This document shows positions 1-64,000 of a stretch of DNA of 64,000 bases, piece after piece; within the stretch, counting starts at the first letter, position 1, and every line of letters begins with the position of its first letter. The notes beneath the pieces were generated by a model. The model was not told where the DNA came from, ran no database searches, and saw nothing but the letters and a program-made list of their open reading frames with translations. This stretch comes from Candidatus Nanoarchaeia archaeon (GTDB taxonomy: Archaea; Nanobdellota; Nanobdellia; UBA10117): positions 232 through 64,231 of the forward strand of contig JBMFNW010000001.1 in assembly GCA_049969975.1 (NCBI GenBank). The letters run 5' to 3'. The position numbers were made by a program, and so were the translations under genes.

Positions 1-484
1 TTATCGAAATTGTGAGCTCGGTTGTTAGGCCGAGATTAGCTAAAATTTGTTTAGAAAGATTGTTGGGATTATCACTACAATTTGCATTGGTTGCATTTAT
101 GCGTATGTTTTTCATAGACCCAGGTGGGAGCTTGCCCGTGCAATCTGCACAATTTGAACTATTTATTTGAGTAATACAAGACGATCCTTTGGCGTTTAAA
201 AATAATTCAATACGCTCATTATCAAAATCAATCTCTCTATAGCCACAATTTTTAATAGTTACTTCTAAAAAATCGTCTGCAGTATATTTGACAGACATTA
301 TTTTCAAGCAACTTGCCAATTTCACTAAATATTCTGAACTTGCTTTTGTCCCAACTTCTTGAGTGGTTTTTTGGCTTCTTGTTATAAATACAAAAGCAGA
401 CACGCCTAATGAAAGTGTAATTAAAACAAAAAGCAAAATGGCAACAATTTCTGTTACACCTTTTCTTTGAAAATTTTTATACAT
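1..484 (-). CDS. Type IV pilin-like protein with class III signal peptide (5'-partial; continues beyond window start)
   Basis: Minus-strand ATG at 484..482 gives MYKNFQRKG|VTEIVAILLFVLITLSLGV... The N-terminus is basic, then Gly, then a hydrophobic helix, as in archaeal prepilins. It is Cys-rich (secreted) and has no in-frame stop before position 1. It lies in tandem with the 526..1056 pilin. Confidence 0.5.
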   Translation of the reverse strand, partial: MYKNFQRKGVTEIVAILLFVLITLSLGVSAFVFITRSQKTTQEVGTKASSEYLVKLASCLKIMSVKYTADDFLEVTIKNCGYREIDFDNERIELFLNAKGSSCITQINSSNCADCTGKLPPGSMKNIRINATNANCSDNPNNLSKQILANLGLTTELTISI

Positions 485-525
485 TTTTAATTCATTTTTA
501 GATTGGCAAATGCGATTAGCAAATA

Positions 526-1056
526 CTAATAAACAAAGCTTCCCGAAGTCGTTGTTTTACCACTAAAGTCTATTGTAAAAGAGTAAAGTCTTCCGCTTGC
601 CTCGCCTAACCAACACGGGCTTTGGTTTGATATGTTTAGCACAACTTTCTTAATTTGGCCTACATCTATTAATATATTTGATCCACAACCTTCTGTACAA
701 TTAACACCAGCCGCACCACTCCAATCGCTAGAACATTTAGCAACGCCATTTTCATCTTTTAATATCCATGTTGTTGTTGGATATGTAGAAGAATTTGGCA
801 GAGGTATTTTTGTATTGCCTGTGTTTTGTAAAAAGATTGTTAAATTGGCATAGCTCGCACTTTTTACATAATCTGCATCTAATACTTCTACTCTAGAAGC
901 CATTTGCGTTAGAGAAGTACTTTGAAAAGATTCAACTCCACCTTGGAGTTGATTTTGAATTCGTGTTAGCCAAAAAAAAGCTGCGCCAGCCACTGCTACA
1001 GTCATCATCAAAAGCAAAATTATTGCAATTATTGGGGTTATACCTTTGTTATTCAT
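526..1056 (-). CDS. Type IV pilin-like protein (class III signal peptide)
   Basis: N-terminus MNNKG|ITPIIAIILLLMMTVAVAGAAFF has the same KG-then-hydrophobic-helix prepilin motif. There are several N-x-S/T sites and Cys residues. The stop of the upstream ORF overlaps this start by 4 nt. Confidence 0.55.
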   Translation of the reverse strand: MNNKGITPIIAIILLLMMTVAVAGAAFFWLTRIQNQLQGGVESFQSTSLTQMASRVEVLDADYVKSASYANLTIFLQNTGNTKIPLPNSSTYPTTTWILKDENGVAKCSSDWSGAAGVNCTEGCGSNILIDVGQIKKVVLNISNQSPCWLGEASGRLYSFTIDFSGKTTTSGSFVY

Positions 1057-1364
1057 AGTCTTCTTACCTCTCCAAATTTCTTAAACATGTTGGCCAGTTC
1101 GCCAAGAGCTTTCAACAATTGCGCATTTTGTTCTATTATTTTATCCAATTTGGCCGAAAGCTCTTTTTCTGAATTTTCACTTTCAGTTTTTAAAGCTTTT
1201 TCACTTTCAATTTTTTCTTCCTCAGGAGATTCTGCAGGAAGTTCTGCAGCCTCGCGTAAAGTTTTAGTTAGCTCTCGGATTGATTCTATAATTTCAGCAA
1301 CAGCTTCTTGCGTTTTAATATTGCTTTCTATGAGTTTTTTAAGCAAATCTTTGCTTTCCTGCAT
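1053..1364 (-). CDS. Acidic coiled-coil protein, first gene of the pilin operon
   Basis: 103 aa, E/K-rich with heptad-like pattern. It overlaps the pilin start by 4 nt. Function unknown. Confidence 0.4.
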   Translation of the reverse strand: MQESKDLLKKLIESNIKTQEAVAEIIESIRELTKTLREAAELPAESPEEEKIESEKALKTESENSEKELSAKLDKIIEQNAQLLKALGELANMFKKFGEVRRL

Positions 1365-1468
1365 ATATTATTGTAAATTGAGCCATTATTTTAAAGCGTT
1401 CGTTGCCACTTCAAAATTGTTATTTTAGGAATTCTACAAATCTAAAATAAAAATTTTAAGAAAAAAAT

Positions 1469-3091
1469 TTAGTACTCTTCTTCCATACTAGGACCTTTAG
1501 GCCCTTTTTCTACAGATTTCCCTGCAGCAATTACATCATCAATTCTTAATGTCATCATAGCAACTTCTGTCGCAGATTTTATTGCTTGTGTTTTAATTTT
1601 TAGTGGTTCTATAACTCCTTTTTCAAACATATCCGCAGCTTTTCCTGTGAATACATCTAAGCCAGTATCAATTTTTCCTTTATCGTGCCAAGCTTTCAGT
1701 TCTGTGAGTACGTCGATTGGATCGAGACCAGCATTTTCAGCCAATGTTCGCGGCACAATTTCAAGTGAGTTTGCAAAAGCCTGAACTGCTAATTGCTCTC
1801 TACCACTTAATGTTTCGGCATAAGCTCTGAGCCTCTTTGCTAACTCTACTTCGATTGCTCCACCACCGCATACAAACTTGCCAACAGTCAATGCAGCAGC
1901 TAGATCACCAATTGCATCTGTCATAGCACGCTCAACTTCAGCCACAACATGCTCAGTTCCACCTCTTAGCAAAATTGTTACAGCTTTTGGATTTTCACAA
2001 CCTTCTACAAAAATCATCGATTCTTTGTGTACCTTTCGCTCTTCAACCAAACCTGCTTTGCCAAGATCTTCTGGCTTTAAATCATCAAGATTTGCAACAA
2101 TTTTTGCACCAGTGGCTTTTGCAAGTGCTTGTATGTCAGATTCTTTTATTCGTCTAGCAGCCAAAATTTTTTTCTTGGCCAAGTAATGCTGGACTAAATC
2201 ATCAATGCCTTTTTGGCAGAAAACTACATTTGCACCAGCAGCAACAATTTTATCAACCATTTCTTTAAGCATTTTTTGTTCTTGTTCTATGAATGCTTGC
2301 AATTGTTTTGGATCTGCAACTTGTATTTTTGCTTCGGTTTCTGTTTCTTTTATTTCAAGAGGACATTCTAAAACAGCAATTTTTGCATTTTTGATACTCG
2401 TTGGCATATCTGCATGTACTTTTTCTTTATCTAAAACTATGCCATTGATTAAAGCAGAATCGTCTATACCTCCACCCTCTTTCTTTTCTATTTTAATGTT
2501 AGAAGTGTCAATTTCTAAGCCACCATTTTTTGTTTCAGCAATTCGGAGTATTGCATCGATTGCAATTTGAGCCAAATTTTCTCGTGCAATTTCTACATTT
2601 TTACCAGTCATTGCAGTCATAGCAATTTTTTTGAGAAGCTCTTTGTCTGTTGGTTTTATTGGCTTGGCAATTTCTTCAAGAATTTTTTGAGCTCGTTCAG
2701 CAGCAAGCTGATATCCTTTTGCAATAACTGTTGGATGAACATTTTTATCTAGTAATTCTTCAGCATTTTTTAAGAGCTCACCAGCAAGTATTACGGCTGT
2801 TGTTGTACCGTCTCCAACTTCTGCCTCTTGTACTTTTGCTACTTCAATCATGATTTTAGCAGCAGGATGTTCAACTTCAAGCTCTTCTAGTATTGTAACC
2901 CCATCATTTGTAATTGTTATATCGCCCATTGTATCGACAAGCATTTTATCCATGCCTTTTGGGCCTAGTGTAGTTCTAACCGTGTCTGCAACGGCCTTTG
3001 CAGCAGCAATATTTGCTTTTTGCGCCATTTTGCCAGTGTTTCGAAGCGTGCTTTCTGGTAGAATGAGGATTGGTTGTACTTGTTTTGTCAT
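1469..3091 (-). CDS. ths: Thermosome subunit (group II chaperonin, CCT/TCP-1 family)
   Basis: GDGTTT ATP-binding motif, LGPKGMDKM and the chaperonin equatorial, apical and helical-protrusion layout. The likely true start is [11 protein letters not shown] at 3091, preceded by GGAGGTGAACAA. The track ORF is extended to 3130. Confidence 0.9.
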
Positions 3092-3190
3092 TTGTTCACC
3101 TCCAAATGAATATAAATTAACTAGAGCCAAAACTTAAAAAATAAAAAGTTTTCGCTATAGTTTTCTTCATACTTTCTTTTTCTATTCTTT

Positions 3191-3427
3191 CTAATAAATT
3201 TTTTTAATCTCTTTTCTTATGTCTGCAATCAAAATTGCAATTATGAGCAAACTTATAGAAATAAATGCTGTGAAAAACATTGCCAAAGCATCTATAGTCA
3301 ATTGGGATATGCTTGCTGTTGCTTGCTTTATGAGAAATACTATTAATATAGACCAAATGGCCAAAATTAAAGTTAAACTAAATTCAACAAGATCTGGTTT
3401 TGTTATTTTTGTTTTTGCAAGTACCAT
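3191..3427 (-). CDS. Small two-TM membrane protein (hypothetical)
   Basis: 78 aa with two clear hydrophobic helices. The competing plus-strand ORF 3219..3512 looks less protein-like. Confidence 0.3.
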   Translation of the reverse strand: MVLAKTKITKPDLVEFSLTLILAIWSILIVFLIKQATASISQLTIDALAMFFTAFISISLLIIAILIADIRKEIKKIY

Positions 3428-3533
3428 TTTTAACTTAGCAATTTTTCAATTTTTAAATCTTATGTATTTAAATAAAGTTACAAAAATAAAACTTCAAAAA
3501 CTTTTTATTTGAGCCATTTTATTTTAAACTATA

Positions 3534-4040
3534 ATGTCTAATATTATAACTTTGCTAGACAATGAAAAGATAAGATATAAAGGTACCTTTGATTTAAAAG
3601 CACTTTATGAACATGCATTAAACTGGCTTCTTTGGAGGAATTTTGAAGTTAGTGAAAAACGCTATATTCTTAGGAAAAAACCTTCAGGAAATGAGCTTTT
3701 CATAGACTGGGAAGCTGTGAAAAATGTTGATGAGTATTCGCAAATAAAAATAAGTGTAAGATATATGATTATTGGTCTGAAAGATGTTGAAGCAAAAGTT
3801 GCCGGCAAACCAAAGACAATGCAAAATGGAGATCTATTTCTTTTTGTTTCAGCCTCTCTTGTAACAGATAGGCAAGAATTTTGGGCGCAAAATGTGTTTT
3901 ATAGTTTTTTACGCGCTTTTTACGACCGCTTTATTTATAGAACAACAATTGAGAGATTGAAATCTGAAATTTCTAACTTGGGTTGGACATTCTTTAATGA
4001 ACTGAAAGCATTTTTACAAACCTTTAGATATGTTAGTTAG
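3534..4040 (+). CDS. Hypothetical protein, tandem paralog A
   Basis: 168 aa, collinear similarity to the next ORF along its whole length, including a shared C-terminal FFNELK(A/S)FLQ block. Confidence 0.55.
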   Translation: MSNIITLLDNEKIRYKGTFDLKALYEHALNWLLWRNFEVSEKRYILRKKPSGNELFIDWEAVKNVDEYSQIKISVRYMIIGLKDVEAKVAGKPKTMQNGDLFLFVSASLVTDRQEFWAQNVFYSFLRAFYDRFIYRTTIERLKSEISNLGWTFFNELKAFLQTFRYVS

Positions 4041-4087
4041 CAAAAGTTTTGCAAAAAAGTTTTTAACCTACATCACATTTTACTAGT

Positions 4088-4591
4088 ATGGCCAATGTTA
4101 TAAAGCTCCTTGATCGCGAGAATTTGCAATACTCTGGCGTTTTTAATTTTGAAGAATTTTTAGAACATGCACGATCTTGGCTAAGTTGGAGAAAATTTGA
4201 TATCGAAGAGAAACGTTTTGAAGAAAAAGTAAAACTTGGGCGAGAGTACAAAATTTGGTGGTATGCTGTAAAATGTATAGATGAATACTCTGCAATTCGT
4301 ATTGTTTTTGAATTATCTATTACAGATGTAATTGATGTTGAAGTTCAAATTGATAAGAAAAAAAAGAAAATGCAAAAAGGAGATATTAATATATATATAA
4401 CTTCTGAATTGATTACGGATAGACAAGATTATTGGACGCAAAATGCTTTTTTTAGCTTTTTGAGAGGCTTTTATGATAGATACATTTATGCGAGCACAAT
4501 TGACAAATTAAAAGGGGAGGCTTGGAATTTGGGCTGGGGTTTTTTTAATGAATTAAAATCTTTTTTACAACTTTATAAATACTCAGAATAA
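4088..4591 (+). CDS. Hypothetical protein, tandem paralog B
   Basis: 167 aa, collinear with 3534..4040. Immediately followed by the Hsp20 gene, which has a strong RBS (AAAGGAGGTGAGAAAATG). Confidence 0.55.
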   Translation: MANVIKLLDRENLQYSGVFNFEEFLEHARSWLSWRKFDIEEKRFEEKVKLGREYKIWWYAVKCIDEYSAIRIVFELSITDVIDVEVQIDKKKKKMQKGDINIYITSELITDRQDYWTQNAFFSFLRGFYDRYIYASTIDKLKGEAWNLGWGFFNELKSFLQLYKYSE

Positions 4592-4615
4592 AAGAAAGTA
4601 AAAGGAGGTGAGAAA

Positions 4616-5047
4616 ATGTTGTGGGACGAAACTTTTTGGGAAGATTTTGAAAGAACAATGCGCGAACTACGAAAACAAATAGCTTTGATGACTACACCAA
4701 TTGCAACGAAAGAGCTTTTTGAACCTTTTGCAGATGTAGTAGAAGAAGATGGCAAGCTACGAATTGATATCGATTTGCCGGGCATACAAAAAGAAGATAT
4801 ACAAATATTAGCAACAGAAACTTCATTAGAAGTACGTGCAGCCAGGAAAGAAGAAAAAGCTGAGCGCGGGAAAACTTTCTATAGACACGAAAGGTTTGCT
4901 AAGTCTTTCTATAAAGCCATGACTTTGCCAGCAAAAATAGACCCAACAAAAATTTCTGCAGAGTATAAAGATGGAGTATTGAGAATAGAAGCGCCTTTAA
5001 AAGAGAAAGAAAAGGAAGAGAAAAAGATAAAAGTAAAAGTTAAGTAA
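4616..5047 (+). CDS. hsp20: Small heat-shock protein, Hsp20/alpha-crystallin family
   Basis: 143 aa with an alpha-crystallin domain pattern (..DGVLRIEAPL..) and a Lys/Glu-rich C-terminal tail. Confidence 0.75.
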   Translation: MLWDETFWEDFERTMRELRKQIALMTTPIATKELFEPFADVVEEDGKLRIDIDLPGIQKEDIQILATETSLEVRAARKEEKAERGKTFYRHERFAKSFYKAMTLPAKIDPTKISAEYKDGVLRIEAPLKEKEKEEKKIKVKVK

Positions 5048-5088
5048 ATTGGAACTAACAAAATCAAATACAAAATTAAATTGTACTT

Positions 5089-6099
5089 TCAAATTGTACT
5101 TATTTTGTTTTTTTCTATTTTAAATTTTTTGCCAAAAAATTGCTCGCAAACCCAAATATTTGTTTTTGTGTGCTGAGTTATCTCTGAAGTAACAAACTGA
5201 CCTCCAAATAGAGCTAAAAAAGGAATGAGCTGGTCTGCAAGGTGCTTATCCACTGTAGCACCAGATTTTATTTCTTTTTCAAGCTCAAATGCAACTTCTT
5301 GCCCTATTTGTTCCGCAGGCTTTCCCGGCTCGCCGAGTGCTGATGCAGCGAGCTTGCAATTGCTGAAAAGCGCATGGGCATAAAGCGAACTTCCTGGTGA
5401 TTTTGTTTTGCAGTACTCTGAAAAGGTTTTAATTTTATAGCCGTGTAAACTTGAGCAGAAAGCAGAAAGTTGCCTTTCAGCAACATTTTTCTGTTTCAAA
5501 TTTTCTGATGCAACCGAAAATGCTTTGATATCAAAAAGCTCTCCTTGCTCAAGCAAATCAAGCCTTTTTGGATTTTTAATTGGTAATGTTTTGACTTTAA
5601 CATGGCCACCTCCTAAAGGATAAAATCCTCTTGCAAGAGTTTGGCATGTTATGAGAAAACCAAACTTTTCTGCATAATCACAAAAAACATTTTCAAAAAA
5701 TTCGATTGGGGGGCTCCATGCAACATTTGTACCGCCAATTAGCTCTAGCTCTATTGGACCAGGTGCAAAAGCAGCAATTGGCGCAAGTGTTTGGAGAACA
5801 AGCGTTATTGCGCCAGCAGTGCCTATATCAAATTTAAATTTGCCAAAACGAATTTTTTTAGGCCTAAATTCTAGCTCTCTTGAGCCAAGCTCAGCGCCCT
5901 TTACATCTGCAGCACAAAGCTTTGCAGCAGCAAAAACGCTTGTCAAGTGCTGAGCTTTTAGGCCGGGCTCTGGCCTGCCAGCCCTTATGTTAAAAACTTT
6001 TATTGGAACTCCTTTAATCGCTGACAAAGAAATTGCGGTGCGAAGTATTTGTCCGCCAGATTCGCCATAGCTGCCATCAATTTCAATAAAGTCGAGCAT
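5089..6099 (-). CDS. rtcA: RNA 3'-terminal phosphate cyclase
   Basis: 336 aa. The N-terminus MLDFIEIDGSYGESGGQILRTAISLSAIKGVPIKVFNIRAGRPEPGLKAQHL is characteristic of RtcA, including the His that gets adenylylated. Confidence 0.8.
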   Translation of the reverse strand: MLDFIEIDGSYGESGGQILRTAISLSAIKGVPIKVFNIRAGRPEPGLKAQHLTSVFAAAKLCAADVKGAELGSRELEFRPKKIRFGKFKFDIGTAGAITLVLQTLAPIAAFAPGPIELELIGGTNVAWSPPIEFFENVFCDYAEKFGFLITCQTLARGFYPLGGGHVKVKTLPIKNPKRLDLLEQGELFDIKAFSVASENLKQKNVAERQLSAFCSSLHGYKIKTFSEYCKTKSPGSSLYAHALFSNCKLAASALGEPGKPAEQIGQEVAFELEKEIKSGATVDKHLADQLIPFLALFGGQFVTSEITQHTKTNIWVCEQFFGKKFKIEKNKISTI

Positions 6100-6131
6100 A
6101 AATTTTTAAAGTCGTGCTAAAATAAAAAGCT

Positions 6132-7415
6132 ATGCTTGATATTTCATTGCTTCGCGAGCGGCCGGATATTATTAAAAAATCTTTGCTTGCTCGTGGGCTT
6201 CCAACAGACATAGTAGATTGGGCAGCAGATTTAGATAGTCATTGGCGTACAACGCAGCAAAAGTTGGATGAGCTTAGACATGTAAGAAATCTTCTTTCTG
6301 AAAAAATAAACCAACTTAAAAAAGAAGGCAAGTCGGTACAAGCAGAACTTGCTAAAGCAAAAGAAATAGCAAAGCAAATAGAAAATTTAGAAATCGAAGC
6401 CAAGAACCTAAAAGATAAAAGAGATCAACTTCTTTTTGAAATGCCCAATATATTAGATCCTGATGTTCCTTTTGGCAAAGATGAAAGCGAAAATAAAGAA
6501 ATAAAGCGTGTTGGCAAGCCAAAACATTTTACATTTACACCCCTTCACCATCAAGACCTTTTAGCATCTTTAGATTGTTTAGACATCGAACAAGCAGCCA
6601 AGGTGGCTGGAGCAAGATTTTATTATTTGAAAAATGAGCTTGTTAAACTTAATCTTGCACTAATTTTATTTTCTTTCAATTTTTTAGTACAAAAAGGCAT
6701 GAAGCCGATTCAGCCGCCTTATATGTTAAACAAAGCAGCACTGTCAGGCGCAATACACATATCTACTTTTGAAGATGCAATTTATAAAATAGAAAATGAG
6801 GATCTTTATTTAATTGCAACTGCAGAGCACCCAGTTGTGGCTTACTTGGCCCACAAAATTGTTCCAAAAGAAGAATTGCCACTTAGATTTGTTGGTATTA
6901 GTCCTTGTTTTAGAAAAGAAGCGGGTGCGCATGGTAAAGATACAAAGGGAATATTTAGAGTGCACCAATTCGAAAAAGTTGAACAAGTTTCTTTTTGCGA
7001 ACCAAGCAAAGTTAAAGAAGAATTTGAATTTTTACTTAAAAATTCTGAACAAATGCTAAAAGCACTTAAAATACCTTATAGGCTTGTTTTTCTTTGTTCA
7101 GGCGATACGGGAAAAGCTGCAGCAAAAACAATTGATTTTGAAGGTTGGTTTCCAGCACAACAAAAGTATAGAGAATTAGGCTCTTGTTCAAATTTGAACG
7201 ACTATCAAGCAAGACGACTTGATATAAAATACTTTGATGGTAAAAAAACCGCATACTTGGCAACTTTAAATAATACGGGCATTGCAATGGAAAGAACACT
7301 AGCTTGTATAGTTGAAAATAACCAGCAAAAAGATGGCAGTATTAAAATACCAAAAGTTCTTTGGCCGTACACAAAATTTAAAGTAATCGAGGCCAAGGCA
7401 AAAAAATTAAATTAA
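6132..7415 (+). CDS. serS: Seryl-tRNA synthetase
   Basis: 427 aa with an N-terminal coiled-coil arm and class II motifs (FRKEAGAHGKDTKGIFRVHQFEKVEQ; GSCSNLNDYQARRL). Confidence 0.85.
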   Translation: MLDISLLRERPDIIKKSLLARGLPTDIVDWAADLDSHWRTTQQKLDELRHVRNLLSEKINQLKKEGKSVQAELAKAKEIAKQIENLEIEAKNLKDKRDQLLFEMPNILDPDVPFGKDESENKEIKRVGKPKHFTFTPLHHQDLLASLDCLDIEQAAKVAGARFYYLKNELVKLNLALILFSFNFLVQKGMKPIQPPYMLNKAALSGAIHISTFEDAIYKIENEDLYLIATAEHPVVAYLAHKIVPKEELPLRFVGISPCFRKEAGAHGKDTKGIFRVHQFEKVEQVSFCEPSKVKEEFEFLLKNSEQMLKALKIPYRLVFLCSGDTGKAAAKTIDFEGWFPAQQKYRELGSCSNLNDYQARRLDIKYFDGKKTAYLATLNNTGIAMERTLACIVENNQQKDGSIKIPKVLWPYTKFKVIEAKAKKLN

Positions 7416-7464
7416 AGAAAGTAAAAGGCAAAAGTTTAAAAATTATTTACTCGAGTATATAAAT

Positions 7465-8058
7465 ATGAAAATATTGGCTGTAGGAGATTTGCACGGCGAT
7501 TTACGCCAGGCAACGCGCATAGCAGAAAAAGCAAAGAAAGAAAAAGCAGACCTAATTATCATAAATGGAGATTTCACTCTTGGTGATAGGCACACACAAG
7601 GTCTATTTGCAGTGTTAAAAAATACAAAAATACCAATTCTTGCACTGCCTGGAAATCACGAAAGCATGGCAACATTCGAAGCGCTTGCAAAAAAATACGA
7701 TTTCATGAGCATACACGGCTATGCTGCAAAATTTGGAGATGTTGGTATTTTTGGGTGTGGCGCGGCCGATGTGGGATTGTTTCAATTGTCAGAAAAAGAA
7801 ATTTATTCTCTTTTAAAAAAGAGTTTTAATTATGTAAAAGATTGTAAGAAAAAAATAATGGTTACGCACATGCATCCAGATGGAGTGAAGTTTAGTAAAA
7901 TTTTTGCTGGCAGTAAAGCAATTAAAAATGCTATTAAAACATTCAAGCCAGATTTAGCTCTTTGCAGCCACATTCACGAAGCTTCTGGTCTTGAAGATGT
8001 AATTGGTCAAACAAAACTTCTCGTTGTTGGAAAAGAGGGGCACGTTATAAACATTTGA
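7465..8058 (+). CDS. Calcineurin-like metallophosphoesterase
   Basis: GDLHGD, INGDF and GNHE motifs in a 197-aa protein. Confidence 0.75.
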   Translation: MKILAVGDLHGDLRQATRIAEKAKKEKADLIIINGDFTLGDRHTQGLFAVLKNTKIPILALPGNHESMATFEALAKKYDFMSIHGYAAKFGDVGIFGCGAADVGLFQLSEKEIYSLLKKSFNYVKDCKKKIMVTHMHPDGVKFSKIFAGSKAIKNAIKTFKPDLALCSHIHEASGLEDVIGQTKLLVVGKEGHVINI

Positions 8059-8059
8059 T

Positions 8060-10105
8060 ATGGCGAATATTTTGATAATTGCAGAAAAGCCAGCTGCAGC
8101 CCAAAAAATCGCTTTTGCTCTTGGCAAAACAAAAATTGAAAGAAAAGGAAAAGTGCGTTACTTCGTATCCGAATCGAACAGCGATAAGCTAATAGTTGTA
8201 TCTGCAGTAGGCCATCTTTTTACTTTAGCCCCAAAAAATAAAACAGAATTTCCGATTTTTGATTTGGAATGGAAACCTATTTGGCTGGTCTCGAAAAAGA
8301 GCTCTTTTGCTAAACAGTACGCAGAATTAATCGAATCGTTAGCTAAAGAAGCAGACAAATTTATTTTAGCTTGCGATTATGATGTCGAAGGTGAAGTCAT
8401 CGGGCTAAATGTGCTGCGCTTTCTTTGTCACAGAAGCGATGCACAGCGAATGCGCTTTTCGACGCTAACACCAATAGATTTGCGAAGTGCGTATGAAAAT
8501 GTTTTGCCAACACTAGATTGGGGACAAGCGGATGCTGGTGAGACAAGACATTATTTAGATTGGCTTTGGGGAATTAATCTTTCGAGAGCCATAATGCGTG
8601 CGCTCGAAAGCGCTAAAAAAAGAAGTATTTTATCTATAGGAAGAGTTCAAGGTCCTGCCTTAGCCATTTTAGTAAACCGCGAACTTGAAATAAGGCATTT
8701 TGTACCAAAACCCTTTTGGCAAATCTCAATTTCATTAAAAACAAAACCTCCAATAGAGGCGCTGCATCATAAAAATGTTTTTTGGGATGAGTGCGAAGCT
8801 AAAGCAATTTATGAAAAAGTGGCTAACAAGCCAGCCAAAGTGAGCTCAATAAATGTTGCCGAACAGGAAATACAACCGCCAACACCTTTTGATTTAACAA
8901 CTTTACAAACAGAAGCTTGGCGATGTTTTAAATTTTCACCATCTAAAACACAGCAGCTAGCTCAAGATCTTTACACAGAAGCACTTATAAGCTATCCAAG
9001 AACATCTAGCCAAAAGCTTCCTCCAAGTATAAACTACAAACGTATTCTTACTGCCTTGTCAAGACAAAAAGTATATTGTGAAGCAGTATCAGAACTTTTG
9101 ACACAATCTAACTTAAAGCCTAGACAAGGTTCTAAGACAGATCCTGCACACCCAGCAATTTATCCAACTGGAGAAAAGCCAGCAAAATTAGATTCGCAGC
9201 ACGAAGCTCTTTATGATTTAATTGTAAGAAGATTTTTGGCTTGTTTTGGCAAGCCAGCAAAAAAAGAAGTTGTAAAAATTATTTTCGATGTCAATGGTGA
9301 AGATTTTCATTACAGTGGAACTTCTATAACAGAGGAAGGCTGGAGAGTTTTTTACAAACCATATCTCGAAACTGAGAAGAAAAAGATACCTGCGCTCAAA
9401 GTTTCAGATATTCTAGAACAAAAAACAAATTTACTTAGCAAAAAAACAGAACCACCAAAACGTTTCTCACCAGCCACAATAATAAAAGAGTTAGAAAAAA
9501 GAGGACTTGGTACAAAAGCTACACGTGCACAAATAATCGATACTTTGTATAAGAGAGGATATATTAAAGGCCACTCTTCGATAGAAGTTACGGCCCTTGG
9601 ATTAAAGCTCACCGAAGTTCTAAAAATGCATGCGCCAGATATTCTTTCAGAAGCACTTACAAGGCGGTTTGAAAAAGATATGGAAGAAGTGCGAGAAAGG
9701 CGTAAGAAAAAAGAAGATGTATTTTATGAAGCTAAAAATACTTTGATTCGTTTGCTTAATCAAATTAATTTACATCAAAAAGAAATAGGAGATGGTTTGC
9801 TGTTGGCTCTTGAGCAAACAAAAAAAGAAGATATTTTTGCACCATGCCCAAAGTGTAAAAAAGGAAACTTAAGAATTATTGTTTCAAAAAAAACAAAAAA
9901 GAAGTTTTTGGCTTGTGATAAATATCCTGAATGCAAAACGACATGGCCATTGCCTCAACATGGCATGCTCAAAATTTTAAAAGAAAAACATTCTTGTGGC
10001 ATTCCGTTTATACAAATTATTTCAAAAGGTAAAAAACCTTGGACTTTTTGCCCAAATCCGGAGTGCAAAAGCAATCAAAACAACAATCAAACAAATCAAA
10101 GTTAA
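8060..10105 (+). CDS. topA: DNA topoisomerase, type IA (Topo I/III-like)
   Basis: 681 aa with an N-terminal TOPRIM (ILIIAEKP; DYDVEGE) and a topo IA core. C-terminal CPKC and C..C zinc ribbons. No helicase domain, so not reverse gyrase. Confidence 0.8.
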   Translation: MANILIIAEKPAAAQKIAFALGKTKIERKGKVRYFVSESNSDKLIVVSAVGHLFTLAPKNKTEFPIFDLEWKPIWLVSKKSSFAKQYAELIESLAKEADKFILACDYDVEGEVIGLNVLRFLCHRSDAQRMRFSTLTPIDLRSAYENVLPTLDWGQADAGETRHYLDWLWGINLSRAIMRALESAKKRSILSIGRVQGPALAILVNRELEIRHFVPKPFWQISISLKTKPPIEALHHKNVFWDECEAKAIYEKVANKPAKVSSINVAEQEIQPPTPFDLTTLQTEAWRCFKFSPSKTQQLAQDLYTEALISYPRTSSQKLPPSINYKRILTALSRQKVYCEAVSELLTQSNLKPRQGSKTDPAHPAIYPTGEKPAKLDSQHEALYDLIVRRFLACFGKPAKKEVVKIIFDVNGEDFHYSGTSITEEGWRVFYKPYLETEKKKIPALKVSDILEQKTNLLSKKTEPPKRFSPATIIKELEKRGLGTKATRAQIIDTLYKRGYIKGHSSIEVTALGLKLTEVLKMHAPDILSEALTRRFEKDMEEVRERRKKKEDVFYEAKNTLIRLLNQINLHQKEIGDGLLLALEQTKKEDIFAPCPKCKKGNLRIIVSKKTKKKFLACDKYPECKTTWPLPQHGMLKILKEKHSCGIPFIQIISKGKKPWTFCPNPECKSNQNNNQTNQS

Positions 10106-10812
10106 CAAAATAAGCCAAATCTTTTCTTTTCTACTTTGAAAATTCCATTTTGTCTTATTTCAAAATAAACTTCACGCCCTTCTTTAATCGACCTATGTTT
10201 ATAGATATATGCGCGTCTAAGATTATTTTTTATATCAAGTCCAATAAGGCATTTGGATATGTATTTTAACACATCTCCGCCAACAATGAATGTTTCTTTT
10301 GTTTCAAAATCTGTATAAATATGATCTGTTAGCAAAACAGGAATTTGATGTTTTTTAGCAATTCTTGCAAGTACAGCCAATTGTTCTGCAAGTAGCGCAT
10401 TTGCAATTGTTGCTTCGGTTTCATAACCTCTTTCGAGTCTATAAAGTGCGGCAATCGAGTCGATAATGATTGCTCCTGGCTTTTCTTTTTGAACCAGTTT
10501 GGGCAACTCAGAAATGACTTCACCTTGTTCTTTAAATGAAGTTGGAGTCAAAATTATGATTTTAGAAATTAAATGCTCGTAATTTGACTTCAATTGCTTT
10601 ATTCTTTCGAAAGAAATGCTGTTTTCTGTATCTATAAATATTGTTTTTTTACCCTTTTCGGCTAAGTGCAGTGCAAAAAGTTGCGTAATGTTTGATTTTC
10701 CACTTCCAGGCGGGCCAAATATTGTAGTTACAATGTCGCTTTCAAAGCCGCCATCGAGTAGCCAATCGATGGCTTCAGAGCCCGTACTTACTTTTTCAAC
10801 TGATTTTTCCAT
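10102..10812 (-). CDS. radB: RadB-like recombinase paralog (RecA/KaiC superfamily)
   Basis: 236 aa with Walker A GPPGSGKS and the RecA-fold layout, without the N-terminal HhH domain seen in RadA. Confidence 0.65.
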   Translation of the reverse strand: MEKSVEKVSTGSEAIDWLLDGGFESDIVTTIFGPPGSGKSNITQLFALHLAEKGKKTIFIDTENSISFERIKQLKSNYEHLISKIIILTPTSFKEQGEVISELPKLVQKEKPGAIIIDSIAALYRLERGYETEATIANALLAEQLAVLARIAKKHQIPVLLTDHIYTDFETKETFIVGGDVLKYISKCLIGLDIKNNLRRAYIYKHRSIKEGREVYFEIRQNGIFKVEKKRFGLFC

Positions 10813-10884
10813 TAAATTTATAAAGCAAATAAGCCTTAAAATATAATATATACTAAAGTATATAATTAAAAGTATATAATTAAA

Positions 10885-11127
10885 ATGGTCAGCGCTAAGA
10901 AAAAAGCTTATATGAAAGAGTATAATTCAAGGCCCGAAGTTAAGGCTAGAAAAGCCGCATACATGCGAGCTTTACGCGCTCAGAGGGCCAAACAAGCAGC
11001 AGCAGAAATAGTCAAAACTTTCTTAAATTTTGGTTATGAAAACTTGGCCTTTGAGTATGCAAAAGAGTGTTGCCCAGAACTTTTGCTTACTGTGAAAGCA
11101 AGCACGGCAAAGAAAAAGAACGTTTAA
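10885..11127 (+). CDS. Small basic protein (hypothetical)
   Basis: 80 aa with a K/R/A-rich N-terminus. No recognisable family. Confidence 0.3.
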   Translation: MVSAKKKAYMKEYNSRPEVKARKAAYMRALRAQRAKQAAAEIVKTFLNFGYENLAFEYAKECCPELLLTVKASTAKKKNV

Positions 11128-11187
11128 AAAAGAATTTTTAGGGCATCCACGCGAAAGTTATTTTAAATCTTTGGCTAAATTAAAATT

Positions 11188-13476
11188 ATGGCAAGTATAA
11201 AAAATAAAAAAGAAGTTAAACTAAAAGTTGCTGAAGCTCAACAAGATGATGTTAACAAAGGTATTGTAAGAATAGACAGCCAAATCATGCATAGCTTAGG
11301 AATTTCTCAAGGCGCAATAGTTGAGATTGAAGGTGCTAGGAAAACTGTTGCTGTAGCTGGCAGGGCATTTCCATCAGACATGGGCCTTTCGATTATTAGA
11401 ATGGATGGCCTAACGAGGAAAAATGCAGGGACTTCGATTGGCGAGTATGTAATTGTAAGACCTATAGAAGTTAAAGAAGCAACAATGGTTAAAATCGCAC
11501 CGGTTCAAAGAAATATAATTATACACGGTGCACCCGAACTTTTCAAACGAGCACTTTTGGGAAGAGCGGTGGTTAAAGGCGATATAATTTCACTTGGCGG
11601 AACAAGAAGACGAAGAGTTACAATGTCTGGTACTCCATTTGATGAAATATTTAGAATTGTTGAAGAGGATTTTAATTTTGGCTTTTTTGGAGGGCTTGAC
11701 TTAAAATACTTGGTTGTTTCAACCACACCAAAAGAGCCAGTACTTATTACAACAAATACCGAGCTAGAGATTTTGTCAGAACCAGCTGAGCTAAAAGAAG
11801 AAAAAGTACCCGAAGTTACATACGAAGATATTGGTGGTTTGCAAGAAGAAGTTAGAAAAGTTAGAGAAATGATTGAACTTCCTCTAAAACACCCAGAACT
11901 TTTTGAGACATTAGGAGTTCAGCCACCAAAAGGAGTACTTCTTTATGGACCGCCCGGCACTGGTAAAACACTTATAGCAAAAGCAGTTGCTAACGAAGCT
12001 TCAGCACATTTTATTTCTGTTGCTGGGCCAGAAATTATGAACAAATTTGTTGGAGAAGCAGAGAAAAAACTTAGAGATATATTTGAAGAAGCAGAACGAA
12101 ATGCACCAGCAATTATATTTATTGATGAAATAGATGCAATTGCTCCAAAAAGAGAAGAAAGTTATGGCGAAGTTGAAAGAAGAGTTGTTGCACAATTACT
12201 GGCATTAATGGATGGCCTGAAGGCTAGAGGAAAAGTAATTGTGATCGCAGCAACTAATAGGCCAGATGCACTAGATCCTGCATTAAGGCGTGGCGGACGT
12301 TTTGATAGAGAAATTGAAATTGGCGTTCCAAACAAAGATGGCAGGCTAGAGATATTAAAAATACATACAAGAAATATGCCTTTAGCTAAAGATGTAAATT
12401 TAGAGGAGTTGGCAGAAGCAACACACGGTTTTGTTGGTGCAGATTTAGAAACACTATGCAAAGAAGCTGCGATGGCGGCTCTTCGTAGAATGCTTCCTCA
12501 ATTTAGTTTGAATTTAAAAGAAAATGAAAGAGTGCCGCAAGAAATATTAGAAAAGCTTCATGTTACAAAGGCAGATTTCAAAGATGCACTAAGGCTCGTA
12601 AGACCTTCTGCAATGCGAGAAGTTCTCATAGAAGTTCCTAAAGTAAAGTGGTCTGATATTGGTGGTTTAGAAAAAGTAAAACAAGAAACAAGAGAAGCAA
12701 TAGAGTGGCCTCTGAAAAAGCCAGAAGTATTTAAAAGAATGGGCATTAGACCTCCTAGAGGAATTTTACTTTATGGCCCTCCTGGTTGTGGTAAAACACT
12801 AATAGCAAAAGCGGTTGCAGCAGAGTCGCAAGCCAACTTTATTTATGTCAAAGGTCCAGAAATTTTATCAAAATGGGTTGGAGAGTCTGAAAGAGCTATA
12901 AGAGAAATATTCAAAAGAGCAAGGCAAGTCGCACCGTGTATTATTTTCTTTGACGAACTTGATGCAATTGCTGGACGCAGAGGCGCACTTACGGATACAA
13001 AGGTGACTGAAAGAGTTGTAGACCAGCTTTTGACAGAAATGGATGGCTTAGAAGAACTTTCTGATGTAGTTGTGCTTGGCGCAACAAACAGACCAGAATT
13101 GTTAGATTCCGCTCTTTTGAGACCAGGAAGGTTTGACAGATTTTTACTAGTTCCGCCACCAGATGAAGCTACAAGGCTAGAAATATTTAAAATACACACA
13201 AAAGCAATGCCTTTGGATAAGACAGTTTCACTTTCTGAGTTGGCAAAACGAACAGAAGGTTATTCTGGTGCAGACATAGAGGCAATTTGTAGAGAAGCAG
13301 CTTTTTTTGCATTACGAGAAAACATAGATGCTAAGGTTGTAGCTATAGAACATTTTGAAAAAGCTTTGGAAAAAGTAAAGCCTTCCTTAACAAAAAGAGA
13401 TTTTATAAAATATGCGGAATTAATGGAAGCTGCTAAAAAAGGTGTTTCAGAAAGCACACCTTCATATATGAGCTAA
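11188..13476 (+). CDS. cdc48: Cdc48/VCP-like AAA+ ATPase
   Basis: 762 aa with an N-domain followed by two AAA modules, each with Walker A GPPGTGKT / GPPGCGKT and second-region-of-homology motifs. Confidence 0.9.
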
Positions 13477-13529
13477 ACTTTAAACAATAAGTAAGATAGT
13501 CTTAAAAAGCTTCAATTTTAAAAATTAGC

Positions 13530-13973
13530 ATGGCAGACGAAGAAAAAGCAGCTGAAAAAGCAGAAGTTAGTGATGCTATAGAAGCAGAAGAAGAGGCTAA
13601 AGAGGATGAAATTAAAGAAGACGAAGAACTACCATTTCCAAGAGCAAGAGTTGTTAAGTTGCTTCGAGAAGAAATAAAAGATAAAATAATTCGCTCCGAA
13701 GTAAAGGATGCTTTAAACATTTGGCTTGGCGAGCTAACTAAAAAACTAGCTCGCGAGATGGCAGCCACACAATATGCATCAGTTTCTTTGGTTGATTTTC
13801 AAAGAGCCACAAAGCCGTATGATATGATTGAGGATATATTAAAAGATGAGCAGAGATTGCTTACTTCTATCCAGAAACTTAAAGAAGATGCAGATTATAT
13901 CCAAAGAGAATTGGCAAGATTTTTTTCTGTCATAAGAGGAAAGAGGCCGGAAGAGCAAAGCCCCAATGCTTGA
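13530..13973 (+). CDS. Histone-fold protein with acidic N-terminal tail and C-terminal extension
   Basis: The central segment LPFPRARVVKLLREE...LGELTKKLAREMAATQYASVSLVDFQRA matches the histone-fold N-terminal helix pattern (compare H2A LQFPVGRVHRLLR or archaeal HMf PIAPIGRIIK). About 37 aa of D/E-rich N-terminus and about 50 aa of C-terminal extension. Confidence 0.6.
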   Translation: MADEEKAAEKAEVSDAIEAEEEAKEDEIKEDEELPFPRARVVKLLREEIKDKIIRSEVKDALNIWLGELTKKLAREMAATQYASVSLVDFQRATKPYDMIEDILKDEQRLLTSIQKLKEDADYIQRELARFFSVIRGKRPEEQSPNA

Positions 13974-16293
13974 ATGCTTGTTTAGACCTTGCGATGCCCG
14001 TATAAGTTCTGAAGGCATTGTGCTTTTAGGTTTAACAACAGAAGGCAAACGAATTGCCATTTTAGATAAACATTATTTGCCGTGGCTTTTAATAGAAGAG
14101 CAGTTTAAGGATGATTTTTTTAAAAAATGTCAGCAAACAAACATAGCACCAGAACATATTCAAGTTGAAGGAAAATATGTAAAGTGCTATTTTAAACCAA
14201 GGGCTTTTTTAAAAGCAGCACAAATTTGCAAAAACGCTGGCTTAAAAGCTTATAATTTTGACATTTCTTTAAGGCGAAGATATTTTGTTGAAGGCCCTGT
14301 TAAATATTTTGCAATAAATAAAGTTTCTGGGACTCCATGGCTCCAAAACACTTTCAAAACAGATATATCTGTAATTTCTGATGAACTTGTTTCTTTGGAA
14401 AGTTATGCCAAACCAAAAATTCTTGCTTTCGACATCGAAACTGCTTCATCTGGAATAGTGCCAAATCCAAAAAAAGATCCAATAATTTCTATTTCTTTAT
14501 ATTCAGATACAACAAAATTGGTTTTAATGTGGAAGCCATTTCCAAAAGCACCTTCCTTTGTTCAATTTTGTAACAGCGAAGCAGAGCTATTAAAGAAATT
14601 TTTTGATTTCGTAAACGAAGCAAATCCAGATCTACTCGTTGGCTATGGCACAGATAACTTCGATTTGGCATATTTGCGCACGCGCGCAAAAAAATATGGT
14701 ATGAGTTTTGATTTTGGTTGGGCTCCAAGCAAAAAAGAAAGAGATTTTGTTGGCTTGCAGTATGCAGACATTTCACGATTTATACGCAGTATTTTAGACT
14801 TAGATGTTAATAGATATGGACTTGATTTGGTTGCCAAAGTTCTTTTAGGTAGCGATAAAGGTAAATTAGCAAATCTTAATCCGGCAAAAATCAATGAGAT
14901 TTGGTCCGTCGGACTTGCAGAAGAATTATGTCTTTTGGCTGAATATAATTTACGAGATTCTCAACTAGTTTATGAAATTACAGAAAGCCTTTTGCCAACT
15001 TGTATAGAACTTAGTAGATTAACTAAGCTTTCACTCAAAGAGGTTCTTTATTCAAGCTATAGCTCTTTAGTCGAATGGTACATAATTGCTAATACAAACA
15101 TACCAATACCACCAAAGCCAACTCAAAAAGAAATATTTGAGAGGTCGAAGAAAACTTTTGAAGGAGGATTTGTTGTTGAGCCTAAAACAGGCCTTCATGA
15201 GAATTTATTCTATTTTGATTTTAGAAGTCTATACCCATCAATTATAGCCACACACAATATAAGCCCAGAAACAATAAATTGCTCTTGTTGCGAACCACAA
15301 AAAGCATATAGTGCAGGTGAAGTTTGGTTTTGTGCAAAAAAAAGCGGTTTTCTGCCCGAATTGGTGAAAGATTTAATAGTGCGAAGAAAGAGGATTAATG
15401 AAATTCTTGCCAAAACACCAAAAAGCTCACAAGAGTATCCTGTGCTTTTTGCAAGACAGCATGCACTGAAGTATATTGCAGCAGCAATTTTTGGCTATTT
15501 AGGATTTGCAGGTTCGAGATTTTATTGTTATGACTGTGCTCGGGCGATTACTTATTTAGGCAGAAAAGTCATCGATTTAACTATTGGAGAGGCTACTAAG
15601 TATGGCTACAGCGTTTTGTATGGTGATACGGATGGCTTTTTTGCACAAGGTCAAAAAGATCCAGTTAAGTTTTTACAAATTATAAATTCAGTGTTGCCAA
15701 AACCAATGGAACTTGAGCTTAAAGCAAAATATTTGGCCGGCTTATTTTTTGGTCGGAAAGCAGGCCAAGGTGGAGCAAAAAAGAGATATGTTTTATTAAA
15801 AGAAGATGGCGAGCTTATATTGCGAGGTGTGGAAGCTGTTAGATCTGATTGGTCAAAATTAGCCAAAGAAACTCAAATAGCAATTTTGCGGGCAATTTTA
15901 ATTGACAAAGATGTAAATAGCGCACTTAAGTATTTGCGCAAAGTTATACAAAATCTAAAAGAAAGAAAAGTTAATTTAGACGATTTAGCACTTACAGCAC
16001 ACTTATCCAAAAAACTTTCAGCATATGCAGCACGCACACCCTATGTTGCAGCGGCAGAACTTGCAAGAGCAAAAGGAATTCCTCTACGAGCGAATTCTGT
16101 TATTAAATATATAGTCACAGAAAGTAAAAGTAAAATTAAGGTTAAATTGCTAGAAGATGCTTCGCTTAGCGATTATGATGTCGATTATTATATAAATCAC
16201 CAAGTTATCAAAGCAGTATACAAAATATTTGAAATATTTGGAATAAGTACTGCAGAATTCAGTGGGCAACAAACGCTTGAAGGCTATGGTTGA
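13966..16293 (+). CDS. polB: DNA polymerase, family B
   Basis: Exonuclease motif FDIET, polymerase motif C YGDTDG and KKRY. 775 aa with no intein-length insertion. Start uncertain, because the ORF overlaps the histone gene's end. Confidence 0.9.
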   Translation: MLECLFRPCDARISSEGIVLLGLTTEGKRIAILDKHYLPWLLIEEQFKDDFFKKCQQTNIAPEHIQVEGKYVKCYFKPRAFLKAAQICKNAGLKAYNFDISLRRRYFVEGPVKYFAINKVSGTPWLQNTFKTDISVISDELVSLESYAKPKILAFDIETASSGIVPNPKKDPIISISLYSDTTKLVLMWKPFPKAPSFVQFCNSEAELLKKFFDFVNEANPDLLVGYGTDNFDLAYLRTRAKKYGMSFDFGWAPSKKERDFVGLQYADISRFIRSILDLDVNRYGLDLVAKVLLGSDKGKLANLNPAKINEIWSVGLAEELCLLAEYNLRDSQLVYEITESLLPTCIELSRLTKLSLKEVLYSSYSSLVEWYIIANTNIPIPPKPTQKEIFERSKKTFEGGFVVEPKTGLHENLFYFDFRSLYPSIIATHNISPETINCSCCEPQKAYSAGEVWFCAKKSGFLPELVKDLIVRRKRINEILAKTPKSSQEYPVLFARQHALKYIAAAIFGYLGFAGSRFYCYDCARAITYLGRKVIDLTIGEATKYGYSVLYGDTDGFFAQGQKDPVKFLQIINSVLPKPMELELKAKYLAGLFFGRKAGQGGAKKRYVLLKEDGELILRGVEAVRSDWSKLAKETQIAILRAILIDKDVNSALKYLRKVIQNLKERKVNLDDLALTAHLSKKLSAYAARTPYVAAAELARAKGIPLRANSVIKYIVTESKSKIKVKLLEDASLSDYDVDYYINHQVIKAVYKIFEIFGISTAEFSGQQTLEGYG

Positions 16294-17167
16294 TTGGCAA
16301 GAAGTTGGGCTATTAACAGCAAAAGTGGCAGAATTTATTAAACCGCATATCAAAGAAGGAGCAAGTGCGTTGGAAATTGCACAAGCTATTGAGGAAAAAA
16401 TATTTGCACTTGGTGCAAAGCCCGCCTTTCCTCCCAACATTTCTATTAATTCGATAGCTGCGCACTACACTCCTGTTTGGAAAGATTCGACAAAATTTGT
16501 AGCAGAAGACCTTGTAAAAATAGATTTTGGTTTGCGTAAAGGGCTTTTTTGCTCGGATATGGCTTTTTCTGTTTCTATCGGCAAAAATCAGCAAAATGAA
16601 GCCTTAATCGATGCTGCGAATACAGCTCTTACAAAAGCAATAACTAAGGCAAAATCAGGTATAATGGTTTGTGAAATTGGAAAAGTTATCGAAACTGTTG
16701 CAAAAGAAAGAGGTTTTTCAGTAATACGAAATTTAACTGGGCATGGTCTGCAAGAAGGCAGCCTTCATGCAGAGCCAACGATACCAAATTTTGATAATGG
16801 GGATAAGACAAAACTTTGCGAAGGTCAAATCATTGCTATTGAGCCTTTTTTAACGACTGGAAAAGGTTTTGTTTCAGAAACAGAGCAATATGAAATTTTT
16901 AGTTTTATAAAAGAAAAACCTATTCGACAAAAAGAAATTCTATCTTTTGTTAAAGCAGAGTATGGGCCTTTCCCATTTGCAAGACGCTGGCTAATAGATA
17001 AATTTGGGCTATTAAAAACAAACATTTTTATCAAAGAAGCTTTGGCTTTAAATGTTATTAAACCTTACAAAGTGTTAAAAGAAGTTAGTGGAGCAAAAGT
17101 AGCTCAAGCAGAACATACAATAAGAATAAATAAAAACAAAACAGAAATTCTTACGAGCCTGCTTTAG
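16262..17167 (+). CDS. map: Methionine aminopeptidase (type 2, archaeal/eukaryotic-like)
   Basis: 301 aa with a pita-bread fold pattern and metal-ligand context (FCSDMAFSV; TGHGLQEGSLHAEP; IAIEPF). Confidence 0.8.
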   Translation: MGNKRLKAMVDWQEVGLLTAKVAEFIKPHIKEGASALEIAQAIEEKIFALGAKPAFPPNISINSIAAHYTPVWKDSTKFVAEDLVKIDFGLRKGLFCSDMAFSVSIGKNQQNEALIDAANTALTKAITKAKSGIMVCEIGKVIETVAKERGFSVIRNLTGHGLQEGSLHAEPTIPNFDNGDKTKLCEGQIIAIEPFLTTGKGFVSETEQYEIFSFIKEKPIRQKEILSFVKAEYGPFPFARRWLIDKFGLLKTNIFIKEALALNVIKPYKVLKEVSGAKVAQAEHTIRINKNKTEILTSLL

Positions 17168-17366
17168 TTTTTAGTATTCGTCTTCTTCTCCTTCTTCTTC
17201 ATCAGGCTCTTCTTCATCAGGCTCTTCTTCATATTCTTCTTCAGGAAACTCTTCTTCTTCATCGAAATCTGGTACCATGGTGTCAAAAAGAGTATTTCTG
17301 GGCTTTTTAAATTTTTCTTTTTTGAATTTCAAAACACTTTTAAAACAGGATAAAAATCTTTTAAAT

Positions 17367-17437
17367 GCGGGGATGGCAGAGCAGCTATGCGCTCGCCTGC
17401 AGAGCGAGATAGGAGGGTGCGACTCCCTCTCCCCGCT
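17367..17437 (+). tRNA. tRNA-Cys (GCA)
   Basis: Acceptor GCGGGGA/TCCCCGC. Anticodon stem CTCGC/GCGAG with loop CTGCAGA. T-stem GAGGG/CCCTC with an atypical T-loop TGCGACT (G at position 55). Short D-arm, no encoded CCA. Lies 26 nt upstream of cysS. Confidence 0.6.
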
Positions 17438-17463
17438 TTAACAGAATTAAACTGACTAGGTGA

Positions 17464-18864
17464 ATGTTGATGGTGAATGTTTATAATACTTTGAGTCGGG
17501 CTAAAGAGCCGCTTGTTGCAATAAATAAAGAGCTTAAACTTTTTGTTTGCGGTCCAACCGTTTATGATTTTGCACATATCGGACATGCTCGCTCATATAC
17601 CGTATATGATGTAATTGTTAAGTATTTAAGATATAAAGGTTTCAAAGTAAAATACATTCAAAATATAACAGACATTGATGATAAAATAATTAATAGAGCA
17701 AAAGAGCTTGGAAAAGAGCCAGCAGATTTAGCAAAACAATTTGAACAAGCCTATTATGAAGATATGGCTTCATTAGGTATAAATTCTGTTGATGCTTATC
17801 TGCCAGCATCAAAACATATTCCCGAAATAATATCTCAAATACAGAGGTTGCTTGAGAAAGGATATGCGTATGTTGCGCCCGATGGAGTTTGGTTTGATGT
17901 ACAAAAATTCAAAGATTATGGTAAACTTTCAAAACAAAATATAGAGGAGTTAAAAAAGCACAGAATTGAGCCGTCTCAATATAAGAAATTTTTTGCAGAT
18001 TTTAGTCTTTGGAAAGCACAAAAACCTGGCGAGCCTGCATGGGATTCGCCGTGGGGAAAAGGAAGACCTGGCTGGCACATAGAAGATACAGCAATTGCAG
18101 AGAAATACTTTGGTCCACAATATGACATGCATGGGGGCGGACAAGATCTTATTTTTCCGCACCATGAAGCTGAAATTGCCCAAATGGAAGCGCTCTCTGG
18201 CAAATCTCCAATGGTTAGGTATTGGCTTCATAATGGTTTTTTGCTAGTAAATGGTGAAAAAATGTCTAAATCTTTGGGCAATTTTGTAACCATAAGAGAT
18301 GCTCTCAAAGAATGGTCTGCAGAAGTTCTTAGGCTATTTTTCTTAAGCACACATTACAGAGCACCAATAAATTACTCAAAAGAAGCTTTACTTAATGCAA
18401 AAAGAAATTATGCCAAATTGCAAGCTTTTGTTCACCGTTTAAACAGCTATCGTACTGAAGCTGTAGAAGTAAAAGAGCAAGCAGATGTTTGGATTAAAGA
18501 TTTTACCGAACATTTTGAAGCTGCAATGGATGACGATTTTAATACTCCACTCGCACTTTCCACACTCCACGCTTTTATGACAAAAGTTAATGCTGCGCTA
18601 GATAAAAAAAGTCTTGATAAGAAAAGTGTTACTAAAATTAAGAGAGTTTTAGGAAAAATAGATAGTATTTTTGGTTTGGGCTTGAAAAAGCTGAAATTGC
18701 CAAAACTTGCAAAGGCCGATTTAGAATTAATAAAGAAAAGAGAGCTTGCAAGAGCACAAAAAGATTGGAAAACCGCAGATGAAATAAGAGCACAACTTAA
18801 ATCTAAAGGCATTATTTTAGAAGACACAGAATTTGGCGTGCTTTGGCGAATTGAAAAGATGTAG
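17464..18864 (+). CDS. cysS: Cysteinyl-tRNA synthetase
   Basis: HIGH motif (FAHIGHARSY), KMSKS (KMSKSLGN) and a Zn-binding Cys context. 466 aa. Confidence 0.9.
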   Translation: MLMVNVYNTLSRAKEPLVAINKELKLFVCGPTVYDFAHIGHARSYTVYDVIVKYLRYKGFKVKYIQNITDIDDKIINRAKELGKEPADLAKQFEQAYYEDMASLGINSVDAYLPASKHIPEIISQIQRLLEKGYAYVAPDGVWFDVQKFKDYGKLSKQNIEELKKHRIEPSQYKKFFADFSLWKAQKPGEPAWDSPWGKGRPGWHIEDTAIAEKYFGPQYDMHGGGQDLIFPHHEAEIAQMEALSGKSPMVRYWLHNGFLLVNGEKMSKSLGNFVTIRDALKEWSAEVLRLFFLSTHYRAPINYSKEALLNAKRNYAKLQAFVHRLNSYRTEAVEVKEQADVWIKDFTEHFEAAMDDDFNTPLALSTLHAFMTKVNAALDKKSLDKKSVTKIKRVLGKIDSIFGLGLKKLKLPKLAKADLELIKKRELARAQKDWKTADEIRAQLKSKGIILEDTEFGVLWRIEKM

Positions 18865-18898
18865 AAAAATATATAAGTTTTAAAAAAAGTTTGAAAAT

Positions 18899-19057
18899 AT
18901 GACTGGGCCACATTCTGGAAAAGCTGGAACTTGCGTTTATTGCGGTGCGCCAGCAACAGATCAATGCCAATTTTGTGGTGCACTGGTTTGCAGAGCTCAC
19001 TTTCATCCTGCAACAGGTGCTTGTACAGCTTGTTTAACTGGAAAAAAAGCAACATAA
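18899..19057 (+). CDS. Small zinc-ribbon protein (52 aa)
   Basis: MTGPHSGKAGTCVYCGAPATDQCQFCGALVCRAHFHPATGACTACLTGKKAT has CxxC...CxxC...C..C. It is below the ORF-track length cutoff and was found by manual translation. Confidence 0.4.
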   Translation: MTGPHSGKAGTCVYCGAPATDQCQFCGALVCRAHFHPATGACTACLTGKKAT

Positions 19058-19095
19058 ATATGTTGCAACAATAGACAATTAATAGCAAGCTGGAA

Positions 19096-20457
19096 TTAGC
19101 CCGTTGGTTTTGTTATGTTAAGATCTTTAACTAATACATGCGGGCACCATGTCGGCTTGCTAACTTCCCAACTCAATATTTGTTTTTGGTCGTTTGCAAT
19201 TGCCGCAATGTTTTTTAGCAAATTTTGCATATTGTCCGAAAGCCTTATTCCTTTAATAGGTTTTAAATGTCCTCTTTCTACTAAAAAGGCAGCATCACGC
19301 GGTATTGTAGAAAAGTCGCCCGTTGCATAATTTTGAAATCTCGTATACCAAAGATTTGTTATGTAAATTCCTTTTTTAATATCTTTTAAAAGAGCATTTG
19401 GCTCTTGGCTGCCAGCTTCCAGAATTATGTTTGTTGGCTCTGGGGCAAAAAGACCTGCATTTGCAGTTGTTTTAGTTTTGTATTTCCTAGCATAAGAGGT
19501 GTTGTAAAGGAAAGTTTTTAGCACACCTTTTTCAATTACTGCAGTTCTTTGTGTTGGCACGCCTTCATCGTCGTATGGGCAAGAGCCAAGGCCGCCAGGC
19601 AGCCTGCCATCATCGTAAATGTTTACAAATTCTGGAGCTATTTTTTGCCCAATTTTATCACTAAACCAAGAAGTGCCTGCTTCAACCGAAAAAATCGATG
19701 TTGCTTGGCCAATACACTCTAGTAACACAGCAAAAGCAAGCGGACTAAATAAAACATCATATTTTCCAGGCACAGCATCACTTGGATTGGCCATAGCTTT
19801 TGCAAACTCTCCAGCTTGTTGACCAGCAGCACTTAGATTGAATTTTTTGAGGCTACACTCCGCAAGCGTTGCATGCCCAGATGAACTTTTGTCTAAAAGT
19901 GCTCTAATTGAGAAATATGCTGCTGTTCCTTTTGTCGAAGTCTTGACATTGCCAGAAGTTAAGAGTACATTTTCTGTCTCTTCAAATTCTAAAATTCCAC
20001 TTGCTCGTTTTGCACCACTTTTAAGTGCAGCATCTATTCCTAAATCTGCAAGCTCAAGAATTTCTTTTTCAGTTATGTTCGAAATTTTTTTATCCCATCT
20101 TTCTGGAATTTCTGAATATTTAAAAGGACCTTCCGCAATTCCAAAATAGTCTGTTTTTGGCTCAAGATGTTGCGCAAAAGTTTCAATGTTTGCAACACAC
20201 GCCGAAATGCTTTTCTCATCGGTAGAATTCAAAGTTGTTGTAAATAATTTTTTGTTAATGTTTACAAAAATATCTATGCTTTCAGATTCGCCTTCTGATA
20301 ATTTTATATTTGCATTGTTTACAAACTTTAACTCATGTTTTTTTCCTCTATTATACATTAGAACTATATCTTGTGCACCCTTTGCACGTAACTTTTGTTC
20401 GATTTTGTCTAAAATGTTTAAAATTTCAGTTTTTTTAATTTCATTTTGCATGCTCAT
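19096..20457 (-). CDS. pmbA: PmbA/TldE-family peptidase partner
   Basis: TldD/PmbA fold signature (GSCPYDDEGVPTQRT). The likely start MSMQNEIKK at 20457 overlaps the upstream tldD stop as ATGA. The track ORF is extended to 20535. Confidence 0.75.
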   Translation of the reverse strand: MSMQNEIKKTEILNILDKIEQKLRAKGAQDIVLMYNRGKKHELKFVNNANIKLSEGESESIDIFVNINKKLFTTTLNSTDEKSISACVANIETFAQHLEPKTDYFGIAEGPFKYSEIPERWDKKISNITEKEILELADLGIDAALKSGAKRASGILEFEETENVLLTSGNVKTSTKGTAAYFSIRALLDKSSSGHATLAECSLKKFNLSAAGQQAGEFAKAMANPSDAVPGKYDVLFSPLAFAVLLECIGQATSIFSVEAGTSWFSDKIGQKIAPEFVNIYDDGRLPGGLGSCPYDDEGVPTQRTAVIEKGVLKTFLYNTSYARKYKTKTTANAGLFAPEPTNIILEAGSQEPNALLKDIKKGIYITNLWYTRFQNYATGDFSTIPRDAAFLVERGHLKPIKGIRLSDNMQNLLKNIAAIANDQKQILSWEVSKPTWCPHVLVKDLNITKPTG

Positions 20458-21839
20458 ATTTTGACACCCCTTAGCCTTAGCGAACCGCCACCATGTGAAA
20501 CAGGTATTCCTTGCATCGGCTCGCCCTTTCCACACGTGGCCGAGTGGAGCTCAAAATTACTGCCGACAGCATCGATTGCAGCATAAAGGGCAGGAGTTGT
20601 AATTTCTAAAGAAACAGGCTTAATTGCTTTTGTAATTTTTCCATTTTCAATTAAATATGCAATTGCGCTTGTGTATTTGTTATTATATCTTTTATCATCT
20701 ATGTTCCATTCCATGAAATTTTTAAAATAAATTCCTTTTTTTACATCTTCAATTAATTCTTCTTCTGTTTGTTCGCCAGGCTTGAAAAATGTATTAGACA
20801 TGCGCACTAATGGCTCTACAGCATAAGATGCTGCGCGTGCAGAACCATTGTTTTTTTGATTGAGAGCAGCAGAACTTTCTCTATTGTGTAGAAAACAATT
20901 TATTTTGCCTTCTTTTATTAAGTACTTCGGCTCAGCAGGAATCCCTTCATCATCATAAAGGTAAAAGCCATTACCATCTTTTATTGTTGGATCGTCTACA
21001 ACATTTACAAAATCTTTTGCTAATTGCATACCTAACATTTTTGGTTCGATCCAAGACTCTCCTGCTTGCGCAGCTTCGCGACCAAGAATGCGGTCAGCTT
21101 CGAATGGATGGCCGCAACTTTCATGTGCAATTATGCCAGAAACTTCTGGCCCAACAACTAGATCATATTTCCCAGGCGGTATTTTGTCGCCATTTATTAC
21201 TTTAAATAGTTCATTAGATTCTTCAGCCAGAACTTTGTTTAAATTTCTTTGTTCTAGAATTTCAAATCCGCCCGTTTTGCCATACTCCCACATTCGTTGC
21301 GCTAAGCCATTTCCTTTAAGTGTAAACAAATAAAAAACAGAAGCGCGCGGAATTCTAGATTTTATTTGCGAGCCTTCTGTGTTCAGAAAAAACCTTTCGT
21401 CTACGCAATCTGAATAAGAAATATATTTTTGCGCTGCATTTACTATGCTGCTGTCAAGCTGTTTTAAATAATCTATTTTTTCTTTTACACTCGTATCTAA
21501 AATTGGTTTGATTTCTTTTACAAAAAATTCAGCTTTGATCGGCTTTGCTGGCGTTAGCTTAATACTTGCCAATTTTTTATTTAATTTAGCAAAAGTATAC
21601 GCGAATTCAACAGCTTTTCTAATACTTTGCTCATCTAGTTTGTCTGTGTGTGCAAAGCCGAAAGTATTATTGACTAAAAGGCGAATACTTAAGCCTGTTT
21701 TTTCTTCAAAAGAGCTGCCTTGTAAAATTCCATTGACGAGCACAAAAGAACTGCCACAAATGTGTTGCATTCTGGCTTCAGCATATTCAACACCAAGTTT
21801 TTTAGTATGCTCAAGCACACGATCTAATAAAGCCTCCAT
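20454..21839 (-). CDS. tldD: TldD-family metallopeptidase
   Basis: HESCGH (HExxxH) motif and the YLYDDEGIPAEPK signature. The likely start MEALLDRVLEHTKK is at 21839. The track ORF is extended to 22004. Confidence 0.75.
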   Translation of the reverse strand: MEALLDRVLEHTKKLGVEYAEARMQHICGSSFVLVNGILQGSSFEEKTGLSIRLLVNNTFGFAHTDKLDEQSIRKAVEFAYTFAKLNKKLASIKLTPAKPIKAEFFVKEIKPILDTSVKEKIDYLKQLDSSIVNAAQKYISYSDCVDERFFLNTEGSQIKSRIPRASVFYLFTLKGNGLAQRMWEYGKTGGFEILEQRNLNKVLAEESNELFKVINGDKIPPGKYDLVVGPEVSGIIAHESCGHPFEADRILGREAAQAGESWIEPKMLGMQLAKDFVNVVDDPTIKDGNGFYLYDDEGIPAEPKYLIKEGKINCFLHNRESSAALNQKNNGSARAASYAVEPLVRMSNTFFKPGEQTEEELIEDVKKGIYFKNFMEWNIDDKRYNNKYTSAIAYLIENGKITKAIKPVSLEITTPALYAAIDAVGSNFELHSATCGKGEPMQGIPVSHGGGSLRLRGVKI

Positions 21840-21929
21840 TTTAAAACTTTGAAAAAACTTATTTATTAAATTTTTTGTAATTAGCAAACCTTTATATAAT
21901 AATATGCGCGAAAGGTAAAAGGTGGCGAA

Positions 21930-23186
21930 ATGGAAAAAGATGCGTGGCAATCTGCACAACAACAATTGCAAAATTTGGCAAAAGTTATGAAAATTGAAGA
22001 GCAATTTTACAATTCTCTGCGCGAGCCAGAAAAAATTTTGACTAAAAAATTAAAAATTAAACTCGATTCTGGCAAAGAGCAAGAATTTGAAGCTTGGCGA
22101 GTTCAATATAATTCTGCGCTTGGGCCATATAAAGGAGGAATTCGTTTTCACCCAGAAGAGAGCCTTAATACAATCAAAGCACTTGCTTTTTGGATGACTT
22201 GGAAATGTGCTGTTGCCGGACTTCCTTTTGGAGGTGCTAAAGGAGGAATAAAGTGCGATCCAAAAAATCTTAGTACAAATGAGCTGGAGAGACTAAGCAG
22301 AGCTTATGTACGAGCTTTTTGGAAAGAACTTGGTCAAGATAAAGATATTCCTGCACCAGATGTTGGTACATCTAGCCGAGAAATGGCTTGGATGCTTGAC
22401 GAATATGAAAAGCTTAAAGGAGTACATGAACCAGGATTTATAACAGGAAAGCCAATTTCTTTAGGCGGATCTAAAGGCAGAGAATCTGCAACAGGGCGAG
22501 GTGTTGCATATTCAATTGCCGAAGCAGCAAAGTTTCTGAAATTCGATTTAAGTAATGCAACGGCAGCAGTGCAAGGTTTTGGAAATGTTGGCTTTTGGTC
22601 TGCTAAATTGCTAAAAGATCTTTACAATGTTAAAATAATTGCGGTTTCAGATTCAAAAGGCGGAATTTATAACGAAGAAGGTCTTGATGTAGAAGCAGTG
22701 GCAAAATGGAAAGCTAAAAACGGCACTGTTTTGGGATTTCAAAATGCAAAACAAATCAGCAACGAAGAAATTTTGACTTTAAAATGCGATATTTTAGTAC
22801 CAGCTGCTCTCGAAGGCCAAATAAACGCAAAAATTGCAGAAAATTTGAAATGTAAGATACTTGCAGAAGCAGCAAACGGTCCAACTTTACCTGAAGCAGA
22901 TCCAATAATAGAAAAGAAGAATATTTTCTTAATTCCAGACATACTTTGCAATTCTGGCGGTGTTACGGTAAGTTATTTAGAATGGGTACAAAATAGAACA
23001 GGCTATTATTGGGAAGAGGAAGAAGTTTGCCAAAAACTTCAAAAAGTTATGTCTGGAGCTTTTGCAGAAGTGTTGAAAGAGCATTTAGAAAGAAAAATTT
23101 CTATGAGATTAGCAGCATTTGTCTCAGCCACACACAGATTGTTAGATGCCGTGCTTGCACGAGGCTTTGGAGGGAAAAATGCCTGA
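21930..23186 (+). CDS. gdhA: Glutamate dehydrogenase
   Basis: GDH signature KGGIRFHP, GGAKGG and the dinucleotide-binding GFGNVG. 418 aa. Confidence 0.9.
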   Translation: MEKDAWQSAQQQLQNLAKVMKIEEQFYNSLREPEKILTKKLKIKLDSGKEQEFEAWRVQYNSALGPYKGGIRFHPEESLNTIKALAFWMTWKCAVAGLPFGGAKGGIKCDPKNLSTNELERLSRAYVRAFWKELGQDKDIPAPDVGTSSREMAWMLDEYEKLKGVHEPGFITGKPISLGGSKGRESATGRGVAYSIAEAAKFLKFDLSNATAAVQGFGNVGFWSAKLLKDLYNVKIIAVSDSKGGIYNEEGLDVEAVAKWKAKNGTVLGFQNAKQISNEEILTLKCDILVPAALEGQINAKIAENLKCKILAEAANGPTLPEADPIIEKKNIFLIPDILCNSGGVTVSYLEWVQNRTGYYWEEEEVCQKLQKVMSGAFAEVLKEHLERKISMRLAAFVSATHRLLDAVLARGFGGKNA

Positions 23187-23712
23187 GTGTGTTTTTTGCA
23201 AAATTGCAAATGGTGAAATTCCGACGAGAATGATTTATAGCAGCAAAGACCTCTTAGCTTTTCTAGACATAAAACCTGCAAATCTTGGTCATGTGCTTGT
23301 TATTCCAAGGCAGCACTATACTTATTTGCCCCAAATACCGCAAGAGCTTAATGCAAGCCTTTTAGAACTAATAAAAGTTCTAATTAGTGCAGAAGTTGAG
23401 GCTTTGGGAGCAGAAGGAGTAAATGTGCTTCAAAATAATGGCTCAGCAGCTGGCCAAATAGTTCCACACGTTCATTTTCACATAATTCCAAGATTTAAAG
23501 ATGATAAAGTAGTTTTGGACTGGCAGCCGCTACAGTTCAAAGAAGAGCAATTCGAAGAGGTGCAAAAAAAGCTTATTGAAGGTGCAAAGGCTGCATTTGC
23601 AAAAACACAAATTCAAACATCTGAGCAAAGACCAGAAGAAGTAAAGACAGAAGTAGAAAAACGAGAAGAGACAAAAGGAAAAATAATTAAACTAAAACCA
23701 AAACATGCTTAG
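23179..23712 (+). CDS. HIT-family nucleotide hydrolase with K/E-rich C-terminal tail
   Basis: HVHFHIIPR histidine-triad motif. Start MPECVFCKIANGE at 23179, preceded by GGAGGG. Confidence 0.8.
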   Translation: MPECVFCKIANGEIPTRMIYSSKDLLAFLDIKPANLGHVLVIPRQHYTYLPQIPQELNASLLELIKVLISAEVEALGAEGVNVLQNNGSAAGQIVPHVHFHIIPRFKDDKVVLDWQPLQFKEEQFEEVQKKLIEGAKAAFAKTQIQTSEQRPEEVKTEVEKREETKGKIIKLKPKHA

Positions 23713-24540
23713 GAAAGCATAAAAAAGATCTACTTTTAGCAAAGACATTAGTAATGCAGCAAATAGTGCTGGTACATAAGGAATGCCATCTTTAACTTTT
23801 ACTTCTTTTAATTTGCCCGCTTTTTCAAGCTCTATGAGAGCGCGAATATCTTGTGCCTCTACACCAATTTTCTTTGGTTTATAAACAAAATTATCAAGGA
23901 CAATTTCATCTACAATCCAATCACCCTCAACAAGTTGGCTAGGTTTTAATTTTTTAAAGAAGCACTCTTCTTCAAAAGTTTTGAACAGAAAAACAGAAAA
24001 TATAAGAAATGCAACGAATAAAATAAATAAAATTTGACTAATTAGCATACTAAAAATGCTTAATATTATAAGAGAAGATGTGCCAAAAGCTAGTATGATT
24101 TTTATTTTTTTATTTTTTTGAATTTTTGATACAATTGCTTTTCTATTTCGCCAAAGAAGCAGAACCATTCCTGCAATACCAAATATTGCACCAAATATGA
24201 GCGCATTTAGCCAAAAAGAAAAAAGAGCAGGCCAAATTGCAATAGGCTCTGCTGGGCCAAGCACTGCGCCAAGACCACTAACGAGTTTAACATCGCCACC
24301 TCCCCAAGCACCAATGCGATAAAGAAAATAGCCTGCACCGAAAAAAATGGCTGCACCTAACAAAGCTTTTACAAAAGGCCAAGGGCTCGTTTGATTTATT
24401 GATACAGCCGCATTTCCCAGTAAACCAATTGCAAGAAGAGCATATGAAGACCAATCAGGTATTAATTTTGTTTTAAGATCGGATATTGTTGCAATTGCTG
24501 TTAAAATTATTGCCACACAAATTAGTGCAAAGCTAAGCAT
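23692..24540 (-). CDS. A24-family prepilin/preflagellin peptidase (PibD/FlaK-like) with extra C-terminal domain
   Basis: Polytopic membrane N-terminal half with GAWGGGDVKLVSGLG (the conserved GGGDxK catalytic Asp motif of A24 peptidases) and an earlier Asp (LIPDW). About 90 aa of additional soluble C-terminus. Confidence 0.7.
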   Translation of the reverse strand: MLSFALICVAIILTAIATISDLKTKLIPDWSSYALLAIGLLGNAAVSINQTSPWPFVKALLGAAIFFGAGYFLYRIGAWGGGDVKLVSGLGAVLGPAEPIAIWPALFSFWLNALIFGAIFGIAGMVLLLWRNRKAIVSKIQKNKKIKIILAFGTSSLIILSIFSMLISQILFILFVAFLIFSVFLFKTFEEECFFKKLKPSQLVEGDWIVDEIVLDNFVYKPKKIGVEAQDIRALIELEKAGKLKEVKVKDGIPYVPALFAALLMSLLKVDLFYAFLSMFWF

Positions 24541-24546
24541 TTTAAC

Positions 24547-25026
24547 CTACTTTTCACCCTGCCAATGGCCATTATAAAGCATTTTTGCTCGTTCTTTATT
24601 GTCTATAAAAATAAGTTGCACCCAAGCTTCATCAACGTGTATTTTAGCTGTTTTGACAGCAACAAATATTGTTTGTGTACCAAAACCACGATAGCCAGAA
24701 TCCCAAACAGCACTTTCTGCTTTTATTATGCCAAGCCTATTGAATGTGGATCGCGGAAAAGTCAAACCAGTGGCTTCCGGCGGTATTGTTATTTCATTTG
24801 CAAGTCTTATTTCATAAATTCCTCTTTTGAGTTCCCAAAAACCATCTTTTGGTTCGACTTTTATTTTTGGCGGACTAATCATCCTATTTTGCCCATGCAC
24901 TAGTACTTCTGCATTTTCTGGAATGCGCCAAATTTCTGAAATTTTTATATCAACTCCATTGGGATTTATTTTAATTGGTTGGCCTTTTACATATTTAGCA
25001 ACATCTTCGCCTAGCCAGACAGCCAT
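24547..25026 (-). CDS. dCTP deaminase/dUTPase-family protein
   Basis: 159 aa with the VWDSGYRG (G..D.GY.G) motif typical of the dUTPase/dCD superfamily. Confidence 0.65.
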   Translation of the reverse strand: MAVWLGEDVAKYVKGQPIKINPNGVDIKISEIWRIPENAEVLVHGQNRMISPPKIKVEPKDGFWELKRGIYEIRLANEITIPPEATGLTFPRSTFNRLGIIKAESAVWDSGYRGFGTQTIFVAVKTAKIHVDEAWVQLIFIDNKERAKMLYNGHWQGEK

Positions 25027-25027
25027 T

Positions 25028-26038
25028 TTAGCTTTCGTCTTTAATACCTTCAGCTGTTAGCATAAATACTACTTCGCCTTCTGGTAAATGCGGGCTATCG
25101 ATTAAACGAGCAATTCTTTTTTCTCCTTTTGCTTTTCTTAAATAAATTCGATACGTTGAGCCGTGGCCCACAATATTGCCTCCTATCGCTTGTGTTGGGT
25201 TGCCAAAAAAGATTGCAGGATTTGCCATGACTTGATTTGTGACAAACACAGCCAAATTATGCGTATCAGCAAGTTTTTGCAGCGTGTGTATGTGACGATT
25301 TAGCCTCTGCTGCCTGTCTGCCAAATTTCCTCTACCCGCATATTCAGAACGGAATAATGCTGTGAGCGAATCTACAACAATTAATCTAATGTTTAAATTT
25401 TCTTTCCTAATTGCTTCATCAATTTTTTCAGCAAGAAGCATTTGATGGTCTGAACTATATGCTCGCGCCACTTTTATGTTTTGTAAAGTCTTAATTGGGT
25501 CTAGATTTTGTGCAAGTGCAAGCTGCCTTATTCTTTCAGGTCTAAATGTTCCCTCAGTATCAATAAATGCTACTTGGCCTTCTAAACCTCCTCGTTCTTT
25601 AGGAAGTTGAACGTTTACCGAAAGTTGAAATGCTAGTTGTGTTTTTGAACTTCCAAACTCTCCAAATGCTTCGGTAATTGCTCTAGTTTCTATGCCGCCA
25701 CCCAAAAGACCGTCAAGCACTTTACTTCCAGTTGTAATTCTTTCTGTTTTTTCACGCTCTTTTAAAACTTCATCGCCTGTTTTGAAACCTATTTTAATAG
25801 CTGAGCGAGCAATTTGAATGGCTTTTAAAGCAGTTTCTTTTGAAAGTTCTGCAGCCTCTGCTAATAGCTGTGGCGATGCTACTGCTAGCGACACAAGATC
25901 TGTTATTCCTGCAGCATAAAGCTTTTCTGCAGTTGCTTTGCTTATGCCCGGCAAATCTTCTATTTTTTTAATTTCGCTTTCTTCAACAATTTCATTTTTT
26001 TCATCATTTTCATCAGTTTTTTTCACCATTTTACTCAT
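25028..26038 (-). CDS. radA: DNA repair and recombination protein RadA
   Basis: N-terminal HhH ([20 protein letters not shown]), Walker [10 protein letters not shown] and a RecA/Rad51 core. 336 aa. Confidence 0.85.
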
Positions 26039-27020
26039 TTTGTTTTATTTGCCCATTTAATTTACTCATTAATTCTACTATAATATCTTTTGGATTTGGA
26101 TTTGGCTGTATTTCAAATATTGCAAATTCAAGTCTGTCTGAAATTTTACTTTTGCGAACAGTACCTTTAGCAAGAATTGTTTTTCCTAAAAGAGCATGTT
26201 GTAAGTTTTCCAAAATTTCCAAATCAGGCTTACATTCGATTCCAGTGCAGGACCATAGCAGCTCAGCGTTTTTACCAAATGCGCTGGCTCTGATCACTCC
26301 AGTGCCATCGTCTAAGTAAAAACTTATTAAAAGTCTTTTTTGTGGATCTATTACTTTATGTATTGGACAAACAAAACCTTCTGGTGCAAGGACTGCTTTT
26401 TTGCCACAAGTTGGACAAATAGGGAACCATTTTGGCGGGAATATTTTTACTATTTCAGCAAGAATTTCTGCTTTTTGACCTAAAGCCAAGTCCGAAATTG
26501 TTTTTTTTGGAATAAGGCATTCTGCAGAGCTGTCTAAAAAGGATATAATAGTACGATTTCCTGCGTGAAGTTCGTTCATACCAGCAGCATTTTGTTTAAC
26601 TTGTGCATATTTTATTTTTATTTTGCCTTTTATTTTACCTTCTTTTAGCAAATTTACTTTATCATCCCACAAAACAACTCGTATTTCACCACTTTCATCA
26701 CGAAGTAAAAAAGAGCCAACTTCTTTAGCTTCGTTTCCTTTTGTGTAAGGAATAATGCGGAATGTTCTATCAACATAGCCTTCAACATCTACGAGGCCTA
26801 TGCCAGGAACAAGATCAGAAATTTTCCAAGTTTTGCTTTGTGGTTGATTTAATAAGTTTATTCCAAGTTCTGATGCTACTATAAATGCAGCACCTTCTTC
26901 AGAAACAAGCCCTTTGAGTTCAGATATTTTTGCTTGTATTTTTTCTTTTATTTCGCTTTCTGGCAAGCCGGATTCTTCTCTTATTTTTTCAATTATTTTG
27001 CTTATTGGTATTTTAAGCAT
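26031..27020 (-). CDS. OB-fold ssDNA-binding protein (RPA-like) with C-terminal zinc ribbon
   Basis: OB-fold-like beta-rich middle region and CPTCGKK...CPIHK zinc ribbon. Adjacent to radA. Identity tentative. Confidence 0.4.
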
Positions 27021-27095
27021 TAGTTTTAAGTTTTGAGTAAGAAATATAAGTTTTTGTTTAGTGAACAAAGCATTTGTAAAAATAAAGCGTAAAAA

Positions 27096-28436
27096 TTAAA
27101 GTGCTAACCCATAAGCTCGAAGCGTTTCTCTTATTGCTGTTGGATCCTCACCACCATGCCAAGACATTTTTGGCCTGACCCGCATTGGAAATATTCTCTC
27201 TAATTTGTCATCTATGAGGACCGCAGTGCCTTTGTCTGGTGGAAGCTCGTCTATGTATTTTTGAATTGCGTATGGCAAATATGTTGCAGCTATTAAATTT
27301 AGAGCTTCTATATCTATTTTTGCGGTTAGTCTATGAGATATTACAATATCTGCTTGGGTCATTACATCTGTATGAATTTTGCCTGGCTGTTGTGTTGCTA
27401 AAACAAGCGAAATTCCTGGCTGCCTGCCTTCTCTTAAGATTTTTATGAGCGGTTCTGAAGCCAAAGTTTGTTTTTCAGTTTCTTTTGGTAAAAATTCGTG
27501 TGCTTCGTCAATGAAAATCCAAACAAGTGGAGCTTTGGCTTCTGTAACTGCTGCTTCTTCGCCAAATATAAAACCGCCTTCGGAAATTAATTTAATTTCT
27601 TCAGCTTTTCTTGCAGCCATTCTTTGCTCAAGTATTTTTTTGCATACCAATCCAATTACAAGCGCTTTAATACGATCTCCACCTTCAAGTTGTGCATACG
27701 CCGAAAGATCTAAAATTGTCGTCGTACCGCCCCTAAATAGTTCTGTAATTGGTGTACCTTCTTTCTTAAATAAACCCCATCTTTTAGCTGCTTGAAATCT
27801 ATTTTCAACAATATTTTTTTCTTCAGTGCTCGATCTAGAATCTTGTTTAGCACACTCAATAAGTTCATCGATATCAAAATCTTCTCCATATTTTTCTCGA
27901 GCAGCCTCTAATGCGCGATCGATGAGAGTTCCAGGACCAGATATTAAATCAAGGTCAAAAATTTCACACCAACTATCTGCACTTACTTCTGAAGGTTTTA
28001 TTGCAAACGGAAAATCTACAGGCACGCCTTGGCTTTGATAATTTTCATAAAGGCCGAAAGGAACATATACTAAAGGTGAATAGTTTTTCGGTCTTAAACC
28101 CCATTCTCGAAGCAATGCATCATCTCTGTAATTAGGGTATTTCATTGTCCAAAAAATACCCATCGTATCAAAAATTAAGCCCGCAATGTTTGTAGAAATA
28201 TTTGGAGGCAAGTCAACAATACCTTCAGCAATAACTGAAAGCGTGTAGCTTTTACCACTCCCTCGCTTGCCACAAACCAAAATAACGTGCGGATTTGCAA
28301 CATCTAAATAAATTGGATTTGCAAGGCTTACTGTGCTGTCAAAGCTTACATAGTTTTTACCTAAGAAAATTGTACCTGCAAGGCCAAGCTTTTCTAGTTG
28401 TTTTGGTGTCCTGCCAGCAACAATCTCATAAGCCAT
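27096..28436 (-). CDS. HerA/FtsK-superfamily P-loop ATPase (DUF87-like)
   Basis: Walker A VCGKRGSGKS and a late LATQQP block. The likely start MAYEIVAG is at 28436. The track ORF runs on to 28688, across a plus-strand tRNA-Ser, which cannot be real. Confidence 0.55.
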   Translation of the reverse strand: MAYEIVAGRTPKQLEKLGLAGTIFLGKNYVSFDSTVSLANPIYLDVANPHVILVCGKRGSGKSYTLSVIAEGIVDLPPNISTNIAGLIFDTMGIFWTMKYPNYRDDALLREWGLRPKNYSPLVYVPFGLYENYQSQGVPVDFPFAIKPSEVSADSWCEIFDLDLISGPGTLIDRALEAAREKYGEDFDIDELIECAKQDSRSSTEEKNIVENRFQAAKRWGLFKKEGTPITELFRGGTTTILDLSAYAQLEGGDRIKALVIGLVCKKILEQRMAARKAEEIKLISEGGFIFGEEAAVTEAKAPLVWIFIDEAHEFLPKETEKQTLASEPLIKILREGRQPGISLVLATQQPGKIHTDVMTQADIVISHRLTAKIDIEALNLIAATYLPYAIQKYIDELPPDKGTAVLIDDKLERIFPMRVRPKMSWHGGEDPTAIRETLRAYGLAL

Positions 28437-28496
28437 GTGTAAAGCAAACAAGTCCAAAATAAAAGGCTTTTTAAGATCAATTTTAATTAAAATTCT

Positions 28497-28580
28497 GCCG
28501 GCGTGGCAGAACCAGGTAATGCGTACGCCTCGAGAGCGTATGCCCGCAAGGGCTTCCAGGTTCAAATCCTGGCGCCGGCG
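28497..28580 (+). tRNA. tRNA-Ser (CGA), type II
   Basis: Acceptor GCCGGCG/CGCCGGC with discriminator G. Anticodon stem TACGC/GCGTA with loop CTCGAGA. Long variable arm GCCCGCAAGGGC. Canonical T-arm CCAGG-TTCAAAT-CCTGG. Confidence 0.7.
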
Positions 28581-28643
28581 CTTCAGCACAATGGTTTTAA
28601 AGAAAAGAGCAAAGATTTTAAATAAAGATTTTCTATAATTAAT

Positions 28644-28859
28644 ATGGCCAAAGAAGTTGTTGAAAAAAAAGTTAAGTTTTTTGGGCACGAAATTGTGCTG
28701 ACTTTTGTTGGTTCTTTAGTAATAACTTTCGGTATGTTGCTAATGTCTTTCGAGATTCAGCCCATGCTTTTGACTTGGCTTTTAGCTACAATGTTTGTTT
28801 GGCTAGGCCTTTTGGTATTTCTGTTCCCAATAATTAGAAAAATAGAAAAACTGCTTTAG
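28644..28859 (+). CDS. Small membrane protein (hypothetical)
   Basis: 71 aa with two hydrophobic helices. Confidence 0.35.
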   Translation: MAKEVVEKKVKFFGHEIVLTFVGSLVITFGMLLMSFEIQPMLLTWLLATMFVWLGLLVFLFPIIRKIEKLL

Positions 28860-28863
28860 TAGC

Positions 28864-29238
28864 TTAACTTTCAACTAATTTTATTTTTAGTACTTTTTCA
28901 ATTTTTTTTGCAAAAGGTATTTCAAGCCTTTTGCCAGCTTCAGCTAACTTTAGCACATTTAAAGGAATGCTCAATTTAGCCGCAAATTCTTCTTGATTTA
29001 AGCCAGCGGCTGAGCGCGCTTGTTTTATGAGCTGTGCATAATTTGGTACCAAAGATTCTTGTTGATTTTCTAAATGCTCAACTATTTTAAAGCTTGGTTG
29101 GCTAGATTGTGTTTGTACTTTAGGCATTTCGATAAGTACTCCAAATTGAGCACAGCTTTCGCACACAGAAAGAATTGTGCTATTTATTTTAACTTTTGCT
29201 TTTGCTGGATTTTCTCCACAAACTTCACACATTCGCAT
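28864..29238 (-). CDS. MBF1-like transcription cofactor (Zn ribbon plus cro/C1-type HTH)
   Basis: N-terminal CEVCG...CESC zinc ribbon. C-terminal LIKQARSAAGLNQEEFAAKLSIPLNVLKLAEAG XRE-type HTH. This is the architecture of archaeal MBF1. Confidence 0.6.
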   Translation of the reverse strand: MRMCEVCGENPAKAKVKINSTILSVCESCAQFGVLIEMPKVQTQSSQPSFKIVEHLENQQESLVPNYAQLIKQARSAAGLNQEEFAAKLSIPLNVLKLAEAGKRLEIPFAKKIEKVLKIKLVES

Positions 29239-29271
29239 AAATATTATTAAGGCACAGAGATTTAAAATATT

Positions 29272-29949
29272 ATGGGTATTAAAACAAAGTTTTGTGCTAT
29301 GTGTGGGATTGAAAGCGAGATTTTGCTCAATTCTCTTTGTCCTGAATGTTTTTTTAAGAAAATAAAAATTGCTTTACCAAAAGAAATAGTACTTTATGCT
29401 TGTCCTCTATGCGATGCTGTTTTGTACAAAGGTATATGGTATGAAAGTTACTCACAACATGAAGAGTTTTTTATAAAAGAAATTTTAGACAGGCTAAAAT
29501 TGCCAGCAGGCGTAGAGCTGGACGATATTAAAATTTTACAAGAAGGTGAAGAAGGAAAAGTAGAGTTAGACTTATCAATTGCTGGAAAACGTTTTACAAC
29601 AATAATTCCAATTGGACTTTATATAACAGATAAGCTTTGCGCGCGAGATGCGGCAAAAGGAAGAAAGAGCTATGAAGGAATTTTACAACTCAGAGGGGAT
29701 TTAAGAAAAATAGATGAAATTATTGGGATGCTTAGTTCGGATAAAATTTTAGACGAGATTTTAGAAATAAAACAATCCAAACATGGTGCAGACATTTATT
29801 TTATAACAACAGAAGCGCTTAGAAGTTCTGTAGCTTTGTTAAAACGCAAATATAAATTTAGAACAAAAGAAAGTTCAAAAGCTTATAGCTGGGATAGAAG
29901 TAAAAACAGGCCAAAATATAAAATAACTATTTTGGCTATGTTAGAATAA
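29272..29949 (+). CDS. NMD3-family-like zinc-ribbon protein
   Basis: The N-terminal CAMCG...LCPECF...CPLCD arrangement resembles the NMD3 N-terminal domain. 225 aa. Confidence 0.4.
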   Translation: MGIKTKFCAMCGIESEILLNSLCPECFFKKIKIALPKEIVLYACPLCDAVLYKGIWYESYSQHEEFFIKEILDRLKLPAGVELDDIKILQEGEEGKVELDLSIAGKRFTTIIPIGLYITDKLCARDAAKGRKSYEGILQLRGDLRKIDEIIGMLSSDKILDEILEIKQSKHGADIYFITTEALRSSVALLKRKYKFRTKESSKAYSWDRSKNRPKYKITILAMLE

Positions 29950-29958
29950 AATTTAGAA

Positions 29959-30348
29959 ATGAAATATTTGCGAGCACAAGATGTTGAGCAAAGAATTGCA
30001 GATATAGTTAGAGTATTAAATATGCAACATTTAGACACGAAAAGAATATTTTGCTTTAGAAGCTATGGTACAAGTTCTAAAGCAATTGCGAGATGTTATG
30101 GCTTGAGTAAAATATGGCAAGCAGCATTGCAAGCAAAACCAGCATATATCATTGAAGTTATAGCAGAACGATTTGACAATTTACCTATCGAAGAGCAAAC
30201 CAAAGTTTTAATACATGAGCTTTTGCACATACCTAAAGCTTTTGGTGGCGGCTTTAGGCATCACGATTTTGTTTGCCAGCGCAACGTCGAACATTTTTAT
30301 ATGTTATATATGCAATTGCGAAAGTCTTGCGAAAGTCTTTTTAAATAA
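29959..30348 (+). CDS. Putative zinc metallopeptidase-like protein (HExxH)
   Basis: 129 aa with a single IHELLHIP motif. Family unclear. Confidence 0.35.
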   Translation: MKYLRAQDVEQRIADIVRVLNMQHLDTKRIFCFRSYGTSSKAIARCYGLSKIWQAALQAKPAYIIEVIAERFDNLPIEEQTKVLIHELLHIPKAFGGGFRHHDFVCQRNVEHFYMLYMQLRKSCESLFK

Positions 30349-30365
30349 AATTTAAGCATTTTTTC

Positions 30366-30680
30366 ATGAATAAAGAAATTGAGCAAGCAGAGACCAAAGT
30401 TAGGCTGCCAAAGGAAAAAGAAGTTTTGGGAATAGTAGAAACTAGACTTGGTTTTGGAAAATCTAGAGTTGTTTGTTCAGATGGTAAAGTCAGAATTTGT
30501 AGAGTACCCGGGCATCTTCAACGCACTTTATATGTTCGACCAGATAATATTGTAATAGTAAAACCTTGGGAATTTGAAGGCGATAAAAAAGGCGATATTC
30601 TTTATGTTTATACAAGTAATCAAGTTGCTTGGCTAAAGCGAAACAACTATCTTAAAACTTTGCTCAAGGAAGAATTCTAA
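30366..30680 (+). CDS. eif1a: Translation initiation factor 1A (aIF-1A)
   Basis: S1-like OB fold (GKSRVVCSDGKVRICRVPGHL...LYVRPDNIVIVKPWEF) and typical length. Its stop overlaps the next start as TAATG. Confidence 0.8.
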   Translation: MNKEIEQAETKVRLPKEKEVLGIVETRLGFGKSRVVCSDGKVRICRVPGHLQRTLYVRPDNIVIVKPWEFEGDKKGDILYVYTSNQVAWLKRNNYLKTLLKEEF

Positions 30681-31192
30681 TGGCTTTCAAAGAAGAGATA
30701 TTAATACCAAAAGCGAGAATTGCTGTTTTAATAGGCCAAAAAGGTGCAACTAAAAAAATGTTAGAAAAACTTTGCAAAGTAAAAATTAATGTGGACAGCT
30801 CTGAAGGGCTTATAGCAATTTCTGGCCAAGACATAAACTCTATTTTCATTGCCAAAGATATCGTACAAGCAATTGGGCGAGGCTTTAGTCCTGATGTAGC
30901 TAAAGAGCTTTTAAAAGAGGGCAATGTTTTGGATTTAATAAATATTGAGGAGTATGTACGCAGAAACAAAAACAATTTACGTCGCATTAGGGGTGTTTTG
31001 ATTGGAACGAAAGGCAAAACTAGAAGATTTATAGAAGAACACACTAACACATACATTTCTATTTATGGCAAAACTGTAGCCATTATTGGTCCTTCAGAAA
31101 ATGTTTTATTAGCACATAAAGCAATAGAAATGTTTTTATTAGGCGCATCTCATCGCTCTGTGTATAAGTTCCTTGAAAGCCATGGCAAATGA
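30680..31192 (+). CDS. KH-domain RNA-binding protein
   Basis: Two KH-like GxxG blocks (LIGQKGATKK; LIGTKGKTRR). Confidence 0.7.
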   Translation: MAFKEEILIPKARIAVLIGQKGATKKMLEKLCKVKINVDSSEGLIAISGQDINSIFIAKDIVQAIGRGFSPDVAKELLKEGNVLDLINIEEYVRRNKNNLRRIRGVLIGTKGKTRRFIEEHTNTYISIYGKTVAIIGPSENVLLAHKAIEMFLLGASHRSVYKFLESHGK

Positions 31193-32807
31193 AGTACTTA
31201 AAGGAATATCTGTAGCAGAATTTTTCGAGAAAAATAGACATCTCCTCGGTTTTGATAATCCAATAAGGGCTCTTCTCACAACAGTTAAAGAATTTGTAGA
31301 TAATAGTTTAGATTCAGCAGAAAAAGGCAGAATTTTACCAGAAATTTTTGTTCAAATACAAAAAGTTTCAGATACGAGATATAAAGTAATTGTTGAGGAT
31401 AATGGTATTGGTATACCTAAAGAGCATGTTGCAAATGCTTTTGGTAAGCTTTTGTATGGTTCTAAGTTTAGAGTCTTTGGCGGCATACAAAGCCGCGGTC
31501 AACAAGGTATTGGTGCTTCGGCAGCGATTTTGTACGCACAGCTAACAACTGGAAAGCCTGCAAGAATTATTTCTAAAACAGAAAAAGATAAACTTGCAAC
31601 TGTTTTAGAGCTTAAAATTGATGTTAAAACAAACTCGCCAGAAATCATAACTCAAACAGAGCTTGATTGGAAAAAAGAGCATGGAGTGAGAGTTGAAGTA
31701 GAACTCGAGGCTAAATATGTAGAAAAAAGAGCTTCTGTGATAGAATATTTAAAAGAAACAGCGATAGTTAATCCACACGCGACAATAATTTATATCGATC
31801 CACTTGGGCAAAAATTCGAATTTCAGCGAGTAACAGATATTTTACCGAAAGAACCAGTTGAAATTAAGCCACACCCACACGGTATCGAACTTGGCCTTTT
31901 GCTCAGAATGCTCAAAGAAACTTCTGCTCGAACATTAAAATCTTTCTTAACATCTGAATTTGATCGTGTTGGCGAGGGAACTGCAGAAGAAATTTTAAAA
32001 ACAGCAGGTTTAGACCCGAAGTTAGGTCCAAAATTTCTTTCTTTAGAGCAAGCAGATAAATTGATAAAAGCAATGCATGGTGCAAAAATAATGAGTCCTA
32101 CAACAACATGTTTAGTCCCGATTGGTGCGGAGCTCTTAAAAAAGAGTTTAGAGGAAGAGTATAATGCCGAATTTGTGCACGCTGTTACACGAGCACCTGC
32201 AGTTTATAGAGGAAATCCTTTTTTAATCGAAGCAGCCATTTTACTTTCGCCCGATTTACCAGCCGACCAACCCGTCAAGCTTTTTAGATTTGCAAACAGG
32301 GTACCTTTGCTTTACCAACAAGGAGCTTGTGCACTTACAGAAGCAGTTATGTCTGTCGATTGGAAAAACTACGGCTTGCAGCAATCTGGCAAAAATCTTC
32401 CAATAGGTCCAGCAATTATTTTGCTTCACATGGCTTCTGTTTGGGCACCCTTTACATCCGAATCTAAAGAAGCCATTGCACACTATCCTGAAATAATTAA
32501 AGAAGCTAAGCTGGCCTTACAAGAGTTAGGTAGAGCTTTGCAAGCACATCTTAGTAAAAAACACAAAGTTGAAGCAGCAAAACAAAGAGCAAATATATTT
32601 AAGAGTTATTCGGAAGAGCTCGCAGCTTCTTTGGCAGCCTTGGCAAACTTGCCAAAAGAAGATTTGATAAAGAAAATTGTAAGCATATCAGAAGAAGTTG
32701 CTGCAACTATTAAAGAAACAGAAGAAGAAAAAGTTGAAGAAAAAGTTCCTACTAAACGAGCTAGAAAAATCGGAGCATTCCGTGTAGAGGAGGAAGAAAA
32801 TGAATGA
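31173..32807 (+). CDS. top6B: DNA topoisomerase VI subunit B
   Basis: GHKL ATPase (Bergerat fold) N-terminus and transducer domain. Overlaps top6A by 8 nt. Confidence 0.85.
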   Translation: MKAMANEVLKGISVAEFFEKNRHLLGFDNPIRALLTTVKEFVDNSLDSAEKGRILPEIFVQIQKVSDTRYKVIVEDNGIGIPKEHVANAFGKLLYGSKFRVFGGIQSRGQQGIGASAAILYAQLTTGKPARIISKTEKDKLATVLELKIDVKTNSPEIITQTELDWKKEHGVRVEVELEAKYVEKRASVIEYLKETAIVNPHATIIYIDPLGQKFEFQRVTDILPKEPVEIKPHPHGIELGLLLRMLKETSARTLKSFLTSEFDRVGEGTAEEILKTAGLDPKLGPKFLSLEQADKLIKAMHGAKIMSPTTTCLVPIGAELLKKSLEEEYNAEFVHAVTRAPAVYRGNPFLIEAAILLSPDLPADQPVKLFRFANRVPLLYQQGACALTEAVMSVDWKNYGLQQSGKNLPIGPAIILLHMASVWAPFTSESKEAIAHYPEIIKEAKLALQELGRALQAHLSKKHKVEAAKQRANIFKSYSEELAASLAALANLPKEDLIKKIVSISEEVAATIKETEEEKVEEKVPTKRARKIGAFRVEEEENE

Positions 32808-33906
32808 AGTTAGAAAATCAAAAGATGAAGAAATTATTCAAAAGTTTAAGGAAAAGGCAGAAGAAGTTATAAAATTTTTGGAACAAAAACAAAATCCAAA
32901 AATTAAAATTCCTCTTAGAACTTTGGCAAACGTCTATTTTGATGAACAAAGCCGTATGATAAAACTAGGTGATAAAAAACAAACACGAAGTTTTTTCAAC
33001 ATCGCTCAAGCAAAAAAATTTGTACAAACATTTTTAATTGCGGCAGCTATTAAAGAACTCATTGAGTCTGGCAAAACGACATCTATAAGAGATTTGTATT
33101 ATAGGACTAAGCACACAATCCCCGGCCTAAATGAAGTAACATTTGAAGAGCAATATGAGAGTGATCCAATAATAGAAGATATAGAAGTTGGTTTTGATGC
33201 GCTACGCGAAGAGTTGCATCTTTTTGCTATGACTAGAGGTGCAATGGTTGGTAATTTAACAATTGTTGATTCTGGTGATGCAATTGATTTAAGAAAAATG
33301 GGTTCTGGTGGTTGGGCAGTACCTTCTATAGTTGGGCCTGAAATTATACAATTTAAAGACTGCGATGCAGATTTTGTTTTGTTTATTGAAAAAGATGCAG
33401 TTTGGAGAAGATTTAATGAAGATAAGTTTTGGAAAAAACACAAGTGTCTGATTATTCATGGCCAAGGAGTTCCTACAAGAGGGGTTAGGATGTTAATGCG
33501 AAGAATGCATGATGAATTAAAATTACCTATTTATGTTCTTGTTGATGCAGATCCTTATGGATTTTATATATATTCGGTGATAAAACAAGGTTCAATCAAT
33601 CTTGCTTATGAATCAACACGCATGGCAATTCCAGAAGCAAGATTTATTGGGCTGAGTATTTTTGATTATGAGAAATATAAACTTCCTAAAGAAGTTGTAA
33701 TCTCATTAAAAGATGTTGACAAAAAGCGAATTTCTGAAATTTTAAGGTATCCTTGGTTCCAAAAGAAAGAGTGGCAAGCCGAATTGAAAAAAATGTTAGA
33801 GCTTAATTTTAAGCTAGAGCTAGAATCGCTATCTTCTAAATACATTTCTTTTATAACAGAAAAATATGTTCCTGAAAAATTAGCAAAGAATGAGTGGTTG
33901 GTTTAA
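32800..33906 (+). CDS. top6A: DNA topoisomerase VI subunit A (Spo11-like)
   Basis: Winged-helix catalytic Tyr region and TOPRIM with an acidic cluster (VLVDADPYGFYI). Confidence 0.85.
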   Translation: MNEVRKSKDEEIIQKFKEKAEEVIKFLEQKQNPKIKIPLRTLANVYFDEQSRMIKLGDKKQTRSFFNIAQAKKFVQTFLIAAAIKELIESGKTTSIRDLYYRTKHTIPGLNEVTFEEQYESDPIIEDIEVGFDALREELHLFAMTRGAMVGNLTIVDSGDAIDLRKMGSGGWAVPSIVGPEIIQFKDCDADFVLFIEKDAVWRRFNEDKFWKKHKCLIIHGQGVPTRGVRMLMRRMHDELKLPIYVLVDADPYGFYIYSVIKQGSINLAYESTRMAIPEARFIGLSIFDYEKYKLPKEVVISLKDVDKKRISEILRYPWFQKKEWQAELKKMLELNFKLELESLSSKYISFITEKYVPEKLAKNEWLV

Positions 33907-33960
33907 TTGCATTTTTTATTTTTTTGTGCTTTTTTGTTTGATAAGTAAAATGAATTTTAG

Positions 33961-34035
33961 TGCCCCCGACGGGATTTGAACCCATGCCGACGGCTCGAAA
34001 GGCCGCCATCCTTGACCGGGCTAGACGACGGGGGC
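33961..34035 (-). tRNA. tRNA-Glu (UUC)
   Basis: Reverse complement gives acceptor GCCCCCG/CGGGGGC. Anticodon stem GCGGC/GCCGU with loop CUUUCGA. T-arm with TTCAAAT loop. No encoded CCA. Confidence 0.75.
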
Positions 34036-34036
34036 A

Positions 34037-34141
34037 TGGGCCGGGGCGGATTCGAACCGCCGACCTGCCGCTGGCTTAGACAGAAGCTTGCGCTTCTGCG
34101 TCATATAAGACGGCCGCTCCACCAGGCTAAGCTACCGGCCC
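34037..34141 (-). tRNA. tRNA-Ile (UAU) with 31-nt canonical intron (intron 34073..34103)
   Basis: Acceptor GGGCCGG/CCGGCCC. T-arm GGCGG-TTCGAAT-CCGCC. Variable loop AGGTC. Anticodon stem GCCGU/GCGGC. Exon loop CUUAUA|..|A. Between positions 37 and 38 lies a 31-nt insert that folds into an hBHBh' motif, with a central 4-bp helix CUUA/UAAG and two 3-nt bulges with splice sites after the 2nd bulge nucleotide, plus an internal 6-7 bp hairpin (AGAAGC...GCUUCU). Confidence 0.6.
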
Positions 34142-34185
34142 ACCAAAAATATTGTCAAAATGCTTTTTAAGTCTTATTTTTACTT

Positions 34186-35283
34186 TTGCCAATGTTTGAT
34201 TTACTCGAAAACGCTGCAAAATGGATTAAAGAAAGCAGGCCAGAAAGTACAGTAATACTTTATCACGCAGGCTGTGGAGACGGTATTGCCTCGGCAGCAA
34301 TTCTTCTCAAAACTTATTTAGAGCTATTCGGGGAAAGACCTAAAGTAATTGAGGCAAGTCCAAACAGATTAAATAAAATAAATGTGAATAAAATAAATGT
34401 GCACAAATATATAATATTTGCAGACATTTCTGCCGATGCTTGGAAAGATCAAACTTTAAAATTAGCAGAGCAATCCAAAATTTTAGTTCTCGATCATCAT
34501 GCTTTAACCGAAGATTTAAATCGGTATGGTATTTTACATGTCCACCCACAATTTTTTTCAAAATTACCAGGCACACGTTATCCGGGTGCAAAGTTAGTAT
34601 ATGATGTTTGTTCTAAAATATTTGACTGCTCTGGGTTTGCTTGGCTCGCAGCAGTTGGTATTGTTAACGATTTGGCAGGAGAGGCTTGGAAAGAGTTTTT
34701 AGATTTTGTATTTGAAAAATGGCCAGAACTTGGACAAAAAAGTTATGGTTTCGAATCAAAGTTAGGTTTTATTGCTTCGGTGTTGAATGCAGGCCAAGAT
34801 GTCAAACAAGGGGATAAAAAAGCCTTAGAACTTTGTATTAAAGCTGAAAGACCTGCAGATATTTTAGAAAAAAAATATTCTGAAGCAAAACTTTTGACTA
34901 AAATTCGAGAGGAAAGAAGGGCGGAAATAGATTATTATGTGCAAAATTGGAAAAGAATTGCTGTTTTGCATCCCAAAGAAAAATTAGTTTGGCTTTACTT
35001 AAAACCAAAGCACAAAATAGCTTTTTCTGTGGCAACAATTTTAGCTCAACAAAGACCAGATCTTCTTTTTATTGTTTTAAATGAAGAAGCAAATAGGATT
35101 AAAATAAGTTTTAGACAAGCAAAGGGGCTTATAGATTGCAGCAAGTTGGCTAAAGCTGCAACAGAACCTTTTGGCGGACGTGGCGGCGGACACCCAGAAG
35201 CAGCGGGTGGCACCGTTAGACCGAAAGACTTAGATGCATTTAAGCAAAAAGTGCTCGAACTTTTAAGGCAAAATAATTTTTAG
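34186..35283 (+). CDS. DHH/DHHA1-family phosphoesterase (RecJ/NrnA/GAN-like)
   Basis: DHH motif (LVLDHHAL) and DHHA1 GGGHPEAAG. 365 aa. Contains an in-frame 15-bp tandem duplication. Confidence 0.7.
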   Translation: MPMFDLLENAAKWIKESRPESTVILYHAGCGDGIASAAILLKTYLELFGERPKVIEASPNRLNKINVNKINVHKYIIFADISADAWKDQTLKLAEQSKILVLDHHALTEDLNRYGILHVHPQFFSKLPGTRYPGAKLVYDVCSKIFDCSGFAWLAAVGIVNDLAGEAWKEFLDFVFEKWPELGQKSYGFESKLGFIASVLNAGQDVKQGDKKALELCIKAERPADILEKKYSEAKLLTKIREERRAEIDYYVQNWKRIAVLHPKEKLVWLYLKPKHKIAFSVATILAQQRPDLLFIVLNEEANRIKISFRQAKGLIDCSKLAKAATEPFGGRGGGHPEAAGGTVRPKDLDAFKQKVLELLRQNNF

Positions 35284-35970
35284 AAACTCTTCTATTTTTT
35301 GAATATCTTCCGGCCTGCTTAAGTCTAGCCAATAATCTTCTAAAAATATTGTTTTAACTTTCTTTTCTGCACAAAGCAAAGTAATGGCATCAGTAAGTTC
35401 TAGCTCTCCTCTCGGAGAAGGTTTTATTTTTTCAAGTGCAAAAAATATTTCGGGTGTAAATTTATAAATGCCAGCATTAATAAAATCGCTAACTTTGGTT
35501 TTGGGCTTTTCTACAATTTCTTTTAAAAAATTTCCATTAAATAGCAAATTGCCGTAGCGTTCTGGATTTTGATGCCGAATCGCACCAACATAAATGTAAT
35601 TATCATTTATAGCAAATTTGGAAAGATCTTTTGGAGAAAAAAGATTATCAGACATAGCTACAATAAAGTTTTCATTTACTAATTTCTTTACAGATAAGAC
35701 TGCATGTCCTGTGCCGGCATTTGGGCTGCCTTGATCTATAATTTCTATTTTACAGCCCGTTTCTGCTTTGTAATTTTTGACGAATGCAGAAATTTTATCA
35801 ATCATATAATGCGCAACAATGATAAAATCATTGAACTTGGCAGTACGAAAATTTTCTAAGCAATACCAGAGGAAAGGTTTGCCGAGAATAGGTATTAATG
35901 GTTTAGGTGTTTGATATGTTATTGGGCGAAGTCTTGTCCCAAGCCCCGCAGCTAAAATTACAACTTTCAT
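35263..35970 (-). CDS. Sugar-phosphate nucleotidyltransferase
   Basis: N-terminal ILAAGLGTRLRPITYQTPKPL signature of NTP-transferases such as RmlA/GlmU-N. Confidence 0.75.
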   Translation of the reverse strand: MKVVILAAGLGTRLRPITYQTPKPLIPILGKPFLWYCLENFRTAKFNDFIIVAHYMIDKISAFVKNYKAETGCKIEIIDQGSPNAGTGHAVLSVKKLVNENFIVAMSDNLFSPKDLSKFAINDNYIYVGAIRHQNPERYGNLLFNGNFLKEIVEKPKTKVSDFINAGIYKFTPEIFFALEKIKPSPRGELELTDAITLLCAEKKVKTIFLEDYWLDLSRPEDIQKIEEFLKIILP

Positions 35971-36007
35971 AATAAAAGTTTAAATTTATATTTTTTTAAA
36001 TTTATTT

Positions 36008-36622
36008 ATGTCTAGGACGTTTATCCTTTACTCCCACGCCACAACAAATCCAAACTTCGATATAGACGAGCTTTATAAGGCAGGTCGGCTAGATTTAGTT
36101 TGTAGATGCGTTATAACCGCACTTTGGCTTTCTGATAGAATTAGGAAAGATACTCAAATTTTAATTAGTCTCAATGGCGGACCAAGTCCACCGGTAGCAA
36201 TTAGGTTTGATGGTGCAAAACTCAGCGGCGTTGAGCCATCTGAAAAAAGCATTGCAGCTTTAATTAAGAAATGTTTGCGAAGAGTGATTTTGCATAACAT
36301 AGAACAAAAAAGAGAATGTAAAGAATTGTTATGTAAAGAATGGTTATTTATTCATGAAGGCGTTTTTGTTTCTAAAAAATCATTTCAAGATCTTGTTAAA
36401 GATTCTGCAAATGTGCTTGTATTAGATCCTAAAGGCGAGCAAATAGAAAAAACTAAATTAGTAAGCCCAACTTTTGTTTTAGGCGATCAAAAAGGCTTGC
36501 CAAAGGCAGAATTTAAATTTTGCTTGAGAAAAGGTAAAGCACTATCTCTTGGCTCACAAATTTACTTAGCTTCAACAGTTATTGCAGTAGTAAATTGGGT
36601 GCTCGACAAATGTCAAAAGTAA
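36008..36622 (+). CDS. SPOUT-like tRNA methyltransferase, TrmY-like (tentative)
   Basis: About 200 aa with the GRLDLVCRCV motif reminiscent of TrmY (DUF358). Confidence 0.4.
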   Translation: MSRTFILYSHATTNPNFDIDELYKAGRLDLVCRCVITALWLSDRIRKDTQILISLNGGPSPPVAIRFDGAKLSGVEPSEKSIAALIKKCLRRVILHNIEQKRECKELLCKEWLFIHEGVFVSKKSFQDLVKDSANVLVLDPKGEQIEKTKLVSPTFVLGDQKGLPKAEFKFCLRKGKALSLGSQIYLASTVIAVVNWVLDKCQK

Positions 36623-37539
36623 TAATTCCAAAAGCTTTTAGAGAGAAATATAATAAAATTGCACCTAGACCAAAGGAATTTTTTAGAATTTTAGAAGAGC
36701 CCCTTGAGCCATCATTTAGAATTTGTACAAATAAAATTTCTAGAAACTTTTTAATAGAAAGGCTCAGAGCCCAAGGCTGGGAAATTGAAGCAGTACCTTT
36801 TTACAAAGATGGGTTTGTGCTAAAATCAGAACTAAGACCTGGGCTATCTGTTGAGCATTTTATGGGTTACATTTATATGCAAGAAGTTGTTTCGATGATA
36901 CCGCCAGTTGTTTTAGAACCAAAGCCTGGAGAACTTATTTTAGATATGTGTGCAGCGCCAGGCTCAAAAACAACCCAAATTTCACAAATGATGCAAAATA
37001 AGCCATTGATTTTAGCAAACGATGTTGATTGGAGAAGATTGAAACCATTAAAACATAATTTAGAAAAATGTGGCTGTTTAAATGTTGCAATTTCTTTAAT
37101 GGATGGCAGGGCAATTTCTAAAAAGCAAAAATTTGATAAAATTTTACTAGATGTGCCGTGCAGTTCTGAAGGCCAAATTAGGAAAGATTGGTCTGTTTTA
37201 TCTAGGTGGAGTTTTGATTATGTAAAAAAATTTTCTAGTTTGCAAAAAGCATTGATAGATTCTGCATTTCAATTGCTAAAGAATGGAGGTTGTTTGGTTT
37301 ATTCGACATGTACTTTTGCTCCAGAAGAAAATGAAGAGGTTATAGATTTTTTACTAAGAAAATACCAAACAGCAAAATTGGAAAAAATATGTTTAAAAGG
37401 CTTTAAAATTGCTCCAGGCATTGAAGAATTTGATGGCAAACGTTATGTTGGAGAAGTCAAATTTTGTGCACGAATTTGGCCTCATTTAAATAATAGTGGA
37501 GGTTTTTTTGTAGCAAAAATAAGAAAAAATGATGTTTGA
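36595..37539 (+). CDS. NOL1/NOP2/Sun-family RNA cytosine-C5 methyltransferase
   Basis: SAM-binding DMCAAPGSKT and catalytic Cys motifs (DVPCSSEG; VYSTCT). Confidence 0.8.
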   Translation: MGARQMSKVIIPKAFREKYNKIAPRPKEFFRILEEPLEPSFRICTNKISRNFLIERLRAQGWEIEAVPFYKDGFVLKSELRPGLSVEHFMGYIYMQEVVSMIPPVVLEPKPGELILDMCAAPGSKTTQISQMMQNKPLILANDVDWRRLKPLKHNLEKCGCLNVAISLMDGRAISKKQKFDKILLDVPCSSEGQIRKDWSVLSRWSFDYVKKFSSLQKALIDSAFQLLKNGGCLVYSTCTFAPEENEEVIDFLLRKYQTAKLEKICLKGFKIAPGIEEFDGKRYVGEVKFCARIWPHLNNSGGFFVAKIRKNDV

Positions 37540-38017
37540 ATTTCTCTCAAGCAATGAGCGAGATTCTGCTTTGAATTACTTAGTAGAGCGTTTTGGCTTT
37601 TCAAAAGCAGTTTTTGACAATTATGATTTTTATCGAACAAAAGCAGAAATAAGAATTTGTGCCAAAGGTTGTAAAGAGTACTTGCAAAAAATTCTAAATG
37701 TTTGTGATTTAGGCTACGCAGCACTCAGATACGGCAAAGTAACAAAACCAACGACAACTTTTATACAACAATTTGGCAAGTATGCAACAAAAAACATAGT
37801 TCAACTCGATGAAGCACAAGCAAAAGCATTTATAAGTGGAAAAGATTTGCGTTTAGAAAAAGAAGTTGAAAAATCAAAAGCTTCTGATGGCTATGTTATT
37901 GTAAAATACAGATCAGATTGTTTGGGTTTGGGCATTTTGAGAGGCAAACTTTTGCTTAATCAAATACCTAAAAGAAAGCGTTTGAATTTGATAGAAGAAT
38001 TTAAGCAGAAGGATTAA
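37529..38017 (+). CDS. Hypothetical protein, possible detached C-terminal PUA-like domain of the NSUN methyltransferase
   Basis: 162 aa, overlaps the upstream gene by 11 nt in another frame. Confidence 0.35.
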   Translation: MMFEFLSSNERDSALNYLVERFGFSKAVFDNYDFYRTKAEIRICAKGCKEYLQKILNVCDLGYAALRYGKVTKPTTTFIQQFGKYATKNIVQLDEAQAKAFISGKDLRLEKEVEKSKASDGYVIVKYRSDCLGLGILRGKLLLNQIPKRKRLNLIEEFKQKD

Positions 38018-38041
38018 AAATCCAGACTGCCAATCAAAACC

Positions 38042-39748
38042 ATGCTTGAGGAGGTTAAAAAAGAACTTTCTGTAGCTCTTGCTGCAGCAGCAAAACGTAC
38101 AGCACACGAAATTGCAGCTCTGCTAGAAGTTCCAAAAAATCCTTCATTTGGTGATCTGACATTACCTTGCTATAAATTAAAAAGTGAGCTCATATCAAAT
38201 CCAGAACAGATTGCTAAAGATATTATTTTAAATTTTAAAAAACCAAAAAGTATTTCTAAAGTAGAACTTAAGGGAGCATATATTAATTTCTTTTTAGACA
38301 AAAATTATTTAGCATCTGCTGGGCTAGCAAAAATTTTGCGAGAAAAAGAAAATTTTGGTGCTGGGGAGAAAAAAAATATTCGACTTATGATCGAAGGCTT
38401 TGGCCAACCGAATACACACAAAGCATTTCACATAGGACATTTTAGAAATATTTGTATAAGTGATAGTTTGGCGCGCATGGCACGCTTTTATGGCTATGAT
38501 GTGATAACTGCAAATTACATCGGCGATATTGGAATGCATGTAGCAAAATGGTTGTGGTTTTTTACAAAATTTTACAAAGGAGATCTACCTAAAAAAGATG
38601 TGGCAAAATGGCTAGCAGAGATTTATGTAAATGCTTGCAAAAAATTTGAAAAGCACGAAGAATATCACGAAGAAGTTTCAAAAATTTTACGTGCACTTGA
38701 AGATGGTAAAGATAAAAAATTACTTGCTATTTGGAAAAAAACGAGAAAGCTCAGTTTGTCCGAATTTGAAAATATTTATAAAAAAATTGGTATAAAAACA
38801 GATGTTACTTTTTATGAATCAAAATTGAGTAAACTTGGAAAAGCTCTTGTTACAAAACTTCTAAAAAAAGGTGTAGCTAAATTAGATCATGGTGCAGTTA
38901 TTGTTGATTTATCAAAATATGGCTTAGGTATTTTTGTTCTATTAAAATCTGATGGTACAGCACTTTATTCAACACGAGATCTCGCATTAGCAGTGCAGAA
39001 ATTTGAAAAGTTTAAAATTGATAAATCACTATATGTTGTTGCAGCAGAGCAAAGTCATTATTTCAAACAACTTTTTAAAACGCTTGAACTAATGGGTGTT
39101 GCTAAAGCTAAAGCTTGCCAACATTTGGGATACGGACTTGTGCTGATTCGCGGCAAAAAAATGGCCTCTAGAGCTGGAGAGATTGAAGCTTTTGAAGAAG
39201 TTTGGACTAAAGCAAAAGAAAAAGCAACTAGTGAAGTTAAAAGAAGAAATCCAACTTTATCGATGCAAAAAATTGAGTCTGTTGCTGAAAAAGTTGCGCT
39301 TGCAGCCCTCAAAATTGCAATGTTAAAACAATCTTTAGATAAAACAATTGATTTCGATGTCGAAAGTGTAACTTCTTTCGAAGGCGAAACAGGGCCTTAT
39401 TTACTTTACGCACTTGTTCGAGCAAAAAACATTTTAAAAAAAGTTAAGAAAAAAATAAACTTTAAAGGAACTTTTATTTTAGAACATCCTTCGGAAAGTG
39501 CTCTTCTTAAAAAATTACTCGAATTCAAAGATTTATTTGCTAAAGCAATGGAACAGTATGCACCAAACATAATTGCAAACTATGCTTTTGATTTAGCAAA
39601 AGTTTTCAGCGAATTTTATGAAAATTGTCCAGTGGCAAAAGCAAAAGGTGCTGTTTTGCAAACAAGGTTAGCGTTAGTATGCGCATTCATTTATGTTTTG
39701 AGAAGAGTATTTAATTTGTTAGGTATAGAGGAAGTTGAACAAATGTAA
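38042..39748 (+). CDS. argS: Arginyl-tRNA synthetase
   Basis: Class I HIGH (KAFHIGHFRN) and a DALR-type anticodon-binding C-terminus. 568 aa. Confidence 0.85.
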   Translation: MLEEVKKELSVALAAAAKRTAHEIAALLEVPKNPSFGDLTLPCYKLKSELISNPEQIAKDIILNFKKPKSISKVELKGAYINFFLDKNYLASAGLAKILREKENFGAGEKKNIRLMIEGFGQPNTHKAFHIGHFRNICISDSLARMARFYGYDVITANYIGDIGMHVAKWLWFFTKFYKGDLPKKDVAKWLAEIYVNACKKFEKHEEYHEEVSKILRALEDGKDKKLLAIWKKTRKLSLSEFENIYKKIGIKTDVTFYESKLSKLGKALVTKLLKKGVAKLDHGAVIVDLSKYGLGIFVLLKSDGTALYSTRDLALAVQKFEKFKIDKSLYVVAAEQSHYFKQLFKTLELMGVAKAKACQHLGYGLVLIRGKKMASRAGEIEAFEEVWTKAKEKATSEVKRRNPTLSMQKIESVAEKVALAALKIAMLKQSLDKTIDFDVESVTSFEGETGPYLLYALVRAKNILKKVKKKINFKGTFILEHPSESALLKKLLEFKDLFAKAMEQYAPNIIANYAFDLAKVFSEFYENCPVAKAKGAVLQTRLALVCAFIYVLRRVFNLLGIEEVEQM

Positions 39749-39781
39749 AACTTTTTAAAACAAATTTGCACAAACTAACAT

Positions 39782-39919
39782 ATGAAGCGCTCATCTCGAA
39801 AGTGGAAAAAGAAAAACAAATCAGGTTATAGAGGACGTTGGAAGTGGTATAGAAAGAAGCTTAAAGAACGAAAAAGACTTAGAAAGTTGAAAAGATTAGG
39901 TATCCTTGGGCAGTCTTAA
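39782..39919 (+). CDS. Small highly basic protein (45 aa), possible ribosomal or RNA-binding micro-protein
   Basis: MKRSSRKWKKKNKSGYRGRWKWYRKKLKERKRLRKLKRLGILGQS. Found manually, below the ORF cutoff. Confidence 0.35.
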   Translation: MKRSSRKWKKKNKSGYRGRWKWYRKKLKERKRLRKLKRLGILGQS

Positions 39920-40254
39920 TTTTAATTTTTAAAATTTTAAATGCAAAATTCTTACAAAACTTTTCTAGCACAAATATTTTTTGTAATGGTGTTTTTATAC
40001 CCAACAAATAAAGGCGTAATCATTAAGAAATTGGAGTCTGAGAAAAGTGTCAAGTAATAGCATCTTTCCCTTTAGATACTTGGAACCTTCCACAGCTTAA
40101 GCTTTGCTCGACTATTCAGCTCATTTAAATCTCAGAACTAGATTTCCCAATTCGCTTACAAAAAGTCAAGTCTTCAACACTTGAATTCTATCTTTATTAT
40201 TAGGAAGAACGTTAGGTAATAGTCTCATTTAAAGAAGTCTCTACTAATAACTTT

Positions 40255-41262
40255 TCAAGCAAGATTTAAATAATCCTTGGCTTGTAAGGAACTTCTTATT
40301 GGATCTAGTAACTTGTTAAGATACTCTATTACACTCTCTTTTAGTTCAAAGGGGTGAATTTTACCTTCTACAAAATTTCTTTCTAACTCTCTAATTTCCT
40401 TATACTCAACCCTTCCTTTTGACTTTGTTTCAATCTCTATTTTTTCAAAAATAGGAATTAATAAATATTTAACTATATCCATTACAGGATTTTCGGTTGA
40501 ATTTCTTTCCGGACAATACGCCTTTAAAATTTTTTCTCTAATTTTTTCTCTATTATCAACTACAGAAATTGAAGATTCGGGTATGCTAGCAGACATTTTA
40601 ATTTTTGGATTTGTAAGTGATTTGAGTAGGGGAGTAAAAATAGAAACATATTTCCCCCCACCAATTTCATCCATATTTTCTCTTCCAAGCATATAAACAT
40701 GTCTTTGGTCTATACCTCCTACTACAACTTCCGCTTCCATATATTTTACATCAACTATCTGCATTAATGGATACAATAATTCAGAAACATGTGGGTTGTC
40801 TTTTCTTCTTACTATGCTCGAAGCCGCTCGCATAGCTCTGGGTATGGAAACTTTAACTGCAAGCTTAAATACATCTTCGATATATTCTTTTTTAGTTTGA
40901 AATTCTGATCCTCTAATAAATTCAATTTTAGGCAAATATCTTTTACAAGCGTACTCTAAAAGAGATCTAAGAACTACCTCATAATACTTAGATCTTAATC
41001 TTAGTTGTTCCCAAGGCGTTTTTTGATCGTCTAAAAATCCATGATAGTCGGCTATAAGAATTTTTCCTTTTCCACCAGCTCTAAGGAGATCAAAGATTTT
41101 CATTATGGGAACGAAATAACCTATATGTATAGAACCTGTTGGTGCAATCCCCCAGTAAAAGTGGAATTCATTTTTTTCTTCTAAAAGTCTTTTTAATTCT
41201 TCTTCGGTTACTATTTCTTGAGTGTTTCGAGTGGCGTAATAAATTTTTTCCTCATTTTCCAT
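40255..41262 (-). CDS. tyrS: Tyrosyl-tRNA synthetase (archaeal type; TrpRS not fully excluded)
   Basis: Class Ic HIGH-like (SIHIGYF) and KMSAS (KIKMSASIP) motifs. 335 aa. Confidence 0.7.
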   Translation of the reverse strand: MENEEKIYYATRNTQEIVTEEELKRLLEEKNEFHFYWGIAPTGSIHIGYFVPIMKIFDLLRAGGKGKILIADYHGFLDDQKTPWEQLRLRSKYYEVVLRSLLEYACKRYLPKIEFIRGSEFQTKKEYIEDVFKLAVKVSIPRAMRAASSIVRRKDNPHVSELLYPLMQIVDVKYMEAEVVVGGIDQRHVYMLGRENMDEIGGGKYVSIFTPLLKSLTNPKIKMSASIPESSISVVDNREKIREKILKAYCPERNSTENPVMDIVKYLLIPIFEKIEIETKSKGRVEYKEIRELERNFVEGKIHPFELKESVIEYLNKLLDPIRSSLQAKDYLNLA

Positions 41263-41477
41263 GTTTTCCCGATTAAAGTTACTTTGATAATTTAAGTTCG
41301 ACGATCACCTTCTTTTTTAAAAATCTTTCTCCTCCTCTTAGTTTTCTAAAAATGCTTGATAAGAGCATCGAGGGCTTTTCACAGCTCCTGCGTAGCTCGG
41401 ATCAAAAAATAAGAAAAACATAAAAATCCAAAGTAAGTAACAATCAATAAATGTTCGACCTTAGAACTTTTAAAATT

Positions 41478-41561
41478 GCGGGGGTGCCCGAGCGGTCTAA
41501 GGGGATGGTCTCAAGAACCATTGGCTTAGTGCCTTCGGAGGTTCGAATCCTCCCCCCCGCA
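41478..41561 (+). tRNA. tRNA-Leu (CAA), type II
   Basis: Acceptor GCGGGGG/CCCCCGC. D-arm GCCCGAGCGGTCTAAGGGG. Anticodon stem ATGGT/ACCAT with loop CTCAAGA. Long variable arm. T-arm GGAGG-TTCGAAT-CCTCC. Confidence 0.8.
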
Positions 41562-41871
41562 TTTTTAAGTATGTGTGAAATTCAAGTAAACGAAATATTT
41601 ATAAATTAAATTTTAATACATTTCTTTGGGCGAATTTTGATGAGCCCTATGCTAAGATTAGTGAAGGGCATTTGAAAAGCAAATGCTCTGATTGTTTACT
41701 CGCAACGGCAATTGCGAGGCTCTGACACCCGGGCAAAAATCCGTGTCAGAGTGCATTGCGTGAGTTCCAATTCATACTCGAATTGGGACAATGGAGAAGA
41801 TAAGAGTATAAAGCACATTTTAGTTGCGGCCGAAATTCTGAGCAAATCAAGTAATGATTTGCTATGAGGAA

Positions 41872-43351
41872 GTTCCCGTTGATCCTGCGGGAGAGTACCG
41901 CTAGTTGGGTCCGATTAAGACATGCAAGTCTACTGGGGAGATTACATCAAACCGGTGGCGTAAGGCTGCGTAACACGTTGAGAACCTACCCTTGGGAAGG
42001 GAATAACCTCGCGAAAGTGAGGCTAATTCCCTATAGAAGACGGACCTTGGAAGAGCCCGTCTTTGAAATCCTTCGGGGCCCAAGGATGGCTCAGCGGCAG
42101 ATTAGGCAGTTGGTGGTGTAATGGACCACCAAACCTGTGATCTGTAGGGGCCATGAGAGTGGGAGCCTCCAGAGGCACACTGAGAAAAGGGTGCCAGCCC
42201 TACGGGGTGCAGCAGTCGCGAAACCTTCGCAATGCGCGAAAGCGTGACGAGGGGACCCAACGTGCCAGCTCTTTGAGTTGGCTTTTGCCATGTTTTAAAA
42301 GCATGGCGAATAAGTGAGTGGGTAAGACCGGTGCCAGCCGCCGCGGTAATCCCGGCGCCACAAGTGGTACTCACGTTTATTGGGTCTAAAGCATCCGTAG
42401 CCGTCTTGCAAAGTTTCCTGTGAAATCCGGCAGCTTGACTGTCGGGCGGGCAGGAAATACTTGCAAGATAGAGAGCGGGAGAAGTGGAGGGAATGCCCCG
42501 GGGAGCGGTAAAATGTTTTAATCCGGGGTGGACCACCGATGGCGAAGGCACTCCACTAGAACGCGTCTGACGGTGAGGGATGAAAGCTAGGGGAGCAAAA
42601 GGGATTAGATACCCCTGTAGTCCTAGCCGTAAACGCTGCCCGTTTGATGTGTGGTATTGTATAAATACCATGCGTCGTAGCGAAGGCGTTGAACGGGCCA
42701 CCTGGGGAGTACGGCCGCAAGACTGAAACTTAAAGGAATAGGCGGGGGAACACACAAGGGGTGTATGCTGCGGCTCAATTGGATTCAACGCCCGGAACCT
42801 TACCAGCAGCGACTGCAGAATGAAGGTCCTCCTGAATGGGGCACTCGACACGCAGAGAGGTGGTGCATGGCCGTCGTCAGCTCGTGCCGTGAGGTGTTCT
42901 GTTAAGTCAGAGAACGAGCGAGACCTGCGTCCTTAATTGCTATCCTTTTCTTGCGAAAGCTTGAAAAGGAGCACAATAAGGAGACTGCCGGCGTAAGCCG
43001 GAGGAAGGTGCAGGCAACGATAGGTCTGTATGCCCCGAATCTGCTGGGCTGCACGCGGCATCCATTGGTTGAGAGAACGAGCTGCAACCCCGAAAGGGGA
43101 AGCCAATCTCTTAATCTCAACCATGTTCGGATCGAGGACTGCAACTCGTCCTCGTGAAGGCGAAATCCCTAGTACACGTGTTTTAGCATAGCACGTGGAA
43201 TACGTCCCTGTTCCTTGCACTCACTGCCTGTCAACTCAACCGAGTCGGGTCAAAGTGAGGTTTTCGCTGAGGAAATCGAACTTTGGCTCGGCAAGGCGGG
43301 GTAAGTCAACACAAGGTATCTGTAGGGGAACCTGCAGATGGATCACCTCCT
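41872..43351 (+). rRNA. rrs: 16S rRNA
   Basis: 5' TTCCCGTTGATCCTGCGGGAG and 3' GGATCACCTCCT. Internal GTGCCAGCCGCCGCGGTAA. Flanked by an 18-bp perfect inverted repeat (41793..41810 vs 43351..43368), which is the processing stem. Confidence 0.9.
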
Positions 43352-43420
43352 ATACTCTTATCTTCTCCAATTGGACCGATTAAGCATAACTCTTTTAAAC
43401 GCCTGTCAAAAGAAAAAATC

Positions 43421-43504
43421 GGGCCGGTAGATCAATAGTAGATCGCCGCCCTTGCAATTTCACAAGACAGGCGGAGGCTTCGGGTGCGAATCCCGACCGG
43501 TCCA
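43421..43504 (+). tRNA. tRNA-Ala (UGC) with 12-nt intron (43457..43468) in the 16S-23S spacer
   Basis: Acceptor GGGCCGG/CCGGTCC including the G3:U70 Ala identity pair. Anticodon stem CCGCC/GGCGG. Loop CTTGCA[ATTTCACAAGAC]A, where the intron 3' part CAAG pairs with exon CTTG to give a relaxed BHB. T-loop TGCGAAT (G at position 55). Confidence 0.7.
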
Positions 43505-43575
43505 TTTACTGTATTGAGGTTCCCAATCGAATGATGGGGACTGAGCAGTTTTCATGTTTGAAAACTGTGCATAGT

Positions 43576-46483
43576 TGGCCTGTTGAAGAGAATAGATGCC
43601 TTTTGGTGGATAGCTTGGCTTGAGAAGCCGAGGAAGGCCGTGGCAAGCTGCGATAAGCACGAGGTAGGCGCATGCAGCCTTTGAACTCGTGATTGCCGAA
43701 TGGGTCTTCCTTCTTTCTTCGGAAAGAGATCCGTAAGGATCGGGAACCCGCTGAATTGAAACATCTTAGTAAGCGGAGGAAAAGAAACCAAATGGGATGC
43801 CGTTAGTAGGGGCGACCGAAAGCGGCAAAGGGCGTACCGAATTCCTTTTGGTAACAAAAGGAAGATGTGGGCTGTCCAACAACCAGTTTAGACTTGCGAA
43901 GTGCTTTGGAAAAAGCCGCCGAAGAGGGTGATAGCCCCGTAGCAACATCTAAGCTGGTTGGGGCAGCAAAGAGTAGCACAAGTTGGGATTCTTGTGCGAA
44001 GATGGGTGTCAACAACATCCAACCCTAAATACTTCTCAAGACCGATAGCGCACTAGTACCGTGAGGGAATGCTGAAAAGCTCCCATGGCAGGGAGTGAAA
44101 AGAGCTTGAAACCAAAAGGCGATAGTACGACGCGGCCCCAAGGGGTTGCGTCATCCGTTTTGAAAAACGGGCCGGCGAGTTTAGCTTTGTGGCGAGCTTA
44201 ACCTGACAAAGGGGAAGCGTAGCGAAAGCAAGAGGCCCGCAGCGTTGAGCGAGGGGCGGCGTGTGCTCGCGCTATAGTCACAAGGCTAAGACCTGAAGCC
44301 TGACGAGCTAAGCCAGGCCATGCTGAAGCTCGGGTAAAACCGAGTGGAGGGCAGAAGAGGTTCTGCACATACGCGTTCTTCTGAGCCTGGTTTAGGAGTG
44401 ATATGCTCATCGAGTCAGGCGCTAGCTGGTTCCCACAGAAACAAGCCAAAGTTTGGCCTCGACAGAGCCGTCGCAAGGGGTAGAGTACAGATTGCGGAAG
44501 CAGGGGCTTCGGCTTCGTTCCGCTGTCTAACTCCGAATCCTTGCGAGGCGTAGAAGTCGGGAGTAAGTAGGCGCGGTTAAGCTGCGCAGGCGAAAGGGAA
44601 ACAACCCCGCGAATGGTTAAGGCCCTAAAGAGCTAGCTGAGTGCAAAGAAGGATTCTTCTGTCGTAGACAGCTGGGACGTAGGCTTAGAAGCAGCCATCG
44701 TCTAAGCAACGCGTAACAGCGGACCAGTTGAGACAGAAGGGTCTGAAAATGGACGGGGCTAAGCTAGCCGCCGATACCATTCTCTCCCAAAAGGGAAGAG
44801 GTATGTGGGCGCAGCCATAGAGCAGAAGCATGCTCGTGAGAGTGTGTGGATCTATGGCTGATGTGAATGCCGGTGTAAGTAGAAGCTAAGTATGGTGAAA
44901 AACCATACCAGCGAAAGGGCCAGGTTTTCTCGGCACTGCTCGTCAACCGAGAGTTAGCCGGTCCTAAGTTTGGTGCCTAAGCGTGCCAAACGAAAGGGAA
45001 GTCCGTTAATATTCGGACGCTATCAAGCCACATGCGGCGACGCAAGGTTGCTTGCCGACGCTTTGGGATAGGCTAAGGCGTACCGTCGTGCGCTTTAAGC
45101 ACCGAAGTCTGGGGAATTCTGTAATGGATAGAACCAGATGAAAGTGCGAATAGCACTCGCAAGAGTGTTTAGCTGATTCCTGGAGCCGGTGAAAAGGCAA
45201 GCAATCGTGGCTTGATAACCGTACTCAGAACCGACACAGGTGACCCTGGCCGAGTAAGCCGAGCTGTGACGGGTTGACCCCTCCCAAGGGAACTCGGCAA
45301 ATTAGCCGCGTATCTTCGGTAGAAGCGGTCTCTGCGGCATTGCTGTGAAATATCGGTGGTGCTGCAGGGTGCAATGACAAGGGGGATCCGACTGTTTAAC
45401 AAAAACGTAGCTAAGCGCAAAGTCTAAACGGCTTTGTACGCTTGGTGATTCCTGCCCAGTACGGTTGCCTGAAACTCCGGTCCAACGGAGCTAAGGGCCC
45501 GTAAACGGCGGAGGTAACTCTGACCTTCTTAAGGTAGCGAAATGCCTTGTCACTTAATTGGTGACGTGCATGAAGGGCTAACGAGATCCCCACTGTCCCT
45601 GGGAGGAACCCGACGAATTTTCTCTTCTGGCGAACAGGCCAGAGACCTCCAGCGGGAAATGAAGACCCCGTAGACCTTTACTGCAGCCTGTTGCTGCGGT
45701 TTGTTTGGCGCTGCATAGAGTAGCTGGGACCCGTTTGCAGTTGCTTCTTTCGGGAAGCAATGAGGGGAAAGTGTAACACCAGCCTTCTCTAAGCAGATCG
45801 CTTACCCTTATGGGGACACCTTCAGGTGGGCAGTTTTGCTGGGGCGGCAACCTTCCGAAAAGATATCGGAAGGATCTAATGATCGGCTCACCAGGCTTGG
45901 AAACCCTGGGTAGAGGAAAAGGCTAAAAGCCGGTCTGACTCGGTCCTAAACAGCGAGGGTCCGAGACGCGAAAGCGAGGCCTAGCGAACATAGGTGTCAC
46001 TTTTGTTGAGCGCCCTATCTGATAGAAAAGGTACCTCGGGGATAACTGAGTCGTGCCGAGCAAGAGTACACATCGACCTCGGCGCTTGCTTCTTCGCTGT
46101 CGGCTTTGCCTAGCTTGGCTGTGTACAAGCAGCCAAGAGTGCAGGTGTTCACTGATTAAAAGGCATCATGAGCTGGGTTCACAACGTCGTGAGACAGTTG
46201 GTGTACAATCTGCTGGAGGTGCATAGGGTCTGAGGAGAAGGCAGTTTAAGTACGAAAGGAACAAACTGTCCGCGCCTCTGGTGTACGGGCTATCTGATAA
46301 GGTAGGCCCGGCAGCTACGCGCGTCGGGATAAGCTCTGAAGGCATCTAAGAGCGAAGCCCGCCCCAAAAAGAGACCCTAGGAGCTACCCTAGATGAGGGT
46401 GTTGATAGGACTGGGGTGTACGAGCCAAGGTAACGAGGCTTTCAGCCCGCAGTTACTAATCGCTCCGCTTCTCTAAACAGGCC
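43576..46483 (+). rRNA. rrl: 23S rRNA
   Basis: 5' region GGTGGATAGCTTGGC...GAAGGCCGTGGCAAGCTGCGATAAGC. The 3' region ends ...AGTTACTAATCGCTCCGCTTCTCTAAACAGGCC, which pairs with the 5' GGCCTGTTGAAGAGAA (helix 1). Boundaries about +/-15 nt. Confidence 0.85.
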
Positions 46484-46639
46484 AATTATGCATAGTTTTC
46501 ACTTTTCTCATTATTTTCTCATAATTTTTTTCTTAATTTTATTCTCAACAATTAAAATTCCCAAAACAAGTTTGTCTAAAGCAAATTTCTTTAAAGCACA
46601 AAAGCAAATTTTTTAAATTATGTTTTTAATTCTAAATTT

Positions 46640-46900
46640 GGAGACAAAGCCAGCAAACTTTCGCAGCAAAAGCTGTGAGGAAAGTCTGCCCATCCAAAAG
46701 CTCAAAAGGTCTTGGAAAGGACCAGGCAAACACAGAAATACACAAACTGCGTCGCAGGATGATATATTGACTTTGGCGCAGATTTGGTGAAAATGTTTGC
46801 CAGAGCGGATGCAAGTCTAAAAGACGCTAAGTAGAATGTTTGCACAACCTTCCTTCAATTGAAGGGGTTGCAACAGAAGGCAGCTTATGGCTTTGTCTCC
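46640..46900 (+). ncRNA. rnpB: RNase P RNA (reduced, about 261 nt)
   Basis: Perfect 12-bp terminal helix (GGAGACAAAGCC ... GGCTTTGTCTCC). P4 halves GAGGAAAGTCTGCCC and ACAGAAGGCAGCTTATGGC match universal RNase P CR-I and CR-V. Lies 157 nt downstream of the 23S. Confidence 0.75.
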
Positions 46901-46935
46901 ACTAACTTTTTAAATTGTGTTCTTTATCTAAATTT

Positions 46936-47091
46936 ATGGCTCAAGAAAAAATAAGGCTGCCAACATCCGAAGCAGGCCTAGTTAGATATTTTGAAGAAGC
47001 AAAATCGAAATTCCAACTTAGCCCGGTAACTGTTGTATCTTTTGTGATTGGAATGATAATTATACTATTAATTTTTAATAAAATATTTTAA
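46936..47091 (+). CDS. secG: Preprotein translocase subunit Sec61beta (SecG, archaeal)
   Basis: 51 aa MAQEKIRLPTSEAGLVRYFEE...PVTVVSFVIGMIIILLIF with the conserved P.S.AGL.RY motif and a C-terminal TM. Manual call below the ORF cutoff. Confidence 0.65.
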   Translation: MAQEKIRLPTSEAGLVRYFEEAKSKFQLSPVTVVSFVIGMIIILLIFNKIF

Positions 47092-47121
47092 ATATTAAAT
47101 AAAATTAAATATTCAAATAAA

Positions 47122-47541
47122 ATGGTACTGCCCTCTTACGAAGAAATGTTGGATGCACTTTATGCAGCATTACCTAAAACAGGAGAAAAAGAAGTAATTA
47201 GACTTGAAATACCTGAAATTAAAAGTAGCATTTCTGGCAACAGAACAATTGTTTATAATTTAGAATCTATAGCTAAAGCAGTACGGCGAGATGTTTCACA
47301 CATTTTTAAATTTTTATTAAGGGAGCTTGCAACAACAGGGGCTTACAAGTCAGGGGAAACAGTGTTTGTTGGGAAATTTAAAAGTGATTTTCTAGCTGAA
47401 AAAATTAAAAAATATGTAAATGAATTTGTACTTTGCAAGCAGTGCGGCAAGCCAGACACGCATTTGGAAAAAGTAGCAGCAGCAACTCTTTTAATATGTG
47501 AAGCCTGTGGCGCACAAGAATCCGTTCGAACGCTTAAATAG
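47122..47541 (+). CDS. eif2b: Translation initiation factor 2 beta subunit (aIF-2beta)
   Basis: 139 aa with the conserved central region and a C-terminal C4 zinc ribbon (CKQCGKPDT...CEACG). Confidence 0.75.
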   Translation: MVLPSYEEMLDALYAALPKTGEKEVIRLEIPEIKSSISGNRTIVYNLESIAKAVRRDVSHIFKFLLRELATTGAYKSGETVFVGKFKSDFLAEKIKKYVNEFVLCKQCGKPDTHLEKVAAATLLICEACGAQESVRTLK

Positions 47542-47588
47542 AATGCTTAGATAATAATATTTTTAAAGCACAATTTTATTTTTAATTC

Positions 47589-47918
47589 ATGGCCGACAAA
47601 ACTTCATTGGGCTTAGATGAAAACATTGAAGGTTTGCTTTGTTATGCATTAACTTGGCTAACTGGTATTGTCTTTTTAGTTGTAGAAAAGAAAAGCGATT
47701 TTGTAAAATTCCATGCGGCACAATCTATCGTAGTCTTTTTACCATTATCAATACTTGGTATAATCTTTTCTTTAATTCCTTTTGGCTGGCTATTTTCAGC
47801 ATTATTAACGATACTTGTGTTAATACTTTGGTTAATTTTGATGTTAAAGGCATACCAAGGCGAGCGATATAAATTGCCTATTGCAGGCGATTTTGCAGAA
47901 AAACTGCTTAAAAAATAA
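47589..47918 (+). CDS. Small membrane protein (hypothetical)
   Basis: 109 aa with 2-3 hydrophobic helices. Confidence 0.4.
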   Translation: MADKTSLGLDENIEGLLCYALTWLTGIVFLVVEKKSDFVKFHAAQSIVVFLPLSILGIIFSLIPFGWLFSALLTILVLILWLILMLKAYQGERYKLPIAGDFAEKLLKK

Positions 47919-47982
47919 AAATTTCAAATCAAATGAACAATTTAAATTAAATGTTAAAAATGTTAAAATTAGTGGAAAAATA

Positions 47983-48285
47983 ATGCTTTGCTACAAAATT
48001 CACAAGTCAAAATTTGGAAATATTTTAGCAGTTGCAGATGCAGCTCTTGTTGGTAAAAAATTTAAGTTTAATAATTTAACTATTTGGGTTAATCCACGTT
48101 TTTATGGCGAGACAAAAGTTAGTAAAGAGTGGTTGTTGGGACAAGTCAAAAATAAACTTTTTTTATCTGTTAATTTCATTGGCGCGGAAGCTGTTGCTTT
48201 TGGTCGAGAGGTTGGCTTAATAGATGAAGAAAATATATTAATGTTAGGGAAAATACCGCACGCACATTGTGTTTTAATTTTTTAG
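47983..48285 (+). CDS. Hypothetical protein (about 100 aa)
   Basis: The ORF 47881..48285 probably starts at the internal MLCYKIHK. No family recognised. Confidence 0.3.
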   Translation: MLCYKIHKSKFGNILAVADAALVGKKFKFNNLTIWVNPRFYGETKVSKEWLLGQVKNKLFLSVNFIGAEAVAFGREVGLIDEENILMLGKIPHAHCVLIF

Positions 48286-48305
48286 TTTTATTTTTTTGAC
48301 GGAAA

Positions 48306-48737
48306 TTAAAGCGATAGAACTAAAGCAGAAACCCCAAGTCCTAATAGAAAGCCGAATATTAAATCTTCTATTTTATGTTTGCCCAAGGCATAGCGAGAAA
48401 GTGCAACAAGTAAAACCATTATGTAAAAAAACGCACCTATTGCCACGCTGCTGAAATATGTGCTGAGTATGGTAGCAATAACTGTTGCTCGTGCAGTATG
48501 TATTGAAATTAAAGAATTTGCACAAAATTTTTCTAAAAAATTACTCCATTGCATTGGATTTGGTCGAGGTTTAAACTTCAAAGCTCTTATTGGTATGACG
48601 ATGGCATAAATAAGAATAAATGCTAAAATGATTTGTATAGCTTCTTTAATATGTGCAGTCAGAGCCAAAAATAAAACTAAAAATAGCAAAAATACTTTTC
48701 CTCCAAAAAAAGAAAGTTCTTCTATTGCTTCTTTCAT
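48306..48737 (-). CDS. PAP2-family membrane phosphatase
   Basis: SIHTARA and SRYALGKHKIEDLIFG (the PAP2 SxH / SRxxxxxHxxxD motifs). The likely start MKEAIEEL is at 48737. The track ORF runs across tRNA-Gln. Confidence 0.6.
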   Translation of the reverse strand: MKEAIEELSFFGGKVFLLFLVLFLALTAHIKEAIQIILAFILIYAIVIPIRALKFKPRPNPMQWSNFLEKFCANSLISIHTARATVIATILSTYFSSVAIGAFFYIMVLLVALSRYALGKHKIEDLIFGFLLGLGVSALVLSL

Positions 48738-48773
48738 GTAACCCTCTGCATACTCAACGTTTGAAGCTTTGGA

Positions 48774-48846
48774 TAGCCCCACTCGGATTCGAACCGAGGT
48801 CTGCGGGGCCAGAGCCCGCCATCCTTGACCGCTAGACGATGGGGCT
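48774..48846 (-). tRNA. tRNA-Gln (CUG)
   Basis: Reverse complement AGCCCCA...UGGGGCU with an A1:U72 pair. Anticodon stem GCGGG/CCCGC with loop CUCUGGC. T-arm CTCGG-TTCGAAT-CCGAG. Confidence 0.75.
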
Positions 48847-48888
48847 AGCAAACTTTTTAATTTGTTCAATTTAAATCTTTTTCATTAA

Positions 48889-48962
48889 GGGCCCGTCATC
48901 TAGCCTGGATAGGATACAAGCTTGCGGAGCTTGGTACGGGGGTTCGAATCCTCCCGGGCCCG
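48889..48962 (+). tRNA. tRNA-Arg (GCG)
   Basis: Acceptor GGGCCCG/CGGGCCC. Anticodon stem CAAGC/GCTTG with loop TTGCGGA. T-arm GGGGG-TTCGAAT-CCTCC. Confidence 0.75.
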
Positions 48963-49032
48963 CATATACTTCTAAAATTCTTCAAGCTAAATAGCCATAA
49001 AAGTTATATAGCCTTTTGAAGAATTTGTTTGT

Positions 49033-49494
49033 ATGGGAGTAATACTTGGTGATCAAATAACAAAAATAGTGGCTGAAAACAAAGGCGTAACGAAAAAGAT
49101 GACTATTGCAAATAACATTGTTATTAAAGATGTTAAAAAACAAGAGTTTGTTCTCGAAGGCGAACGTAAACCTGTGTTAGCCATAGAATTTAGTTTTGGC
49201 AGTACTTATGGCGAATCTGGTAGTAAGATAGAGTTGGATGGCAAAATTTTCTATTCATCTGATAAAAAGGAGTTGGAAAATTTAGAAAAGGCTTGGCGAG
49301 AAAGAAAAACTTTACAAAATGAAGCAGTTGAGCTTGCAATAAGAAACAGAGCCCTTGAAGTTGGTTTGCTTCAAGCAGTAGCACTAGCAAATCAACTTCA
49401 TTTACCGGCGCCAATACAACTCCCGCGGTTTGTGCCTGCGGGCAAACAAGAAGCCAAACAAAAAGAAACAGAAGAAACTGAGAAATCCAACTAA
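49033..49494 (+). CDS. Hypothetical protein
   Basis: 153 aa, no recognisable motif. Sits in an AT-rich islet. Confidence 0.4.
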   Translation: MGVILGDQITKIVAENKGVTKKMTIANNIVIKDVKKQEFVLEGERKPVLAIEFSFGSTYGESGSKIELDGKIFYSSDKKELENLEKAWRERKTLQNEAVELAIRNRALEVGLLQAVALANQLHLPAPIQLPRFVPAGKQEAKQKETEETEKSN

Positions 49495-49516
49495 ATTTTT
49501 AACTTATTATTTTAAC

Positions 49517-50122
49517 TTAATAACCTATTTTTTTAACAAATTCTTCAAAATTAATTACTTTCATTTTTGGCAAATTTTCAACTTGACCAAATTTTGTAGC
49601 AATTTTTATAATATTTTTAAAAGTATCATCTGTTTCGTCAAAGATTTTTGGTTTTGGCATAAGGCCGGAAAGAATTAGCCATTTTGCAATTTCTTTGTAA
49701 TTTTTAGCAGTTATGAGTTGTTTGAGCGAATATTCTCCTAAAAAGCCATCATTAATTTTTAAAAACACATTTTTATTATTTTGAAATAATTTTTTGTTTT
49801 TAAGATCTACTATTAGTTTACCTTTAACAAATCTAAAATCTTTTTGTTTAAAATTCAATTTTTTTAAGTATTGCTTAATTAGCTCTTCAACAACTTTTTC
49901 TTTTGTATCGCATCGCTCGATTATATCTGCAATTACTGCATTAAAATCATTAAAGTTTATTGTAGAATTGATGTTTAATTTTATTAATTTGCCTAAAAAC
50001 TTGATTGTTTTTTGTTTAATTTTTTTACCATCTCTATAATTTTCAACTTCATAAACATAATTATATTTGCGCGTTTTTGACCCGTGCTTTTTTTGTATGG
50101 TTTTTACTCTTAAGAAAGCCAT
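49517..50122 (-). CDS. Hypothetical protein (ORFan)
   Basis: 201 aa, K/N-rich, in a very AT-rich stretch. No family recognised. Confidence 0.4.
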   Translation of the reverse strand: MAFLRVKTIQKKHGSKTRKYNYVYEVENYRDGKKIKQKTIKFLGKLIKLNINSTINFNDFNAVIADIIERCDTKEKVVEELIKQYLKKLNFKQKDFRFVKGKLIVDLKNKKLFQNNKNVFLKINDGFLGEYSLKQLITAKNYKEIAKWLILSGLMPKPKIFDETDDTFKNIIKIATKFGQVENLPKMKVINFEEFVKKIGY

Positions 50123-50181
50123 TATTTTTGCTTAAAAAATAAAAAAAAGTAGTGCCTAACTTATTAGCCAATAATTTTAAT

Positions 50182-50409
50182 TTATTTAGCCACAATTGCA
50201 GTGGCAGAAAGGCTCACTTCTGGCATCTTTCTTATTTTGTCGAGCATGAACTCGTTTAGTGCTTGTGTATTTGGTATTTCTACTTGTGCTATTACGTCCC
50301 AAGAACCAAATAAGAGATTTACTTGTCTCACTTCTTTCATTTTTTTGAGTTTTTGGTATACTTTTTCCTCTGTATTTGGCTTGACACCCAGCAAAATGTA
50401 TGCTTGCAT
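50182..50409 (-). CDS. Stand-alone RAM-domain protein (Lrp/AsnC ligand-binding domain)
   Basis: 75 aa with the beta-alpha-beta-beta-alpha-beta pattern (YILLGVKPNTEEKVYQKLKKMKEVRQVNLLFGSWDVIAQVE). Confidence 0.65.
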   Translation of the reverse strand: MQAYILLGVKPNTEEKVYQKLKKMKEVRQVNLLFGSWDVIAQVEIPNTQALNEFMLDKIRKMPEVSLSATAIVAK

Positions 50410-50760
50410 GGTTTCACCTCATTAAACTATTGTTTTTTTCAGAATATAAATTTTGCTATTCACTCTCACTTTTGTTTTTTGGCTTATTGAAAATATTCAA
50501 TCGCTTTTGGTTTTTGTTTTTAATCTATTTAGAAAACTCTCACTTTTTGATTTTTTGCAATATTTTGTGTTTTAGTTTTAGTTTCTTTTAGATTTTTTAA
50601 AGTTTTTAAAAAAATTTTTAACAAAGTTTTTTGCAAATTTTAACAAAAAATAATCTCTCACTTTTTGATCTTTTTTTAAAGATTTTTTAGATAGTTTCTA
50701 ATTTTTTTCTAAATTATTTCTAAAAAAACGAAATCTTTATATATTCTGAAGTGTTTAATT

Positions 50761-50810
50761 GTGTTTAACAGTTAAACACGTTTAAACAAAATGTTTAACA
50801 CGTTTAAACA
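50761..50810. promoter_or_regulatory. Cluster of nested palindromes (GTGTTTAAC-A-GTTAAACAC; GTTTAAAC x2) immediately upstream of the regulator gene start
   Basis: A perfect 9-bp inverted repeat lies at 50761..50779, with further GTTTAAAC palindromes at 50781..50788 and 50803..50810. A TATA-like TTTATATATT lies at 50736..50745. Confidence 0.5.
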
Positions 50811-50815
50811 CAAAA

Positions 50816-51355
50816 ATGGGTTTGTTTGATAGCTTGAAACGTATTCTTAAAAAGCAGCCAGCAGAGCCCCAACGACAAAAACCGGAGGTCAAACGTGCAA
50901 GGGTAGTTGTTAAACAGATCAAAAAAAGAAAAAAGCAGAAACTACCAGAGCACCAAATCTTGCGTGAGTGGCGGCAAGAACTTAAGCGCCTACAAGAACA
51001 CCCACTCACGCAAGCAAAAATAATCAATGAGCAGCTACTTGCCACTATTATGGATCTTTTAAACGAGATAAATGCAAAACTTGATGAGTTGAGTAGAAGG
51101 CTCGAAAAACTTGAATTGCAAAAAGTGAAAGAATCCAAAGCGACACAAGCGACACCAACAATCAAATTAAACAGTAGCGAGCAAAGCGTATTGGATTTTG
51201 TAAAAAAAGCAAAGGAGGCGCGAGCACAAGAAGTTGCAGAATCTTTAGGTATTTCGAGATCGAATGCAGCATTAAAATTAAATAAGTTGTTTTCTATGGG
51301 CTTCTTAGATAAAAGACAAGATGGAAAAGATGTTTTTTATTTTCTGAAAGGGTAA
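50816..51355 (+). CDS. Coiled-coil protein with C-terminal winged-HTH (MarR/ArsR/TrmB-like) domain
   Basis: The C-terminus SEQSVLDFVKKAKEARAQEVAESLGISRSNAALKLNKLFSMGFLDKRQDGKDVFYFL is a wHTH. The N-terminal 110 aa is K/E/Q-rich coiled coil. Confidence 0.6.
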   Translation: MGLFDSLKRILKKQPAEPQRQKPEVKRARVVVKQIKKRKKQKLPEHQILREWRQELKRLQEHPLTQAKIINEQLLATIMDLLNEINAKLDELSRRLEKLELQKVKESKATQATPTIKLNSSEQSVLDFVKKAKEARAQEVAESLGISRSNAALKLNKLFSMGFLDKRQDGKDVFYFLKG

Positions 51356-51491
51356 AAAACAATTTTGGATTAAAATATTTAATTTTTAATTAAAAATTTT
51401 AACTTAAGAAAACTTTATAAATACTTGCTTTTCTTTAATAAACAGAGCAGTTTAGAATTCTTTGAATTTCTAAATTGCTAGTAGGTGTAAA

Positions 51492-51623
51492 GATGGATTT
51501 CGAGAGAAAGTTATTTGACGCAGTTTGTTCCCAGTGTGGAAAACCTTGTAAAGTACCTTTCGAACCAAAAGAAGGTAGACCAGTTTATTGCCAAGACTGC
51601 TGGAAAGCGCGTCAAAGAACTAA
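51492..51623 (+). CDS. Small zinc-ribbon protein (43 aa)
   Basis: MDFERKLFDAVCSQCGKPCKVPFEPKEGRPVYCQDCLESASKN has two CxxC pairs. Manual call below the ORF cutoff. Confidence 0.4.
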
Positions 51624-51841
51624 AAGATAAAACAAAAACTGTTAACAAAAACTGTTTAATTTTTTGATTACTTTTTGATTATTTTTTGTTAGATCAAATA
51701 ATTTAATCTTTAATTAAATAATTCGATCTTTTATTAGAAAAGTTGCGTATAATATATGTTATATGAAATTGTGAACTTCGGGCGTAAAAAATAAAATATA
51801 AAAAGGTCGAAATCTATAACTAAATAAAGGGAGGTTAAAAG

Positions 51842-52426
51842 ATGAAAAATACAATTGAAGCTCTAACCAAGGCTTTCATTGGTGAAAGCCAAGCAAGGAA
51901 TAGATACACTTTTTATTCCAAAGTTGCCAAAAAAGAAGGGTTTGAACAGATTGCCGAGATTTTTCTCATCACGGCAGAAAACGAGAGAGAGCATGCAAGT
52001 TGGCTGTTCAAATTAATTAACGAATTGAAAAAGAAAAGCAATGAAAATCTTGACGAGATAAAGGTTGAAGCGATAGCTCCAACAATACTTGGTACAACAG
52101 TTGAAAATTTAAAAGCCGCGATTGCTGGCGAAAATTATGAATACACAAAAATGTATCCAGAATTTGCTGATATTGCTGAAAAAGAAGGACTTCCTGAGAT
52201 TGCCAAAAGGCTAAGAGCGATTGCAATAGCAGAAAAACATCACGAAGAGCGATACAAGAAACTTTTGAAAGAAGTTGAAGCAGGAACGGTATTTAAAAAA
52301 GAAAAAGAGGTTTGGTGGGTTTGCCGTGAATGCGGTTATGTTTATTTTGGAAAACAGCCACCAGAAAAATGTCCATCTTGTGACCACGAAAGAAGCTTCT
52401 ATCAAATCAAATGCGAGAAATATTAA
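51842..52426 (+). CDS. rbr: Rubrerythrin
   Basis: Ferritin-like diiron ExxH motifs (ENEREHA; AEKHHEE) plus a C-terminal rubredoxin-like CRECG...CPSC. RBS AAGGGAGGTTAAAAGATG. Confidence 0.85.
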
Positions 52427-52635
52427 AGTAAGAGATATTTCTCATGGGCTAAAAAGTTAAATGGTACTTCGAGATGTTGACTGAAAATTCTCTAGTTGTT
52501 GCCTTCGTTAAAATTCACAAAAAATGAGAAATCCGAAATTGCTTCGCAAATAATCTAACAAAATTTAACAAATTTTTTCTTATCTTTTAATAAGAGTTGC
52601 CGTTGTTGGAGTAACAAATTTCATAGGAGGTAAAA

Positions 52636-53106
52636 ATGGCCGGTGAAGATAAAACAGGAATTTTGATTGTCGCCATTGTGGCTATAGCAACTGTGGCGGT
52701 TGTTGGGCTAATTGGAATGCAGCTGACAGGATTTGCTGCGAAAGCAGTAAAGGAGGCAAAGGCATTAGAAGAGGTAAAGGCAGTAGAGCCAAAAGAAGAG
52801 CAACCATACTGGCATCCACAAGGTGTTTGCTCGATAGCTCAGCAAATGGGTTGTGCACTACAGGAGCTAACACCATCGAGCTGCGTTGATCTATGTAAAG
52901 AAAAAGCAGAAAGTTACCCAGGCGAAAAAGAGCACTGTTTAATGTGTTGTGGCTTAAGTTACGCATGCCTTAAATCGATAGAGGCGGGGAAGTCGCCGGA
53001 AGGAAGGCCGAACCCAGCGCCGGCGGGGAAGCAGCAGCCAGCGACACAAGAAAAGCAGCCAGCGCCGACAGAGGAAGCGCTGCAGCCAGTGCAGACAAAA
53101 GGCTGA
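52636..53106 (+). CDS. Membrane-anchored Cys-rich protein with P/Q/A-rich C-terminal tail
   Basis: N-terminal hydrophobic anchor, 8 Cys in the middle, low-complexity PNPAPAGKQQPATQEKQPAPTEE tail. Confidence 0.4.
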   Translation: MAGEDKTGILIVAIVAIATVAVVGLIGMQLTGFAAKAVKEAKALEEVKAVEPKEEQPYWHPQGVCSIAQQMGCALQELTPSSCVDLCKEKAESYPGEKEHCLMCCGLSYACLKSIEAGKSPEGRPNPAPAGKQQPATQEKQPAPTEEALQPVQTKG

Positions 53107-53266
53107 ACGTATTAAATTTTTTATTTTTTTAATTTTCTCGAGCTTTTTAATCTAATTGCGCACAAACTTTGTTTAGCTCCTTTATTTCATTTTAAATGTT
53201 TAAAAGAAAATAATTTTACTAATTTCTAGAAGCCATAATTGGCCGATCCAAAAATTTCTTAGTTTT

Positions 53267-53479
53267 TTATTTTATTATTTCAATTATTTTTTCTCTTGAG
53301 CAGAGCCCTTTTATTATTCTTACTTGAGAACTCGAAACTTTATAGTATTTTGCCAAAGTTTTGATCAGTTCAATGTTTGCTTTGTTCTTTTCAGCAGCAG
53401 CTTTTACATAAACAAGATTCTCGCTTTCAATAAATTTATTACATGAAGAATTTTGTTTCACTTTTATTTTTAGTAGCAT
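53267..53479 (-). CDS. YggU/DUF167-family small protein
   Basis: VYVKAAAEKNKANIELIKTLAKYYKVSSSQVRIIKGLCSREKIIEI matches the YggU pattern. The start is probably the internal MLLKIKV. Confidence 0.45.
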   Translation of the reverse strand: MLLKIKVKQNSSCNKFIESENLVYVKAAAEKNKANIELIKTLAKYYKVSSSQVRIIKGLCSREKIIEIIK

Positions 53480-53579
53480 ATCTAAGAAAAAGAAACAAAT
53501 TTTATAAAATTGTTTATGCTTAAAAAGCAAGAGAAAAAAAGAAGAGTAAGGTTTATATAGTCTGAATTTGAAACTTTAA

Positions 53580-53891
53580 GTGGAGGTGCCTATGGTTGCG
53601 AGATATTTTGTTTTGATGCAAAATAATAGAGATACAAACCACATTTTTACGGGAAGTTCTCCGAGAAGAGCCGCACTAAAAGCAGCTACGAGAGGTTTTA
53701 CAAACATTGTATTGAGGGAAAGAGGAACAGATAGAATACATGTTTTCAAAGGTGCTAGAAAAAGAGTTGCGGCGCCAGAGAACAGACCGGAGTGGTTGCC
53801 ATCGCAAATTTGGAAGCCCGTCGTAAAGAAAGTAAAGTTGGAGCACCTAGAAAAGAAGAGCGCAAAGAAAGGAAAAGCTAAAAAGAGATAA
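53580..53891 (+). CDS. Chromosomal protein MC1-family nucleoid protein
   Basis: RYFVLMQNNRDTNHIFTGSSPRRAALKAATRGFTNIVLRERGTDRIHVFKGARKRVAAPENRPEWLPSQIWKPVVKKVKLEHLE closely follows the MC1 consensus (FVLRD..G.EHGVFTG..PRQAALKAA.RG..IRLRERGT.KVHVFKG....AP.NRP.WMP..IWKP.VKK..IEHL). The start codon is ambiguous, GTG at 53580 or ATG at 53592. Confidence 0.75.
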   Translation: MEVPMVARYFVLMQNNRDTNHIFTGSSPRRAALKAATRGFTNIVLRERGTDRIHVFKGARKRVAAPENRPEWLPSQIWKPVVKKVKLEHLEKKSAKKGKAKKR

Positions 53892-54007
53892 ATTTTTTTG
53901 TTATTTTTTAATATAATTTTTTAGATTTTTTAAATGTAATTTTTAAATGTAATATTTCTTAAGTTGTAACATTATTTTAAAATACCTATTAATAATTAAT
54001 AAGGTAT

Positions 54008-55267
54008 ATGTATTTGGAGAAAAAATTAGAAAGAAAATTAGCCATATTTACAGGCGTATTTAAAGCAACGATTATTTCAGCTTTAGTCATATTTGCTTTA
54101 GGAATTTATGATTTCATTCTTCCTATTTTTACAGAAAGTCAATCTGAAAACTATTTGTTTGTTGGTTTGGTCGTCTCGCTAGTTTATGTTGCTTCTTTTC
54201 TCGCAGAAATACCGGTCGGTCTTAGCGTAGATAAGTTTGGTAGAGTTAAAATCCTTTTAATTTCTATTTTTTCTCTCTCCATACTTACCCTTGCTTATTT
54301 TTTCTTTTCTGAGAATATAATAATATTAGCAATCCTTTCGCTTATTTTTGGTGCTCTTTCGGTGGCTTTTTGGGTTCCTTCAGCAGTTTTAATAAGGGAT
54401 TTTAGTCCTAGAAAAATGCTTGCTCAGGCTGAAGGAATATATTTGACTGCAAGTCAATTGGGGTGGATTTTTGGACCAATTTTAGGCGGCATTGTAGCAG
54501 CACAAATTTCTGAAAAATTTAACTTTTTAATTATGTTCATCTTTTTAATCGCAGCAGCTTTGTTTACTTTGTTTCTTTTCGGCCGCAGCGAGAAAGTCAA
54601 AGCCATAAGGGCAGAAGAAAAAGGACATAAACATAAACCTCGATTACTTTTACTTTTTACGATTTTTAAAGAATTTGTTCAATTGCATAGGCACACAAAG
54701 CATATTTACTTGCTTTGTTTTCTAACACATTTTTGGCTTGCAATCGAATGGGCTTTCGTGCCTTTAGCTTCGATGGAATTGTGGCACTTTAATGAAACTG
54801 GCGCAGGTATTTTGCTTGGTACTATGATGGTTGGAGAAGGGCTGCTTTATTACTCTTCTAGCTATATCATGGATAAAATTGGGAAAAAATACATCGTAAC
54901 ATCCGGATTTTTGCTTTTATTCGCCGCTGCATACTTTATGTTTTTGGCAAATTCGTGGAAAATGTTTGTTTTCTTCGCAATACTTGCCGGAGCTGCTGTA
55001 GCATGGATTTTACCAGGTATAGAAGCGATGCTAACTGAAATCTTGCCAGAGAATATTTATGGCGAAATGTCGGGTGTTTTTGATACATCTAAAGATTTTG
55101 GCTTACTTACTGGGCCTCTGATTGGGGGGCTTTTTGCGAACAAATTTGGTGTTTCAAGCACACTTTTACTTGTAACATTTTTAGCAGGCTTTGGAGCACT
55201 TTGGGCAGGTCTTGTTTTTTGGCCTGGAAAAAAGCAAGCCAAAATTATGCAGAAGTCAAAAGCATAG
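54008..55267 (+). CDS. MFS transporter
   Basis: 419 aa with about 12 TM segments and an MFS loop motif (DKFGRVK). Confidence 0.8.
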   Translation: MYLEKKLERKLAIFTGVFKATIISALVIFALGIYDFILPIFTESQSENYLFVGLVVSLVYVASFLAEIPVGLSVDKFGRVKILLISIFSLSILTLAYFFFSENIIILAILSLIFGALSVAFWVPSAVLIRDFSPRKMLAQAEGIYLTASQLGWIFGPILGGIVAAQISEKFNFLIMFIFLIAAALFTLFLFGRSEKVKAIRAEEKGHKHKPRLLLLFTIFKEFVQLHRHTKHIYLLCFLTHFWLAIEWAFVPLASMELWHFNETGAGILLGTMMVGEGLLYYSSSYIMDKIGKKYIVTSGFLLLFAAAYFMFLANSWKMFVFFAILAGAAVAWILPGIEAMLTEILPENIYGEMSGVFDTSKDFGLLTGPLIGGLFANKFGVSSTLLLVTFLAGFGALWAGLVFWPGKKQAKIMQKSKA

Positions 55268-55321
55268 TTTTGTTTCAAATAGTATTTTTAAATTTTAGTA
55301 AAAATCAATTTCTAATTAAAA

Positions 55322-56605
55322 TTAATTTCTAATTAATTTTCCAATCAAATATTTAGATTTTGCTTCAATAATTTTGCACTTCACAAACATCCCAGGCTTA
55401 ACATCAGAACAATTTAGTACAATGGGCTTGTATGCATAGTTTCGTGCAATAAAACCGCCTTTCGGTCCAATTTCATCTATCAAAACTTTTCCTTTCCAAC
55501 CTAACCAAGCTTTATTTCTTTCGAGAGCAATTTTATCATATAGTTTTGTAAGCTCTCGGGAACGAGCTTTTTTAATTTCTCCAGGTAGTTGTGGAAGTTT
55601 TGCCGCAAGTGTTCCTTGACGTGGCCAAAATTGAGATATGTTAATGACATCTGGCTTTAGCCATTTTATTAATTTAATTGTGCTTTTCCAATCCCGCTCT
55701 GTTTCCGTAGGATAACCACAAATTATGTCTGTGCTTATTGTTATGTTTGGAATTTCTTTTTTAAATGCAGAAATTATTTCTTTAAAATCAGAAACTTTAT
55801 AACCTCGTAACATTGCCTTTAGCACAGAATTTGAGCCAGATTGTACTGGTATGTGCAAGAATTTGAAAATTTTTTCTTTTTTAAAACATTCAATTAATTC
55901 TTTTTTATATTTTTTAATCCATTGTGGGTTTGCCATGCCAACTCTAACAAAGAATTCACCTTTAAGATTGCTTATTTCTTGCAAGAGTTCTGGCAAGTTT
56001 GTTCCACAATCTAAGCCGTAAGCACCACAATCTTGCGCAGTTAGCCAAATTTCTTTACAGCCTTCTGCAAGAGCACTTTTAATTTGAGAAAGAATTTTTT
56101 CTTTTGAGAAGCTAAACAAATTGCCTTTTGCAAATTTTGTTGCGCAAAAAGAACAATTTGATAAGCAGCCAGTTGCAATTTGGCAAATTTCAATTGTTTT
56201 GTTTTTTCTTATTTTCAGCGAACAAAGCTTTTCATAAGGTTTTTTTGAAATCCACACAACTCTTTTTCCAGATTTAACACTTTCAACAGCACGAGCTATT
56301 TCGCTTTGATCCCAAATACCCAACAAAGAAACATTTTGTAAATATTTTTTATATGTTTGAATTATTTGAGTTGCTTGAGCCATACACCCAGTAACAATGA
56401 TTGGTTTTATTCTTTCAAATTTTTTAACTTCTTTAATTTCGTCGACTTCTACTCTATTTTTAACAATGCAAGTATTTAGAATAATTATATCTGCTTTTTC
56501 TGGTTTTGAAACGATGCTGTGACCTGCAGCTTTCAAAGTACCGGCTAGCATTTCCGAATCAGATTGGTTTGCAGAACAACCCCATGTTTTAATACAAATT
56601 TTCAT
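55322..56605 (-). CDS. Radical-SAM methylthiotransferase (MiaB/RimO/MtaB family, archaeal e-MtaB/CDKAL1-like)
   Basis: N-terminal MTTase domain Cys triad, radical SAM CLSNCSFC and a C-terminal TRAM domain. 427 aa. Confidence 0.85.
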   Translation of the reverse strand: MKICIKTWGCSANQSDSEMLAGTLKAAGHSIVSKPEKADIIILNTCIVKNRVEVDEIKEVKKFERIKPIIVTGCMAQATQIIQTYKKYLQNVSLLGIWDQSEIARAVESVKSGKRVVWISKKPYEKLCSLKIRKNKTIEICQIATGCLSNCSFCATKFAKGNLFSFSKEKILSQIKSALAEGCKEIWLTAQDCGAYGLDCGTNLPELLQEISNLKGEFFVRVGMANPQWIKKYKKELIECFKKEKIFKFLHIPVQSGSNSVLKAMLRGYKVSDFKEIISAFKKEIPNITISTDIICGYPTETERDWKSTIKLIKWLKPDVINISQFWPRQGTLAAKLPQLPGEIKKARSRELTKLYDKIALERNKAWLGWKGKVLIDEIGPKGGFIARNYAYKPIVLNCSDVKPGMFVKCKIIEAKSKYLIGKLIRN

Positions 56606-56632
56606 TTTCTAAATTAAATTTTTAGTTGCTTT

Positions 56633-57592
56633 TTATTTTTGTTCAAGTTCTGAAAGAACTTTTATGCGCTTTAGCATATTTGGATGTGTTGACATCAATT
56701 CTAAAAGCTTATCTAAAGTGCTTAATTTTACAGTTTTTTCTCTAAGAATCGCAAGTTCTTCTGGTTCGAGGACACCAGATTTATCAACATCCAGCTGAGA
56801 AAGTTCAACAATTTCATCGTGTGCTTTGCTTACATCATTTAGGAAAAAAGCTTTTGCACCTTCTGCTTGTTTTAGTATTGGTTTTGGTAATTTTGCACTG
56901 CTTTTGACAAGTTTGAATAATGCAGACGCCAAGCTGTGCGGAGCATTACCAAGCTCAACCGAGCCAAAGTCTGCATAATACTCTCTAATTCTTGAAATGT
57001 AAAGAACTAGAAGATTTGTTATAAAATATATTAAAAAAGCCAGCACACCAACCAATACAGTATTTCCCTTTCTATCTCTAGCCCAAATCATGCTTTGAGC
57101 AACGTACCAAGCAAGCATTGGAACTAAAGAAAGCAAAGTAATTATTGCTACATCTCTATGTTTTAAATGTGAAATTTCATGTCCCAAAACCGCTTCTAGT
57201 TCTTTTTTGTCTAAAAGATTTAAAATACCTTCGGTAACGCAAACTCTACCATCTGATTTCCAACGCCCAAATGCAAATGCATTTGGTATTTTCAAGGCAG
57301 AAATTCCTATTTTTGGCTTAGGTATGCCTGCTTTTTTAGCAAGTCTTTCAACTATTTTGTGAAGTTCTGGTTCTTGCTTTTCATCAACATACTTCACTTG
57401 CATAGTTAGCTCAATAATTTTTGGACCAGCAAGGTATTGTAAGCCAATAATTGCAATGGCAAGGATTCCATAAAACAAAAAGTTTGTAATGCCCAATAAA
57501 TAGCTAATTGCCGATACAAAAGCATAAACAATTGCAAAAAATAGCGCTACTATTAAATACATTCTAATTTTAAGCCAAATTACTGATGGCAT
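56633..57592 (-). CDS. htpX: M48-family zinc metalloprotease (HtpX-like)
   Basis: HEISHLKHRD (HExxH) between TM helices. 319 aa. Confidence 0.8.
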   Translation of the reverse strand: MPSVIWLKIRMYLIVALFFAIVYAFVSAISYLLGITNFLFYGILAIAIIGLQYLAGPKIIELTMQVKYVDEKQEPELHKIVERLAKKAGIPKPKIGISALKIPNAFAFGRWKSDGRVCVTEGILNLLDKKELEAVLGHEISHLKHRDVAIITLLSLVPMLAWYVAQSMIWARDRKGNTVLVGVLAFLIYFITNLLVLYISRIREYYADFGSVELGNAPHSLASALFKLVKSSAKLPKPILKQAEGAKAFFLNDVSKAHDEIVELSQLDVDKSGVLEPEELAILREKTVKLSTLDKLLELMSTHPNMLKRIKVLSELEQK

Positions 57593-57657
57593 ACTATTTC
57601 TAAAATTTATTGTTTTAAAAAACTTTACTCGAATTTTTGAGTCAGCTTTTTAAATTT

Positions 57658-58308
57658 TTATCCACAATATTTTTGATACCTGCAAGGTGTGCATTTTTCA
57701 GAATACAAAGGTTTTGGTTCTTTTCCACGCAAAATTTCTTCGATACTCGTGACAGTGTTTTCAACTAAATTTTTAGCATCGTCTGTATACTTTTCCTGCC
57801 AAAATATTTGTTTACTGTTAATATCTCTGATTGAACCTACTAAAGGTTTATTTGGTTCTAGTTTTTTATTTTCAAAAATATCTTTTGTAAAAGCATAGCA
57901 ATAGCCCCAAACTTGTAATTTTTGGCCAGGCCAAATTTGATTTTTAATTGGCTTATCCTCAACAATTAAAATTTCATTTGGAGAAATTTGTATTTCATCA
58001 ATTTTTCCTTTTAACTTTTTACTTTCAACTTCTAAATCCCTTATAATCACTGTGCGGCTTTGAGCTAGTTCAAAAGCTTCTTCTAAAGACATCGGTATTG
58101 CTTGAGCATAATGTTCTAAATCTAAAGCTTTATGAGCTGCTTGGCCAGCCAAAATTTCTGTTGTTGGTTTTGCTTTTATACCACGTACAAATTTCAAATA
58201 AATTTGTCTTTTACAATACTCGTGCTCAGAAAGTGCACTGATAGGGATTTTATACTCGCCATCTAATATTTTTTGTGCATATGTTTTAAGCATTAATTTT
58301 TTTCGCAA
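57658..58308 (-). CDS. Cas4-like/RecB-family PD-(D/E)xK nuclease with Fe-S Cys cluster (DUF83)
   Basis: N-terminal SALSEHEYCKRQIYLKF (first cluster Cys in a Cas4-like context). A D...IVEDKP core. C-terminal CTPCRYQKYC (Cx2Cx5C). 216 aa. No cas genes or CRISPR nearby. Confidence 0.55.
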   Translation of the reverse strand: MRKKLMLKTYAQKILDGEYKIPISALSEHEYCKRQIYLKFVRGIKAKPTTEILAGQAAHKALDLEHYAQAIPMSLEEAFELAQSRTVIIRDLEVESKKLKGKIDEIQISPNEILIVEDKPIKNQIWPGQKLQVWGYCYAFTKDIFENKKLEPNKPLVGSIRDINSKQIFWQEKYTDDAKNLVENTVTSIEEILRGKEPKPLYSEKCTPCRYQKYCG

Positions 58309-58882
58309 GAAAATCTAAAATAGTTTTCGGTATGTATTTCAAAGTTATAAACAGCGGAGTTTCTGGATAAATAACAACTTTCTTTTCTTTTACAGCATAA
58401 AATAAATATAATTTATTTTGTTCGAAGAGAATTATAATTACTTTTGCAAAAACCACGCTTCTGATTTCTGTTGTATCTTGAATAAAAAAATTCGAAGTAG
58501 GTATGCCTGAAATGTTTGTATATGCTTGGACGGGATTTTGAGAATTAAAAACGGCAAGCTCGTTTAGCTGAGTTGCATTTGGTAAATCTTCAAAAATTTT
58601 AGTATCAAATATTATGATTTTATAATATTTTTTTGTCAAATCTTTTGACTTCCAATTTTCAACTTCAGCCAGCTCTGTGCTGTTGAGAAAATTTGGTGAA
58701 GCATTAAAAATAAATTCAAAGCCAGCCACAACTTTGCTTTTATTGCTTAGCAAAAAAAGATTTTTTTCTGTTTGAATTTTTTCTTTAAATTCCATTAAAT
58801 CTTTATATACTAAGCCCACCCAAAGTCCTGCCAAAGCAAAGATTAGGAGAGCAGATATTACTAGAGCAGTTCCGAGTTTCAT
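58286..58882 (-). CDS. Secreted or membrane-anchored hypothetical protein
   Basis: N-terminal signal-anchor helix MKLGTALVISALLIFALAGLWV. 198 aa. Confidence 0.4.
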   Translation of the reverse strand: MKLGTALVISALLIFALAGLWVGLVYKDLMEFKEKIQTEKNLFLLSNKSKVVAGFEFIFNASPNFLNSTELAEVENWKSKDLTKKYYKIIIFDTKIFEDLPNATQLNELAVFNSQNPVQAYTNISGIPTSNFFIQDTTEIRSVVFAKVIIILFEQNKLYLFYAVKEKKVVIYPETPLFITLKYIPKTILDFLAKKINA

Positions 58883-58988
58883 ATTTTATTTTTATTTGAT
58901 TTATTTAATAAATATTTATTTAATAAATATTATGATAAACAATAATTGTTTCGATAGTTTTAAAAGTTCCTTTTTTACTAAAAGAAAT

Positions 58989-59453
58989 ATGAAAGCAGTT
59001 CTTATACCAGGTGCAAATCCTGCAGCAGCAAAAAAGCTTTTTGACATGATAAAAAAACAAATTCCTGAGCTTGAATATATTGAACTAAGTTCTGCTTCGG
59101 AACCAGAGTTGCTGAGAGCAAGGCCAGCAGGAGATTTTATAATTATTGGAAAATCAATGGGCGGCAAGCTCGCACTCGAGTATGAGTGCAAAGAAAAAGA
59201 CAGCCGAGCACTCATTTTGCTTTCGCCAGCAGTTTACTACACTGAAAAATATGCAAGCATAAAAGCAAAAACACTAATTGTTCATGGAACTGCCGATGAT
59301 GTTGTTCCGATAGAAAATTCAGAAAAGCTAGCAAAAACAATTGAAGGTGCAACTTTAATCAAAATTGAAGGTGGAGATCATAGCTACAGAGGACAAGAAA
59401 ATAAAGTAGTGGATATTATAAAAAACTGGCTTCGTGAGCAAGGTATTTTTTAG
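58989..59453 (+). CDS. Alpha/beta-hydrolase-fold protein (small esterase-like)
   Basis: GKSMGG nucleophile-elbow (GxSxG). A late His (GGDHSY). Start MKAVLIPG at 58989. The track ORF is extended upstream. Confidence 0.55.
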   Translation: MKAVLIPGANPAAAKKLFDMIKKQIPELEYIELSSASEPELLRARPAGDFIIIGKSMGGKLALEYECKEKDSRALILLSPAVYYTEKYASIKAKTLIVHGTADDVVPIENSEKLAKTIEGATLIKIEGGDHSYRGQENKVVDIIKNWLREQGIF

Positions 59454-59487
59454 AAAACCTTAAAAACAATTTTTATACCATCAAGTT

Positions 59488-61269
59488 ATGCCACGCATCA
59501 AAAAAGCCAAATTTGAGACAAAAGAAGAAAAACAAACTTTTTGGCACTCAAGTGCTCATGTTTTAGCAGATGCTGTGAAAAGACTTTGGCCAAATGTAAA
59601 ACTCTGCATCGGACCAGCCATAGATGAGGGCTTCTATTATGATTTTGATAAAAAAGAGCCTTTCACACAAGAAGATTTAAAAAAGATAGAAGAAGAAATG
59701 ACTAAAATTATTACAGCAAATTTGGAATTTAAACAAGTTTTACTTTCTAAAAAAGAAGCAGAGGCTCTATTAAAAGACGAGCCGTATAAGCTAGAGCTTT
59801 TGAAAGAAATACCAGAAGAAAAAGTTTCTTTTTACCAACATGGAAAATTTATAGATTTGTGTAAAGGCCCACACATTCAATCAACAGGGCAAATTGGAGC
59901 AATAAAGCTCTTAAATACTGCATCAGCATATTGGCGAGGAGATCCAAAAAAGCCAATCCTACAAAGAATTTATGGAATTAGTTTTCCAACTAAAGAAGAG
60001 CTGGAACAATTCTTAAAGAAAAGAGAGGAAGCTGCCGCTCGTGATCACGCAAAGCTTGGTCCACAACTCGAACTTTTTCAAATATTTCCAGAATCAATTG
60101 GTTCGGGCTTACCAATATTTTTACCCAAAGGTGCGCTATTGAGAAGAATAATTGAAGATTATTGGAAAGCAGAGCATGAAAAGCGGGGCTATTTGCCTCT
60201 TTGGACCCCACATATTGGCAAAAAAACTTTATGGATTAAATCCGGACATTGGGCAATGTATTCTGATTCGATGTATGCACCCATTAAAATAGATGAAGAT
60301 GAATATTTACTTAAACCAATGAACTGCCCGTTTCATATTCATGCGTATTTATCAAAGCCAAGAAGCTATAAAGAATTACCAATAAAATATTATGAGCTTG
60401 CAACAGTATACCGAGCAGAAGCAAGTGGTGCATTACACGGTTTGACAAGAGTTCGAGGCATAACACAAGATGACCATCACATATTTTGCAGCCCAGATCA
60501 AATTAAAGATGTTTTTACAGAATTAATTGATTTCGGGCTGAGTATTTTACACGCATTTGGGTTTGAAAAAAAAGAAATGAAAGTACGACTTTCACTAAAA
60601 GATCCAAAAAGTGAAAAATACTTGGGCGATGCAGTCATTTGGGATAAAGCAGAAAATGCTCTGCGCGAAATTTTAAAAGAAAGAAATATGAATTATTACG
60701 AGGGTATTGGAGAAGCAGCATTTTACGGGCCTAAAATTGATGTTCTTTTTGAAGATGCTCTTGGTAGAGAGTGGCAATGTTTCACTGCTCAGCTCGATTT
60801 TAATTTACCACAACGCTTTGACTTAACATATACTGGTGCAGATAATGCACCCCATAGACCTGTTATAATTCACAGCGCTTTCTTTGGCTCAATAGAGAGG
60901 TTTATGAGTTTGCTAATAGAGAAGTATGTGGGTGCTTTTCCAGTTTGGCTCGCTCCAGTACAAGTAAAAATTCTTAGTTTTACAGATAGAAATGTAAATT
61001 ATGCTAAGTCTGTTGAGAAATGTTTGCGGGAAGCAGGATTGAGAGTAGAAGTAAATTACGAGCCGGAAACAGTAGAGTATAAAGTTAGAGAAGCAGAACT
61101 ACAAAAAATTCCAGCAATAATTGTTTGTGGAGATAAAGAAGAAAAAAATCAAACAATTGCTGTTCGCTGGAGAGGTACAAATAAAGTGCAATTCGGTGTT
61201 AAAGTTGAAGATTTTATTAAAAAAATGAAACTTTTGGAGAGCAGCAAAGCCATTTCACTCGAGGTATAA
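59488..61269 (+). CDS. thrS: Threonyl-tRNA synthetase (bacterial-type core, no TGS domain)
   Basis: HSSAH editing/second-additional-domain motif, class II catalytic motifs and a C-terminal anticodon-binding domain. 593 aa. Confidence 0.85.
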   Translation: MPRIKKAKFETKEEKQTFWHSSAHVLADAVKRLWPNVKLCIGPAIDEGFYYDFDKKEPFTQEDLKKIEEEMTKIITANLEFKQVLLSKKEAEALLKDEPYKLELLKEIPEEKVSFYQHGKFIDLCKGPHIQSTGQIGAIKLLNTASAYWRGDPKKPILQRIYGISFPTKEELEQFLKKREEAAARDHAKLGPQLELFQIFPESIGSGLPIFLPKGALLRRIIEDYWKAEHEKRGYLPLWTPHIGKKTLWIKSGHWAMYSDSMYAPIKIDEDEYLLKPMNCPFHIHAYLSKPRSYKELPIKYYELATVYRAEASGALHGLTRVRGITQDDHHIFCSPDQIKDVFTELIDFGLSILHAFGFEKKEMKVRLSLKDPKSEKYLGDAVIWDKAENALREILKERNMNYYEGIGEAAFYGPKIDVLFEDALGREWQCFTAQLDFNLPQRFDLTYTGADNAPHRPVIIHSAFFGSIERFMSLLIEKYVGAFPVWLAPVQVKILSFTDRNVNYAKSVEKCLREAGLRVEVNYEPETVEYKVREAELQKIPAIIVCGDKEEKNQTIAVRWRGTNKVQFGVKVEDFIKKMKLLESSKAISLEV

Positions 61270-61310
61270 ATCAAAGTGTAAAATATAAATGTAATAAAAA
61301 AGTATAAAAT

Positions 61311-62159
61311 ATGGATTTTTTGAGAAAAAAAGCACTCATTTTTTTGCTACTAATGTTTATTTTATTTATTTTTATAATTGTTTTAATTCCTGAAAAAGAA
61401 AAAAGTTGTGATGAGCTTATTTCTGAAATTCCTAAATTAATTGAACAAGCGAAAGCAGCAAGGGCATTTTATGTTAGTAATGTTATTGATGGCGATACAA
61501 TTGTTTTGGATAATGGTAAAAAAGTTAGGTTGCTTGGAATTAATGCGCCAGAAAAAGACATGCCTTTTTATGATTCTGCCAAAAATTTCACCAAAAATTT
61601 AACATTAGGTAAAAAAGTCTATTTGGTAAGAGATTCTTCTGACAAAGATCTCTATGGACGATCTTTAAGATATGTTTTTACAGAAGATGTTTTTGTAAAT
61701 GCAGAATTACTAAAGCAAGGTTTGGCAACACTTTTCATTGTTGAGCCAAATACAAAATATGCTAAGTTATTTTCTTGTTTGGAAGAGTATGCTAGGCAAA
61801 ACAAACTTTCTATTTGGTCTAAAACAAAACATTACTCTTTAAATATCACAGTAAATTTTGATGCCCCTGGCAGCGATTCTGAAAATTTGAATGGCGAATT
61901 TGTTCAAATTTGGAATTTTGGAACAGAACCAATAAATCTTACAGGTTGGATTATAAAAGATGCAGCCAAACATATTTACAAGTTTGAAAATTTTGTTTTG
62001 CTTCCAAATAAAAAAGTAACCATTTATACTGGTTTTGGAAATGATTCTGATGAAGAATTATATTGGAATTCAGAAGCGCCTATTTGGAACAATGATGGTG
62101 ACACTGCATATTTATTTGATAATGAAGGTAATTTAGTTGCTTGGTTAACTTTTCCCTAA
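61311..62159 (+). CDS. Membrane-anchored staphylococcal-nuclease (SNase/thermonuclease)-like protein with C-terminal lamin-tail domain
   Basis: N-terminal TM. SNase motifs (VIDGDTIVL; RLLGINAPE; YGRSLRYVF). C-terminal LTD (NLNGEFVQIWNFGTEPINLTGWIIKD...TIYTG). Confidence 0.7.
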   Translation: MDFLRKKALIFLLLMFILFIFIIVLIPEKEKSCDELISEIPKLIEQAKAARAFYVSNVIDGDTIVLDNGKKVRLLGINAPEKDMPFYDSAKNFTKNLTLGKKVYLVRDSSDKDLYGRSLRYVFTEDVFVNAELLKQGLATLFIVEPNTKYAKLFSCLEEYARQNKLSIWSKTKHYSLNITVNFDAPGSDSENLNGEFVQIWNFGTEPINLTGWIIKDAAKHIYKFENFVLLPNKKVTIYTGFGNDSDEELYWNSEAPIWNNDGDTAYLFDNEGNLVAWLTFP

Positions 62160-62471
62160 CCTTTTTTCTTTGATGTATGGATACCTATTGATGTGACCAC
62201 AAGCCTTGCATATGTATTCTACTGCTTTGAGTTTTGGATTCAATTTAATTTGTACATTTTTACCTGGTTGGAGCCAAGTATAGCATTTGTGACAAAACTT
62301 TCTTCTTTGTTCTCTCGAGAATCTTAAATTAAATTTCATCGCGAGTTTTCTTGCTAAAAAAAGGTATCTTGTTGCACGATCGATATTCCCAGTTTTAGCT
62401 GCAGCTTCAGCCTCTTTAAAAAGTATGTCAATACGTTCAGAAGCAATTTTTTTCCAATCAGATTTTAGCAT
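62145..62471 (-). CDS. rpr2: RNase P protein subunit Rpr2/Rpp21
   Basis: 108 aa with N-terminal helices and a zinc ribbon (CHKCYTWL...CKACGH). Confidence 0.7.
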   Translation of the reverse strand: MLKSDWKKIASERIDILFKEAEAAAKTGNIDRATRYLFLARKLAMKFNLRFSREQRRKFCHKCYTWLQPGKNVQIKLNPKLKAVEYICKACGHINRYPYIKEKRLGKS

Positions 62472-62476
62472 AACAA

Positions 62477-62593
62477 TGCTAGCAGCTTTCCACCCTTCCC
62501 GCCTGTTCGGCAGTACAAAGTGGAACGTTGCTGGGATTCACTTCCGTGTTCGGAATGGGTACGGGTCTTGCCCCAGCACTTTGACCGCTAGCA
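62477..62593 (-). rRNA. rrf: 5S rRNA
   Basis: Reverse complement contains CCCATTCCGAACACGGAAGTGAA (loop C/helix III signature). The 5' UGCUAGC pairs with the 3' GCUAGCA (helix I). TATA-like ATATTTAAAAAT lies about 25 nt upstream on the minus strand. Ends +/-3 nt. Confidence 0.8.
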
Positions 62594-62767
62594 TTTTCTT
62601 TTTTATGTTTGGATTTTTAAATATTGCGCTTCGTTTACAAACGTTTACAAATTTATTCGCAGAAGCTCCAATTTTTAGGGTGGGTCCAAAACCCCAAAAG
62701 CTTTGGCAAGGAGAACATATTGGAATGCCATAATAAAATTTTAAAATTTAACGAATGCCATAATAAG

Positions 62768-63601
62768 ATGGCTAATGCGTGTGCAGAGCTTTGGTTATTC
62801 GGCGATGAGATAGAACCATCATCTTTGATTGAGGCTGTATATGGGACTGATAAACGCTTAAGAAGTTATAGAATTGACAAAGATACTGGAAAGCTTGAAT
62901 TACTTGAAGATAAAAGTTACAATTGCAGCAACGATAATTTAACACCTTCTGTATTATTAACTAAAGCGTTTATTGATTATATAAAAGCTAAAGTCAATGA
63001 TGAGCGTCTTGCGATATTTGATTTTTATGGTAAGGGGCAGTATGGTGATTTAGTGGAGGAGACTAAGTTTTACGAACAGCGTCTGAACAATGCAATATTT
63101 AAAGTATTTGAGACAGCACCATATTCAAACAGACCGCTTGAGCGAATAGTGATTGATACGATAATGAATTTCAAGGACGAGCGTGGGAAAGAGTGTAAGG
63201 ATATCACTCGGAATATGATGCTTAGAGCTCCGCCAGTGTATCTTTGTCTTAATAGTTATATTGAAGATGGCAAGGTAATACGCAGAGATAGTAAAGATAC
63301 TTTAGGTTCGATAGAATTAATAGAATACTATAAAAATAGTAAAATACTTGAGGAAAAACGTAAATTATATAGAATTGGAAAAATAGATGAAAATGAGTTT
63401 ATGAACTATTTTGTTAATATGTTGTTTTCCTGGAATAAATGTATGATGTATAATTTGAATCATCTTGAATGTGTGTTGAATGAATTATTGAAGCGTAAAG
63501 ATGAATCGATTAATAGAGATGTATCTATTGATGTATCTTATGTGTATGTTAGCATGGAAAAAGGTGATGAATATAAGTTTCCACCACCAGGTTATTTGTG
63601 A
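62768..63601 (+). CDS. Hypothetical protein (ORFan)
   Basis: 278 aa from MANACAELW. The track ORF is extended upstream through the 5S promoter region. No recognisable motif. Confidence 0.4.
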   Translation: MANACAELWLFGDEIEPSSLIEAVYGTDKRLRSYRIDKDTGKLELLEDKSYNCSNDNLTPSVLLTKAFIDYIKAKVNDERLAIFDFYGKGQYGDLVEETKFYEQRLNNAIFKVFETAPYSNRPLERIVIDTIMNFKDERGKECKDITRNMMLRAPPVYLCLNSYIEDGKVIRRDSKDTLGSIELIEYYKNSKILEEKRKLYRIGKIDENEFMNYFVNMLFSWNKCMMYNLNHLECVLNELLKRKDESINRDVSIDVSYVYVSMEKGDEYKFPPPGYL

Positions 63602-63694
63602 CTAATTTCTTCTTTTGCATCCAACAGAAAACAACAAAACGTTGTATTGATGGTATGCAAAAGACATAAAAAGCACAAATATAATTATTAAAGC

Positions 63695-64000
63695 ATGGCC
63701 GTTAAAATTCCAGAATTTGAACCAAAAATAAGAGCTAAGCCAAATGCTGAACTGCAAATCTCAGAAGACATTTTAACACCTTTAGTTCCTCAATTTAGGA
63801 AAACTGCAGGGTCTAAAGAAATAGAACTTAAATTACTAGTAAAACCAAAAAAAGGCGCCACAGTTATAGTTGGCTTCCCCGGTTTTGGCTACGTTGCAAC
63901 AATCGCCACAGAATATCTTATAGATCATTTGAAAACACACCCACTTGGTGAGATTTGGTCTTCTCAACTAACATCAGCAGCATTCATACATGAAGGAAGA
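63695..64000 (+). CDS. PAC2-family proteasome assembly chaperone-like protein (3'-partial)
   Basis: MAVKIPEFEP...ATVIVGFPGFGYVATIATEYLIDHL has the PAC2 GFPGxG motif. It is open to the window end. Confidence 0.55.
   Translation, partial: MAVKIPEFEPKIRAKPNAELQISEDILTPLVPQFRKTAGSKEIELKLLVKPKKGATVIVGFPGFGYVATIATEYLIDHLKTHPLGEIWSSQLTSAAFIHEGR

Follow-up and report, generated by a model that had tools for sequence, protein, structure and literature searches.

How an archaeon with an AT-rich genome reads the isoleucine codon AUA, and whether it does so with a tRNA whose UAU anticodon is encoded in the gene itself, is the question raised by a locus in the window, as we call the whole 64-kb stretch of DNA that was analysed. 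The codon is much used there: going by approximate gene predictions for the window, AUA accounts for 523 of 1384 isoleucine codons (38%), or about 32 per 1000 codons, and the GC content is about 35%. The window is archaeal, with archaeal 16S and 23S rRNA, RNase P RNA, topoisomerase VI, thermosome, RadA and a family B DNA polymerase. At a finer scale, the thermosome protein is identical to an NCBI entry named 'Candidatus Nanoarchaeia archaeon', with only DPANN among its nearest relatives, and the window from about 29.2 to 36.2 kb is collinear with the Nanoarchaeia MAG SZTDM-2_201709_bins_148 (locus L082; about 8 kb of synteny, nucleotide identity about 70%), the best translated segment being the topoisomerase VI A gene (85% identical). 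The topoisomerase VI A protein also recurs in the MAGs GCA_049971315.1 and GCA_049970555.1. Thermosome identity and collinearity with L082 thus independently confirm the DPANN-like placement of the original prediction.

The tRNA gene lies on the minus strand, running from 34141 to 34037, and is divided as follows.

34037..34141, minus strand: pre-tRNA-Ile(UAU) gene, 105 nt, consisting of a 74-nt mature body and a 31-nt intron (Rfam RF00005, ARAGORN -i)
34104..34141, minus strand: 5' exon, tRNA positions 1-37, ending in GCCGU CUUAUA (from the sequence)
34105..34107, minus strand: anticodon U34 A35 U36 (sequence, Rfam alignment and ARAGORN)
34073..34103, minus strand: 31-nt intron UGACGCAGAAGCGCAAGCUUCUGUCUAAGCC at the canonical 37/38 site (BHB geometry; same length in ARAGORN)
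34037..34072, minus strand: 3' exon, tRNA positions 38-73, beginning with A38 followed by GCGGC (from the sequence)

The RF00005 match spans 34037-34141 exactly and scores 53.2 bits (gathering score 29; E=1.3e-8 for the whole window); its alignment covers model positions 1-71, with 32 nt inserted in the anticodon loop to take up the intron. ARAGORN does not report the gene at 34037-34141 under default settings, and in intron mode calls it tRNA-Ile with anticodon tat and i(41,31), that is, a 31-nt intron. The program does not model BHB motifs, and it places the intron 1 nt further 3' than the BHB-defined site, such that N38 would be U instead of A, with the anticodon unchanged. Read explicitly, the minus strand gives GGGCCGG UA GCUU AGCCUGGUG GAGC G GCCGU CUUAUA [intron UGACGCAGAAGCGCAAGCUUCUGUCUAAGCC] A GCGGC AGGUC GGCGG UUCGAAU CCGCC CCGGCCC A, in which all four cloverleaf arms are intact and the 3' CCA is absent. 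Next to the loop, the anticodon stem closes with a U31-G39 wobble pair (window positions 34110 and 34071), a feature of 27 of the 38 intron-bearing DPANN tRNA-Ile(UAU) genes among the matches listed, the window's gene included. A tRNA-Ile(UAU) gene with a 31-nt intron is hereby confirmed at this locus.

In the published definition of the archaeal BHB (PMC4090602), a central helix of 4 bp has a 3-nt bulge at each end, one on either strand, and the intron pairs with the first two bases of the anticodon. The anticodon arm and intron of the precursor, GCCGU CUUA UAU GAC GC AGAAGC GCAA GCUUCU GUC UAAG CCA GCGGC, resolve into the following elements.

34106..34109, minus strand: 5' strand of the BHB central helix, C32 U33 U34 A35, paired with 34075-34078
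34075..34078, minus strand: 3' strand of the BHB central helix, intron UAAG
34103..34105, minus strand: 5' 3-nt bulge U36-A37-U(i1), with a cut predicted from the geometry after A37 (34104)
34072..34074, minus strand: 3' 3-nt bulge C-C-A38, with a cut predicted from the geometry before A38 (34072)
34082..34097, minus strand: intron hairpin AGAAGC-GCAA-GCUUCU, extendable to 8 bp (MFE and suboptimal folds)

The 5-bp anticodon stem serves as the outer helix h, CUUA/UAAG forms the 4-bp central helix, and the inner helix h' can be read either as GAC/GUC (3 bp) or as a G-C pair followed by the 8-bp hairpin, each at -17.4 kcal/mol. By its geometry (4-bp helix, opposite 3-nt bulges, outer and inner helices, 37/38 site) the motif is a strict hBHBh'. 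The arm folded explicitly in this way is at -17.4 kcal/mol, against -18.1 kcal/mol for the MFE of the arm, a gap of 0.7. The MFE fold of the whole precursor (z = -3.1 against shuffles) contains no cloverleaf, and so an explicit cloverleaf with BHB was evaluated instead, giving -46.3 kcal/mol. The standard BHB cut falls after the second nucleotide of each bulge, and splicing at the BHB bulges here would leave a mature anticodon loop of 7 nt, CUUAUAA, with U33 and a purine at position 37. A role of the intron as a box C/D guide RNA, like those in archaeal tRNA-Trp introns, was considered and rejected: its 31 nt contain neither UGAUGA (C box, RUGAUGA) nor CUGA (D box), and are too few besides.

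The original prediction of this gene was accurate in its particulars. Its coordinates are those of the Rfam match (the strand, minus, had not been stated); the intron-containing tRNA-Ile with a mature UAU anticodon that it described is recovered both by Rfam at 53.2 bits and by ARAGORN -i as Ile(tat); and geometry, ARAGORN intron length and helix conservation agree with the strict hBHBh' intron at 37/38 that it had drawn, with CUUA/UAAG, the bulges UAU and CCA, and the spliced loop CUUAUAA. The internal hairpin, given there as 6-7 bp, is seen as one of 6-8 bp with a GCAA loop.

Conservation of this motif was examined by scanning species-representative genomes with the pattern GGGCNNNTAGCTNAGN{5,10}GAGCNNNNNNYTTATA, which yielded at least 120 loci, comprising tRNA-Ile(UAU)-pattern matches in at least 53 archaeal and at least 67 bacterial species representatives. 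The archaeal representatives are nearly all labelled DPANN: labels among the matches listed are Woesearchaeota, Nanoarchaeia, Pacearchaeota, Micrarchaeota, Aenigmatarchaeota, Undinarchaeota and Iainarchaeota, with one Marsarchaeota (L091) and one Thermoplasmata (L008). With the intron reading anchored on the T-arm, 49 archaeal homologues were resolved and 4 loci were not, so that the window's gene brings the set to 50. Among the matches listed, the gene is interrupted at 37/38 in 37 of the 49 resolved homologues and free of introns in 12 (38 of 50 with an intron when the window is included), and intron lengths in the 38 intron-bearing genes range from 21 to 138 nt. A full 4-bp partner stands opposite CUUA in 28 of these 38 genes (the window's and 37 homologues), as UAAG in 17, UAGG in 6, UGAG in 3 and UGGG in 2; calculated from the pairing rules, the chance of a fully paired partner is about 1/64. 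The central helix is 91.4% paired across the 38 genes, against 22-46% when the 3' partners are slid, a figure for the whole structure, and the first two pairs of the inner helix h' covary, with both sides changing. The anticodon-stem helix is not counted as evidence, because it was used to set the alignment register.

The nearest comparison is with the syntenic gene of L082. Its exons are identical to those of the window at 69 of 74 positions and its intron at only about 15 of 31; a change in the T-stem is compensated (G49A with C65U), and the intron hairpin, CUCUUC-GUUA-GAGGAG, is of another sequence in the same place, with the BHB kept. A diverged intron that keeps its fold is the pattern expected of a spliced intron selected for shape and not for sequence. 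The pre-tRNA sequence is identical in the two MAGs that share the topoisomerase VI A protein (GCA_049971315.1 and GCA_049970555.1; L001 and L002).

Several other features of the homologues were observed. An apparent second intron lies in the T-loop of L055, L060, L062, L069, L093, L113 and L122, after GGTTCAAA and before the 3' T-stem; the window's tRNA-Ile(UAU) gene has one intron only. An interruption of this sort is typical of multi-intron DPANN tRNAs. Six MAGs named 'uncultured Methanosarcinales archaeon' (binchicken co-assemblies: L035, L055, L062, L084, L113 and L114) carry Nanoarchaeia-like intron-bearing tRNA-Ile(UAU) genes, and their labels are probably placeholders or errors; in L035 and L062 a tRNA-Glu(UUC) gene lies downstream too. 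The 67 bacterial matches listed are mostly CPR/Patescibacteria (Saccharibacteria, Peregrinibacteria, Uhrbacteria, Paceibacterota and others; L009, L016, L028, L030, L058 and L079 are examples) and have no intron, and some 'uncultured Gammaproteobacteria' labels among them look like placeholders.

The surroundings of the gene suggest how it may be transcribed. Two elements on the same strand flank it.

33960..34035, minus strand: tRNA-Glu(UUC) gene, 1 nt downstream of the tRNA-Ile(UAU) gene (ARAGORN, Rfam)
34162..34180, minus strand: putative archaeal BRE/TATA element AAAATAAGA-CTTAAAAA-GC, 21-39 nt upstream of the tRNA 5' end, a promoter by presumption

L082 has the same Ile-Glu arrangement and a similar element, AAATAAGA-TTTTTAAA-GC, at the same distance upstream. 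Among the matches listed, a downstream same-strand tRNA-Glu(UUC) gene is found in 14 of the 50 resolved genes, the window's included, and in 6 of these 14, L082 among them, it starts 105-131 nt past the start of the tRNA-Ile gene. The simplest reading is that tRNA-Glu(UUC) is the probable dicistronic partner of tRNA-Ile(UAU). The two would then probably be transcribed jointly from the gene's own BRE/TATA promoter, and processing by RNase P and RNase Z would free them from each other. Excision of the intron, with cuts behind A37 and in front of A38, would fall to the archaeal splicing endonuclease, to be followed by RtcB-type ligation of the exons and the addition of CCA. A t6A37-type modification and charging by IleRS would presumably follow, whereupon, in the mature loop C32-U33-U34-A35-U36-A37-A38, U34 would pair with the A of AUA, and the tRNA would stand in for the usual archaeal tRNA-Ile2(CAU) with its TiaS-made agmatidine. 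The 64-kb window encodes no splicing endonuclease, RtcB or IleRS; an RtcA (RNA 3'-phosphate cyclase) gene is found at 5089-6099 on the minus strand.

Other RNA genes and RNA-related genes of the window may be recorded here. A tRNA-Ala(UGC) gene in the 16S-23S spacer (43421-43504, plus strand), missed by default ARAGORN, has a 12-nt intron at 37/38 with the central helix CUUG/CAAG. The RNase P RNA (46642-46898, plus strand; 107 bits) is compact at 257 nt and follows the 23S rRNA, encoded on the same strand, after a gap of only about 160 nt, and the gene for the RNase P protein Rpp21 (62145-62471) adjoins a separate 5S rRNA gene (62477-62592). A cluster of RNA-modification genes (36008-38017, plus strand), 2-4 kb from the tRNA, comprises TrmY (m1-pseudouridine54 methyltransferase), an NSUN-family m5C methyltransferase and a separate PUA-domain ORF. 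The longest frame of a HerA/FtsK-like ATPase ORF (27096-28688, minus strand) overlaps a tRNA-Ser(CGA) gene on the opposite strand (28497-28581, plus), and its true start codon is probably further downstream.

What amino acid AUA stands for was read from the thermosome gene, for which the solved Thermococcus thermosome 1q3r gives a gap-free alignment. Of the 15 ATA codons in the gene, 7 stand opposite V, 5 opposite I and one each opposite F, L and M (I or V in 12 of 15), while 10 of its 16 ATG codons stand opposite M. In the 73 homologues at 70% identity or less, the ATA columns contain I at 51%, V at 34% and M at 6%, and the ATG columns contain M at 64%; the 120 thermosome homologues are mostly conceptual translations from DPANN, and 1q3r was added as an independent reference. 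ATA columns of I and V beside ATG columns of M indicate that AUA is read as an Ile-like residue and not as Met, and this comparison is indirect evidence that AUA is translated as isoleucine.

We conclude, with a probability of about 0.9, that the locus encodes the AUA-decoding tRNA-Ile(UAU) ('Ile3') of a Nanoarchaeia-class DPANN archaeon, predicted to be spliced at a BHB and to serve in place of tRNA-Ile2(CAU) and TiaS. Against this stands a reading in which the genome keeps tRNA-Ile2(CAU) and TiaS elsewhere and the UAU tRNA is a redundant, supplementary decoder of AUA. The window has no CAU-anticodon tRNA (ARAGORN in default and intron mode, Rfam) and no TiaS, the 60 ORFs scanned against Pfam being without TiaS domains, and this absence covers 64 kb only. 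One ORF (26031-27068) with an OB fold of the 'tRNA_anti-codon' family was considered as TiaS, which also contains that fold, and was rejected: NCBIfam assigns it to replication factor A, and it adjoins RadA. Redundancy has precedent in bacteria, some of which have tilS and tRNA-Ile(TAT) together (PMC3575796), and two of the archaeal matches bear non-DPANN labels, those of Thermoplasmata (L008) and Marsarchaeota (L091). Lineages such as these would usually be expected to retain TiaS. The characterised archaeal cases, however, all lack Ile2(CAU) (N. equitans, K. cryptofilum and ARMAN-2/4/5), and ARMAN lacks TiaS as well (PMC8450103, PMC3239211); with the window's own lack of both, we consider redundancy distinctly improbable.

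Two further alternatives deny that the gene yields an isoleucine tRNA at all. That the locus is a pseudogene, or resembles a tRNA by chance and gives no functional product, could be argued from the silence of default ARAGORN, but is very hard to reconcile with a score of 53 bits on the tRNA covariance model, four intact arms and a strict BHB, with a syntenic ortholog in L082 that combines a compensated T-stem change with a diverged yet folding intron, and with identical copies in two further MAGs and the heavy use of AUA. That the tRNA reads AUA but carries another amino acid, for instance Met as in mitochondria, with AUA reassigned, starts from two facts: a UAU anticodon is not by itself enough to determine which amino acid is attached, and the anticodon is read by IleRS and MetRS alike. 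It is scarcely credible in view of the thermosome, where, in the comparison with Thermococcus, I or V stands opposite 12 of the 15 ATA codons and M opposite one, and where M makes up 6% of the ATA columns in 73 homologues. The start of the acceptor stem, GGGCC, and the discriminator A73 are likewise what we take to be Ile-like among archaeal tRNA-Ile.

Reading AUA through an encoded U34 has its demands. A U34 mutant of haloarchaeal tRNA-Ile gains cnm5U34, binds AUG and AUU as well, and is a poor substrate of the native IleRS (PMC3895270), which implies that the tRNA-Ile(UAU) system of the present organism needs adaptations. How U34 avoids AUG has been studied only in Mycoplasma mobile. The window encodes an archaeal-type MiaB-like ms2t6A37 methylthiotransferase (55322-56605, minus strand; TIGR01578, 454 bits against a cutoff of 315). 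Hypermodification of A37 of the ms2t6A37 kind would suit an all-A/U anticodon.

The view that such genes are rare and limited to Nanoarchaeota and Korarchaeota, which accompanied the original prediction, has to be given up, as ARMAN-2, -4 and -5 have them (PMC3239211) and at least 53 archaeal species representatives match the pattern. The premise derives from surveys of cultured or complete genomes (for example, 2 of 167 genomes; PMC6000648) and fails for DPANN MAGs. The literature searched still limits archaeal tRNA-Ile(UAU) to N. equitans, K. cryptofilum and ARMAN, and a DPANN-wide or CPR-wide description was not found in it. The kind of gene was already described in 2011, is routine in DPANN and is ordinary for the lineage: an AT-rich DPANN genome would be expected to decode AUA in this way, and the gene matters little for the window alone. 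As tRNA finders blind to introns miss it, its main use is as an annotation check, and as a lineage marker.

A wider hypothesis, which we offer as speculation and think unlikely to hold, is that tRNA-Ile(UAU) is general in both ultra-small radiations (DPANN and CPR/Patescibacteria), and that in DPANN an intron pairing with U34 and A35 could be so often kept because of an intron-dependent modification of the anticodon, as in eukaryotic tRNA-Ile(UAU), that guards against the misreading of AUG. An obligatory role of the intron is not favoured, because 12 of 49 homologues are intron-less and neighbouring tRNAs often bear introns (at least 25 of 58). A specific enrichment of introns in tRNA-Ile(UAU) was also looked for and finds no support: by ARAGORN -i, 19 of 33 tRNA-Ile(UAU) genes have introns against 25 of 58 neighbouring tRNAs (Fisher p=0.2), a crude count, since roughly every second intron-bearing Ile gene escapes ARAGORN.

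Among known systems, the canonical archaeal tRNA-Ile2(CAU) with TiaS performs the same task, reading AUA as isoleucine without reading AUG. There, C34 is converted to agm2C by TiaS, whereas here the wobble U is encoded and TiaS is not found in the 64-kb window. Mycoplasma mobile tRNA-Ile2(UAU) also decodes AUA by a UAU tRNA and not by a modified cytidine, in a reduced genome; it is the sole case with its mechanism worked out, in which AUG is avoided by a tRNA with t6A37 and no modification of U34, together with an adapted IleRS and a ribosome that does not accept AUG (PMC3575796). It differs in being bacterial and intron-less, and in that TilS, not TiaS, was replaced. Eukaryotic cytosolic tRNA-Ile(UAU) shares the UAU anticodon, an intron 1 nt 3' of the anticodon and the pairing of the first anticodon bases with the intron (PMC4090602). 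In yeast its pseudouridines are intron-dependent, the intron being needed for Pus1 to act at U34 and U36, and recognition by the eukaryotic endonuclease is unlike the BHB rule (PMC4090602); in the archaeal set, the 12 of 49 resolved homologues without an intron mark a further difference.

Within the archaea, Nanoarchaeum equitans and Korarchaeum cryptofilum are the textbook cases, using tRNA-Ile3(UAU) instead of Ile2 (PMC8450103, PMC6000648, PMC3895270). The genomic UAU anticodon makes Ile2(CAU) unnecessary there, and the K. cryptofilum gene also bears an intron, although this organism is not a DPANN archaeon and its UAU tRNA resembles a recent copy of its own tRNA-Ile(GAU) (PMC8450103, PMC6000648). 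The DPANN archaea ARMAN-2, -4 and -5 were reported to encode tRNA-Ile(UAU) but neither tRNA-Ile(CAU) nor TiaS (Fujishima et al. 2011, PMC3239211). The ARMAN-2 pre-tRNA-Ile(UAU), whose 25-nt intron lies at 37/38 within a strict hBHBh' motif, is cleaved in vitro with the epsilon2 endonuclease of ARMAN-2 (PMC3239211). The present gene belongs to Nanoarchaeia and not to ARMAN, has an intron of 31 instead of 25 nt and was characterised at the sequence level, yet is like that of ARMAN-2 in its UAU anticodon and strict hBHBh' at 37/38, and the ARMAN tRNA-Ile(UAU) has been published as a substitute for tRNA-Ile(CAU) and TiaS (PMC3239211).

Follow-up and report, generated by a model that had tools for sequence, protein, structure and literature searches.

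Introduction

RNase P RNA is the RNA enzyme that trims tRNA precursors, and a reduced archaeal form of it, type M, has been known as a pattern since 2001. Type M RNAs are defined by the losses of P8 and of L15/P16/P17/P6 (PMC3579882, PMC2475606), with P8 absent in most members rather than in all, and their hosts are Methanococcales and Archaeoglobaceae. The type M RNA of M. jannaschii measures 252 nt, and in its holoenzyme Pop5-Rpp30 binds the catalytic domain, with P1/P9, the T-loop module and P12 serving as binding sites for Rpp29-Rpp21-L7Ae (PMC6565675); without proteins, type M RNAs show no activity in trans (PMC6565675, PMC2475606). Type T RNAs, which belong to Thermoproteaceae, escape detection by the Rfam family RF00373 (PMC3579882). 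In 2026, a survey covering 298 RNase P RNAs from archaea, metagenome-derived ones included, reported that P6, P16/P17 and P8 were deleted independently in multiple archaeal lineages, noted further reductions in Nanoarchaeales, and found P19, which stacks on P2 in archaea, in various archaeal clades with sporadic losses (PMC12974513). In Nanoarchaeum equitans RNase P is absent, the tRNAs are leaderless and their promoters lie 26-27 nt upstream (PMC10100707).

Here we describe an RNA gene downstream of the 23S rRNA in a 64-kb stretch of archaeal DNA (the window). We are confident that it encodes the RNA catalyst of a ribonucleoprotein RNase P, that its host is a DPANN archaeon of low GC content, and that it combines a type-M-like architecture with a P19-position hairpin; most likely, it is transcribed from a promoter of its own.

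A shortened archaeal RNase P RNA downstream of the 23S rRNA

The 5S rRNA directly after the 23S rRNA is a common arrangement in archaea. An Rfam scan of the window placed the 16S rRNA at 41872-43351, a tRNA at 43421-43504 and the 23S rRNA at 43582-46479, followed by a match to RF00373 (RNaseP_arch) at 46642-46898 (+) with 107.1 bits (E 5.8e-29; gathering score 84 bits). This match spans the full model (positions 1-288) and is the one retained among the overlapping RNase P clan families. We set the gene boundaries at the ends of the closing helix P1:

46640..46900, + strand, RNase P RNA gene, 261 nt, from RF00373, the fold and the covarying helix model

The RNA thus measures 257 nt by Rfam and 261 nt by P1, shorter than the 288-position archaeal consensus, and starts 162 or 160 nt, respectively, after the 3′ end of the 23S rRNA (46479). 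The only 5S rRNA in the window lies at 62477-62592 (-), 16 kb away on the opposite strand, so that the RNA occupies the spot expected for an operon-linked 5S; the presence of this normal 5S also ruled out a misannotated 5S-like RNA. The initial annotation, made from the sequence alone, had proposed a reduced RNase P RNA of ~261 nt just 3′ of the 23S rRNA, at the usual 5S site, and had named an Infernal comparison with RF00373 as the check. Size and location agree with what we find, the comparison was positive, and no other family fitted better.

The GC content of the element is 45.6%, versus ~35% for the genome. The single-sequence fold reaches -101.5 kcal/mol (z = -7.2), a value equalled by none of 200 shuffles, and the combined two-strand P4 pattern, with a spacing of 181 nt, matches once in the window and never in 100 shuffles. 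The element is a true archaeal RNase P RNA of reduced length.

Relatives were collected with a search for P4 patterns of short spacing in one genome from each species, which yielded 120 loci (L001-L120). The closest of these, L085, comes from a bin labelled Candidatus Nanoarchaeia archaeon, a class of the phylum Nanobdellota, and is 89% identical to the window in the 23S rRNA and about 71% in the RNase P RNA. This fits an earlier guess of a DPANN host. The GC content of the window is ~35% outside the rRNAs. A metagenome scan with the P4 variant of this clade (see below) added eight loci, among which L121 and L128 are the nearest relatives (23S 94% and RNA 83% identical).

Helix anatomy

We wrote an explicit helix model from the Rfam alignment and by direct reading. 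All pairs listed in it are standard pairs in the window sequence, and its elements are, along the chain:

46640..46651, + strand, 5′ strand of P1, GGAGACAAAGCC, 12 perfect pairs with 46889-46900 (GGCTTTGTCTCC)
46653..46658, + strand, 5′ strand of P2, GCAAAC, pairs with 46838-46843 (GUUUGC) by Rfam alignment and pair check
46662..46677, + strand, P3 hairpin CGCAGC-AAAA-GCUGUG, 46662-67 pairs with 46672-77
46682..46690, + strand, 5′ strand of P4 (CR-I) within GAGGAAAGUCUGCC, a pseudoknot across P2
46692-95, + strand, P5, pairs with 46807-10
between P5 and P7, + strand, J5/7, AAAA
46700-03, + strand, P7, pairs with 46803-06
46704..46707, + strand, J7/9, AAAA, site of the missing P8 (RF00373 P8 columns deleted)
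46708..46723, + strand, P9 hairpin with a GGAA (GNRA-type) loop, 46708-13 pairs with 46718-23
46725..46801, + strand, core of the specificity domain, from the Rfam alignment, covariation and invariant columns
46725-31, + strand, P10/11, pairs with 46795-801
within 46725..46801, + strand, J11/12, ACAGAAAUA (CR-II)
46743-53, + strand, P12 with a K-turn-like GAUGAU...UGA motif, pairs with 46775-86
within 46725..46801, + strand, J12/11, GUGAAAAU (CR-III)
46811..46837, + strand, J5/15 (GCAAG), minimal P15 and J15/2 (GCUAAGUAGAAU), without L15, P16, P17 and P6
46815-18, + strand, P15 hairpin of 4 bp with a 3-nt loop, pairs with 46822-25, pairs covary
46845..46870, + strand, extra hairpin at the P19 position, 46845-56 pairs with 46861-70

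The perfect 12-bp closing helix that had been described from the sequence holds, GGAGACAAAGCC being the exact reverse complement of GGCTTTGTCTCC, and so do both P4 signatures, GAGGAAAGTC at 46677-46686 and ACAGAAGGCAGCTTA at 46873-46887. Both strands of P4 were found (CR-I, GAGGAAAGUC, and CR-V, ACAGAAGG..GCUUA), with 46682-84 and 46686-90 pairing with 46879-86. At one position of this helix the window clade has U-A in place of the usual C-G, a compensated change. In the specificity domain, the ATGA and TGAAA columns are invariant in alignments of relatives. The GAUGAU...UGA motif of P12 aligns with the K-turn region of RF00373, and L7Ae may bind here.

Covariation support for the helix model

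Pairs were counted in an alignment (A3) of ten related RNAs that are 53-83% identical to the window RNA. In total, 77.7% of the cells were paired, compared with 63.4 ± 1.1% when partners were shuffled, a control that ignores relatedness and whose result is not a probability, and 34-48% when partners were slid by 1-3 columns. The observed pairing thus lay above all 500 shuffles and all slid controls, and both sides changed in 54 of the 77 pairs. The cleanest helices were P9 (98% paired, with 6/6 pairs covarying), P15, P5 and P4, for which all 8 pairs were 100% paired in the 10 sequences. In the stretch that holds P5 and P7, helix 6 of the pair count was 97% paired, and P3 showed both-side changes in 5/6 pairs.

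Lower pair counts (48-70%) were obtained for P1, P2 and P12 because MAFFT shifts parts of them; P2 covariation, for example, is weakly visible in the MAFFT alignment. Compensation in all three helices was seen directly when the window was inspected against L085, and compensatory changes in P1 also occur across a 24-sequence alignment (A2). Among 24 DPANN-type RNAs, P1, P4, P9 and P15 covary. With the MAFFT alignment of 24 sequences, RNAalifold returned P1, P4, P9, P15 and a portion of P3 but no other helices, owing to misaligned variable regions, and we therefore specified the structure explicitly and counted pairs on the closer set of ten. Sizing helices from motif to motif over the 120 loci was too noisy, so that alignments and a targeted distance from J15/2 to P4 were used instead.

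Losses and retained elements compared with types A, M and T

Compared with the archaeal consensus, the five pairs of P8 are deleted, leaving 4 nt (AAAA) between P7 and P9, and 34 RF00373 columns distal to P15 are missing, which comprise L15, P16 and P17 and with them the P6 pseudoknot. A comparison of helices had been proposed as a way of finding out which were lost, and these, P8 and L15/P16/P17/P6, are the answer. The substrate-binding (specificity) domain P9-P12 is kept, including the ACAGAAA and GUGAAA joining regions. Relative to type A, as represented by the RF00373 consensus, the window RNA is therefore a member of the same family with the same core helices (P1-P5, P7, P9-P12 and P15) and conserved regions, but it is ~30-100 nt shorter, lacks P8 and the P16/P17/P6 module, and has gained the hairpin at the P19 position.

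The closest match in architecture is type M. Like the window RNA, type M RNAs are devoid of P8, L15, P16, P17 and P6, have P15 as a simple closed hairpin, and keep the specificity domain with CR-II/CR-III and the K-turn-like motif of P12. The sizes are also close (261 nt versus 252 nt in M. jannaschii), and the window RNA presumably depends to the same degree on Pop5-Rpp30 and Rpp29-Rpp21-L7Ae. In contrast, the hosts differ: type M belongs to Methanococcales and Archaeoglobaceae, whereas the window host is a DPANN archaeon whose nearest genome is a Candidatus Nanoarchaeia. The window RNA further differs in the 26-nt hairpin that separates the P2 and P4 3′ strands, a feature missing from the 12 Archaeoglobaceae RNAs that we checked, in the U-A for C-G exchange in P4, and in the placement of its gene after the 23S rRNA. 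As the host lies outside the type M lineages, the resemblance probably reflects independent reduction. Given the Nanoarchaeia host and the hairpin that Archaeoglobaceae lack, we call the RNA type-M-like in architecture rather than a member of the type M clade.

Type T was ruled out. Although type T RNAs are also shortened archaeal RNase P RNAs, they have lost most of the specificity domain (P10-P12), whereas in the window RNA P9, P10/11, P12, CR-II and CR-III are present and covarying, and RF00373 detects it. The initial annotation had hinted at a type-T-like minimisation; it was right about the reduction, but the pattern is that of type M, with the specificity domain intact.

The RNA falls within described variation, since comparable independent losses and archaeal P19 have been published (PMC3579882, PMC12974513). 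A standard Rfam scan at the curated threshold finds it. What it offers is a covariation-supported type-M-like RNA outside both lineages in which type M was defined, and additional evidence that Archaea repeatedly shed P8 and P16/P17/P6 once proteins could replace their roles; knowledge of how RNase P works is unchanged by these results. In our scan, type-M-like short P4-to-P4 spacings (160-190 nt) were also observed in bins of ANME-1/Methanophagales, Syntrophoarchaeum and Methanolliviera, so that the distribution of short RNase P RNAs extends far outside Methanococcales and Archaeoglobaceae.

A hairpin at the P19 position

The extra hairpin at 46845-46870 consists of 26 nt (5 bp, a UU bulge, 5 bp and an AAUU loop) and sits between the 3′ strand of P2 and the ACAGAAGG of P4, at the P19 position. 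Its location after rather than before the 3′ strand of P2 ruled out P18. In the RF00373 alignment, 25 nt of it are scored as an insertion, and in A3 it is 88% paired with 5/9 pairs covarying. A hairpin is present at this place in most DPANN-type relatives, with lengths between about 10 and 70 nt.

Between J15/2 and ACAGAAGG, members of the window clade have a segment of 35-47 nt, with the exception of L123 (23 nt). Among the 12 Archaeoglobaceae RNAs, it is 21-23 nt where the motif anchor worked, and the remaining ones have visibly the same short tail before ACAGAAGG. The same short segment was found in 10 ANME-1 and 10 other euryarchaeal RNAs, so there is no room for the hairpin in any of these RNAs. 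The P19 of bacterial type B and eukaryal RNAs occupies the same place in the chain, following P2 on its 3′ strand and preceding the P4 strand with ACAGAA, and P19 varies in length (PMC12974513), as does the hairpin between relatives of the window RNA. The likeness shown here is one of position and covariation.

With regard to its role, the hairpin probably stacks on P2, like P19 (PMC12974513), and would prop up the thinned catalytic domain; as a conjecture, it may make up for the absent P16/P17/P6 brace. Several Iainarchaeum-type RNAs in A2 (L100, L069, L066, L088, L078, L083, L055, L080 and L075) have lost most of P12, and the GAUGAU...UGA K-turn-like motif along with it. Of these, L069, L078, L083, L088 and L100 have much longer insertions at the P19 position, up to ~70 nt. 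Taken together, the sequences hint that P12 and the P19-position insertion, both peripheral elements, are traded off against each other.

Protein subunits and proposed mode of action

One protein subunit is encoded in the window:

62145..62471, - strand, Rpp21/Rpr2 RNase P protein gene, Pfam PF04032, 54.0 bits (cutoff 29.3), E 2.1e-14

It is located 5 nt downstream of the 5S gene (62477-62592, -). With the RNA after the 23S and Rpp21 after the 5S, both RNase P components of the window thus adjoin rRNA genes. Rpp29, Pop5, Rpp30 and L7Ae were not found by Pfam in the 40 ORFs that were scanned in the 64-kb window.

The RNA keeps the universal catalytic core, namely P1-P4 with the P4 pseudoknot, J5/15 and J15/2. 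By analogy with studied enzymes, P4 and its flanking joining regions would form the active site, J5/15 would stack on the acceptor end of the tRNA, and the CR-II/CR-III module between P10/11 and P12 would read the tRNA elbow through T-loop recognition. Contacts that the RNA lacks, both within itself and to the substrate, would be supplied by proteins, as inferred from the type M enzymes that have been studied, with Pop5-Rpp30 serving the catalytic domain and Rpp29-Rpp21-L7Ae the specificity domain. The gene product would then cleave 5′ leaders from pre-tRNAs as a ribonucleoprotein with Pop5, Rpp30, Rpp29, Rpp21 and L7Ae.

The order 23S rRNA then RNase P RNA recurs in DPANN relatives

Placement of the RNase P RNA after the 23S rRNA is not peculiar to the window. 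It occurs at 18 of the 31 DPANN-type loci, against 0 of the 69 other archaeal loci, the sample being biased because only RNAs with a short P4-to-P4 spacing were included. The linked loci comprise 15 identified by BLAST and three (L128, L078 and L083) added from Rfam scans; L121, L122 and L126 seem to represent a single sequence. By BLAST, none of the 69 informative Archaeoglobi, ANME-1 and other euryarchaeal loci had 23S sequence upstream of the RNA. All eight metagenome loci, which had been found through the RNA pattern alone, carry a 23S rRNA upstream on the same strand, at distances of 59 to ~1,090 nt. The linked loci also include Iainarchaeum bins, in which the 3′ region of the 23S rRNA is ~67-73% identical to that of the window. 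In genomes of ~1 Mb, the odds of a chance adjacency would be of the order of 1 in 1,000.

The position after the 23S rRNA is thus a synteny common to many DPANN relatives. In the open-access papers that we searched, we found no description of this linkage, and the gene order could be used as an anchor when divergent RNase P RNAs are sought in genome bins of DPANN archaea.

Signals in the spacer

Four features bear on how the RNA is transcribed, three in the window and one in two of its relatives:

46480..46531, + strand, strand of the 23S 3′ processing stem (stem 46480-46495), then T-runs
46612..46617, + strand, TTTAAA box, candidate archaeal TATA element by consensus, with an A-rich stretch before it
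46907..46911, + strand, T5 run, candidate archaeal terminator, 6 nt after P1
L121 8738-9673, + strand, homing-endonuclease-like ORF, with an equivalent in L128

All signal assignments are at the level of consensus, in a very AT-rich spacer in which promoter and terminator motifs are readily found; a scan for sigma-70 promoters and intrinsic terminators was disregarded as not meaningful for an archaeon. Positions 46480-46495 pair 16/16 with the 5′ flank of the 23S rRNA (43565-43580), so that the pre-rRNA must extend to ~46495. Three T4 runs and then a T7 (46525-46531) follow the stem, and a CTATGCA motif with subsequent T-runs is kept in all six tightly linked loci. The T-runs up to 46531 are likely the end of the rRNA transcript.

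On the other side of the spacer, the TTTAAA box ends 22 nt before G46640. In 20 of 29 DPANN-type RNase P RNA loci, the starts of TATA-like hexamers form a sharp peak at -33 to -28. Downstream, 23 of the 29 loci have a T-run no more than 15 nt from the RNA 3′ end, and a CCAYTAAYTTTTT-like motif after P1 is kept in L085, L121, L128 and L047. Both the box and the T-run patterns hold with or without a 23S rRNA upstream. Most likely, judging from these motifs, the RNA gene has its own TATA-type promoter ~25 nt upstream and ends at the T5 run.

Some relatives have genes in the spacer. In L121 and L128, an ORF of 311-317 aa (a 1.07-kb gene) with its own box lies between the 23S rRNA and the RNA; it gives a weak above-cutoff match to the homing-endonuclease family PF05204 (22.3 bits versus 21.1) and contains an LLGIILADGD motif, with LAGLIDADG_3 below cutoff at 20 bits. 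This insert is absent from the window spacer. In the more distant L069, L078, L083 and L088, spacer ORFs are found on the opposite strand.

tRNA promoters and RNase P substrates

We also examined the spacing of such boxes at other sites in the window (17367, 28497, 34141(-), 48847(-) and 62592(-)) and at tRNAs of L085, L121 and L128. At tRNA-Cys, tRNA-Ser and tRNA-Gln, 22 nt separate the end of a TTTAAA-type box from the mature 5′ end, which equals the distance seen for the RNase P RNA; the 5S has 23 nt and an intron-containing tRNA 24 nt, and other spacings were seen at tRNA-Arg, tRNA-Leu and some tRNAs of the relatives. A 22-nt spacing would give leaderless or near-leaderless tRNAs. A fixed tRNA promoter distance like that of N. 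equitans would thus occur here despite a retained RNase P.

Two of the Rfam tRNAs, 43421-43504 (84 nt) and 34037-34141 (-) (105 nt), were missed by ARAGORN and therefore probably contain introns. The former sits in the 16S-23S spacer. Only 1 nt separates the latter from the tRNA-Glu behind it (33960-34035), and these tandem tRNAs need endonucleolytic separation.

Alternative readings of the locus

The gene order invites the reading that the RNA is made as the 3′ part of an rRNA operon transcript (16S-tRNA-23S-RNase P RNA), in which it would replace the 5S and be processed out. Archaeal termination at T-runs is often leaky, the RNA lies on the same strand ~160 nt after the 23S rRNA, the gap is 60-155 nt in L085, L106, L005, L047, L100, L123, L124 and L125, and the order recurs in the 18 linked DPANN-type loci. 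However, such a co-transcript should have neither a terminator in between nor a promoter of its own, and at the level of signals the window has both: the T7 and several T4 runs come directly after the 23S processing stem, and the TTTAAA box stands at tRNA-gene distance, in a position conserved in 20/29 loci. Moreover, the linkage persists in relatives where simple co-transcription is implausible, as shown by the spacer gene with its own box in L121 and L128 and the opposite-strand ORFs in L069, L078, L083 and L088. We therefore regard an rRNA co-transcript as unlikely, and the earlier suggestion that the RNA probably rides on the rRNA transcript, or comes just after it, is not supported as far as co-transcription is concerned. 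The RNA is probably not part of the rRNA precursor, although some read-through from the rRNA operon may occur in the window and in five relatives with spacers of ~60-160 nt.

A different view would take the element for a decaying, non-functional remnant in a lineage that is heading for life without RNase P. The RNA is indeed reduced, and the boxes of several window tRNAs stand at a fixed, leaderless-type distance, as in N. equitans (PMC10100707). Against this, every universally conserved region is intact, compensatory changes maintain the helices among RNAs that are only 53-83% identical, the Rpp21 gene is present, and the window contains substrates that need 5′ cleavage, namely the tRNA pair 34037-34141/33960-34035 and the tRNA in the 16S-23S spacer. 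A remnant is thus highly improbable, and a functional RNase P RNA with its own promoter is the reading we prefer. We are similarly doubtful, if less strongly so, of a broader proposal that combines two elements: that placement after the 23S rRNA reflects a link between ribosome synthesis and the supply of RNase P RNA, and that, with tRNA promoters at a fixed, leaderless-type distance, the lineage is an intermediate toward the RNase P-free state of N. equitans. If it were true, the coupling would run through partial read-through or a shared regulatory neighbourhood, and the slimmed RNase P would be kept mainly for a few multi-tRNA and operon-embedded substrates.

Other genes in the window

Two further ORFs deserve mention. 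One, at 29959-30348 (+), matches PF18894 ('putative phage metallopeptidase') with 92.5 bits and stands between an NMD3-family gene and an eIF-1A gene. The other, at 57658-58293 (-), is Cas4/PD-(D/E)XK nuclease-like.

Follow-up and report, generated by a model that had tools for sequence, protein, structure and literature searches.

A winged-helix gene linked to dif in DPANN archaea is preceded by a palindromic array and a one-sided array of polar boxes

INTRODUCTION

The bacterial FtsK-KOPS system relies on an 8-bp non-palindromic motif that is oriented toward dif, and the KOPS reader is a winged-helix domain. To our knowledge, archaea are without FtsK. How XerA is directed in archaea, and how it is restricted to chromosome dimers, has been an open question since the first description of an archaeal Xer/dif system (PMC2958812). 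The organization of the dif region has been addressed in part in Thermococcus kodakarensis, where a nucleoid protein with a winged helix occupies the DNA on the flanks of dif, stalls Smc-ScpAB there, and so creates a domain boundary (PMC11840125). This protein, TrmBL2, is an abundant nucleoid protein that has a loose preference for AT-rich DNA without sequence specificity, is encoded elsewhere, and is found on both sides of dif.

Polar sites are also present in the dif/terminus region of Escherichia coli (Tus-Ter) and Bacillus subtilis (RTP-Ter). Both tus-TerB and rtp consist of a gene that lies beside its own sites and is autoregulated, and RTP forms a winged-helix dimer that a coiled coil holds together. 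Autoregulated archaeal winged-helix repressors (TrmB/TrmBL1, MarR-type, Lrs14, Phr, and the like) have palindromes just downstream of their own TATA box, and blocked polymerase recruitment is the established mechanism of repression for palindromes placed over a transcription start.

Here, we describe a locus found in 64,000 nt of DNA from a Candidatus Nanoarchaeia archaeon (this whole stretch is referred to as the window) and its counterparts in 38 related DPANN lineages, with loci labelled L001, L003, L029, and so on. Conserved throughout this group and situated beside dif, the repeats of this locus resemble a module for chromosome maintenance, not described before, more than a conventional gene switch.

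RESULTS

Layout of the locus

The locus is built around two divergent genes, followed on the right by a third.

50182 to 50409, minus strand: stand-alone RAM (Lrp/AsnC ligand-binding) gene, 75 aa (PF01037, 54.8 bits)
50414 to 50420: ribosome-binding site of the RAM gene, GAGGTGA, as read from the sequence
50443 to 50450, minus strand: predicted TATA box of the RAM gene, TTTATATT, read in the same way
50816 to 51355, plus strand: wHTH gene encoding a 179-aa protein of a DPANN family without a name
51493 to 51630, plus strand: small zinc-ribbon gene (CxxC-x17-CxxC) between the wHTH gene and dif, present in the close clade only

The RAM and wHTH genes are separated by a 406-nt spacer, compared to typical gaps of 20 to 60 nt in this genome, and the corresponding spacer is unusually long (338 to 571 nt) in all close relatives. 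In the window it is very AT-rich, with long A/T runs. The predicted TATA box of the RAM gene is kept as GAATATAAATTTT in L001 and L003. Comparison with relatives indicates that the left-flank synteny of the locus is chromosomal, and in the close clade an rRNA operon transcribed toward dif lies 4 to 9 kb to the left (upstream). The spacer motifs had been described in a first-pass annotation of the window, whose coordinates proved correct on re-reading.

GTTWAAC palindromes cover the predicted transcription start of the wHTH gene

Immediately before the wHTH gene, the spacer carries a dense set of palindromic sites next to a predicted promoter.

50731 to 50744, plus strand: predicted BRE/TATA of the wHTH gene, AAATCTTTATATAT, as suggested by sequence alignment
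50751 to 50811, no strand: operator-like array of six GTTWAAC/GTTTAAAC sites, starting at 50753, 50763, 50771, 50780, 50793, and 50802
50761 to 50779: perfect palindrome GTGTTTAAC-A-GTTAAACAC, inside the operator-like array
50780 and 50802: two GTTTAAAC palindromes at the 5′ end of the wHTH gene
50753 and 50793: further GTTWAAC-type sites, GTTTAAT and GTTTAAC, respectively

The perfect palindrome and the two GTTTAAAC sites were confirmed at the positions originally reported. All six sites lie within 57 nt, at a spacing of 8 to 13 nt, and the array covers the predicted transcription start (about 50766). An alignment of the promoter from nine close relatives revealed invariant columns (A16-18 and T23 A24 T25 A26 A28), with the GTTWAAC sites beginning 6 to 9 nt past the conserved TATA box. 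Among the 38 lineages, the density of GTTWAAC reaches 23.5 per kb in the −150 to 0 region compared to 0.07 to 0.3 per kb elsewhere, i.e., an about 100-fold difference, and the sites occupy the TATA-to-ATG gap in every lineage for which upstream sequence is present. All orthologues retain them in front of the gene, down to 35% protein identity, and the recognition helix of the protein is invariant as well.

Judged by frequency in the window, the refuting condition put forward in the first-pass annotation, the two motifs behave differently: the 11-mer of the polar boxes described below occurs above chance, whereas GTTWAAC is found at chance level (13 observed versus 12 expected), which taken by itself would count against the palindromes. 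The GTTWAAC array is nonetheless considered real because of its local clustering and its conservation in other genomes, not because of its window frequency. It is most likely an autoregulatory operator of the wHTH gene. The same annotation had interpreted all repeats of the spacer as one autoregulatory operator set; this idea is supported for the GTTTAAC palindromes, which are adjacent to the TATA box, cover the predicted start, and are conserved, but not for the CTCTCAC boxes. The possibility that the palindrome array is dif itself was also considered and rejected, since its arms and spacer do not match an 11-6-11 arrangement and a true dif-like site is present at another position.

A one-sided array of polar boxes extends upstream of the wHTH gene

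The second class of repeats, for which the extended consensus is AACTCTCACTTTT, is represented by three boxes in the window.

50463 to 50473, plus strand: polar box 1, CTCTCACTTTT, 13 nt beyond the divergent RAM TATA box (PWM score of 18.4, maximum 20.9)
50537 to 50547, plus strand: polar box 2, AAACTCTCACTTTTTGA (PWM score of 20.8), with a second box, CAATATTT, at +18
50655 to 50665, plus strand: polar box 3, AATCTCTCACTTTTTGA (PWM score of 19.2), 159 nt before the ATG

The three copies of CTCTCAC noticed initially are thus present at 50463, 50537, and 50655, but the extension given for them, CTCTCACTTTTTGA, is found only in copies 2 and 3, copy 1 reading CTCTCACTTTTGTT. Within the 64 kb, CTCTCACTTTT has three exact copies, each of them on the plus strand and inside the spacer; 0.05 copies are expected from shuffles, and 0 of 100 shuffles reached three. 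Chance or low complexity is excluded by these shuffles for the 11-mer and by cross-genome enrichment for both motifs. In the first 22 loci, the plus strand carries 81 copies of CTCACTTT from −1300 to −100, and the minus strand is free of them from −3000 to 0. This corresponds to a density of about 4.3 per kb compared to 0.02 to 0.09 per kb in the flanks. With the exceptions of L018 and L068, which have one strict copy each, every lineage in which the upstream DNA extends over 470 nt or more has 3 to 8 polar boxes. Across lineages, the array is one-sided and strictly co-oriented, with its 3 to 8 copies spread over 0.3 to 3 kb as direct repeats spaced by 85 to 250 bp, always upstream of the wHTH gene and in its orientation. 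The sequence that separates the boxes shows no conservation.

Polar boxes are also retained within unrelated coding genes of either strand and in all three frames; opposite-strand host genes include those for pyruvate:ferredoxin oxidoreductase alpha and thymidylate kinase. The array is independent of coding context, and protein repeats were dismissed as the source of the coding-embedded boxes, since the host genes are unrelated and carry the boxes in every frame and on either strand. Both the polar array and the operator array exist and are conserved, with their position and polarity kept. Weak signals of helical phasing of the polar boxes (periods of 10.3 to 11 bp) were not trusted because related loci are not independent. 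No clear sequence is shared by the polar box and the operator half-site, such that a single protein binding both would need two reading heads.

Do the polar boxes serve transcription? They could be enhancer-like activator or repressor sites, or weak promoters, that tune the wHTH gene and its neighbours and take no part in chromosome mechanics. This purely transcriptional role is possible, though unlikely. It would agree with the constant upstream position and co-orientation of the array, with its persistence in lineages without a detectable nearby dif, and with L012 and L013, in which the last box lies directly upstream of the wHTH BRE/TATA. It would also agree with the second box, a TATA-like CMATATRG at about +19, which is found in 26 of 62 intergenic units compared to 2 of 62 in a control window. 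However, the second box is not enriched in coding-embedded arrays (7/66 versus 6/66), and the box nearest to the promoter is found anywhere between −120 and −400, at no fixed distance, while up to 8 boxes extend over 3 kb and into unrelated genes. This layout is unlike that of known archaeal regulators, which act beside BRE/TATA, and for the same reasons (reach of up to 3 kb, variable distance, and location inside unrelated coding genes) the earlier view of the CTCTCAC boxes as promoter operators found no support.

An explanation at the RNA level, in which the spacer encodes small RNAs (tandem units ending in ...CUCUCACUUUU) or the palindromes form an RNA leader structure, appears extremely improbable. 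In its favour, close relatives without exception have an unusually long spacer, and the boxes end in a T run resembling an archaeal terminator, often followed by a TATA-like box. Searches of Rfam (gathering and E-value thresholds) nevertheless returned no credible match, and fold z-scores of −1.12 and −0.38, the latter for the leader, are ordinary. Elsewhere, boxes lie inside or antisense to protein-coding genes, and the lack of conservation between boxes also argues against RNA units. Finally, half-sites of the operator switch between GTTTAAC and GTTAAAC in L003, so that the DNA site is preserved while RNA pairing is lost.

The arrangement of direct repeats and palindromes in an AT-rich spacer is reminiscent of iteron origins and of parC/ParR or AspA centromeres, and AspA is among the best structural matches to the wHTH domain. 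A replication origin or plasmid-like iteron/centromere, with the winged-helix protein as initiator or centromere-binding protein, is still highly improbable. A scan of 42 ORFs of the window detected no gene for Orc1/Cdc6, Rep, or ParA; the boxes are direct repeats, 85 to 250 bp apart and not tightly phased, and do not form inverted ORB pairs as in an archaeal oriC; and in distant lineages they are embedded in coding DNA without an AT-rich unwinding element. The module is also chromosomal, syntenic, and absent from viral contigs. More generally, a mobile element, defence, or viral origin was set aside given the chromosomal left-flank synteny, the lack of relatives in IMG/VR, and only weak wHTH-domain matches to PHROGs and PADLOC.

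The RAM gene is a neighbour in one close clade only

The first-pass annotation had suggested that the RAM domain could be the small-molecule-sensing partner of the wHTH protein, as in a split Lrp system, with the intervening DNA as a divergent promoter region and all repeats as wHTH operators. The palindromes do look operator-like. In addition, the RAM gene promoter abuts polar box 1; in L001 and L003, as in the window, 13 nt separate this box from the TATA box of the RAM gene, and it could affect RAM transcription in this clade. The polar boxes, however, run for kilobases upstream into coding genes, and the HTH of the protein is of the TrmB/MarR/ArsR type, not Lrp/AsnC. A RAM homologue adjoins the wHTH gene in only 7 closely related loci and is absent from the flanks (about 5 kb) of all more distant loci (L009 to L026), so that neither the proposed partnership nor the anticipated co-conservation of the two genes was borne out. 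We consider the split Lrp model quite improbable; the RAM gene is probably a clade-specific neighbour that stands outside the conserved module.

The wHTH protein combines a winged helix with a long helix

The 179-aa protein starts with an amphipathic/basic helix, followed by an invariant HPLTQAK segment, a long helix (residues 63 to 109), and a C-terminal winged helix (residues 120 to 177). Its recognition helix, ISRSNAxLKLNKL, is nearly invariant among orthologues down to 35% identity, and the protein has a size of 18 to 20 kDa. Pfam and NCBIfam matches were of the TrmB, MarR, IclR, and ArsR types, none of which passes a named-family threshold: TrmB (PF01978) scored 25.3 bits for a cut-off of 25.6, MarR 22.5 for 24.6, MarR_2 20.2 for 27, and ArsR/SmtB (NF033788) 31.2 for 55. 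PF01978 is precomputed for several relatives. The domain order of TrmB, in which an N-terminal wHTH precedes a coiled coil and a C-terminal effector domain, was not found, the long helix preceding the wHTH domain without any C-terminal domain, and neither HTH_AsnC nor HTH_24 matched the protein in Pfam or NCBIfam. Structure and sequence searches returned generic wHTH domains only (ArsR/SmtB, MecI, MarR, and AspA), including CapS (9z72, E = 1e-6), for which the match was likewise confined to the wHTH domain, and nothing matched the N-terminal two-thirds of the protein. No viral relatives were found in IMG/VR, and hits in PHROGs and PADLOC were weak and limited to the wHTH domain. An identical NCBI entry exists for the protein of the window.

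The wHTH gene is linked to dif and xerA

Described dif sites consist of two imperfect 11-bp inverted repeats with a 6-bp separation and TAA-N6-TTA (PMC2958812, PMC11840125). Precisely this arrangement, TAA-N6-TTA included, is found 387 nt downstream of the wHTH gene, in the intergenic spacer between 51631 and 51841.

51742 to 51769, no strand: dif-like site, GTTGCGTATAA-TATATG-TTATATGAAAT, 11-6-11 with arms complementary at 8 of 11 positions

Counted by hand, the site is identical at 22 of 28 positions to E. coli dif (sequence from PMC3025954) and at 19 of 28 to T. kodakarensis dif (sequence from PMC11840125). It is the single match above 20 to a dif PWM in 64 kb, the next-best match in the window scoring 2.6. 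Such a site (score of >20, with second-best scores of at most 16 in any locus) lies 215 to 2,023 nt past the stop codon in 17 lineages, window included. Between the window and L029, the site is identical at 27 of 28 positions and is the sole conserved island of an otherwise unalignable spacer; L029 synteny ends exactly there. The gene for a recombinase that scores 245 bits against the NCBIfam XerA equivalog (cut-off of 220) neighbours the locus in relatives, xerA being within 7 kb of the wHTH locus in about 18 lineages; it was not found in the 64-kb window. The wHTH gene is thus linked to dif and xerA, and the module, made of the protein, both motifs, a recognizable dif, and often an adjacent xerA, is conserved across Nanoarchaeia, Woesearchaeota, and Pacearchaeota. 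Neither the dif-like site nor the linkage to xerA in relatives was part of the first-pass annotation.

Relative to dif, all 70 polar boxes located at −4 to −1 kb read toward it. The array is 0.9 to 4 kb away from dif with genes intervening, and its association with the wHTH gene is closer than that with dif: in L032 and L009, the array is present although no dif was detected within 5 to 10 kb. The polar box was also considered as a XerA half-site. Its reverse complement matches some dif outer arms at 6 of 10 positions, but these arms differ between clades (AGTTCG, AGTGCG, ATTGCG, and GTTGCG) whereas the box is invariant, and the candidate was rejected.

An 8-bp polar core that points to dif suggests that the boxes might load or orient a translocase toward dif and activate XerA, replacing FtsK-KOPS. 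Beyond dif, within 2 kb, copies are mostly on the opposite strand (4 minus and 1 plus) and thus point back, and in L014-type loci one such copy lies 18 to 45 nt from dif. These copies form no array, though, and the orientation bias rests on 4 to 5 sites, some of which come from related genomes. The KOPS strand switch was not found to the right of dif (2 kb), and no mirrored distribution was detected in 17 lineages over up to 10 kb on each side of dif; the array is local and one-sided, and no translocase is linked to the locus. A KOPS-like function is judged improbable. A symmetric barrier or trap would need a mirrored array, and its absence counts against such a reading.

The repetition of polar sites in a single orientation near dif is suggestive of a replication fork barrier in which the boxes are Ter-like, the wHTH protein is the terminator, and termination is fixed beside dif. 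As for tus-TerB and rtp, the gene stands next to its own sites and appears to be autoregulated, and the rRNA operon of the close clade is transcribed toward dif from 4 to 9 kb to the left. We regard this function, too, as improbable. An opposed group of sites is lacking within 10 kb beyond dif, there is no GC-skew switch at 51.7 kb, and neither its sequence nor its family assignment relates the wHTH protein to Tus or RTP. A barrier that shields the rRNA operon from head-on forks was specifically discarded, since distant loci keep the array without rRNA within 5 kb.

DISCUSSION

The explanation that we tentatively favour is that of a DPANN dif-linked DNA-binding protein with its own operator and a directional array of sites flanking dif. 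In this view, the spacer comprises two separate DNA elements, the putative GTTWAAC operator and the polar array. The wHTH protein would dimerize via its long helix and bind the six GTTWAAC sites through its invariant recognition helix; since these sites cover the transcription start, binding would shut off the promoter of its own gene. The AACTCTCACTTTT boxes, which persist 0.1 to 3 kb upstream regardless of the DNA found there and all point to the gene and to dif, would form a second class of protein-binding sites that acts at the DNA level. As for the identity of the polar-box binder and the role of the complex, we infer that the same protein could occupy the boxes, via the second invariant segment or as single winged-helix units, and that both arrays together could support a protein-DNA complex with a direction, located to one side of dif. 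Machines that track along DNA (an SMC loop extruder, a replication fork, or a translocase) might be halted or given an orientation by such a structure, which would thereby place dif at a defined boundary, comparable to TrmBL2 at the dif of Thermococcus. The polar array probably acts as a barrier to, or organizer of, these machines. Several observations weigh against this explanation: the two motifs would require two reading heads, the array is distant from dif and more closely associated with the gene, a mirrored counterpart beyond dif is lacking, xerA is missing from the 64-kb window, GC skew does not switch at 51.7 kb, and TrmBL2 differs in binding both sides of dif without sequence specificity and in being encoded elsewhere.

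In its boldest form, which we consider possible but unlikely, the locus would be a previously undescribed module dedicated to dif control in DPANN. A small wHTH/coiled-coil protein, possibly membrane-tethered and with its gene beside dif, and the one-sided AACTCTCACTTTT array would then direct events at the dimer-resolution site, either because SMC, forks, or a translocase are stalled or given an orientation or because XerA uses this DNA as an accessory sequence over a long range. If true, such a module would supply the function of FtsK-KOPS, which is unexplained in archaea. The locus is a compact candidate, comprising one protein, an 11-bp palindrome, a 13-nt polar box, dif, and often xerA, and it gives a marker for finding dif in DPANN genomes. 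It also illustrates that a strictly polar motif can be selectively kept inside unrelated coding genes. If the polar boxes instead prove to be regulatory sites of the usual kind, the outcome would be more modest but would still comprise a DPANN-wide autoregulated wHTH family with a well-defined operator.

Compared with known systems, the palindromes are placed as in the autoregulated archaeal repressors, just downstream of the gene's own TATA box, but six or more of them are present, about one helical turn apart, where those repressors have one or two, and the protein differs by its long coiled coil at the N terminus and by its second invariant segment. The neighbouring gene product is a clear RAM domain as in stand-alone RAM or Lrp/AsnC (FFRP) proteins, whereas a RAM domain and an Lrp-type HTH are both missing from the wHTH protein. 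Direct repeats and a palindromic operator before the gene of a small DNA-binding protein are likewise found in parC-ParR, pNOB8 AspA, and iteron Rep systems; those repeats have a period of 10 to 43 bp and are intergenic, on mobile replicons with ParA or Rep partners, in contrast to the 85- to 250-bp spacing, coding-embedded copies, and chromosomal location without a partner ATPase observed here.

Among systems acting near dif or the terminus, Tus-Ter and RTP-Ter share polar sites with the gene beside them; the wHTH protein is not homologous to Tus or RTP, and a terminus has a small number of Ter sites that are separated by tens of kb and fall into two opposed groups, compared to 3 to 8 boxes within 3 kb in one orientation. 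KOPS motifs are distributed genome-wide with a strand switch at dif, whereas the polar boxes are local (0.3 to 3 kb), on one side, and without a linked FtsK. The accessory sequences of plasmid Xer sites (cer/psi, with ArgR, PepA, and ArcA) are one-sided protein-bound DNA, a design that could give directionality without FtsK, yet they abut the core and span about 180 bp, while the arrays described here lie 0.9 to 4 kb away with genes in between.

TrmBL2 at the dif of T. kodakarensis (PMC11840125) is likewise an archaeal protein with a TrmB-type winged helix, for which the flanking DNA, not dif, is active; for the wHTH protein, binding to the flank is our proposal. In place of an abundant nucleoid protein, the DPANN locus has a small, dedicated, cis-encoded protein with the reverse domain order (coiled coil before wHTH) and two sharp motifs, one of them polar and one-sided. 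By analogy, the two proteins may share the role proposed for TrmBL2, namely, stopping SMC traffic at the dimer-resolution site.

Genomic setting of the wHTH gene

The RAM and wHTH genes are separated by a spacer of 406 nt, against 20 to 60 nt for most gaps of the same genome. The features of the locus, in window coordinates, are as follows.

49033-49494: gene for a 153-aa protein with no match in Pfam, NCBIfam, PHROGs, PADLOC or PDB
49517-50122: gene for a 201-aa lysine-rich protein, beside the RAM gene, with no family match in any library
50182-50409, minus strand: RAM gene (PF01037, 54.8 bits)
50557-50564: second box, CMATATRG, also found in the intergenic arrays of relatives L029, L031, L006-L009, L037 and L040
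50816-51355, plus strand: wHTH gene, 179 aa
50816-50860: residues 1-15 of the wHTH protein, a basic amphipathic N-terminus, MGLFDSLKRILKK (MVIKKxLRKLLRRK in other members)
51493-51630: gene for a 45-aa CxxC-x17-CxxC zinc ribbon (PF23477/TIGR04272), between the wHTH gene and dif
51742-51769: dif-like site, GTTGCGTATAA-TATATG-TTATATGAAAT, 387 nt past the wHTH stop codon

We gathered 87 loci carrying wHTH orthologues from genomes and metagenomes and collapsed them to 38 lineages. The 201-aa gene is syntenic in the close clade only (30-47% identity), and the zinc-ribbon gene is retained in L001, in L003 and, as two copies, in L007, and is missing from distant lineages. The 153-aa protein is encoded close to the locus in distant genomes as well, with varying position and orientation: L010 and L011 have it upstream, and in L014-L017, L021 and L026 it lies on the other strand, ~4 kb downstream. 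The first-pass annotation had suggested the RAM domain as a possible small-molecule-sensing partner of the wHTH protein, as in split Lrp-like systems. The RAM gene adjoins the wHTH gene in the close clade only (7 loci), which is not the co-conservation that this idea requires, nor is the HTH of the Lrp type; an autoregulatory model with a RAM partner is therefore very improbable.

Elsewhere, the window contains an archaeal rRNA operon and RNase P RNA, together with genes for topoisomerase VI A/B, PolB, topoisomerase I and Cdc48 and a HerA/FtsK-like ATPase gene (27096-28436) near radA (25028-26038); no Orc1/Cdc6 or XerA gene was found in it. Two further non-coding gaps of ~505 nt (23187-23691 and 39749-40254) are unusually long for a compact genome. 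Rfam matched tRNAs, missed by ARAGORN, at 34037-34141 and 43421-43504, of which one, of 105 nt, is probably interrupted by an intron and the other sits in the 16S-23S spacer. The 23S rRNA gene of L031, a relative on a 692-kb contig, carries at ~2270-5320 several insertions of ~600-700 nt compared to the window 23S (45350-46190), which are likely rRNA introns.

A small wHTH family with DPANN relatives

The window comes from a DPANN archaeon, and a protein identical to the 179-aa wHTH product is on record from a "Candidatus Nanoarchaeia archaeon" MAG. Clustering at 90% leaves 47 relatives of this protein, and every taxon name that the sources give them is DPANN (Nanoarchaeia, Woesearchaeota, Nanoarchaeota or "DPANN group"). 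Among 1.84 billion representatives, an exhaustive profile search picked up only ~55 full-length members, and no relative was detected in the viral contigs searched. The protein remained below every curated family threshold tested, including TrmB (25.3 bits, cut-off 25.6), MarR (22.5, cut-off 24.6) and ArsR/SmtB (31.2, cut-off 55). The family alignment comprises an N-terminal amphipathic/basic helix (MGLFDxLKRxxKK or MVIKKxLRKLLRRK), a nearly invariant W-x11-HPLTQAKIIN segment, a coiled-coil-like stretch and a C-terminal wHTH with a nearly invariant ISRSNAxLKLNKL. The N-terminal helix may resemble the helices that target bacterial division and nucleoid-occlusion proteins to the membrane. In an AlphaFold2 model (mean pLDDT 75.7), residues 47-60 and 63-109 are helical and residues 120-177 form a confident wHTH; structure and sequence searches matched the wHTH domain only, to ArsR/SmtB, MecI, MarR, the archaeal centromere protein AspA and CapS.

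GTTWAAC palindromes precede the wHTH start codon

The first description of the perfect palindrome at 50761-50779 and of the two GTTTAAAC sites is correct; two more bring the number of GTTWAAC-type sites to six within 57 nt. GTTWAAC occurs at chance level over the whole window, so the palindromes are significant through clustering and conservation alone. Wherever a lineage has upstream sequence, GTTWAAC or GTGTTWAACAC sites crowd the last 150 nt ahead of the ATG, at 23.5 per kb (125 sites over 5.3 kb) versus 0.07-0.3 per kb elsewhere; some lineages have six tandem GTGTTAAACAC copies. A predicted TATA box (50736-50744) is invariant in nine close relatives, and the first GTTWAAC site begins 6-9 nt downstream of it. 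Since archaeal TATA boxes are centered ~26 nt upstream of the transcription start, the start is predicted near 50766, within the perfect palindrome; sites of characterized archaeal repressors so placed over the start block polymerase recruitment. Half-sites swap between GTTTAAC and GTTAAAC, giving a direct repeat in L003 (GTTAAAC-A-GTTAAAC), and the leader fold is ordinary (z -0.38), which together favor a DNA site over an RNA hairpin. Both the motif and the recognition helix are unchanged down to 35% protein identity. The simplest reading is that these sites are bound by the product of the wHTH gene itself, and the palindromes are a good candidate for an ordinary type of element, the operator of an autoregulated archaeal wHTH repressor whose family is unnamed. 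GTTWAAC pairs also lie just past the 3′ end of the gene in L018 (~5378), L025/L026 (~+526 from the ATG) and L068 (+585), and thus bracket it in some lineages.

Polar boxes are maintained irrespective of coding context

The window contains exactly three copies of CTCTCACTTTT, all on the plus strand (50463, 50537 and 50655), far above the 0.05 expected from shuffles. Their number and positions agree with the first-pass annotation, yet the (T)GA ending given there for all three fits only copies 2 and 3, which continue with TTGA, copy 1 continuing with GTT. Every lineage whose upstream DNA extends to 470 nt or more has the core CTCACTTT (extended consensus AACTCTCACTTTT) ahead of the wHTH gene, usually in 3-8 copies, L018 and L068 being the two with a single strict copy. 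In the first 22 loci, 81 copies occupy the wHTH strand between -1300 and -100 and none the opposite strand between -3000 and 0, with ~4.3 per kb in the array versus 0.02-0.09 per kb in distant flanks. The nearest box lies at -120 to -400, the spacing between boxes has a median of 161 nt and a mode of 104-118 nt, and the intervening DNA is unconserved.

In distant lineages, the boxes fall inside real, unrelated genes and in differing reading frames. A pyruvate:ferredoxin oxidoreductase alpha gene and thymidylate kinase genes carry them antisense, surface-protein-like genes sense; the box orientation matches the wHTH gene rather than the host gene. Judged from sequence, the polar box is a DNA-level element that selection keeps whatever DNA lies upstream. 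The proposal that the boxes and palindromes form one autoregulatory operator set is supported for the palindromes and not for the CTCTCAC boxes, which form a polar array kept inside coding genes. That the boxes serve as a purely transcriptional upstream array is rather unlikely. Small RNA genes are scarcely credible, as the boxes are embedded in coding DNA and RNA signals are absent, and so is an origin or centromere, given the same embedding and no Orc1/Cdc6, Rep or ParA among the 42 window ORFs scanned.

In the intergenic arrays of closer clades, CMATATRG follows the polar box at ~+19 in 26/62 units versus 2/62 in a control window; no enrichment was seen where the array sits in coding DNA. 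This second box is nearly palindromic (e.g., CAATATGG or CCATATAG), sometimes with two per unit.

The array points toward a dif-like site

The key context, dif and XerA, lies outside the interval first annotated; the observation holds and is of greater interest than first thought, on different grounds. Many Woesearchaeota-type loci have, next to the wHTH gene and convergent with it, a gene for a 268-272-aa tyrosine recombinase that clears the NCBIfam XerA equivalog cut-off (~245 bits versus 220). In ~18 lineages, xerA lies at most 7 kb from the locus; the window has none. Searching for 11-6-11 inverted repeats and then with a PWM, we found a dif-like site 215-2023 nt past the wHTH stop codon in 17 of roughly 29 lineages with sufficient downstream sequence. 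The window site, the only copy in 64 kb, has a TAA-N6-TTA core and matches 22/28 positions of E. coli dif (PMC3025954) and 19/28 of the validated T. kodakarensis dif (PMC11840125). It is the sole conserved island of its spacer, 27/28 identical to that of L029, a relative at 74% identity. The two are collinear from the rRNA operon through to dif and again from the rubrerythrin gene, after 8.2 kb of extra L029 DNA (10916-19100, versus window 51770-51841). The far end of the extra DNA showed no second dif-like site, and the dif flank may be a hotspot for insertion or deletion. In the most divergent clade (L070, L083, L024 and L076), only a dif-like half-site, AGTTCGCWTAA, lies upstream of xerA and overlaps the start of the next gene; no full 11-6-11 site is visible within the flanks.

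Boxes reading toward dif number 7, 22 and 41 in the -4 to -3, -3 to -2 and -2 to -1 kb bins, and none lies on the opposite strand from -4 to -1 kb. The far side has no array, just 4 minus- and 1 plus-strand copies within 2 kb. The few boxes past dif are on the opposite strand, hence also directed back to it, in a sample too small to test (L015, 6769; L017, 6761; L055, dif +18; L007/L034, dif +461); the L014-type clade has one far-side box 18-45 nt from dif.

Proposed function and comparison with known systems

The locus thus combines two conserved arrays of fixed position and polarity, polar boxes independent of coding context, and linkage of the wHTH gene to dif and xerA. The wHTH protein probably dimerizes via its long helix, and the dimer would bind the palindromes and repress its own gene. 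The polar boxes would be bound by the same protein, an assignment made because two invariant protein segments parallel two invariant DNA motifs, and would build a directional nucleoprotein array on one side of dif that stalls or orients DNA-tracking machines. We offer this array function tentatively: the polar box and operator motif have no clear common sequence, the array goes more closely with the wHTH gene than with dif (in L032 and L009 it persists although no dif was detected), GC skew does not switch at the locus, and a mirrored array is lacking across dif. Taken whole, the putative scheme of autoregulation plus array function falls a little short of evenly balanced. A KOPS-like loading or orienting array is improbable, as is, to the same degree, a Ter-like fork barrier.

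Neither the family libraries nor the literature searched yielded a counterpart combining a dedicated dif-linked gene with a strictly polar, one-sided array that persists in coding genes; that the locus is a distinct dif-control system is doubtful. Among documented systems, the nearest precedent is the TrmBL2 roadblock, which stalls Smc-ScpAB on dif-flanking DNA (PMC11840125). TrmBL2/dif, KOPS, Ter and cer accessory sequences each resemble the locus in one or two respects, but it fails a defining feature of each. The known kind to which it belongs is protein-bound dif-flanking DNA, with protein binding here putative.

Follow-up and report, generated by a model that had tools for sequence, protein, structure and literature searches.

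A probable stand-alone Cas4-family nuclease encoded in the core chromosome of a Nanoarchaeia archaeon

A cas4-like gene that stands apart from any CRISPR-cas locus raises the question of whether its product is a genuine Cas4 nuclease and, if so, which function it may serve in a cell where no adaptation module lies beside it. Such a gene had been proposed in a sequence-only reading of a 64-kb stretch of DNA (the window, i.e. the whole stretch that was analysed), on the minus strand at 57658..58308, and this open reading frame (ORF) is present. The window belongs to the core chromosome of a Nanoarchaeia (DPANN) archaeon. Its RNA genes are a 16S-tRNA-23S operon, RNase P RNA, 5S rRNA, and tRNAs, and its protein genes include those of the thermosome, Topo I/III, CDC48, PolB, CysRS, SerRS, a TyrRS/TrpRS-class synthetase, ArgRS, and ThrRS, as well as TldD/PmbA, Topo VI A and B, RadA, a HerA-like ATPase, rubrerythrin, aIF2-beta, and others. 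The GC content outside the rRNA genes is ~0.32-0.38, with no anomaly at the cas4 locus. A scan for sigma-70 promoters and terminators, which says little in an archaeon, gave counts near those of shuffled controls.

Some other features of the window are recorded here in their own right. RNase P RNA lies ~160 nt downstream of the 16S-tRNA-23S operon (41872-46898, plus strand), and the 5S rRNA gene (62477-62592, minus strand) is unlinked, ~16 kb off and on the opposite strand. A tRNA match at 34037-34141 (minus strand) spans 105 nt, which suggests an intron. A co-directional cluster on the minus strand (25028-28688) encodes the HerA-like ATPase (27096-28688), an OB-fold protein (26031-27068), and RadA (25028-26038); NurA, Mre11, and Rad50 were not recognised among the window ORFs scanned. 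The PADLOC model "HEase" (homing endonuclease) was matched by one of the 61 large ORFs (E = 5.7e-99) and DpdF by one (E = 2.6e-39), and a Pfam scan of 31 window ORFs gave no LAGLIDADG-type match.

Read from a TTG codon, the longest ORF at the cas4 locus encodes 216 aa. The NCBI call is 211 aa long and starts with the ATG at 58293, and an equivalent Met opens the closest homologues (M-SYAQDILRG in P0002 and MYKTYAQKILDG in L086). Therefore, the ATG at 58293 was taken as the start, and, judging from these N-termini, the true coding sequence (CDS) is most likely 57658..58293 and does not begin with the TTG at 58308. The ORF is a real gene and not a chance reading frame, since it matches Pfam Cas_Cas4 (E = 1.2e-10), has 173 relatives in a HMMER search, and carries motif residues that are invariant in an alignment of 50 homologues. 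An identical protein, in unchanged gene order, occurs in two GenBank metagenome-assembled genomes labelled Candidatus Nanoarchaeia, and its NCBI name is "CRISPR-associated protein Cas4". The features of the locus are as follows; residue numbers refer to the 211-aa form, and conservation was judged in the 50-sequence alignment.

57658..58293, minus strand: solo-cas4 CDS, 211 aa plus stop (ORF, profiles, NCBI call, homologue N-termini)
58213..58215, minus strand: Cys27, predicted N-terminal Fe-S ligand, in the motif SEHEYCKRQIYL (invariant in 50 homologues; translation checked)
58132..58134, minus strand: His54, conserved histidine (invariant)
57997..57999, minus strand: Asp99, RecB motif II, in GKIDEI / GKIDEIQI (invariant)
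57952..57960, minus strand: Glu112-Asp113-Lys114, RecB motif III (D/E)xK, in VEDKP (alignment and translation)
57901..57915, minus strand: Gln127 to Tyr131, QhxxY motif, QVWGY (Gln127 and Tyr131 invariant)
57664..57693, minus strand: Cys201-x2-Cys204-x5-Cys210 (CTPCRYQKYC), three predicted C-terminal Fe-S ligands (all invariant)
58286..58882, minus strand: 198-aa membrane-anchored protein, given for context and not a proven partner (lineage-limited synteny)

The sequence-only reading had described an N-terminal SE..YCKRQ.YL motif, an EDK nuclease core, and a C-terminal Cx2Cx5C, and every one of these was found in the translation. In its fuller form the N-terminal motif is ALSEHEYCKRQI, which contains Cys27. 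Residues C27, H54, G96, D99, K114, Q127, Y131, C201, C204, and C210 are invariant in the 50 homologues, and E100, D113, R85, E86, and W165 are nearly so. Within RecB motif III, the lysine (Lys114) never varies, at least 90% of the sequences have Asp113, and position 112 is taken by D or E. From its position in the Cas4 fold, His54 may correspond to His62 of SSO0001, which is a metal ligand (as quoted in PMC12501428). Overall, the window protein keeps the full RecB-type catalytic set together with the four-cysteine Fe-S staple.

Profile searches point to the same family. The protein scores 42.1 bits with Pfam Cas_Cas4 (PF01930; gathering cut-off 22.7) over model positions 4-158 of 160, and twelve Cas4-type models of PADLOC match at E <= 1e-5, with up to 62.6 bits. 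The NCBIfam cas4 equivalog TIGR00372 is covered from position 1 to 178 of 180 at 62.6 bits, a marginal miss, by 2.4 bits, of its equivalog cut-off of 65. Pfam PDDEXK_1 matches at 32 bits. Pfam NERD and Exo5 remain below threshold (Exo5 insignificant, E = 0.44), as do the two profiles for Csa1, the type I-A Cas4 (Pfam PF06023, 20.2 vs 27; TIGR01896, 21.1 vs 103). The Cas4/DUF83 architecture that had been proposed thus agrees with the profiles, of which the Cas4 models (PF01930, TIGR00372, and several of PADLOC) are the best matches, and an unrelated PD-(D/E)xK family without the cysteine tetrad does not account for the protein: Cas4 ranks first, the tetrad and the RecB residues are conserved, and the predicted fold is closest to Cas4.

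The AF2 model, built on the 50-sequence alignment, has a pLDDT of 95.3 and a pTM of 0.91. Its top Foldseek matches in the PDB are the type I-C Cas4 (PDB code: 8d3l; TM 0.72) and the type I-G Cas4/Cas1 fusion (PDB code: 7mi4; TM 0.73); the Cas4 chains 8d3l_I, 8d3l_J, and 7mi4_A all match at TM 0.69-0.73 with a probability of 1.00. Lower in rank follow Exo5, ACE1, SSO0001, AdnAB, Dna2, and MGME1. Phmmer gave no significant match among the PDB sequences, and a profile search of the same sequences gave marginal matches only (Exo5, 7lw7, on top with E = 1.1e-5; 4r5q with E = 4e-5). Since sequence comparison with the PDB is marginal, the link to solved Cas4 structures rests on fold comparison. Taken together, a profile match over the full domain, the RecB residues with the histidine, the four cysteines, and the predicted Cas4 fold are those of the Cas4 family, and it is very likely that the window protein is a Cas4-family PD-(D/E)xK nuclease.

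Relatives of the protein are few. When 1.84 billion representative proteins were searched exhaustively with HMMER, the 173 relatives mentioned above were returned at E <= 1e-3, with 82 of them at E <= 1e-10 and the best non-self match 45% identical, and a word-indexed homologue search of a 5.8-billion-cluster database returned only the protein itself. Judged from these searches, the lineage of the window protein is a sparse, divergent Cas4 branch. In addition, a pattern derived from a 5-sequence alignment guided a scan of one genome per GTDB species, which yielded 80 loci at 27-41% identity to the window Cas4. This sample is limited by the pattern and biased, with many Methanobrevibacter and without the window's own species among the loci recovered; it comprises Dehalococcoidia and other Chloroflexota, Aenigmatarchaeota, Altiarchaeota, Hodarchaeota, Promethearchaeota, Sericytochromatia, and the many Methanobrevibacter. 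The closest relatives among the GTDB species representatives are bacterial: Dehalococcoidia, with up to 41% identity, stand ahead of the Aenigmatarchaeota and Asgard homologues (L003, L004, L005, L009, L010, and other Chloroflexota loci). Sequence similarity of this kind is consistent with a cross-domain transfer of solo-cas4. Some longer relatives from the HMMER search (P0036, P0088, P0098, P0105, and P0125) carry the Cas4 domain fused to RNase_H_2 (PF13482), RNase HI-like RVT_3, HhH or HTH modules, or C-terminal TPR repeats; a Cas1 fusion was found in none of the longer relatives.

It had been claimed that the gene is an orphan in the window, i.e. that neither a CRISPR array nor a cas operon is present, and both absences were borne out. 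Two repeat finders and a k-mer scan detected no CRISPR array in the 64 kb. With PADLOC, no Cas family besides the Cas4 matches of this protein was found in the 61 ORFs of at least 100 aa, among the 25 of 39 matched families listed for them, or in 16 smaller ORFs; for the window, the case that other Cas genes are absent is therefore strong but not complete. The orphan status also extends to the relatives: no convincing CRISPR array lies within 10 kb of the ~80 loci by k-mer scan, and Cas1 and Cas2 are absent among the neighbour matches listed for them. Four weak 3-copy k-mer matches (in L012, L070, L071, and L079) were dismissed as non-CRISPR by copy number and sequence, e.g. a tRNA-like repeat in L012.

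The neighbours of cas4 in the window are those that had been named, a secreted protein and HtpX. Downstream on the same strand lies an M48/HtpX peptidase gene (56633..57592), followed by a MiaB-like radical-SAM enzyme; upstream, also on the same strand, is the 198-aa protein with an N-terminal hydrophobic anchor, whose stop codon overlaps the ATG of cas4 by 8 nt (ATGCTTAA). Three divergent genomes, those of the window, L083, and L086, share the order ThrRS / membrane protein / cas4 / htpX / radical-SAM gene. In L083 the identities to the window proteins are 45% for Cas4, 67% for HtpX, 70% for ThrRS, and 35% for the membrane protein; in L086, which holds the best Cas4 relative from another genome, they are 54% for Cas4, 79% for HtpX, and 43% for the membrane protein. 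Cas4 therefore diverges faster (45-54% identity) than HtpX and ThrRS (67-79%), and its catalytic and Cys residues are all kept. The conserved gene order in divergent genomes argues for cas4 as a chromosomal gene that is stably and vertically inherited within this Nanoarchaeia lineage.

The membrane protein is ~200-220 aa long in the two related genomes (L083:5160-5825 and L086:3159-3818), where its stop codon overlaps or abuts the cas4 start. It has no Pfam match and only two relatives in the database, its AF2 model (pLDDT 67) is too weak to interpret, and clustering of the neighbours at 78 loci showed it to be absent beside the Cas4 relatives of other phyla. The same all-against-all clustering, which took in five genes to either side of cas4, revealed no neighbour common to different lineages or phyla, and a conserved functional partner at the level of the family was rejected on this result. 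Profile scans of 117 immediate neighbours gave mostly housekeeping genes, e.g. RNA polymerase Rpb3 in Aenigmatarchaeota and ribosomal protein S2.

Three kinds of Cas4 have been separated by Hudaiberdiev et al. (2017, PMC5704561). Housekeeping synteny in three genomes, a uniform GC content, and the lack of relatives in phages, plasmids, and IMG/VR place the window gene with the solo-Cas4 in their sense. The signs of a CAS-Cas4 were not seen, as the 64-kb window has no adjoining cas1 or cas2 and no array and the longer relatives have no Cas1 fusion, nor were those of an MGE-Cas4, as the locus is not in a virus, provirus, or plasmid. Cas4 is encoded by ~90% of archaeal genomes, and solo-cas4 is over-represented in small-genome archaea and in bacteria without CRISPR-Cas; in most DPANN, the Cas4 encoded is a solo-Cas4 rather than a CRISPR-associated one (PMC5704561). 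Furthermore, solo-cas4 is mainly inherited vertically, and some DPANN solo-Cas4 group with bacterial homologues (PMC5704561). A cultured Nanobdellota archaeon likewise has cas4 only and no CRISPR (PMC11420986). The window protein resembles these archaeal solo-Cas4 in its PF01930/COG1468 membership, its position outside cas loci and mobile elements, its small-genome archaeal host, its vertical inheritance, and its relatives shared with bacteria (Dehalococcoidia, 41%), and differs in nothing essential, although its lineage is sparse and divergent. Solo-Cas4 without CRISPR-Cas being the published norm for DPANN, the gene is ordinary and not a new system.

Comparison with individual enzymes gives a similar picture. 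The type I-C Cas4 and the type I-G Cas4/Cas1 fusion share the Fe-S/RecB-nuclease architecture (TM 0.72-0.73 over ~212-217 aligned columns); however, the identity is only 16-20%, and the window gene has no Cas1, Cas2, or CRISPR array nearby, so that nothing points to PAM-dependent trimming of prespacers by this protein. SSO0001 (PDB code: 4ic1), SSO1391, and Pcal_0546 (PDB code: 4r5q) have the same fold and four cysteines, and their His/Asp/Glu metal ligands and (D/E)xK lysine follow one another as in the window protein, but they superpose more weakly (TM ~0.5), with 4r5q marginal also in the profile-to-sequence match (E = 4e-5). The Solo-Cas4 of Methanosarcina mazei, a [4Fe-4S] DNase that depends on Mn or Mg (PMC12501428), is likewise a stand-alone archaeal Cas4-family Fe-S nuclease without cas context; it was reported to lack the RecB motif (PMC12501428), whereas the window protein keeps D99, E112-x-K114, and QxxxY. 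Exo5 (PDB code: 7lw7), which ranks fifth by fold, and the Argonaute-associated ACE1 (PDB codes: 9iab, 9iac) are Fe-S PD-(D/E)xK nucleases of the same superfamily; unlike the window protein, they are longer, and the window locus has no Argonaute gene, the Exo5 Pfam match falls short of significance, and ACE1 aligns with a TM of 0.3-0.4.

By analogy with these enzymes, a mechanism can be proposed. The product would be a ~24-kDa RecB-type PD-(D/E)xK nuclease, in which an Fe-S cluster held by Cys27 and the C-terminal Cx2Cx5C would staple the fold; the cluster would have a structural role, stabilising the fold. A Mn2+ or Mg2+ ion, held by His54, Asp99, Glu112, and a backbone carbonyl, may hydrolyse DNA together with Lys114. 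The activity would likely be that of a 5'->3' exonuclease or an endonuclease on single-stranded ends and flaps. The catalytic mechanism, the polarity, and the role of the Fe-S cluster are extrapolated from SSO0001, SSO1391, Pcal_0546, and the M. mazei Solo-Cas4; for characterised Cas4 enzymes, a metal-dependent 5'->3' exonuclease/endonuclease mechanism is summarised in PMC3466216 and PMC12501428.

In the cell, such an enzyme may process DNA ends independently of CRISPR, for repair and recombination in a reduced genome. As a whole, a stand-alone Cas4-family Fe-S nuclease with CRISPR-independent DNA-end processing in repair or recombination is the best explanation of the locus and appears highly probable. 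That the cellular role is one of repair, as opposed to defence, comes from context and analogy, and we would give it about an even chance. In favour of a repair role are the vertical inheritance of the gene, its synteny with housekeeping genes, and the fusions of relatives to nuclease domains. The RadA and HerA genes of the window lie ~30 kb from cas4, and nothing ties cas4 directly to either.

The first alternative is a CRISPR-independent defence nuclease, which, by itself or together with a partner, would break down or process invading DNA in the manner of ACE1. The Cas4-family ACE1 acts with long-A Argonautes in cyanobacteria. ACE1 structures are among the fold matches of the window protein, but these matches are poor, as given above. 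The faster divergence of cas4 relative to its neighbours would fit a defence-type gene, and a C5 DNA methylase and a CARF-domain protein lie within two genes of two different relatives; however, neither an Argonaute nor restriction-modification or other defence genes adjoin cas4 in the window or at the syntenic loci, and no defence neighbour is conserved across the 78 loci. A defence role of solo-Cas4 was left open by Hudaiberdiev et al., who found restriction-modification genes adjacent in some DPANN genomes (PMC5704561), but the solo-cas4 of M. mazei showed no response to a virus challenge in the conditions used (PMC12501428). On balance, a defence nuclease is conceivable but rather unlikely here.

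Genes of the staphylococcal-nuclease (SNase) type recur near solo-cas4. In ~29 Methanobrevibacter loci (L037:9890-11086, L070:9890-11091, L043:9929-11076, and ~26 more), the solo-cas4 homologue is followed, in the same orientation and at a distance of -4 to +9 nt, by the gene of a ~154-aa SNase homologue that has a membrane anchor at its N-terminus, and the pair looks like an operon. At another locus (L019:1090-2381), the SNase gene is divergent and lies 92 nt upstream of the cas4 homologue. This pairing is not mentioned in the Cas4 phylogenomics paper of 2017 (PMC5704561). In the window, a gene at 61311-62159 (plus strand), 3 kb from cas4, encodes a membrane-anchored nuclease with SNase and lamin-tail (LTD) domains (PADLOC C3a212 "SNc+LTD", 7.9e-27), and SNase-LTD genes also adjoin ThrRS in L001 and in two related Nanoarchaeia loci, L083 and L084.

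These arrangements suggest a second alternative, in which a cytoplasmic Cas4 acts downstream of membrane-anchored partners (the 198-aa protein, which would be co-translated with it, and an SNase-type nuclease) and digests imported host or environmental DNA for nucleotide salvage. The overlap of the membrane-protein stop with the cas4 start, in a pair kept in three lineages, the Methanobrevibacter pairs, and the SNase-LTD gene near cas4 in the window and in L083 and L084 would all agree with such a role. However, synteny extends over the whole block, with ThrRS, HtpX, and the radical-SAM gene included, and adjacency within the lineage therefore says little on function; moreover, the membrane protein is lacking beside Cas4 in other phyla, and the SNase gene of the window is on the other strand with three genes between. 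DNA scavenging by the window protein therefore appears quite improbable. In a broader form, this solo-Cas4 clade might be the cytoplasmic half of a two-compartment module for DNA degradation and salvage, its membrane-anchored partner being, in Nanoarchaeia, the ORFan membrane protein that overlaps the cas4 start, with the SNase-LTD gene nearby, and in many Methanobrevibacter the SNase encoded directly downstream in the apparent operon; the broader form, too, has little likelihood.

A third alternative is a genuine CRISPR adaptation Cas4 that acts in trans, with cas1-cas2 and an array elsewhere in the genome. The NCBI name would suggest this, the protein's fold is matched best by Cas4 subunits from Cas4-Cas1-Cas2 complexes, and the 64 kb covered here are one part of the genome. 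Against it stand the ~80 relatives, none of which has an array within 10 kb or a listed Cas1 or Cas2 neighbour, the TIGR00372 score below the equivalog cut-off, and the stable housekeeping synteny. Furthermore, CAS-cas4 travels almost exclusively with the adaptation module, and DPANN are mostly without CRISPR-Cas (PMC5704561). A trans-acting adaptation role is therefore extremely unlikely.

Finally, an MGE-Cas4 that was captured from, or belongs to, a virus, provirus, or other mobile element is scarcely credible and was rejected: archaeal viruses often recruit Cas4 genes (PMC5704561) and the protein matches phrog_1706 weakly (E = 3.5e-5), but no integrase, capsid, or other mobile-element gene is found at the locus, the GC content is uniform, the gene occupies the same site between ThrRS and HtpX in three divergent genomes, and searches of 50,697 phage records and 72,556 plasmids, like a pattern scan across IMG/VR, brought up no relative. 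The link to viral or defence islands hinted at in the sequence-only reading did not hold, given the conserved core-chromosome synteny and, at the sensitivity used, the lack of phage, plasmid, and IMG/VR relatives.

With regard to the family, the Methanobrevibacter cas4-SNase pair is a more testable lead on the role of solo-Cas4 than the window gene itself. If the salvage role were true, the solo-Cas4 of small-genome archaea would process imported or extracellular DNA and would not repair the chromosome. As a Cas4-family nuclease that stands alone and probably processes DNA ends independently of CRISPR, the window protein adds one more divergent DPANN member to the solo-Cas4 class described in 2017, and GenBank already gives it the label Cas4. 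It is of modest value, as a clean example: in contrast to the M. mazei enzyme, it keeps the complete RecB catalytic set, and its gene sits in a stable housekeeping synteny, so that it could serve as a test case for the role of solo-Cas4 in organisms without CRISPR.
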